The position numbers and the translations under genes were made by a program. A DNA stretch of 38,768 nucleotides from positions 1 to 38,768 of the forward strand of contig RBNJ01000156.1 in the NCBI GenBank assembly GCA_003990765.1. Direction: 5' to 3'. Every line of letters begins with the position of its first letter. The stretch's first letter is position 1. The notes beneath the pieces are model-generated. The model saw only the letters and a program-made list of their open reading frames with translations, made no database searches and was not told the DNA's origin. Shown here in pieces: positions 1-38,768 of the stretch. The DNA is from Jimgerdemannia flammicorona. Lineage: Eukaryota.

Positions 1-249
1 TGTTTTTTGAGAGCTTTCTGCCTTCTTTCCTGGTAGATTTTCTTGATTCTATTGATGCACTGGTAGTAATCATCAATATGTTTCATATAGTACATCTTGA
101 TTCTGTGGGGGCCAGTGATATATATCCTTCAATAATCTTTTTATATTATTCTTCTTTACTGATCCATTTGACTTTCTTCTTCTTTTTCTGAGTAGTTACC
201 ATATAAGCTTCTTTTTGCTCACTTTTTCTTCCTCTATCTCAGGCAGTAC

Positions 250-620
250 TCCTTTGTTGATATTGATGGGAATTCACATCTTCTGACCTTGGTAGATAAT
301 CTACATCTTCTGGGCATTAAGATCTGGCTTTATGAAGCCACTGATTACTGATGAGGATGTCATAGCTGGTATTATTAGTTATGATCACATCTACTGAGAT
401 AGTTGCTCCTCTAAACTTGATGGGAATATCTCATATCTTTCCTAGAGATGTGGCTCTTATACTATCTACTGTGATGAACACTAATTTGATTGCTTCTTCA
501 ACCTCTCAACCTAGGTGGTCTGCTGCTTTCTTACTGAAAAGGCATTCTCCTGCTTCAGTGTCAATGATGGTCTCAAAGATTCTATCTTCAATTTGACAGA
601 TTATATAGGTAGAGGCTTGC
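250..620 (-). pseudogene. Retroviral-type aspartic protease relic of the gypsy element
   Basis: Minus-strand translation IEDRIFETIIDTEAGECLFSKKAADHLG*EVEEAIKLVFITVDSIRATSLGKI*DIPIKFRGATISVDVII; DTE is a mutated D-T-G active site. Confidence 0.85.
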
Positions 621-679
621 AATTATCTTCACTCTCTTCTCTAGAGTCTTCTTGAACATTGTTGGTCTCAGTTATCTTC

Positions 680-2223
680 TATTCTTTTATTATCAATTAT
701 CAACCAATCTATATTATATTAATATAAAGACACTAATGTACCTTTCACTCAATCCCATATGGACTCCTTAACCCCCCTCCCTCCCCCCCCCTTCTGAGAG
801 TCACCAACCCCCCAGCAATTCCAACTCTCCTCTTACTCTTCTTGCAGATACTTTCTACAAGTCTTCTATAGCCTCCCCTACCAAGTCCCCACCCCTGCCA
901 CCACTCATTCAAAATGTCTATCAATAGCCACTCTCATCTCACAACTCTTACCCCAACTACTAACTGCTGACCATCCTCAAATACATAGAGCCAATGTCTG
1001 GTCAGCCTAATCCAGATGGCCAGAGCCTACCCTAAAGTCAGCCACTCATCTCCAACACCTTTTACTAATCTCTGCTGAAGATTACCCCACCTCTTCCCCT
1101 CCCCTCTCTCTAAAGATTGCAGCCCCAATTGGTCCTCAATAACCTGCTAGTAATCTCTCAGAACCTTGCACTTTCCAAGCCAATGCTTAGGGGTCTGCAC
1201 TATACTCCCCTTCTGCCCAACATTCAGATACTCTTTACACTCCACTATACCCCCTTTCACCAAGTGTCCTGACTGGTAGTTCAGCATGATATTACACCTC
1301 AAAATCCACCACTATACCACCCAGAACTTGGGGGGGAGCCATCTTGCCACCTGCTTACACTAAGACCAGACCCCATTTCAGTTCTACTCTTTACCAATCT
1401 CTACCCCCTGCTATGCTTCAGACCACAAATCTCTTCTATACTCCTACAAATATTCCATATCATCTTCTAGTTGAAAATCCTCCATCAGTATATCTCCTAA
1501 CAGTAGGCAGTCCCATCTCTATATCTGTGGTCCCCATTTCTCCTCCCCCTCATCACCTCTCTACCAGAGACCAATATGGTGGGCACTCTTCACCACTCCC
1601 CACCAGAATCTCTTATAGCACATCTTCTTACTTCCTTCAAGAGTCACTAGAGAGAGCAGGTCACCAGTTGTATTTCAGAGAGAGTGCCAAGTCTCCCACA
1701 CTCTCTGCATAAGGAGCACCCACTTTTAATCTCTCAATTTGCTTATCTGCCTCAACCACCATACTCTCAGACAGTGCAGATGCTGGTAAAGTCCACTAAG
1801 CTAAGTTCACCTCTGTCTACTAGCAGTGTCAACAAGCTGATCTGGCTCCTCTGGCCTGCCCAAATCTATGACCTGGCCATCTTCAACAGTCTTTTGACCA
1901 CCTATGTCAGGAAGTCCAAGTGATACCCAACATACTATAGCTTCAGCAGTCAGTATATATTCAGCACCATCACTCTCTCTATCAGAGAGATGTACTGACC
2001 TCTCTATTCCACAAAAACATTTCTCCAAACTCATATACCAAAAATTAGATCCCTAAGTAGCAGACTGTCTCACCAGCTGAGACCAATATCACCTCCAACT
2101 ATTCCTCCACCTAGAACCAGAGTCTCATACTTATGTCAATTGAGCCTGACACCCAAACATCTCTCATATCATTCTACTGTACTCCTCAGTACTACTATAT
2201 TCTCTACAGAGCCCAGCTCAATA
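680..2223. mobile_element. ~1.54 kb unclassified insertion nested between gypsy gag and protease
   Basis: Flanked by direct repeat TTATCTTC (672-679 and 2224-2231); the related gypsy copy has the uninterrupted site once (CTATCTTC, 13539-13546); C-rich plus strand, CpG-free. Confidence 0.7.
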
Positions 2224-2329
2224 TTATCTTCCATCCTTGTTCCTTAATTGTCTCAGTAAGTTCATATCTCATTTGTTATCTGAATGTGGGTATTTCTGCT
2301 AGCTGACCTAAGGTTACATTGACCTTTTG

Positions 2330-3510
2330 TTAACTGAGGTCCTTAAAGATATTATACTTGAAAGTCTTGGTCTTGTGAAGCTTCTTCTCCTTTTCTCTTT
2401 CATTAGCTAGGATAGTTCCTTGAATGATATCTTGAACAGTTTGTTCCAACTCTATATCTTGATCTGTTTCTTCAGATTTTTTTTCTATAGCAGTTTCTAT
2501 CTGTTTTTCCACAGAGTTCTTCTTGGGTCTTCCTGGCAGTCTTTTGTAGGATTGCTTGTGGACATCCTTCTTGACAGTCTCAGTAGAGTAGACTTTCCAT
2601 TATTCTTCATCTAATTCTTCAATCTTCTCAAAGATGATAGTATTGATCTGTTTCTTATTTTAAGTAGTATTACTTGGCTGGACCTTGTGTTTGATTTCAC
2701 TCATATATTTATATGAGTAGTAGTCTTCTTCTCTATAGGTGTAGCAGATATCTCTCTTCTTATCTGAGGTGGTGACAAACTTCTGAACCAGGTGGTGATC
2801 TCTTCCTCTAATTTCTTTTACCATATCTTCTAGATGGACTGTCATTTTGGTAAACTTCTTGACAAGTTCCTCCATTGGGTCACTGTTTCTCTACTACTCA
2901 GTTGCTCTTGGCTGAGGTGTGCTTCAATTGATCACTATAGTAGAGATTATGCTAGTTATCTTAGGTGCTTTGATTCTGACTCTAGTAACTCTTTCTATTA
3001 TATAGTCTTGTAGATATCTGACTATCTAATATCACTGGGTATAGGTAATCTTTTGTACTAAATTCAAGACTACTAGTGATGAGCAGATGGCTAGAGCTAT
3101 CTCTGAATGGACTCTTTTCATAAAGGTTGTCTTAGCTACTTGATCTCTGATGGTGGCAGTATAATCTGCAAAAATTATCTAATATTGGATTCTGGTATAG
3201 AATGTATTTGAATTCTTGCTCATTTCTTGACATATTGTATTGAACTGATTCTTCAGGACTTGCTTGATCTCATCTATATAGTAGGTGGTTTGGAGCCAAG
3301 CCTTCTATACTGCTAGCATGGTATTGTCATTATTTCTTATATAGATTGTAGCTGTAAATACTACTCTTGCTAGTCCTTAGAGACTAAAGGATATGAGGAC
3401 TACTTGCTGTACTGCTGTCAGAGTCCTTATAGCAGCATACTGCTCAAAATAATCAATGAAGATAATGGTTGATTTATTTGAGATATATCTGTAGAATACT
3501 GATAGTCTCA
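2330..3510 (-). pseudogene. gag relic with decayed CCHC zinc knuckle
   Basis: ORF fragments 2330-2512 and 2660-2875; ICYTYREEDYYSYKY fits CX2CX4HX4C after C->Y, G->D, H->Y, C->Y changes. Confidence 0.75.
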
Positions 3511-3612
3511 TATCTATCTTATCTAGATGTCTTGATTTGATTTGTATAGTTGTTCAGATGGTAGCAGTTATTTATTGTTCAGCTTAAAAGTGAGAAATTT
3601 ATCTTGAATTAT

Positions 3613-3628
3613 CAGCCAATGGGCACCA
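3613..3628 (-). promoter_or_regulatory. Primer-binding site of the gypsy element
   Basis: TGGTGCCCATTGGCTG on the minus strand, 3 nt inside the LTR end; begins with TGG (complement of tRNA CCA); priming tRNA uncertain because of C->T decay. Confidence 0.65.
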
Positions 3629-3631
3629 AGT

Positions 3632-4108
3632 TATAATATAGTGGATACATAACTGGGTAAGTATATCAAATTTCTGTATCTTGAAAACTTGATCTTCTTT
3701 GACTCTATAGAGTCCTCAGAATACAGGGGTGAGTTCAAAGTATATCTGCCTGCAGGCTTACTAGTTCCTTTGCTTTCTCTTTGCTTTGAACTATTTTGAT
3801 CTGAGATTTATTCACTCTAGATACTAGGGATATTTATATAAGTTTGCTAGCTATAAGGTGGCTAAGTTATGACTATGTTTCCTATGAGTCACTTTTCAAC
3901 ATCTGCTAAATCTTTAATGATTGCTAAAACTTTAACATCTGTGAAGTTTTCAACATTTACTAAAACTTTAACATTTGCTAAAACTTAAATGTTTGCTAAA
4001 TATGACAGCTATTTATAAGGCTATACTATATTTGGGAATCAGATTCAGGTACCACAATCAAATGTCAATTCCCCTGATTTATGTTCCTAATTCGGATCAA
4101 CCATCACA
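3632..4108 (-). repeat. 5' LTR (~477 bp) containing ~18-19 bp internal tandem repeats (~3890-4000)
   Basis: Starts TGTGATGG on the minus strand, abuts the PBS, and aligns by eye with the LTR start at 38579 (TGTGACGG...GACAYTTGATYG...ATTCCCAAA..TAGTATAGC). Confidence 0.75.
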
Positions 4109-7100
4109 ACATATTCAGTTGTTCGGTTACCTACTGTCGAATCGAAGTGAATTCGCAAGCTATTTTCCGCGGCCATGTGAAGCAACGCATTGTTAATCAA
4201 ATATAATGCCGGACGATTTCAACCCACAATGCTTTCGTTTCGGAAGAACCCATGATTGTTGCCGACTCGGTGGCACCTTCGGCATCAACTTTCACAAGGC
4301 CGTTAGGAAAATAATGAATCAATTTATGAGAACGCAGTGTCCTTTTAAACTTTGACGAAAACAATTACCTTTTGTTTCCTTTGAGGTAAAAGACTTCGCC
4401 CGCTGAAGAGAAAAATCCCAAATCACGCTTTGGGATTTTGCGTTCACAGCACTCCCATATTAAAGACCATGGGCATACAATATGCGTTGGTGCCGAGAGC
4501 CGAGTAGAGAAAAGACTGTGAGAAAGCTTTTTTTTTTTTTTTTTTTAGGTTCTGTTCCGGCATACGCATTACAAAACAAGATCGCAGTAATCATATTTAA
4601 CTGCTTTAGCATATTTCTCAAAAAATTTCTGCAAAGCACAATTACAATAGATCAACTTCACCGGCTCTTATTCGCCAATTGTCGCAAGAAATTCAGAATC
4701 ATGGGATACTCTATGCAAGGATATAGTAATAAACGGGCTTCTCAAATTGTAATGGCGTGGTTGATAACGGGAAAATTGCCGATGGGTAAATGCTTTTTGA
4801 GGATCGAAATTTTGCGATGAAGCGTATATACAATGTTTAAATCGGTTTAACGTCGTTGATTTCGACAGCTATATATATATAATACATCACGATGACGAAC
4901 GCGACTGCGGTTTGAGCGTCACGCCGTTTAGGTGAGATAAGATAATCATGATATTTCAAATAATACAGGTGTAAATAAGCAATAATGAACTCCTACCTAT
5001 ATAATATAGTCATTAATTTTACCTTAATTGTAAGAATTAGTATACTGCTTTCGAATGTGGGATCGACATATTAAGTGATAAAAATAAGTCTGGATATTAT
5101 AGTAGTGAAAAAAACGAAGATCAATGAATTAGCTGTTATGATATTTTTGACCACTTTCGAAGAAAGATATGGGATATGGTTTTCAGACTGACTACATAAA
5201 TTTTTTTTTGTGGATCCTCACCCTGAAAATTTATTTGAGCGACCTGTCCGCCAAGCTCTATCGCAAAAAGTAATTTTAGTCAATTTAATTACGATTTGGC
5301 AATTTTTCCATAAGTATGCATGCTCTAGGTTGGAGAACGCACTTACAAAGTTGCACGTGAGTATTATTCTACGCTGGAGAGGAGAATTTCGGGATAGGCG
5401 TCGGTTTAATAACACATACAAGAAATTTTACTTTTTTTTGTGTTTGGGATTGGAACTATGAATATAATCCAGATAAATGGCCTCCATTATGTTTTCAAGT
5501 AAAGGTAAAAAGAAATAGATCATACCCAATCGTTACATGATTCGCATAGCAACAACTGTATATACGTAAATAATGGGACCATACAATTATAACGTTCAAG
5601 CTCTAAATTCTCATACCCATACAACAAGGCCTACTGCTCCGGTCTATCAAGCCCAGGAAAGGCTCCCATACTCATGCTGTTAATAAAGCTACTTATAACC
5701 GGTCGTTCGGTATGATGTAATGTCACTGTCGTGAACGAAACACACGACTCCTCCTGTTTTTACGACCCATCAACATCGGCTAGTTTACCAAAAGAGGTGC
5801 ATGAATCGCCAGGCTGAACATACCAATCATTTTTGGAGGTGTTACTGTATACATATTCAGTTGTACAGTTACCTACTGTCGAATCGAAGTGAATTCACAA
5901 GTTATTGTCCGCGGCTATGTGAAGCAACACATTGTTAATCAAATACATTGCCGGACGATTTCCACCTTTCGTTTCGGCAGAACCTCATGAATGTTGCGGC
6001 GCCTTCGGCATCAGCTTTCACACGACCGTTAGGAAAATGATAAATCGATTTTATGAGAATACAATGTCTTTTACACTTTGATGATAGCAATTATATTTTG
6101 TTTCCTTTGAGGTAAAAGACTTCGCCCGCTGAAGAAAAAAGTCCCAAATCACGCTTTGGATTTTCAGTTCACAGCACTTCCAAATTTAAAGGTCATCACG
6201 GGAAGAGGAAACTGATTAGATTCTATATTTGCAAAGATATATTTTAAACATATATGTATTATAAATATAAAATGCGATATTCAATTGGTAGCTGCATTAT
6301 CTGATAGCTGGTGCCGGCTAGAGAAAGGTTATGAGAAAGCTTTTTTATTTTATTTTATTTTTTTTAAGTTCTGTTACGGTATATGCATGACAAAAACAGG
6401 ATCGCAATAATCCTTGACTGCTTTAGCATACATGTCGTTTACCCTATTTCTCAAAAATATCTGCAAAGAACAATTACGATAGTTCACCGGCTCTTATTCG
6501 CCAATTGTCACAAGAAATTCAGAACCATGGGATACCCGATGCGCGGATATGGTAATAAATGGTGGGGCAAAAGGGGTGTGAAAGAAACTTGCAAATTGTA
6601 ATGTGGTTGATAACGGGAAAATTATATATGTATAATTGCCAATGGGTAAATGTTTTTTGAGGATCGAAACTTTGCAGTGTTTGAATCAGTTTAACGTAGC
6701 TATCTATAAAAATATATTTGGAAATGGTGGCGTGATTACCAGGAAAAAAAAGTATTGCACCGTCGCGATGACGATGAACGCGACTGTGAGCGTGACTTAA
6801 ATCGTTTAAGTGAGATTTCTTCATTCATTTAATCTTAATTGTAAGAATACTATATTGCTTTCGAATGTGGGATCGACATGTGGATTGATAAAATGAGCCT
6901 GGATATCATGGTTGCGGAAGAAAGTAATGGATAAGATCAAAATAAATAACGGCTGGATGGAGATAATTTCACACAAAAGAAGACCAATGAATTAGCTATT
7001 ACGCTATTATTGACCATTATATATTTTTTTCTGGATCTTCACTCTGGAAATTGATTCGAGCGACCTGTCCGCCATGCTCTGTCGCAAAAAATAATTTTAG

Positions 7101-7810
7101 TCGATTTACGATTGGACAAGTATGGTCCTTTTATTTTTATCGCACTTGCAAAATAAATGTATCAGTAAAAATTCGGATTGGAGAACGCACTCGTAAAGTT
7201 GCACGCGGGTATTTTTCTGAATTACGTTTCTTTTTGCGTTTTGAATTTGGATTATGATTCACTCTTATGGTACAAAAGGGTCATTTCGGATATCGTAGAA
7301 ATAAATAGCTTTTATTATATCTGCAAAAAAAGTGAAGAACATCAAATAAATGGAGTTGATTGCCCGAAGCAACAACTGTACGTAAATAATGGGACTACAC
7401 TTATAATGTCTAAGTATCATTTGGTATGACGTAATGTCACTGTCACGAGAGAGTGGCAGGATGTTTCCACGACCATCAGTATCGGCTAGTTTACCAAACG
7501 AGATTGCCAGGCTGAACTTTTTGGTGTTACTGTATACACATAGTTACCTACTATCGAATCGAAGTGGCTTCTCAAGTTATTTTACTTGTCACTATTGAAG
7601 CAACACATTATTAATCAAATACAATGCCTGACAATTTCCACCCACAATTCGATTCGGCGGCGCCTTCGGCATCAGATATCACGCGGCCGTAAGGAATATA
7701 ATGCAACATAATTCACGATAACACAATGTCTTTTAAACTTAATTATCCTTTATTTTATTTGAGGTAAAGGACTTCGCATGTGCAGCTCGCTTAGGAGAAA
7801 GATCCCAAAA
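4109..7810. repeat. Diverged tandem array of a ~1.7 kb non-coding unit: 4109-5850, 5851-7535 and partial 7536-~7810
   Basis: Collinear shared blocks, e.g. GTTACCTACTRTCGAATCGAAGTG and TTTGAGGTAAARGACTTCGC in all three copies; CTTTCGAATGTGGGATCGACAT and CGGCTAGTTTACCAAA in copies 1 and 2. Confidence 0.92.
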
Positions 7811-7977
7811 CAGTACGCGCACATCCCGTGATAATATCTGTTTCTTTCTACTTTACTTTGATTTTGGAATACCTTTTCCTTCGGAAGGGCCACTAAATTC
7901 GCTACTCAAAACGGAAAAAGGTATCAAAGTGATTTAATTCGTTTTCCAACACAAACTCGGTAATAGAAGGCGTTGTC

Positions 7978-7980
<3 letters not shown>

Positions 7981-8030
<50 letters not shown>

Positions 8031-8033
8031 AAA
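7981..8033. repeat. T30 immediately followed by A23 (self-complementary homopolymer pair)
   Basis: Read directly from the sequence. Confidence 0.9.
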
Positions 8034-8637
8034 GGATATCCTGGCGAAGACTGCTACTAGCTTTTCGTATGGGTAGCTTGACTACTCTGCTATTTTACAT
8101 TTAACAGCTGTTTCAATGCTCACGCCAAGTACGTATTGTGGTATGCGCTTGACTCGAGACGGATTCACTGGGGAGGGTGATGTCGGCTGAATATTGTAGT
8201 CAGTGAGTTCTAGCAATAGCAGATGAACCATAAGCAAATGTGGTACTATAGACTTTTAGATCCAGTGGCATAAACCTCATTGCTACCTCTCCTAAGTTCT
8301 CTGTTTTGCGAAAACTCTAGATGCAGACAAGCTGCAAGGGTATTTATACAAAACAAACTGTAAATGTGCTACGTAATTGCTAAAATAACGAGGGAGCAAG
8401 TAATACTGGGCTCCGTCGTCGGATATTCTAGTATGTTCAAACCAGGGATCTTCGGACAAGCCACTGATCGTTCCAAAGGTCTAGGCCACCTGAGGTCTAG
8501 ACCACCTACTGCGATCTAGGCCGTCAACAGTTTAAAGAATGTGGGAGAAACTCTAATTACAATTCACATCGGCCACTTCAACTCAAATTCTGCTTTGGAA
8601 ACAGCCGAAAGGCACCGCCACCCTTCCCAGCCTCTAG

Positions 8638-8796
8638 CCCCTGTAATATCGGGACCGCGCCACACGACACTTTGGGGCACGTCAATCATAAAATAAAGTG
8701 TATCGTGTAAAACCGCCTAGTGAGGTCCCCGAACTTGCGGTCCCGCGAGTGACAAGAATTAAAAGTGACAGCCCGGCTTCGGATATTACGAAGGGG
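8638..8796. other. Compact nested-stem element (candidate structured ncRNA or foldback element)
   Basis: Three nested stems: CCCCT-GTAATATC 8638-8650 / GATATTAC-GA-AGGGG 8782-8796; GGGACCGC 8651-8658 / GCGGTCCC 8737-8744; ACACGACACTTT 8662-8673 / AAAGTG-TA-TCGTGT 8695-8708. Confidence 0.5.
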
Positions 8797-10695
8797 TGTG
8801 CACCCGGAACAGCCCTCTTTTGATTTTTGACCTCGCCACAAGACGCCTGATTTTGGATGCAAGCGGTAAACCTGGATACCAGAACTCGCTGGGGTGATTT
8901 CGTTCGCTTCAGATGCATAAGAATGAAAAATAATTCAGCTTTATGGAATCCGGTTAGTTGTTGAGCATGTTTCACTCCCCACCCTGTTGAGATACTCGTA
9001 TCTGCTTCTCTCGTCATTTTACTTCTAAAAATATAAGTCCTGAATGATTAAAGTTGCTAAGAGATCTAGCAGGTCTAAGCATAAAAGTGAACGAACCTTG
9101 AGATATTTTCAGATTTGAGTTTGAATGTGAGCACTTCACACGAGCTAAATTTCTCCTTCAACGGAATTTGATTTCCGAATACTTTTTTTTTTTAGTAAAA
9201 TTAATAAACGTAGATATTAAAGAATTAGATTGCATTTTCTCTGCATGTCAGGCCCATTTAACGACTGGACATCGGAAGTGTTCTGCACAAAGCACTCAGC
9301 CACACAGCCACACAGCCACTTGTCCCCAAAGTGGCGCAATCACCAAGCCTCAACTGGTAACACCCCACCCCAGCAGCACATGCTTTGTCACAAAGGACCC
9401 TGTGCCTGTTGAACGTTGTCCCATTATAGCAATCTAGACGTTGGGAATTCCCATTAGCGTACCAGTCTATTTTCGGAAAATACTGTCATGAGATATTTTT
9501 AAAGCTCGCTAAACAAATGGCGATAACACGCTATTGAACGAGTGTCCGAAAGCAAAATTGAACACATAATGCGCTTGTAGAGTCGCTGTCCGCCACATGA
9601 CATTGTCAATCTGGATGTGCTATTGTTTCCCGTGCACAATGTAAACAACCCATATCCAACCGTGGAAAGCCATAAACACAAAACTGTTACATGTTCCAAT
9701 GGGGACAGCACCCCACTTAGTTTTCGGAGAATTCATACGAGGCTCCATTCTAAATAGACTAACTGGAATTCGGTCAACTCTTCGTAGCATCTGCTTTATT
9801 TTAGGGTATTCCAATGCACCGGGAACACGTTCACGAATCTCAAGCTTGGGTATGGTACTTACAGAGGGTCGTGGTCGTAAATGTCGTGAAATTATATAAT
9901 TTAGTTTCGTTGTTCGTGTATTTGTTTACAGCTTCCTATTTTAACTTCCGAATTAACGCCGCAGCACATTGAATCAGAAACCTATAAAAGTTTAGCGAGG
10001 AGCGATGAGTGATGAAGGACGCGATTTTGCATTTCCGCAGTTCGGCGTCACTATTTGAATGCGTCCCACCGTCGAATATTCCTTATCATTCTCTCGCGCC
10101 TCATCTCTTTACCTAGATAATGGTTCCACGCAACCACGGTGTCAACAATTCGGCAGGAGCTTCCCGGTATCTCGGACAGTCGGACGGTTGTCTTGTTCGC
10201 TCGCGATCTTAATCTGGATGTGCTTATTTTAGTGAGCATGAATGCAGCTTCTGATTTTCTGTTAATGGTTGAGGGAAATAATGTTAATATGTATTCATTG
10301 GAAGGGGAATCGGAAAGATGCTTGCTGGGTATAAAGCCGATGGCTAAGTCAATGAGCTCTGCTGCTTGGTCATAGGCGCTCTGTCATTAATAATAATAAC
10401 AACATATTTGTGGGCAAAATTCTTGTGCTTCGCACAATTGCCAATTGTTGATGTTGAATGCTGTTGGTCGTACTTTTGTAACCTGCCGAAGAAACGCAAG
10501 AGCACGTAAACAGACGCCGTTGAAAGTTTGCGCCAAGCTTGGTGGCGTTTGGCACAGGTGACCGTGGCCTCTAAAAATAGGGACCGCAGTCAAAAACACG
10601 GAAGGTTTGCTATAAAGTGAATAAAGCCCCACAAGCGTACGTAACTCAAGGCTTTGCCTCCTCTCCACTACTATTCTTTATTCTTGTCGCAAACG

Positions 10696-11967
10696 ATGTG
10701 CTCCAATCCCCTCGGCCTACCGCCTGAGCTACTCCATGAGATATTTTTGTATCTCTTGCCACCGCCAAGTGTACCAACCTTGCCATTCGATCTCATTGCA
10801 TGCTCGATGGTGTGCATAACCTGGCATTTTGCGGCGCGGAAACTTTTCGACCTCAATCGGCTTGGGGGCTTCGAGTTCATTTACCCAAAACGAAACTTCG
10901 CAGATTCGGTACCAAGGCTGACCGAAACTTTGGTCGAATCCCCAAAATACGGACTCGTCTACTATAGCTCGGACCGTGCGGTGAAGGTCTGCAAACGACC
11001 AGACGACTGTAACCTAGCCGCAGGCGCCCCCAAGTCCTTCCTACGCTTGCGTCCAACCGACCTCTCCAAGCTCCGCGTCACAATTTTATTCAACCCTTCT
11101 TTGCCAGCTGCATCAATCCACCGCTTCCGCCATCTCCTTGATGGTATCCAATCGTTCTGCGCGTCCATCACGACTCTTCACCTCAGCCATTTTGCTTATT
11201 CCTACGAACACACCATCCGACTCGCCGACTTCGTCTTAGCCCTCGCCCCGCGCCTCGAGGCCATCCGCGTCACCCACGGTACCATTCGTCCCTCCCTATG
11301 CTCCGCCATGCGTCTCTGCTACAACCTCCGCTGGTTTGAAGCCCACTATACCCTCGATTGCGACCTCGCTTCCCTTCTACCTGCGTGGCCCAACCTCCGC
11401 CATTTTGGTATCACCGCCGGAGCCCTCCTCGACGGACCTCCGCCACCACTTCTCCTCGCGCGTCACTGCCCCCTTCTCAAATCCCTCTGGCTCAATAATA
11501 TATGTATTCGAGATCCTCACCACGTTGGATTCAATGCCCTCTTCAGGTGCTGCTCAAACTTGACCGAGCTCAGGCTATGGACGAGCACGCGATTCGATGA
11601 CGCGCTACTCGACGACATCCTCCTGCCTTACGGGCTCGCACTCCGTCACCTTGACTTCTACGTTGCAAGTGTCACGGGCAAGAGCGCGGTGGTTGACGGG
11701 CGATGGCCTAATTTAAGGTCGCTGGCGCTGTACGAATGCCATAACGTCTCTGGAGAGTTCGTCGAAAAGGTTGCGGAGGCGTGTCCAATGCTTGAGTGGG
11801 TCATACTTCCGAGGAAACTGAAAGACAAGGTGCCGAATCCATTGTATCGTTTTGGTTTTAGACAGCTACAGGAGAGGGGATTTCGGAATACGTGGACCAA
11901 GGCGAAGGGAAATGGAACGGTATCGGAGCAGAGTGTTAAGTTTTATGATAACGCGAGGTTTTCCTAG
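10696..11967 (+). CDS. F-box / leucine-rich-repeat protein (423 aa from ATG 10696, intronless)
   Basis: N-terminal F-box LPPELLHEIFLYL...ACSMVCITWHFAA; Cys-type LRRs (HCPLLKSLWL, CCSNLTELRL, WPNLRSLALYECHNVS, ACPMLEWVIL); TATAAA at 10611-10616. Confidence 0.9.
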   Translation: MCSNPLGLPPELLHEIFLYLLPPPSVPTLPFDLIACSMVCITWHFAARKLFDLNRLGGFEFIYPKRNFADSVPRLTETLVESPKYGLVYYSSDRAVKVCKRPDDCNLAAGAPKSFLRLRPTDLSKLRVTILFNPSLPAASIHRFRHLLDGIQSFCASITTLHLSHFAYSYEHTIRLADFVLALAPRLEAIRVTHGTIRPSLCSAMRLCYNLRWFEAHYTLDCDLASLLPAWPNLRHFGITAGALLDGPPPPLLLARHCPLLKSLWLNNICIRDPHHVGFNALFRCCSNLTELRLWTSTRFDDALLDDILLPYGLALRHLDFYVASVTGKSAVVDGRWPNLRSLALYECHNVSGEFVEKVAEACPMLEWVILPRKLKDKVPNPLYRFGFRQLQERGFRNTWTKAKGNGTVSEQSVKFYDNARFS

Positions 11968-12362
11968 TAGATCGGGGCTCTATGAAAATGTTTATATATA
12001 TATTTATCATAATATTTGCTACAAAATGTATCATCGAGTTCTAAAAATATATTAGATAACATTCTCTATTACTTTGTATAAAGTTATTGATTCCATTTTA
12101 ATTTTTAATTATTTTCTTCAGTTTCTTAACCACCTCTGGCACTTAACTATGTGCTGTTTGGGCCACGTGATTTCGTCCGAGTGTGGACGGTGTTCCCGAT
12201 AAAAATTCGGTTCGGAGGTCATCGCGATCGATCGTATCAAGCTCTGAAACTAGTACAACGAGGGTGGAACGTTGGCTTTCCGGAATAGGACCGAAAATCG
12301 CTGGGTGTGCTACCTTGATATGCAGGGCTTGGCGGTTTGAGCCAAATAATTGGGGTTCATTC

Positions 12363-12404
<42 letters not shown>

Positions 12405-12506
12405 AAAGCCAGAATATTCGATCGTCCGACACATCCTAGGGCAATTTGGAATAGAATGCGGTTGTAGGAAAGAAGCATAGGAAATTCCTAGCATATCTGA
12501 CGGTGA

Positions 12507-12579
12507 GGTGACCACTTTTAAAAAGTTAGTTCTTAGTCATACTAAGCCACCAGAGGTAACATTTTAAAAAGTGGCCACC
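12507..12579. repeat. Imperfect 22-23 bp inverted repeat with inner hairpin
   Basis: GGTGACCACTTTTAAAAAGTTA (12507-12528) versus TAACATTTTAAAAAGTGGCCACC (12557-12579); inner CTTAGT-CAT-ACTAAG. Confidence 0.6.
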
Positions 12580-12599
12580 AGGCAATTGGTCGGCTAGTA

Positions 12600-13758
12600 T
12601 TCTTTTAGTATATGTACAGTCATTTTGTAGTTATTACTTAGTTTCATTATATTCTTAAATTCTTACTTATATTATATTCTTTCTTATATATTATCTTATT
12701 GAGTAAGAATGCTGAAATTATTATATCTTAATAATTTGTAACTTATATATAACTATATTATTCTTAATTATATTACTGATTCTAATATATAAATATATAC
12801 TATTCAGAATAATAAACAATGCTCTTCTTTACTCTTTCTCTAGTATCTACTCCATATTCACATCATTTTCTTCTCTTTATAACAAATTTTATAGATTTTA
12901 ATAATATACTAATAATAATAATTAATATACTTTATATAGTCTATAGTATCCTATATGAATAGATTTCTTATAGTATATATTTTTAGATAATTTTCTAATA
13001 TCAATCTTCTTCACTAATCTATCTGATCTTCTTTTTCTTTTTTTGTATAGTTATTATAAAGACTTCATCTTATTTACTATTTTCTTTCTCTATATCAGAA
13101 AGTACTCCTTTGTTGATATTGATTGAAATTCACATCTTTTGTCCATAGTAGACAATTTATATCTTCTGGACATTTATATCAATTATAGCTCTAACTTTAT
13201 AAAATTACTAATTACTAATGAGAATATTAGAGTTAATAGTATTAGTCATAATTACATCTACCAGAATAGTTACTTCTCTAAACTTGATAGAAATATCTTA
13301 AATCTTTCTCAGAGAGGTGGCTCTTATACTATCTATTATAATAAATACTAATTATATAACTTCTTTGATTTCTCAATCTCAGCAGTTTACTGCTTTCTTA
13401 CTAAAAAGATATTCTTCTACTTTAGTATCAATAATAGTCTCAAGATACTGTCTTTGATCTGGTAGGTAGTATATATAGAGATCTTACAATTAACTTCACT
13501 CTCTTTATCAGAGTTTTCTTGAGTATTATTGGCTTCCACTATCTTCCAGCCTTGATCCTTAACTATTTCAGTAAGTCTGAGTCTCTTTTATTATCTAAAG
13601 ATAGAAATTTCTATTAGCTATCTAAAGGTAGTATTGATATTTTATTAACTAAGATCCTTAAAGATGTTATACTTAAGAATCTTACTCTTTTATAGCTTTT
13701 TCTTTTCTTCTTTACTAATAGAGAAAGTATCTTAAATGATATCTTTAACTACTTGTTT
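12600..13758 (-). mobile_element. Heavily AT-shifted relic of the same gypsy family (end of gag, protease and downstream)
   Basis: ~13080-13545 aligns with ~225-680 and ~13540-13758 aligns with ~2225-2450; left boundary approximate. Confidence 0.85.
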
Positions 13759-14150
13759 GAGCTGAAAAAGAATATGAATCCTATAAGTTAGAATGTCTTG
13801 CAGTCATCTGGGCTGTAGAAAAGTTCCACTACTACCTTGTCAGAAGACACTTCATCATCCAGATGGACCATTCAGCCCTCACCTAGCTGCTGACCACTGG
13901 ACAACCCAAAGGAATCTATATCAGATGGATTATGAAGTTGCAAGCCTATGACATAACCATCATACACTGCTCTGGAAGAACTAATGCCAATGTAGATGCC
14001 CTCTCACAGACACCCCAAAGGACCCCAACCAGCAAATCAACCATGAATAAGGAACTCTACTATGGAATTATCACCTACCTGGGACAGTGAAAGATGCCCC
14101 AACATCTGGAAGAATGGACACAAATGATTATCAACAGAACAAGGATCCTT
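13759..14150 (+). pseudogene. Ty3/gypsy RNase H fragment
   Basis: AEKEYESYKLECLAVIWAVEKFHYYLVRRHFIIQMDHSALT*LL...RWIMKLQAYDITIIHCSGRTNANVDALSQ matches the gypsy RNase H motif pattern. Confidence 0.9.
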
Positions 14151-15118
14151 GTCATCTCACACATAACCCAATTCATATGCTCGAGTCGAATCAGTTTTAG
14201 TTTTGGTCCCATATACTGGACACACTCAGTATCCCAGTTTCAATGCTGCATGTATCCGTAGGTATATTAGACTCATATTTACATTATGTCCACTTAACAA
14301 CTTGGCAACTTAGTCGTTGCGATCAATCACTTTTGGTCATGCAATAAATGGCCTTTTCGCGTACTCAACGCGAATGGCGGTTCTGTATGCATCCAACCAA
14401 GCCAAACACACTTACACTCCTTTCAAGCCTCCACCACGCGAAGGGTCACTTTGATGTTGGTTTACCACTGACACTGCCGTATCGCGAATCCCATATTCAT
14501 TTTACACGATTGCCACATTTATTCTAATTTCCATTAGCAAGCGCAATGATTCCTAGGTGTACACTTGCTGTTAAAGTTTCTGTACACCGAGTTTTTGCCT
14601 TACATTTATTGTCCCGTCCCAAACAGAACAAATGACATGAACAAAAAATTGCTTGGCCCGGTAATACTTTTTCTGAGTACTTAGCTCCACCGTGCCCTCC
14701 TTCTTGGCGCTTGCGAATCATCCCGCTGCCACAAGACCGAATTAAGTGAACACTTATCTTCCTATTTCGACGTCAATGAAGCGTTGCTGTACGTTTGGTT
14801 ATCTGTGGGTTTCTGGCTCGTAGAACTGCGACCCCCTTGGTTTCGTTAGGGGGTATTTGAAACCGACGGTAATGTCCTATTAATCGATGCATATTCCTGT
14901 AATTATTCGGAGAGGACACCATGGAACGTAACAGCTCGAAAATTTCGATGAGATTTAAACTAGATATGGGGAGTGCGAGAAAAACAAATGAAAAGGTTGT
15001 ATATGATTTTGAGGTAAGGAGCGACTAACCAAGGTCTACGGCTACAAAGTGTGGCTACAACTCGTTCCAAAAAACCATCTTTAGGTGTCAAGTTGTCGTC
15101 TCGTAAAAAACGAAATAG

Positions 15119-15526
15119 CTAGATGTTCCGGCTCAGCAAGGGGATGTACATGTCTTCATGCTCCGTTCTCAAATGCTCGTACAGCGTACTGACGCTGTGA
15201 TACACGAAAGCGCAATACAGACATTCGAACTGCCCCTTCAACGGGCGTAAGGTCGTGGTGGTACAATATGTAAAATGGACCGTGAGTGCGTCCGTTGCGA
15301 AAATCCCATCGCACGACCAGCACTTCACGGGAGAGGCCTCGCAGGTCCGAAAGTGCTCGTCCAGCTGCTTCCGAAGAAGTATGGCGCAGCAGCAGCACTT
15401 GACGGGCAAGAACCCGGGGCAATTTTCACCCTCGAGGTGGCTTTCAAGGTGATTTATTGATTCGAACGTCGCGGCACAGTTTATGCAGCTGACCCTCGGT
15501 GATTCGGGCGAGCTCGGAGTCGACAT
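15119..15526 (-). CDS. Small multi-zinc-finger protein (C2H2 plus C2HC/TRAF-like fingers), 135 aa from first ATG; may extend upstream via another exon
   Basis: CINC-x12-HLESH; CCCCAILLRKQLDEHFRTC; CWSC...HFTYC; CLYC-x12-HLRTEH; reading frame stays open upstream to ~15630. Confidence 0.75.
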   Translation of the reverse strand: MSTPSSPESPRVSCINCAATFESINHLESHLEGENCPGFLPVKCCCCAILLRKQLDEHFRTCEASPVKCWSCDGIFATDALTVHFTYCTTTTLRPLKGQFECLYCAFVYHSVSTLYEHLRTEHEDMYIPLLSRNI

Positions 15527-18394
15527 GTCTCCTTTGGAGGGCGAAGGTGGACGGGAGGGGATGGCGAGAGTGCCGGTTCTGGAATTCGAAGTCGTAGGGT
15601 TTAAATTCACGCTCAGAATTTTAGGGTGGATTCTCCTTTATGTAATTATGAAAACGTCATACATGCACGATGACAGTCCCAAATGAACTGTGTCGAACTG
15701 TAGCATGGCATGTCAGGGCCTTTGTATCAGCTGGAGCAATCTGAATTGAAAAATAAATAAATCCGACACGCGGCTTTCAGATGTCAAACCTAATTTGTCA
15801 TTTAATCGTACAGCACGTGGCTCAAAAAGAAGTATATCATTACGTGCTTTATGAATACCTTGCACATTTGCCGTTTGCACGCTTTGGTTAGAACCTACAT
15901 TCATTCAAAAACCGTACCGTTTTGTCGAAGATGACGTGCTGTCAATCGATCTCACGAGGAGATTCTCGCGTGAGCCATTTGGATCCTTTTTTCATGCAAT
16001 GTCATAAACTCTACCACGTGCACGGAATTCGTGGGTTTTCTCTAGTTCACCGCCAACTTCACACATACCCATATTCGTTTCAACTAACTATTATAGTATT
16101 CTGCTGCAGGGACCATAAACTGCATCAGCGTCAATGTAGAATTATCGTTCAGCAGCAGTGACTGTCCACAGAAATCATATTTTCCGAAGCCACGGCAGAC
16201 ACTATAGTTCATGCGATATTCATAGAGTGCTCGGAATAAAGGATCGCAGTGGTTGTTTGCACAAATTGGTCAATACATGAGATACCGCTCGGAGGTTAAC
16301 CGTATGATCAAAGCATATATCGAAGGACGCACCAGCGAGCAACGTCGCAAATGGAATAGTGGCTGATATGGCGCTACGTCGTTGCATTCCAACACTTGTA
16401 AAAACAAATCAATCGCCAAACTGACAAAACTTCCACTTTTTCCGCACACTACACCAAAAACAACGGCATCAATCAGCGACTTCGATTAATTCCGTTTGTT
16501 TTAGCGGGGTATTTGCCATATGATGGATGGAATCGATTGATGGATCGACGGGGTTGAAATGCTGAACAGTGTCGATAATTGGCTTGTGAGATCTTTCATG
16601 GGGGCGGGTGGAGTTCAGGGTATAGCTTGAGATGATGGGGGTTCTGACGCGGTCTTTTGTTCCTGATTCATTCTACCTGGAAAGGGTGCCATTTTTGAGA
16701 GAGATAAGGAGGTCACGTTCAATCATGACAAGTATGCATTGCTTGCTCCTTTCCGCGCTGCATATGCTGGTTCATGAACTTCTAAACCTTCAAACACGAA
16801 GTGACTTAACCCCTCCCACTTTTTCCTCCTTGAAACGTCAATATTCGCGTTTCAGACGACTGTAGAGCAAGGGTGGTATGATTGACCGAGATTTTGCAAC
16901 TGCGCTGGAAAATAAGCTAATCCTTTATTCGATGCTAAAAACGAGGGTAATATATACATAATGCGAGAGAAATAATCCCGAGGGCCAGCCACTAAAACAA
17001 GCTACCGTTGAACAATAGTTGAAACACCCCCAATTTTAGCTCAGCAATCCCACTACGTATATATTCCCCAGCATGTCCCTTTTTTCAATCGCACCGTGTA
17101 ATACTCAGATGCCTCCCTCCATTGAACGGTCTTACTTGCCTCGTCATGCAGGTCACACATTGCGTTAGGATAACCACACATTCGGGCATGCAGGTGAGCT
17201 GACACGCCTGGTAGGTTGATGTCGCCTGTACGACGATATGAGACGACGACGTATGAGACGGTATGGTAGGTACCAACCACCAAAGAAGAGAATCAAACAT
17301 GGCCATGAAAGTATGTGTGGATCGAACAAGAGTTTATCGGAAGCGCCTGGTTATCCGCCAGTCTGTTGTCCTCTCTCGCATATCGGATCGGAGTTGGAAA
17401 TCCTGGTAAAACTGACGTTTAATATATTGATCCGTTCCCTCATCACCTCTAAGCTAAAGCCGAAGCACAAACCCGCTTCGCAACCTAGCCGACCTCAAGA
17501 AGCTCGTCGAAGAGGCGAAGAGACGAAAGCGCTGATATCTTGTTCTCATTACTTTTTTTGCCTCCTGTCGAATTGCCTCAACGAGCCTGTGACCAGAATC
17601 CGCCTTCGTTAATCACACCTCAGTTGTCTCTCCCGAGCGCGACGTCCATGCACAGGCCTTCAATCAAGCGTTCCCCGATGTGGTGCCGAGGCCGAGCAGC
17701 GTATGCAGAGGTCAGGGTCGCTATTGTCCGGTTTCCAAGGTGCGGGACGCTGCTGAGAGGGTTGTAGAAAGGTGCGGGTGGAGGTTACTGGGGAGTATCG
17801 GTGGGCAGAGGGGGCACAAGTAAATGGGTGGCGCGGGTTTGTGAATAAGTGAATATAAAGACCAAGCTTGTGTGATTGAGGCGTAGGTTTAGCATTAGCG
17901 AGAGAATTTCGCCAATAAATCCGTTTTCAGGGACACTGTCAGATTAGGAAACACGACCCCTTTCCCTCTTTGTCCCAACGGCCAGGCATGTGTATGTGCT
18001 TCTATGGAATTCGTCTACCTCTTTTCTGTTTTGGTTACATTATATCCTCTTTTAGCCGTCTACGACTCACTCTACGTAACGCATCCTAGAGTCGATTTCA
18101 CATGACGTCATATGGATCTCAAGGCGGAATGGACTTCTCTCAGGCGTTCTTCTCTCGGAGTCGTGTTCACGGTCACGTGTACACTAAGCGCCACACGCCA
18201 ATCAGTAACTAATTATGTCCGCACTAGCACCGTGGGTAGGAAAATCCATCCTCCATAAATACTCTTTTCTGTCATCGACAATACATTCTCAAACCCTACA
18301 TCGTCCCAAAACCCAACAAGGTACATACATATATCTCTTCCTTGCGTAGCCCGATATACCTCCTCACCTAACCCACCACCATCCAGAAGCGAAC

Positions 18395-18720
18395 ATGCCC
18401 CTAAAACTCTCGGCCGCCAACAACCACCCCATCGGCTCCAAACCCACCGCCACGCTGGGCCGTCTGCGGGCTATCCGCAAGGTTCCAGTCGAAGTGATGC
18501 CGCTCATGCTCGTCGTCGGCGCCGGTTTGTCAGGTGTGTAATGCGGTGCAGTGGTTTTATAGAAACAGATCTCACCATTTTTATTTTATTTTTTACGATA
18601 CTAATTTCTTGCGATTATTTGTTTCTACCAGGCGGCCTGTATGCCTTGGGACACAAGTGGCACACCGACCCGTCGCTCAGGCATCGGGAGTCGTGGTTTC
18701 AACAGCGAAGAGGAGATTGA
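18395..18720 (+). CDS. NDUFA4/MLRQ (B12D)-like small single-TM mitochondrial protein, join(18395..18533,18632..18720), 75 aa
   Basis: Spliced product ...IRKVPVEVMPLMLVVGAGLSGGLYALGHKWHTDPSLRHRE...; GT-AG intron 18534-18631 with CTAAT branch site; P-x-E-x-x-P-L, TM, TDP-x-LR pattern. Confidence 0.75.
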
Positions 18721-19217
18721 GCGGGGAGTCCAGAATTACGATGATTTCATGAAAGCATGTTGCTTTACTCTGGTCGTTGAAATGATTGACCGGATTTGTG
18801 TACATATGTTTCCGACGTTGCAATTAGTTAGTATGATTCGCAATCCGAAATTTATATACTGTCTACGGAATAAAGCTGTGTCCTTCTGATATTAAATGGG
18901 GGTGGGGTTACTAGGTTTTTATGACCGTACAGAAGCATCGACGTCATGTAATGTTTGGGTGCTGGCATAATTTTGGCCGGAGATACGAGATATATATATC
19001 AGAATAGATAAATGATACCAATCTGCATACCCAAATTAGTTGACTATCCCTCTTCATGTATTGGTTTGCGGCAAATGCTATATAGATCGCCGGGATCTCC
19101 AAACAAGGGACAGATGCATCAATGTTTGCATGTCGCCACAGAGCATTTTTTGGTCACTTTTAGAACCTGTGATTCGGGGAATTGTTCCCGAGCCGTCGTC
19201 GTCGAGATTGATGCTAG

Positions 19218-22200
19218 TCAGGCTGAGACAATGGCAGCAACCTGGGCGGTGGACGGGTCAAGGCCGAATGCAAGATTGTAAGGAGGAGGTGTTGTGTCCT
19301 GTGAAAGAGTCTTCGCCAAAGAGGATTTAACCATGACGACTTGGTCAACATTTTTGTGGGAGGAAGCGAGACGTTGAGGGTTACTATCAGTAGTCGGATC
19401 TTGCGTGGGGTGATGAAACGTTTCTTGAGCGACCGATAATCTAAGTGACGAGTTTTGGGAGTGGGGAGTCGTTGCATTCCCCTCCTCTCCGATGCTATTC
19501 TGTGACAGATTTAATCTATTGAGAGTTTCGTTGGTTTCAAGTACTTTTGCGCCCTCATCCCCGATATCGTTCAATGACATATCCAACCAGATGAGGGTTC
19601 TGTTGGCTTCGAGGGCCTTTGCGATGGCTTTTGCACCCGCCTCCCCGATGTTGTTTGATGACAGATCCAATAAAATGAGAGGGCTGTTGATTTTGAGAGC
19701 CTTTGCAACGGTTTTTGCTCCCTCCTCTCTGATATTATTTGAGCTTAGATATAATGTAGTGTGAGTTTTGTACTCCCTGATGTCATCCAACAACTTATCC
19801 AATGAGGTGAGAATCTTTTTGGTTTTGAGAAACTTCGCAACGTCCTTTGCGTCCTCCTCCTCGATGTTATCTGACCGTATATCTAATGAGGTGAGAACTT
19901 TGTTTTCTTTAAGGGCATTCTTGACAGCGTTAGAGCACTCCTCCCCGATGTTATTCGACGACAAATACAATGTAGTGATGGTTATGTTGGTTTCGAGAGC
20001 CTTTGCGATGGCCATTGCGCCTTCCCCCCGATGTTATTTGACCGCAGATCTAATGAGGTGAGAGTTTTGTTGGCTTTGAGAGCGTTTGCAACAGCCCTTT
20101 GCGCCCTCGTCCCCAATATATTGGAACGAAAGATCCAATGAGCTTAGAGGAAGATGGATGGCGTGAATCCACGCCGGAGAAACGGAATCACACCCTCGAA
20201 GATCAACCTGTTTTAAAGATGGTTGAATCAAGAGCAAGGCTATATCAAGAGTATTCAAGCCACTGTCGTTGGTCAGGATCACCTCTATCAATCTCGCGGT
20301 GTCCAGTTGAAGATGCCTAAGAATAGGACAGTCGGGCAGATCCAGCCGTTCAAGTAAGGGGGCATGAAGCTGAATCTCCTGCAGATTGGCGCATTATTTC
20401 ATTACCAGACGTTTGAGAGATGGAAATTCCGTTGGAGAGACCTGAGATGGTGTAACTTTGAGAGACGCGGCAGATTTTATCCAGGACGACTTTTTGACAT
20501 TGGCCACAAGGGTAAGTTGCGGGCAGCAACTCAAGTACTCCAAAGCTATACCACAGGCTTTATGAAGTGCTTTAAATCCAGAATTGTTGAAGGCTTGGGC
20601 GCCATGTAGATCGACACTGGTCAAGTGGTGTCTGCGGCCTTGGAACGCTAAGGTGTTGAAATGTTCTCTGGTAAGATAGCGGCTGTTGATAAATTCCAAA
20701 CTTGTGTGAGGGAGCTCGTCAGAGAAGAGGTCTTTGAGGAGCTTTTTTTCGACCTCTGGAGTTTGGATAGACATATCCCACCTCTTGTTTAGCACCCACT
20801 CTCCATGTAAACGCCTCACCAGAGCCTCGTTTTCGGCTTGAATATTTCGGCGCAAGACCTGAAATCTCTCTAAAGCATGCTGTCTATTGTGGTCTGCAAT
20901 GAACGGATAGATGTCAACCTTCAGAATCCTCAGCATCTCTTTGGTATTGATTGAAGAAATAGGGACACTTGTATTGCGGCGTCGATAGAGATCGTTAGTC
21001 ACCGTGCAAAATCTGTCCTTTAATGTTAGCCTTTGATTGAGAACTTGGCCGTAGCTCTTGGCAACATAGGGCTCGAGCTTTCTCAGGAGTTCAATATGGG
21101 TAAGTTGTGGGTTTTGCAAAACCTCCTTTTGCAAACGATGAGCCTTGCAATAAAGATTTTCCATAGAGAGTAAAGGCAGTGGAAGGTGTAAGACTGTGCC
21201 TTTGTTGAACAGTTGTTGTAGTCGATCCTCGGTGAAAAGGCTTTGATAAGCCACGTCAACAGTTTCCAGCTCTTTCATCCAAGTGGTTAAAAATTCGTCG
21301 ATCTCTAATGTGCGAATCTGCTCCCTTACAACTGAAGGCAGCGGATCACACATCTGTGATAAACAGAAAGCCAAGGTTTTGGCTTGCAACTGGGGGACTA
21401 CATTAAAGAAAGTGCCAGCACCTTTGCCTTCATAAAGCACGCCGGGCAGAAAAGCATGGTCGTTGTCAATCGGAATGAGGCGTTCGTTATCAGCGCTGAG
21501 GATAAAGTTGTCTTCCTTGCTGCCTTCAGGGTTGAGCTGCATGGAGGTGACAATAAATCGGCTGGTGAACACTGGATCTAGGTGAGAAAAGATGTTGTCG
21601 TTGTCCCAGATTGTATGAAAAACCTTGCCTCTAACAGCTTGGCTTATGAGGACGGGATAGGAGCCGTTCATGGGGTCATGAAATACAAAGAGCTCGCAAA
21701 ACGGTATTTCTTGAGGATCCCAGCCACGTAAGAAGTGGGCGACGGCATATTCGTAACCTGGAAGTTCCGGATAGGCTTTGAAGTAGAGCTTGGGAATATC
21801 TTGGGGATAAAAGGTAACGGTACTGCGTCCCTTGAGCGTTGTGTCGCCTTGAAATTTTCCCTAGGCGCCTGCTGAGGTCCGGGCTAAGGTGACGCTCGCC
21901 CAGAAATGCGCCTTTTACATTCAACGAAAGTACGCCCCCCGGAGCAGGGCCACGCGGTAAGGCTTGGGTGATAGTGAGGCGCCATGCGAGTTTAGGATTG
22001 TGCGGCAGGAAGAAGTCAAGCATCTGGGCCGACGACAGTGCGACGTCGGCGCCATATTGGAATGAATGGTTTCGCAGGTGTTGTTGGGCCTCTTACAGAG
22101 GTTTACGGCGAGCTCGGAACTGTTGATATGGAGGAAGCCCTCGTTTTATATGAGGTGGAGGTCTTGAAACAGGCGGTCGAAGATAAAAACGTTTGCAGAA

Positions 22201-23289
22201 AATTGATGCCTGTAGCTCTCTAAGACTTGATCAGCCATGCTAATTTTGAGCTGGGGGAAAAATATCTCTTTGAAAAGCAGGGTCTTCGCTCTGTTCTTGA
22301 GAGGTGGCCAATTGCAGTCATTGCCTCACGGTTGTGCCATCGGGGAGATTCGAACTTTCGTTGAGTGAAATAACTGTCGCATCTCCATGATAGAGGTGAT
22401 CGAGAGCCTCCGCAGGTGACCGCAATTTTTTTCGGAGTTCGGCGTAATAGTAACCAAGCAAGGGATCGATCGTATTGAAGATATTTTGGGAAGTTGTAAC
22501 CGGGATTGCCAACGCTTGCTTGAGCTTCTCGAGTATCCGGCCCAGTGTTTGAGGCATTTTGAGGGGTAAATCCAGGTCTTTCCAGAACTCGTCTACTTTC
22601 TCTGTGGCCAAAGGCGGGTGACGATAGGTTAAGGTCGAAAGCAAATTCTTTTCGAGAATTGAATAGTTTTGATTCTTGAGTATCAAGGTATTGACCCAGG
22701 CCAAGAGGACGGCTTCCCGCACTAGGTTTTCGAAGACGATGCGAGTTTTTTGGGGAATGGCAGTCCATCAGGGGTAAGAGGTAGAGGAGGGATTTGTTGT
22801 TGATGTAGCCGTGCTTAATACCAGGAGCGAACACTTCCTCATTATCAATGCTGACAAGACTGCATGTGGAGGCCTCGTAGACGAAGTTGTCAGATTTGCT
22901 GTCGGATGGTTGCGTGAGCAAAGCACCGATGACTATAGATCGGGATTAAGAGCGATCAAGACGTCCTTTCCCTCGTCCTCCATTTGCAGGATCTCTTCCC
23001 AGGAATCCGGCATGAGTGTTTCGGGTGACTTGGGACCGTCTTTGAAAAGTGAATTCCATAGACCCCGTAACCCATCGTCCGTTTGAACATGATGCCAAAG
23101 GGTTTCGAAGAGGGCGTAGTGGACCTGGCGTGGAACATCAGGGTCTGCTTGGGTGACATCGAGGATTTTGTGGGTCAAGGCGTTGGGGTTGGGCGCAGTG
23201 GACTCTGGGGATAAAACCCCAAATAAGCGAGCCTGATCTTCAGGTGTAAGGTGCTGTTGGGCACGGGACTCTCGCTCTTCATGATTCAT
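19218..23289 (-). pseudogene. Disrupted, intronless tandem atypical-kinase (PI3/4-kinase-like) plus LRR protein gene
   Basis: Module 1: IGALLTQPSDSKSDNF...LVSIDNEEVF; module 2: LYFKAYPELPGYEYAV...YPVLISQAVRG...NPEGSKEDNF...LIPIDNDHAF; Cys-type LRRs then ~28-aa RNI-like LRRs (LxxLDLSSNNIGEAGAKAIAKALEAN); at least seven frameshifts or stops (~22935, ~22760, ~22320, ~21862, 20394, ~20098, ~20025). Confidence 0.8.
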
Positions 23290-25654
23290 GGTGTAGTGCG
23301 GTCAAACGTACAAGGACGATCATTGAAAACGAAATGTCCGTGGACTGCTTCGCCTAATAATGAACATCCGAAGGCCGAGTCCAAATTCGGAATGAAAATT
23401 GGCGATGTACAACGTTTCGTGCATATGTTTATAGAATGTTGTCATCACATGAATCATGCAAATCGAAAAAATGGCTGAAGAGTACATAAATGACGTCTAT
23501 GTCTGTGGCTCTCCCAAGAGGGACTCACCCAGATAGGTTACGATAATGGCATTGACTGTATTGGGAAAATATTATTTTTACTCACCTCTGCAACTATCCA
23601 CGTCTTCAATTTGTTGGCGGTAACAAGCACCCTACAAACTCGGTATATACGGTACGGAAAGTGTCGAGGCAGGCACGGAGCTCTTGGCCGCAACTTGTTC
23701 GAAGCCAACATTTTCTGCTTGGCGATCTGTGCCAGATTTCGCTGTGTCACCTGAAAATCCTTGGAATAGGTCATTTGACAACACGACCGTCAAGCAGGAT
23801 CATTGAGCAGGTCTACCTCTGTTCCCAGAAGGCGAACATACAGGGGTATTACTCGTGCCATTTTTTGACGAGGGGGAGAAGCGGAAGGTTTGGAAAGGTG
23901 TGAGTCTTAATTCCTGAACTCTGAACGTTGCATTCTCTCTGTTTCCCTGGCAAGCCTCGCCATTCAACTTTACGCTCAAGGTGATAGGAAAGGTTGCAAA
24001 TGGTAGTTTGGTGGAGTCGGTTTTTATTTACTATTATTATCATTATCTGGGGCGGAGTGTATCAAAGAGAAGAAGAAAGGAGTGAGTGGGTAGAAGTGGA
24101 TGGAGCCAGCCGGGAATCTTGCACACCTCGCAAAACCGCATTAATGCCGCCTTTGTCCTCCATCCATCGAACCGTAGGCATTCGAAAAATCTGACTGGCT
24201 CTATCCCGAACAACGCCGCTCTCTCCATCATCGCCAATCGATAACTAGTCAATGTCGTGTCCTACGCCTATTTAAATATTTTGGTGAATACAGGTAGGAG
24301 GAGCAGGGCGGACATCGTGGCATCGGCAGGGGCGGGAGTTATGGCCGAGGATGGGGTTAGCATGGACGAGTTAGCGTGGGGTCCGAATCGGCCAAACTCA
24401 ACACCATGACGAAAGCCTTCGCTCTTGTAGCAAACGCAATCGTCATCACGTACCTTACCATTATCACCAACAGCATTCAGGGATGTAATAATCTTTTGAA
24501 CAAGGTCAGATGTGCAGAGAGGGATATGTATCGGGCGGTCGCGGGGTGGGATAGTATGGTCATCGTAGAATGGAGCGTGGTAAAGGGGTCGAGGGCTGTG
24601 TTAGCGCCGTTGAGAGTTTTGTGAAGGTGATGTGGTTAAAGAAACGTAGAAGGCAGGGATATTATATCACCGTATATTGTGTCTTTTTAAATAAACATGA
24701 TGTGTTCTTTGCTTTCCATCATTGGCTGCATCCCACCCGAACCTGAATCTGAACCTGCATTTATATCTGTACCCATATGGGTGGTAAGTCAACGTCATCA
24801 TCCCTCTCTCCAGACCACCCAAATCGTTCGCTCATATTTCTACCCTTTCACCTTCTACGTTCCCACAAAGGGTGGCCCCCGCCCGGCTTTGCCAAAACGA
24901 TGGCTGGTCGCCTGATCGCGCAGAAGACGCGCTTCCATTTTGTGCGACAGCAGGCGTGAAGCGGGCGTTTTCAACATTTTCGACGTGGCTCTCACCACCA
25001 TTTGTGATCTAAAACGACTCGTATACACCGAAGATATTAGTGGCGCGTTCGTGAATGAGGAAAAATCAGTGCTACTACATAGAAAATTCTTGAATATTAC
25101 GGTGAAACGATCATGTAATGGACGAGAATAGATATGGCCCAAAGGGCGTAATTCACTTCATTTCCTTCAATACTGACGACTCCAATTCGGCGATTAAATG
25201 GCTTGCGCGGTAGTCGGTGAGGATCCGCCGAATGTCGTATAGCGGTAAATCATGGCCGTCTTTATTTATTTCGAATTGACGGATCAACTCCTTCGCGAGT
25301 AAGCCCTAAATGCGTAACTGCCAGAGACGACTTTCTGGATCTGATGCGTCGTAGGGTCGAGATCTCTGCTGCAGGTTTGAAAATGAGCTTGGTCGATAGC
25401 TGGTGATGGTTGATGATGGTTGGGTATTCAACGGTCAAATTGGGCTTGCGCACTCCACGACATGGAAAATCACCACAACACTCGCCAGACGCCAGACCAT
25501 CACCCACATCGCTTTTTTCGGTGTCACCATCACCAAGTGAGTAATTCGTGACGCCATCATTCCCATTTCTATAAATTCCTTACTTCTTTTTCCCTTCCGC
25601 TCACCCCTCTTATTCCACATCAACCGACCACCTCACTTCCAAACTCAACCCATC

Positions 25655-26660
25655 ATGCAATCTCTCGCCCGCCACCCCACCGAATCCACCGAGCTCAAAT
25701 TTTCCCAGCTCCCCGCTGCCGGTGCCGGTACGTCTCCCTTCACTTTTACGTGTCCTAGTTATATAATAAATGTAATAAATGCCTTCTTGCACTTTTCGTT
25801 TCACACAAACGACACAGCCCAACCCCCCGCCCAGTCCGTCGCCCCGGGTCCCGGCAGAGGTAACGGCAATGATATTCCGCAGGGCAAAGTCTCTCAGGGC
25901 AGCTACTCGCAGGCCGCCTTCACTACTAGCACCCGTCCTGCCCACGAGGTGGCTGACGCCCTCAAGTCCACCGTTGCCAATATGCTGCGCGCCGCCGACC
26001 AATTCCAAGGTGCCGCCCAAGAATTCAAGAACGCCGTCGACTTGCTCCTCAATAACGGCGATATCCAGCAGCAACGCGGCCTATCTCAACTGCAGCAACA
26101 GCACGGTTCCCTTCGCCAGCAGCAGACCAGCCTTCCTCAGGTCCGTCTCCGCGACGAAGGCGTCCCTCTCGAGGATGAACGCAGGAGACTCTCCGAGCTC
26201 AAGGCCGTCGCGTCCCGTCATGCCATCCAGGAGGGAGTGCCTCTTCGCAGGGGAGAGGCAGCCGTCGCCCGTTAGTACCAGTTTCTGTTTGGGCTGTCAT
26301 TTGGTGCGCGAAATGACGGAAATCAACTAACGCTAGTGCACTCTTCATGCAACCTCTTTAGAATCCGCTGAATCCAAGTACGCCGCGGCCCTCGCCCTGG
26401 AGCACAACACGCCCATCGGCCAGGAACAGCGCTCGGTCCCGCCAGCTGACTATTATGTCGACGAGCAACGTTTGGCCGAAGAGCTGCGCGACGAGGCCGC
26501 GCATCGGATGCAAGCCGAGCGCGTTGAGGTCGGCCGCATTCCCCGCGCTGGACCCGCCGCCAAGGTTCAGGCGGCCGCTACAAGAATTGGAAAGTTAGCG
26601 GCGGGCAAGATTGGGCAGCCAGGTCAGCATGTTATGGAGGAGCAACAGGGTACGGAATAG
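25655..26660 (+). CDS. Hydrophilic SMP/LEA-like protein, join(25655..25727,25818..26270,26362..26660), 274 aa
   Basis: Introns GTACGT...CAG (25728-25817) and GTTAGT...ACTAAC...TAG (26271-26361) give one frame; motifs GVPLRRGEAAVAQSAESK and GRIPRAGPAAKVQAAATR resemble fungal seed-maturation-protein repeats; TATAAA near 25569. Confidence 0.72.
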
Positions 26661-27462
26661 CAGGTTACAGAACACCAGGATGTGGGGCAGCAAGGCATGG
26701 GGCAGCAGTAATAGGCCGGTGGGAAGAGAGCTGGTGTTACGGGGCAGTAAATCTTGATGAATGAAGATCGTGAAGGAATGGCAAGGGATTAGATGGCTGA
26801 AAAGTTGGCGTGAATATATATAAAAAAGAAAAAAGAAAATTCAGTTGGATTCAATACATTTCGACGATTGCCGATTTCAATTCATTCTTTGCAATAAAAA
26901 CAGCATCTGGCATACTTGGACGTAGTTGTGGTTGTGGATTCGCGGGTAATTTGGCGACTCTCTTTACGCTTGACAAGTCGCGATTGCTTGAAAATAAAAA
27001 TATACATACCATCCTCGGAAGGCATCTCGGGCTTCTCGAAATGGTGACGGAATACCTTATCCAAACACCAGGAGATTAGTCAACCTACCGACCACCCGAG
27101 CTCAATCGACACGGGCGTGGTACACCCCAATCAGTGATGTCATTTTCCGACTCTGAAGCGCATGCTGCAAGCTCCAGATAAATGAATGATGCCACGGGAT
27201 TCAGTGATGGGATCCTGAGACAACCAAACTACATCATGTGAAAAAGACTCGCGATAATGCAACGTCAACCTGAATCCTATTGGTCGCGTCACGCCCCGTC
27301 CAGGAAGGCGAGGCCAAGACAAGGGTTCATGTGTTTGGGATTTTCTAATACTCTCAAAATACGCAAACGTTGATGACGCCGAATGACGGAGCTTCGACGG
27401 ATGTCGTTTGTCACAAGCGTTACATACACATGGTATTGGGTTTCGTTGGTTCTGGTGTTGAA

Positions 27463-27806
27463 GGGTGGGCTACCTAGCTCTAGCGAAATGTATTCTTGGG
27501 GGCTTGATTCACTAAAGTTTTATTTACGTTATATATATATTTAATTTCAATTGACTATATTAACCATCTATAGTTTACATGTTCTTTAATACTTGTCAGC
27601 TTTAAAATAGCTACAGTTCAAAAAAGTCATGATGATATCTCTTAACTGAGGTTATTTTGATAAACTTTATAATAAACCTATTAGGATTCATATTGAGTAT
27701 TGTTATTGTACTATTTAAATTATTTATAATAATGAATTTTTAATATATTATCTTAATAGAGTATTCTGAATTGACTAAGTTAAATTCTCAACTAGAGCAC
27801 CACCCT
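27463..27806. mobile_element. MITE-like non-autonomous element (8-bp target duplication, hAT-like size)
   Basis: GTGTTGAA at 27455-27462 and 27807-27814; imperfect TIRs GGGTGG...GCTCTAG / CTAGAGCACCACCC; AT-rich interior. Confidence 0.5.
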
Positions 27807-28432
27807 GTGTTGAAATCAATAACCCTTGGGAGTTTTATATATTTTTTATTTTTATCCTAATTCTCACGCAGAAATCCATTAGAACGAGTAAAATTAATCC
27901 GATTAAAGGCATTGATGCATTTTCCAATGGAAAAAATAAAAATGCGTCATGTATTGCCAGTAATTACATAATATTGGATATGGTGGCGGTGGTAGAAAGA
28001 AAGACATTTTAGCATGGCTTCAATATAGCCAAAGATGATGAGCCAAATCAGGTACATTTCTGTTGATCAGATTAGTTGTAGCCATGTAAGGATGGGGTGC
28101 GAAAAAGGCTGAGCAAGAAGCGAAAGTCGGCAAGGGCAGAAACTGGTCGGCTATTATCTGCTCGAACAGAATGAGCTTCATCACGATGCATAAATTTTTC
28201 TCACTGTATCTCTTTAATATTACCACCTTCTCTATTTCTCATTACTCTGTGAATCGCACCCAACGCTGTTTGTTCCTTTCCTATGGCTTTGGAACGCCAA
28301 CACCAACCTAATCGCAGTTAATGTAATTACATTGATTTCAGTTTATTTATAAGGACGACTGCAACAGGTCACAAGTCACTGCGCCACAGTTTATGTATCC
28401 TCGAATCAACCCCATCAAAGGTGTAATCAAAC

Positions 28433-29930
28433 ATGGACATGAAATCCAACAGTGGTCTTAACCTCAAGAACGACATCGCCGCCCTATGGAAAGACACAGC
28501 TTACCACGACGTAAGCATCGTCTGCGCTGATGACGTCGAGCTTGGCGCTTGCCGTGCTGTATTGGCTGCAAGGTGTGTTCGATTGTTTTCCGATTGTGTT
28601 TCATGAGGTTATAGATCTATCTCATATCGTATGGTTCCAAAGATCCCCCGTCTTCAAGGCAATGTTGTACGGAAACATGAAAGAGAGCGTCTCCCAGCGA
28701 GTCGTCCTCCACGACATCAACTCTGCAGCGCTCACCACCGTCCTCGGCTTTATCTACACCGAATCGATCGATGACACCACCGTCACCATTGCGGTGGACG
28801 TCTACCGCGCAGCGAGCTTCCTTCTCCTCCCAAAACTCATGGCAATGGTGCTGGAGCGTGCCCAAGACATTTCCGACTTTGGCGTCTCCTCGTCTCTCCT
28901 CAACGAGGCCGCCGCCTCCATCCCATGGAGTGAGGCCAGCAAGGACCTCTACGCCGTGCTGCTCAAGCCTTTCTACACTCGAAATCTCGCCGTAGGAGAG
29001 TTGACAGACCTCTCCAAAGAGGCTATCGAGCTATTCTTTACTGCACCCTTGGCGACTACTTTCGTTACTTCCGAACACGACCTGCTTCTGTGTGTCGTCG
29101 ACTGGGTCTGGGCGCATTCCGATGAGCCGGGACCCGATGTTACGGAGCGTCATGACGTCTTGCGTGATGTTGCCCGTATGGTTCCGGGATGTGAGGGCAA
29201 GATTCGTCTAGGAAATGACTCGTTGCTAAACATGATGAAGCATGTGGACCTCACCCTTGTGTGCCCGCATCGCCTTAAGACCCTCACGGAGGCGGTCGAT
29301 GGGTTTGCCAATTCGTCTCCGCACTACATGGCCTTTTGTTACCACGCATGCAAGAACACTATGTGCCTAATGGGGCATCCGTCCGGGTATCGTGCAAAGG
29401 ATCTCCAGTGGGATCGATCCAAGGTCGGTTCGCGCGTTGTCGTTTCAGATAACGGCAAGGTCGTGGAGCTTTCTGTCGCGGAGCTTTCTGTCGGTACGCC
29501 AGCGCCCGTGGGCCAGACGGCGCGGATCTCCGTCCCCGGGACAACGACCGTGGACGGACTATGCGAATGGGACATTGTGGTCGAGTCCGTTGGATTATAT
29601 AAATCTGAGCCCATCAGTGTGATCGGATTGGTGAGCGAGGATTTCGCTGACTTTAATTCCTACTCGAACACCAAGGGACTGCCATGGAGGTTCGAGTCTT
29701 GGAAGAACAACTATCGAAAGTTAATTGGGTCGAGAGAAACTCGCGACTATGGCGTCATTCTTCGGAGTGGCGATGTAGTAACTTTGCATCTGGATAAAGC
29801 CAAGCATACTTGCGCCTTTTCCATCAATGGAATTAACCAAGGGATTGCATGGACCGACCTTCCAGAGAAGGTGTACCCTGCCGTGACTTTGTGTGCACAA
29901 TCCAAGTATCGGATAAAAGATCGTTTTTAA
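28433..29930 (+). CDS. BTB/POZ plus SPRY domain protein, join(28433..28572,28643..29930), 475 aa
   Basis: Splicing restores BTB signature YHDVSIVCADDVELGACRAVLAAR|SPVFKAMLYGNMKES...VLGFIYTE; C-terminal SPRY GDVVTLHLDKAKHTCAFSINGINQGIAWTDLPEKVYPAVTL. Confidence 0.92.
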
Positions 29931-30396
29931 TATCATTTTCTTCTGCCTTTATTCATTTATTGGCTGATTGATATATATTATCCCTTTTTCTGTTGGTAAG
30001 AATGTCTTTTAAATTCATTTGGCAGACAAATTAAAGGTTGCAAAAAATGATTCGTTTTTCTGTTAAAAATATGACTTTTTGTTTTTTTATTATTTTATCA
30101 AAGGGATATAGAACTTTTATATATAAAATTATTGGTATTTTTTTTTTTATAAAGTTACTATAATTCTAGAAGTTATCAACTTTTAAAGTTATGCTCCTAA
30201 ATATGGGTGCAATACAGATAAAGAGATGTGAATTTTTTGTATATATATATGTATATATTCTATATTTGTGTTTCTATATTTTCCATACAATATATATACT
30301 GCACTCTCAATTACCTGTATTTAAACATTTGCAATTAGTGATAATATCTAGAGATGTTCTGTTACAATGGCTACCAATCCACATTTTTTCTTCCGT

Positions 30397-30500
30397 GTTC
30401 GCTCGTCCAGTCTACGTTCGCTCATCCAGTTCCCGTCCAGTTCGCGTTTGCTTGTCCAGTCAACGTTTGATCGTTCACTCGTCAAGTGTACGTTTGATGA
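30397..30500. repeat. Degenerate minisatellite (core CGTTCGCTCGTCCAGT, about five copies)
   Basis: Repeated GTTCGCTCRTCCAGT-like units inside an AT-rich tract. Confidence 0.6.
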
Positions 30501-33049
30501 CATCACAGTCTCACGAGCTGTCTCAGCGAGACTGACCGGGAAACCGGAGTGCTTCTAACACAGATCATGCGATGCAGCTTGTAGAGCTTGAGATTTCATT
30601 CGAGGGCCAGAGCCGTATGCAGAAGGCACCACCCAAATGGGGGTCCGAATGAGGGTCCGGAATGATGTGTTGAACTGTTTAAAATGATCAAAGTTATCTT
30701 CTCTGAGTTCACAGATGCGGTTGCATGAGGAACGTTTTTAGTTTTAATCCCCCAGAAGAGTCAGCAAAGTAGAATAGCCTGAAGGCTCCTTTCATTTCTT
30801 TAATAATAATCTTAATATTATATATAGTATATAAATACAATGTACAATTTGAATAAATTTATATTCAATAGTTTTTAAGCATTATTAAAAAATATATATA
30901 TATATATATCTTCTCAATTTATCTATATATATATCTATTATAAAAAAAGAGCTTCATGTAGATGAGATCTGATGATCTCTGAAATATTTTTCACAAAATA
31001 TAATTAGAAAAAACACTCACTAGAAAGAGTTTTCCAGCTAAATTGTTTGGTGCTTAAAGTATCATCTGGAAGCAAAATAATAACAATATGAGAATTGTAA
31101 ATTATTTTCAGAGAAATATTTCCCTCTCTAGTGCAAAACCTATAGCACATAGCCAAAATCCTCCAAACCAGTTTGCCTGTTCAATTCGGATATTGGGTGA
31201 GTATGCTGAGAGTATTATATTCTCTGAACAGAGTGCCATCCAGCTCCCCTCTATCAGGATGAGTGACACGGAATTGACTTGTCCAGTCTCGATCTTAACA
31301 AGAGAATGTGATATTGCCATTTGGATAATTGGACAATAACAGAACTAATCAGAGTTATGAACATAGTTCAAACTGCGGCAAAGTCCCTGAGGTGGGAGGA
31401 GTCTAGAACAGTCTGTTTCAGTACATATAGTGTAGTTTCAGCTAGGGCTTCAGCCTGTTTCAGTTTACCCAACCATAGTATACTTAGTTAGTACAATTCA
31501 GGGGCACCTTTATTTGCTGCAGGGCAGCACACTCCACCCCTCATCATCTAGCTGAACAATAGGCTGAACAATAGTTTAGCATCAGTACTTCGCATACTAT
31601 TAGTCTCTAGTAGTAGCTCCCAAGCTGTTTTCGCATACATGCCCTCTATATACCATTCTTAAGGTATTCAGCTGGCACTTGTGCTGGCTCCACCTTATGC
31701 ATGCTCACCAATCCCAAATATGGCTGGCTTACATGCATCGCAGAAGGAGTATCTCATTGCATTCTGCTGCAAATACAAGTTACCTGCTGATGGCACTAAA
31801 AACATATTGATTACACAGCTTGAAGACTCTTATCTATTGTTTGTTCCAGTGCCTCAGATCAGTTCACCTATAGATAACACATTAATTGAGCACCTTCTCC
31901 CTACTATCATAGCATGCCTTACAGGCAACCCTCCCTCAGTCCTGACACCTACACCTCCAGTCTTCTCCTCCATGGTACCATTCAGCCCAGCTCTAGATGG
32001 TCTAAACTCCATCATCCCACTTTTAGCCCTTTCTCTTGGTCTACAGGCCTCTGCCATATCAGTGCCATATGGTGAGTTTCAGTCATCCTTTGTTTCTGAC
32101 ATGGTTTTATGATACAACTGAGTACTGGCAGATCTTCTGGCCTCCCTTGATGCAGGGGATTATCAAATCCAAATGGACAGACTCTGCACTGCTCTCACAG
32201 GTCAACACTAAGTGGAAAATAGATAACTCCCTACCTGATCATGACCTCAACTTCCTCTTCTGGCTTGAGGCCCTCTTTAATATTTGTGGTGTACTGCTGG
32301 CCCTTGGGGCTACAAAGTCTGTAACCTATATAGTATATGCAGCCCAGCTCTTAGCCTACATCATCTTCATCATTAAAGTCATCAATAACCACTATAACTG
32401 AGCTGTATTATAGTGTTTTGACCACCAGGTCCATACCTTGAAGGCTTCCTTCCCAGAGCTAGACATTGGCAATCCAGAGGTAGTGTGGCATATCTTCAAG
32501 ATGGTCATCAGTCAACCAGCATCCACCCCAGTAGCATATCAATCAAATCGCTACATCAATTCTGCTACCTTGCCTACTAGCTCCAAAAACTCATCCATAT
32601 GATCTCTTCTGTACTTTCAGTGTGGAGTGCAGGGACATTTGTCTACTTCCTGCACCCAAGCACCTCTCCAATACCCAGTATTTCCTGCCAAACTGGATGA
32701 CTCCTTGTCCTATGATGGTGTCCCCAGCTCTATCTGCTGAAACTTCAATAGCTATAGCTGTCACAGTAACTACAGCAGATCCCACATCTGCATTTTCTGC
32801 TATGAGCCCTATATAGTCACAGCATGTCCTGCTCACTATGGCTAATTTGGCTATCCCTCTACTAGCTTCCAACCCTCACATTCCTTACTACTTGGAGGCT
32901 TGGTGTAATACCTTATGCACTCATCTGAACCAATCGCTAGTTCAGTATCATCTAGCTGGCCTTCAATGCAGCTACTTCTATGGCAACCATTCAAATCCAG
33001 AACTCCACATCGACCTTCTATCCAACAACCTCCTTTCAGCCTTCATCCA

Positions 33050-34400
33050 TCAGACAGTTCTTTCTGACAACATTTTGACCAAACTGGCTGCTAAGTAGTA
33101 CCTTGGCCCCTTTATATCACTCTCCACTCTTCCCCCCAAATTCTGTCCCTTTCACAATACCCTCCTAGGTATCATCTCCAAGAAAAACTCCACCAAATTC
33201 CATATGATCTAACACTTATCATTCCCTGAGAGTACCTCTATTAATGATGGTATTGACCCTGAGGAGTTCTCCATTCAGTATCAATCTATACAAGAAATTA
33301 TCCAGATTCTTATTTTCATTGGCTCCACTGCCCTCTTCTGGAAGGCAGATATCACTAATGTATTTCAAACCATTCCAGTCAATTGAGTTGATTGGGCCAT
33401 ACAGAGCATCTGTTGGCTTGGTCTGTTCTTCCTCAATATATACCTCCCATTTGGCTTATGCTCTATTCTCTTCATTTTCACCTTGCTCATAGACCTCTTT
33501 ATATGAATATGCTACCAGTTGTATAACCTTCTCAATTTGGGACATTTGTCAATAATTTCATCTATATGTCACAGGCAGCACATACTCATATGACATATGC
33601 CTGCTTCTACATAGTCACTGACCAGTTTGGCCTTCTGCTTAAGCTGCTCAAGGATGTCCCTCTCTCTCTAATTATTGAATATATAGGTTTTCTACTAGAT
33701 ACTTCCAATATGACCATCAGCCTTCCTGTAGACAAATGTGAGTGCATCCTCACTATTCTGGCAGACTGGCTCATCCTCTTGGAAAAGTCACACAGCTCTC
33801 ACCTATGATCATACCATGAGGCCCAGTCATTACAGGGCTATTTAATGCATATTGTCCAGGTCTTATCTGATAGAAAAATATTCTGTGACTCTATTATTTA
33901 CTTCATGGCAGTGTGGAAGCCCCTATATACCAGGTGCCACCACCTGCCTAATTGCCTTATTGCCAACTTACTTTGGTAGCAGAATATACTATGCTTGTAG
34001 ATAGGCCATCACCTGCTTTTCTACTCTGACTGGCTCAACTGTGGCTTTTTTACAGACACATCAGACTCACTTGGTACTAGTGCTTGGTTTGGCCAGTGCT
34101 GGTAGAGTGCTCATTGGGTCCCATCATTCTCTGGTCTGGGTAGATATGATATCTTCTGAAAGAGAATGTTCACTATTTGAGTCTTGCTCATACTTTGGGG
34201 CCCATCATTCCACTCTCATCAGATCATCCTATGGTGTGATAGCCAACCTTGTATCAAATCTTTGACCAGTGACCACACCCCTCACTATCTTGTTAATAAT
34301 TTCCTTCATCGGATTGTCATCCTTCATCTTGAATTCAGCTTTGATATTCAAGCCAGGTATATCCCTTTAGAGTCTAACCCCACCAATTCCCTGTCTTATT
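33050..34400 (+). pseudogene. RT and RNase H relic of the DIRS/Ngaro element
   Basis: LGIISKKNSTKFHMI*HLSFPESTSINDGID...FWKADITNVFQTIPV...YLPFGLCS; decayed YxDD (GTC AAT AAT TTC at ~33548); IEYIGFLLDTSNMTISLP; RNase H FTDTS and ILWCDSQPCI. Confidence 0.85.
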
Positions 34401-34479
34401 TTGTATATCTCCCAACCCATCTACAGAATCTGCTCCCACCTCAGATATCATCTCTCTTTGGCTTTATAATTGATTCAAA

Positions 34480-35373
34480 GCCTGCTTGTATCAATATGCC
34501 CATACCTGCACTGGCAGTCTCTACCCAGGGATCAACTCTCTTCTCTGGTTTCTTGACTCCTGTCACATCCCTGAGCAGGCAGTCTTCCCTTTGACTGATG
34601 ACCTCCTCAGTTACTGGACACTGTGGGTAGCCAATGACAAGAAGTCCCATATAATAATAAAGAACTACTTCTATGACCTAGCTGCTTACCAGGTGGCCCA
34701 CTGGCAGGGCTCTACCCTATAATGCACTAACCTACCTCTGTTTGATGTAGTCCTAAAGAACATTGCTGCCAACCCCCTCCTTGATGTCCCATCACTCAAA
34801 TGCCTTCCTATTATCCACCAACATCTCTGGTGCATCTGTCTTTGCTTATGTCTTAACACTCCACCCAGTGCCACAGTCTGGGCTATTACATATACAGCCT
34901 TCTATGGCCTCATGAGAATAGGTAAATTAATGATCTGAGATGGTTAGGTTTTTAATCCATCCTGGCAAGTTTGCTATCATCATCTTTAATGCTGCTAGGA
35001 CTCTACTCTTGCCTGCCCATTTTGGTCAATTTACCTACCTTGCATGAAGATGGGCTCTGCTGGTGAGGTGTTCCTGGAGTTTTCCAGGGCTTTTGATTGC
35101 CCTTGCTCAGTGATTGATAATATGGTTTGGGTCATTTTGACTCAACCGGATGAACCCACCTTTTGTCTTGGGTCCGCGCAGCCATTGTTTCATATGAGCT
35201 TTATCAATACCATTTGATCCACTTTATCTGGCTTGGCTCTTGCATCAGGGATCCATAGTCATTCCTTCCATATTGGTGGTGCCACTCTGCTGGCTTCCAC
35301 TGGTTACCTTGACCATATCATCCAATTGGCTGGCCACTGGAAGTTCTCCATCTTTTTGTGCTACATTCGGTAA
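34480..35373 (+). pseudogene. Tyrosine recombinase relic
   Basis: AFYGLMRIGKL (catalytic R) and SHSFHIGGATLLASTG...IQLAGHWKFSIFLCYIR (decayed H-x-x-R, W, Y). Confidence 0.88.
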
Positions 35374-35724
35374 CTTGATCACATCATCCCTTGCACGACA
35401 GCTACACTTGCAGCGCTGCCCTTCCCAGTGCTCCCGTGGGCCATCGGTTTGGCTGGTGGTGGCCGGGCATCATCCATGAGCAGTTAGTGACATCTCACGA
35501 AGCCTCAACCACCCCTTAGGCCTGCAATGGTTGGCCTTCTTCGCCATAGACAAGGGCGGGCCTGGGAAGTGCGTGCTTTACCCAGCCAAACCCAACATTC
35601 ACTTGGTTGCTCGTTTTGATGTCCCCTTCTCCTTCCCTTCCATTTCGTTCCCCTCACTCGATCAGTGCAATCTTCCCATTTTTGGGCAGTACCCAATTTT
35701 GGCGCGCCCGGGGACGTTGCGGCA

Positions 35725-36077
35725 ATAACGGCAATTATAGAACGACGAAAGATAATGAAACAACAAAAAATTATAGAGCGACGACGATTACAACCATAGA
35801 AAGACGATAAGGATTATGGAACAACGTCATCTGCAGGACGACGATTAACCGCAGAACGATGACTATCCGCAGTGCGGAATGACAATTAACCGCGAAACGG
35901 CCATTAATTATTTGCGAATATTACCCGAAAAATTCGGCAAACGACGATTTATTGCGTAAGACAGTTAATAACTATTCGAGACCTAACGTCACCATCGGTC
36001 TTCTTCGAGACTGGACCTCAGGAATGTTATCATCAAGGCTGGCGAGGCTAGCGAGGCTAGTGAGGCTAGCGAGGCTG
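35725..36077. repeat. Short tandem repeats: degenerate ACGACGATTAACCGCAGA-like units (~35725-35900) and 9-bp AGGCTAGCG x4.7 (36036-36077)
   Basis: Read directly from the sequence. Confidence 0.65.
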
Positions 36078-36378
36078 ATACGTCGCCATCAAGACGGTGA
36101 CATCACCATCAAGACTATGACGTCACTCTGGCAGAATGGATGTGTTGCAAGTTAGACGCTTGTGCCAATGTATTTTATTTTTATGTAATCACAAGGAATA
36201 TAATATATTTTTATACATTTTTTTAATAGCAATTACCATACTTCATTCTCATGCAATCGTAGGCAGTACTGCTCATTGTCATGATTCTCAGCAAAATCCC
36301 ATAGTATCATTGTAACGTTGCAATGGCCATGCTCAAATATCCCATTAAAACAACTTCAGCACACCACTCACTATACCG

Positions 36379-38064
36379 CTAGATCATCATCGAACCAAGC
36401 GTAACCGTGACCACATCTTCTGCCTCGCACCGCGAGCATGTGCATTCAAACCCGAACGAGAGCTCCAATTTATCCTGCCGATCAGCCCGGGGAATGTCTG
36501 ATTCGCAGTAGGTTATGGTGAGTTCCTCGCCAGACGAGATAGGACGTATGGCCTCCACTTGGTCGACGCCCGAGACCTGGCAGTTCGGGTCGCACGAGTG
36601 GTTGAACCACGAGGTCGCCTCAAAGATCTTCAAGCCGCTAGTCTTGCCATCTTCCCTGGCCTGGATGCGGAAAGAATTGCCCCTTCAGGTAACAAGAAGG
36701 AATGTGTCAATATCTTCAGTGCAGAAAAAAGGTTCAAAGGGGTAATTCAAAAAAATTACTTACATAATCATTCGACACAAAGTCTCGTAAATCCAATAGT
36801 CATAATCCAGCCATTGCTCCGGTCCAATTTCAAATGCCTCTAGGATCCGGGGGTAATAATAGGTGACCGTCGACGCGATACGGTACGAGACACCATCACG
36901 GGCCGGGCTCCACGGCCGGAGGTGAGTTATCCCCGGCAGCTCGAGGAGCGGGGTCGAGGTCTGGAGCGACATGGCGAACAGCTTGACGACCTGCAGCGGG
37001 AATGTGACCGGAGTCGTCCTGGCTTTCCTGGCCTGCTCAAAGAACCACTCAAACTGATGGTGGCGCTTGCACAGAACCTTGTGATACGTGGCGTCGGCTT
37101 CCTTACGGCACCGTGTGGAGCAGTAGATGATCTGGCAGCGGGGACACTCGTGGCGACGGACAAGATGATCGCAAACAACGTTGCAGTGTTCACAGCGGAC
37201 GTCGTTGTTCAGGCGTAGGTTGACGTTTGCAATGGCTCTCTCGCACAACACGCTCTCGCCGTTGCGGATTGGGCGTTTGGCATACATGCCGACCTGAAGG
37301 TCATCGGCTGTGAACCCTGTAGTTTCTTGGACATTGTTGGGTCCGCCTGTTATGCGGTAACAAATCGCGAACCTGGCTTCCACCTTCGACGCTCCCAGTT
37401 TATCCAGAACCTCATTATACTCCTTATCCAACTCCTTTAGCCCTTCCTTTGTTCGCGCAGTCCTGCCCCTGGCATCCATCGTGTCCCACGGGTACCGTCC
37501 GTCGCGCATGCCCGGTCTTTTTATCGCCCTCAGCGCGATGTGATCTTTGTTTGACTTCAGATACTCCAAAAAATTATGGTACTCTTTTTTGCCTTGCTCC
37601 TCGAGCCGCTTAGCCTTAATCTGAAAGTCGGCGTCGTGCGGAAGCCTTGACATCGCGTCCTTCAAGGAGATCAGGGCAATTTTTAAATCGTCGCCCTGGA
37701 AGCGGCTCACGATCAGTGCCCGCGCGTAGGTGTAAAGGGCCTCGCAAGCAAACTTCCGTTCGGCGTGTTCGAAATCTATGTTCTCGCGTATATTTTTTTC
37801 TAGGTTGCAGCTCAAGTAGGAGGTGAGGGCGCTTACGACCTGGGGTTGCCCGGATTTGATGAGATCGCAGGCGTGTTTAGCGTCCGAGATGGCTTGGTCC
37901 GGGTAGCCCATTTGGAGTACGACGTAAGCGCGGTTGTGCCATAGGATAGGGTTGTGAGGGTGCTTGCGAATGAGGCCCGTCATATGCTGGAAGGATTGAT
38001 TGGGGGGCAAGTTGGCAAGGTCCTCCTGTGCAGGGACTCGGATTTTCCTTGGGTTGGTGGACAT
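36379..38064 (-). CDS. TPR - split SET/MYND lysine methyltransferase (SMYD-like), complement join(36379..36682,36764..38064), 534 aa
   Basis: TPR-like PHNPILWHNRAYVVLQMGYPDQAISDA; SET-N VGMYAKRPIRNGESVLCE; MYND CEHC...CPRC...YCSTRC...YHKVLC; SET-C WFNHSCDPNC, GEELTITY; post-SET FECTCSRC; GTAAGT...AAG intron 36683-36763 joins the two ORFs in frame. Confidence 0.92.
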
Positions 38065-38268
38065 TGGTTCCCGTATGTTTTGGTTTATGGTTTGTTCGCC
38101 TCAAGTCACCTCGCCCTCAGTCATGTGATTGTATCCATGTTATCATTTTATGTCCACTGATGTCATATAGAAGCCCTCAAGCACGTTATGTATATTAATT
38201 TCACGTGTTTCAAAATTTACGTTTCCGAGTAGTGACACTGACAGAAAATTACGCACAATCTATAAACC

Positions 38269-38578
38269 TGTAACAGTTCTAGTTTCTTTAAGAGGAAGTG
38301 GTAATTCTAGTGGGCCTAAAGTAGCTCAAAGAGATACTTGTAGGTTCAAGTGTTCTCAAAGAAATTCTGGGAGAGCAGAGAACAAGGATATTTATATAAG
38401 ATCTGAAAGAAAGATCCAGAAGGATCTTAGGAAAGAAAAGAAGAGAAAAGCCAAGAAATAGGTTCTCAGCAAAGATGACTAATAGAATTCTACAATGTTC
38501 CAAAAGGTTCTATGACTAGCTAAGATAAGATACTTGATGTCAAGAAAAGACAAGAATGTTCTAGTGAAGTCTTGGTAT
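38269..38578. mobile_element. Old LTR-like fragment interrupted by a younger LTR
   Basis: Begins TGTAACA, is CpG-free for 310 bp and ends abruptly at the TGTGACGG start. Confidence 0.45.
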
Positions 38579-38768
38579 TGTGACGGTACAGCCAGATTTG
38601 GAAGAAGGAAATAGGGAATAGACACTTGATCGCACCCATTCCCAAAGTAGTATAGCATCATAGTTAGCAGTCCTCGATTTCGACATTGTCTAATTTCTTA
38701 GACATTGTCTAAATTTTAGACATTATCCAAATCGAATACCCCGATTTAGTATAGCATTTAGACATTGT
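38579..38768 (+). mobile_element. Start of an LTR related to the 3632-4108 LTR; runs off the right edge
   Basis: Collinear similarity to the reverse complement of 4108-4000; internal ~18-19 bp repeats GACATTGTCTAA...; CpGs retained. Confidence 0.7.

Follow-up and report, generated by a model that had tools for sequence, protein, structure and literature searches.

Repeats and genes of the window

The window analysed here is the whole 38,768-nucleotide stretch of contig RBNJ01000156.1 of Jimgerdemannia flammicorona (Mucoromycota, Endogonales), and relatives of its sequences were sought in the genome assembly of 231 Mb, which is fragmented into 35354 contigs. It carries two copies, A and B, of one retroelement family, together with other repeats that are poor in or free of CpG, and several genes (Table 1). 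The A/B family reads as Ty3-type, judging by its knuckle, a weak aspartyl protease and, next in order, reverse transcriptase (RT) flanking other copies, where RT-like matches lie beside the protease part, and in copy A they would lie past the window edge.

Table 1. Positions of repeats, genes and control regions in the window.
Feature	Position	Strand	Basis or remark
Copy A, protease part	1-679	-	Asp_protease E 5.7e-4, RVP_2 E 2.3e-3, both below the curated cut-off
Nested insertion, CpG-free repeat family F3	680-2223		Missing from other copies of the copy A family
Gag part of copy A, CCHC knuckle (2705-2752) decayed	2224-3600	-	Adjoins 1-679 in other copies
Non-coding local tandem duplications, CpG intact (small control)	4109-7812	+	Unique to this place in the assembly
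CpG-free block with sharp edges	12592-14181		Flanking CpG at 12591 and 14182
AT-rich CpG-free remnant outside the A/B family	12596-12868		GC content; match to L011
Copy B, old, strongly decayed Ty3-type gag-protease relic	12869-13763	-	Family alignment
RNase H fragment of a different LTR retroelement, CpG-free	13770-14100	+	Translation across stops matches Pfam RT_RNaseH, E 5.6e-16
LRR-bearing long gene region, apparently split into several frames	19218-23300	-	Internal LRR array at 19480-20150; two paralogs (L115, L116) at 73-76%; CpG somewhat low (395 vs 498 expected)
BTB-SPRY gene (negative control)	28430-29930	+	Pfam BTB and SPRY
F2, younger CpG-poor repeat	31187-35147	+	6 near-full copies at 83-85%
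SET-domain gene, 100% match to P0001 of Jimgerdemannia flammicorona	36760-38100

Within the CpG-free block, positions 12600-12854 have a GC content of 0.19, and only 12596-12671 of the AT-rich remnant matches a flank of one family locus (L011). The tblastn match of the RNase H fragment spans 13761-14009. A six-frame Pfam search of the F3 insertion gave no match, and a search of the three forward frames of F2, which we take to be DIRS-like from motifs in its translation, gave no family match. A short inverted repeat spotted by eye at 12512-12580 (ccacttttaaaa ... ttttaaaaagtgg) lies directly left of the CpG-free block. Possible retroposition tails or assembly features are a long palindrome of A/T homopolymers at 7981-8033 and a 38-base A run at 12364-12402. 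As the sequence-only reading of this DNA had held, the genes are unaffected and the decay is confined to repeats, the 1-kb windows that bear genes having CpG observed/expected (o/e) values of 0.69-1.40.

Comparison of copies A and B

The sequence-only reading had compared 12600-13758 with the copy at 225-680 and described their differences as dominated by TG to TA and CA to TA. All six strings quoted in that comparison are present, at paired positions 340/13207, 469/13336 and 551/13418, with homology limited to about 12869-13763 and not extending over the whole of 12600-13758. Of the 670 columns that A and B share in the alignment of the family, 185 differ, with 111 C to T or G to A changes towards B, 33 reverse transitions and 41 transversions. 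Where the 3' neighbour is identical in both copies, C to T towards B is seen at 49 of 76 CpA, 12 of 17 CpC and 19 of 97 CpT sites (Fisher p=3e-9 for CpA against CpT, p=0.78 for CpA against CpC). CpA to TpA is indeed the biggest class of difference, but per site CpC is as heavily changed. The replacement of Cys and His codons by Tyr codons in the gag knuckle is real, and is found outside 225-680, at the minus-strand site given in Table 1, which reads DICYTYREEDYYSYKY; at the three Tyr positions of this knuckle, 22 of 23 aligned copies carry C14/Y8, H16/Y6 and C6/Y15/F1, respectively.

Copy B is 72-75% identical to all 30 loci of the family (30 returned from 40 scored among 2593 candidates), while copy A has 82-85% identity with family members. 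Its per-copy C to T rates are 0.69 at CpA, 0.64 at CpC and 0.28 at CpT. As its transversions (0.052 per site against a pooled 0.0089 in its relatives) are likewise about six times more frequent, a special mutation burst in this copy was rejected, and its heavier load reflects greater age or membership of a more distant subfamily.

Context of C to T changes in old transposons

Four old sets of copies were aligned (Table 2). F1a consists of 29 loci and both window copies, F1b of the 22 of 29 loci with sufficient cover and the window copy, F2 of the six near-full among 29 non-window loci and the window copy, and F3 of 29 loci, from 5635 candidates in the assembly, and the window copy. Copies were chosen as best matches, which leaves the most mutated copies under-represented.

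Table 2. CpG content and per-copy C to T rates in four old transposon sets and the gene control.
Set	Copies	CpG observed/expected	CpG retained at former sites	Ts/Tv	C to T at CpA/CpC/CpT
F1a	31	5/599	3/658	7.4	0.351/0.289/0.081
F1b	23	10/921	8/1066	7.6	0.387/0.308/0.117
F2	7	58/943	53/1613	18.7	0.182/0.127/0.021
F3	30	5/1495	3/1534	7.0	0.328/0.234/0.094
BTB-SPRY genes	29	2984/2982			0.074/0.080/0.091

C to T changes are concentrated in repeats, as in canonical RIP (Ts/Tv 7.0-18.7 against 1.6-2.5 in the controls), with transversions at 0.004-0.010 per site in the four old sets. The earlier claim that the extra C to T reaches beyond CpG is borne out by the CpA and CpC changes. The TA share is 0.15-0.29 at former CpG sites and 0.20-0.43 at sites with CA or TA only; because true CpA sites have the larger share, TpA is not a by-product of doubly hit CpG and needs a separate non-CpG step. 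Within families, CpA load does not follow transversions (Spearman -0.01, -0.11 and -0.17), on counts too small to read.

Among CpA sites of the four old sets, change is most frequent at ApCpA and least frequent at TpCpA, which may be a sequence preference of the enzyme. On the 3' side, CAT and CCT stand at or near the top rank, CCC being marginally higher in F1a and F1b; these trinucleotide counts are pairwise, and the events not independent. CAT and CCT exceed CAG and CTG, and CHG-type methylation was rejected, since CAG and CTG are not raised. The same fine context is seen in the young family described below, with ApCpA highest, TpCpA lowest or near lowest, and CAT and CCT high.

The same ranking in a young family

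A young Ty3 family (L147-L176) was taken as the 30 best of 150 scored RT matches among 19832 candidates, and hence comprises the least mutated copies. Their mean identity is 96.5% and their CpG o/e 0.20-0.39. At codon positions 1 and 2, C to T is found at 154/1344 CpG, 114/5186 CpA, 70/4552 CpC and 29/5312 CpT sites, compared with 37/20498 for T to C and 29/35548 for transversions. The C to T rates at these positions are alike on the sense and antisense strands. An excess of TG over CA changes (524 vs 139) is located at third codon positions and is due to selection; as it vanishes at positions 1 and 2, a strand-biased process was rejected. Open frames in this family reach about 900 aa. Loss of CpG at third positions is common to several of its copies, which suggests that partly mutated copies kept transposing.

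After correction for saturation, the five sets give ratios of 5.0-8.5 for CpG/CpA, 3.9-9.5 for CpA/CpT and 2.7-6.4 for CpC/CpT, with CpC at 0.7-0.8 times CpA. The CpG rate is 20-32 times that of CpT in four sets and 80 times in F2, and the CpA rate is 28-54 times that of transversions in repeats, as against 4 times in genes. A single process with a fixed ranking thus runs from young to old copies, and goes on after CpG has been exhausted.

Duplicated genes, strand clustering and load per copy

The BTB-SPRY control comprises 28 loci (L117-L144) and the window copy. Its CpG o/e is 1.0 overall and 0.91-1.11 in every copy, even in two with no frame longer than 152 and 180 aa, respectively, and its C to T changes show no context bias (Table 2). 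Of the 406 pairs in the alignment, 341 are at least 80% and six at least 90% identical, and two tandem pairs, each on the same contig, are 95.9% and 95.2% identical over 1.5 kb with CpG o/e of 0.96-1.01. The family has at least 45 copies, mostly single long frames, with tandem arrays on four contigs (C1049, C1290, C192 and C3781). Purifying selection could remove some hits in these genes, but not those at synonymous CpG. Canonical RIP targets duplications in general once they exceed about 400 bp and 80% identity, linked ones most, and the sparing of the BTB-SPRY tandem duplicates speaks against homology-triggered RIP. The duplications at 4109-7812 (CpG 51 vs 38 and 66 vs 47 expected) have no CpA excess, and a three-copy set of the LRR region has a flat context, both on few sites. 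The former consist of a non-coding unit of about 1.7 kb in two to three tandem copies.

In canonical RIP, mutations come in bursts coordinated on one strand. Column permutation of the four old sets gave no same-strand runs (the null equalled or exceeded the observed value in 187, 199, 136 and 155 of 200 permutations), and five of six permutation tests for same-strand excess in the young family were null, the sixth, on CpA/CpC events no more than 400 columns apart, being weakly positive (0.618 vs 0.571, 4/200), so that nine of all ten repeat tests were null. A within-copy shuffle test was dropped because it ignores local base composition and was falsely positive in the gene control (0/300). Old RIP of many rounds would blur strand clustering. 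Loads per copy are overdispersed in the old sets (0, 0, 2 and 0 of 200 permutations reach the observed value) and, less so, in the gene control (1/200); differences in age or in the local level of methylation, or bursts, could each by themselves explain this.

RIP indices

The stretch 12600-13758 has a GC content of 0.23, a TpA/ApT of 1.17 and a (CpA+TpG)/(ApC+GpT) of 0.79, against 0.77 and 1.67 for these two indices at 1-679 of copy A, and the composite RIP index is +0.37 in the former and -0.89 in the latter. Genome tiles (387, from 20 stretches chosen by contig number and not at random) fall below a CpG o/e of 0.1 in 204 cases and above 0.7 in 106. A positive composite index is found in 23% of the CpG-poor tiles (o/e <0.1) and 6% of those above 0.7, and strict RIP indices in 3% of the 204 CpG-poor tiles. 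Because CpG decay refills CpA and TpG, copy A is negative, and a copy must be very old, as B is, to become positive; this refilling may let the pattern escape index and k-mer screens.

DNA methyltransferases and a repair gene

Searches of the assembly with PF00145 (4 matches among 8 candidates) and TIGR00675 (6 of 6) identified three genes of the DNMT1 superfamily, on contigs C8187, C11271 and C3657 (L035, L145 and L038), and searches with P0008, P0009 and PF12047 added no further locus. Neither a RID nor a clear DNMT1 was found with these five queries, none of which is a RID sequence, in a fragmented assembly in which PF00145 missed C11271; for RID and DNMT1 alike this is weak evidence of absence. 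The proteins P0007 and P0008 carry DNA_methylase and DUF7893 domains with weak BAH and RFD matches, and their top PDB matches are 9baq/9bap, presumably Neurospora DIM-2, at 136 bits compared with 92 bits for DNMT1; P0009 is weakly resolved (123 vs 116 bits). Ten of the top 150 relatives of P0008 were named: they come from Radiomyces, Phycomyces nitens, Apophysomyces (a "Dim-2"), glomeromycetes, Basidiobolus and an ascomycete cluster that also holds a Dim-2, and one is a JGI protein called DNMT1. Mucorales proteins are among the closest, and the closest with a name is a Dim-2. PCQ and ENV motifs are intact in all three paralogs, motif IV of C11271 having been read by eye, while motif VI of RID/Masc1 is EQT or EET in the available text of PMC6709928. 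The three genes are DIM-2-like, with ENV and not the EQT or EET of RID. Phycomyces-type relatives have one DIM-2 and one DNMT1, in contrast to the three DIM-2-like genes found here.

The DIM-2-like gene on C8187 is expressed: it is present in spliced contigs of two RNA runs, with 15 intron-type joints listed in the first, X1, 10 of them also in X2. C1744, considered as RID or DNMT5, was rejected as DNMT2-like, and C58 and C2181 we take to be DNMT2 by their motifs. A gene fragment of a TDG/MUG-type glycosylase (L203, on C34337) is the only UDG-family match of two candidates; with this TDG-like gene present, loss of T:G repair as the cause of the high rate was rejected.

Origin of the mutations

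The spectrum, its constancy across ages, its confinement to transposons, and the presence and splicing of a DIM-2-like gene are observed. We consider it probable (roughly 0.6) that they are the mutational footprint of steady, passive deamination of 5mC deposited by DIM-2 in transposon chromatin. DIM-2-type enzymes would methylate repeat chromatin most densely at CpG, less at CpA and CpC and almost not at CpT, and 5mC would turn to T gradually, on either strand and over many generations, mainly by deamination that is incompletely repaired. CpG would be lost first, decay at CpA and CpC would continue afterwards, and old copies such as 12869-13763 would become AT- and TpA-rich and RIP-like in look. 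Transposon identity or chromatin, and not duplication itself, would provide the targeting. In the available text on Zymoseptoria, Dim2-dependent methylation of transposable elements is 43-61% at CG, 10-22% at CA, 3-8% at CC and hardly any at CT (PMC8016269), which is the order of mutation found here, so that deamination proportional to such methylation would leave this ranking. The context match with DIM-2 would thus draw on Zymoseptoria, since Neurospora DIM-2 prefers CpT according to the part of PMC13297926 available. The sequence-only reading took deamination of 5mC to remove CpG alone, which is true only where methylation is CpG-restricted; J. flammicorona encodes DIM-2-like enzymes, and Dim2 in Zymoseptoria methylates CG>CA>CC>>CT. 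If CpT is taken as unmethylated cytosine, CpA methylation would be about a tenth to a fifth of that of CpG (from CpA at 4-5 times CpT, 9.5 times in F2).

The decay of methyl-CpG in animals is roughly 10-20-fold, and a CpG rate 20-32 or 80 times that of CpT stands at or above that level in a genome with a TDG-like gene, so that passive chemistry may be insufficient. An enzyme-driven, RID-independent mutator, in which a DIM-2 paralog, with or without the help of a deaminase, would actively turn C into T in transposon chromatin, in mitotic or premeiotic cells, would suit these very high rates (at CpA relative to transversions as well as at CpG) alongside an existing repair gene, the three paralogs with intact PCQ and ENV, the overdispersed loads and the correlation in young copies between CpG loss and CpA+CpC load (rho 0.68), neither of which follows other changes. 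Precedents are described in the available portions of PMC8016269 and 10.1101/115501, but both are strongly CpA-specific, whereas the rates here track the expected methylation ranking; bursts and strand runs are missing, and the 19832 RT candidates still include families whose open frames reach about 900-1180 aa. We therefore hold active mutation by DIM-2 to be possible but doubtful.

Classical RIP, as the RID-dependent, homology-triggered, premeiotic conversion of CpA to TpA in any duplicated DNA, combined here with CpG methylation, is very improbable. CpA to TpA is the biggest difference class and the composite index of 12600-13758 is positive, and in an assembly of 35354 contigs where PF00145 missed one true methyltransferase locus a RID could be missed. 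The CpA signature from which a RIP-like process had been proposed is nevertheless not supported when contexts are compared, CpC being changed nearly as often as CpA and CpG far more often. The RIP reading also does not agree with the unmutated same-contig gene tandems of 1.5 kb at 95-96% identity, in a family where 341 of 406 pairs reach 80%, nor with the lack of strand coordination, the ENV motif in all three candidate enzymes where EQT or EET marks RID, or the strict indices in 3% of CpG-poor tiles. A cause other than methylation, be it a general GC to AT drift in dead DNA, errors of reverse transcription, or a deaminase that attacks transposon RNA or single-stranded transposon DNA, would fit C to T being about threefold over T to C even at CpT, and CpT rates up to 2-3 times those of the gene control in old families. 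The strong context ranking, missing from both controls, the equal sense and antisense rates at codon positions 1-2, and the origin by selection of the third-position TG excess make it just as improbable as RIP.

Relation to known systems

The comparisons in this section draw on partial texts of the cited sources. Zymoseptoria resembles J. flammicorona in repeat-confined C to T, a DIM-2-type enzyme, and a methylation order that equals the mutation order here. Mitotic Dim2 mutation there puts >98% of C to T at CA and spares CG (PMC8016269), whereas here CpG is the top target and fastest class and CpC is close to CpA; Zymoseptoria also has rid, while none was found in J. flammicorona, and belongs to a different phylum. 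The DIM-5/HP1/DIM-2 branch of Neurospora RIP (10.1101/115501) is similar in acting on C to T independently of RID, through DIM-2 and heterochromatin, and differs in being premeiotic, homology-triggered, very CpA-biased, flank-spreading and triggered by tandem arrays; here, in contrast, genes duplicated in tandem escape and the CpG-free block ends sharply. RID-dependent RIP in Pezizomycotina likewise leaves old repeats AT- and TpA-rich with Cys and His codons turned to Tyr (PMC12543289, PMC6709928), but differs from the pattern here in context, targeting, strand pattern and enzyme complement, and J. flammicorona differs from it in its large repeat-rich genome and young open-frame families.

In Basidiomycota, where decay of transposable elements is linked to Masc2/DNMT1-type enzymes, CpG is also the main target and methylation followed by deamination has been proposed, without the strong added decay at CpA and CpC seen here; the same source links CpA/CpT signatures to RID-bearing ascomycetes (PMC4352252). 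Phycomyces blakesleeanus, of the same subphylum, also has DIM2, and its transposons carry 5mC (PMC11258239, PMC7862722) in the CG and CHH contexts and none in CHG; it differs in having DNMT1 as well (PMC11258239), none being found in our searches of J. flammicorona. Bigelowiella hypermutation, T to C at TpA, was set aside as unrelated.

A k-mer survey of scaffolds >50 kb, with J. flammicorona in its Table S1, reports RIP-like enrichment in ascomycetes only (PMC12543289), and PMC8647823, citing Venice 2020, gives the RIP signature as undetected in Mucoromycotina. An index-based RIP-like signal with caveats has been reported for Zoophthora radicans (PMC11105155), so that a non-Dikarya RIP-like claim is not unprecedented. 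Our search, largely outside subscription papers, found no literature that describes such a spectrum in Mucoromycota, Endogonales included.

The host indeed lies outside the Dikarya, as the sequence-only reading had supposed. What is seen there is a real, genome-wide and transposon-confined C to T process with a DIM-2-like footprint, and works like methylation-linked repeat decay and not like RIP: CpA is not the preferred context, duplicated genes are not targeted and one-strand bursts are lacking. A bolder and rather unlikely extension would be that Mucoromycota have an active, RID-independent defence in which an expanded DIM-2 set mutates transposon CpG, CpA and CpC and spares duplicated genes, that ascomycete RIP is a later specialisation of this ancestral homology-free form, and that screens miss it as CpG decay refills CpA and TpG.

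A non-Dikarya genome in which no RID was found thus has strong non-CpG C to T decay of its repeats with a DIM-2-like footprint. The pattern parts two things that are bundled in RIP, methylation-linked mutation and the sensing of homology, and explains how transposons are eroded in a repeat-rich genome alongside retained large, young gene families. The methylome of J. flammicorona is predicted to follow CG>CA>CC>>CT, and culturable Mucorales with DIM-2, such as Phycomyces, make the question of passive or active mutation testable.
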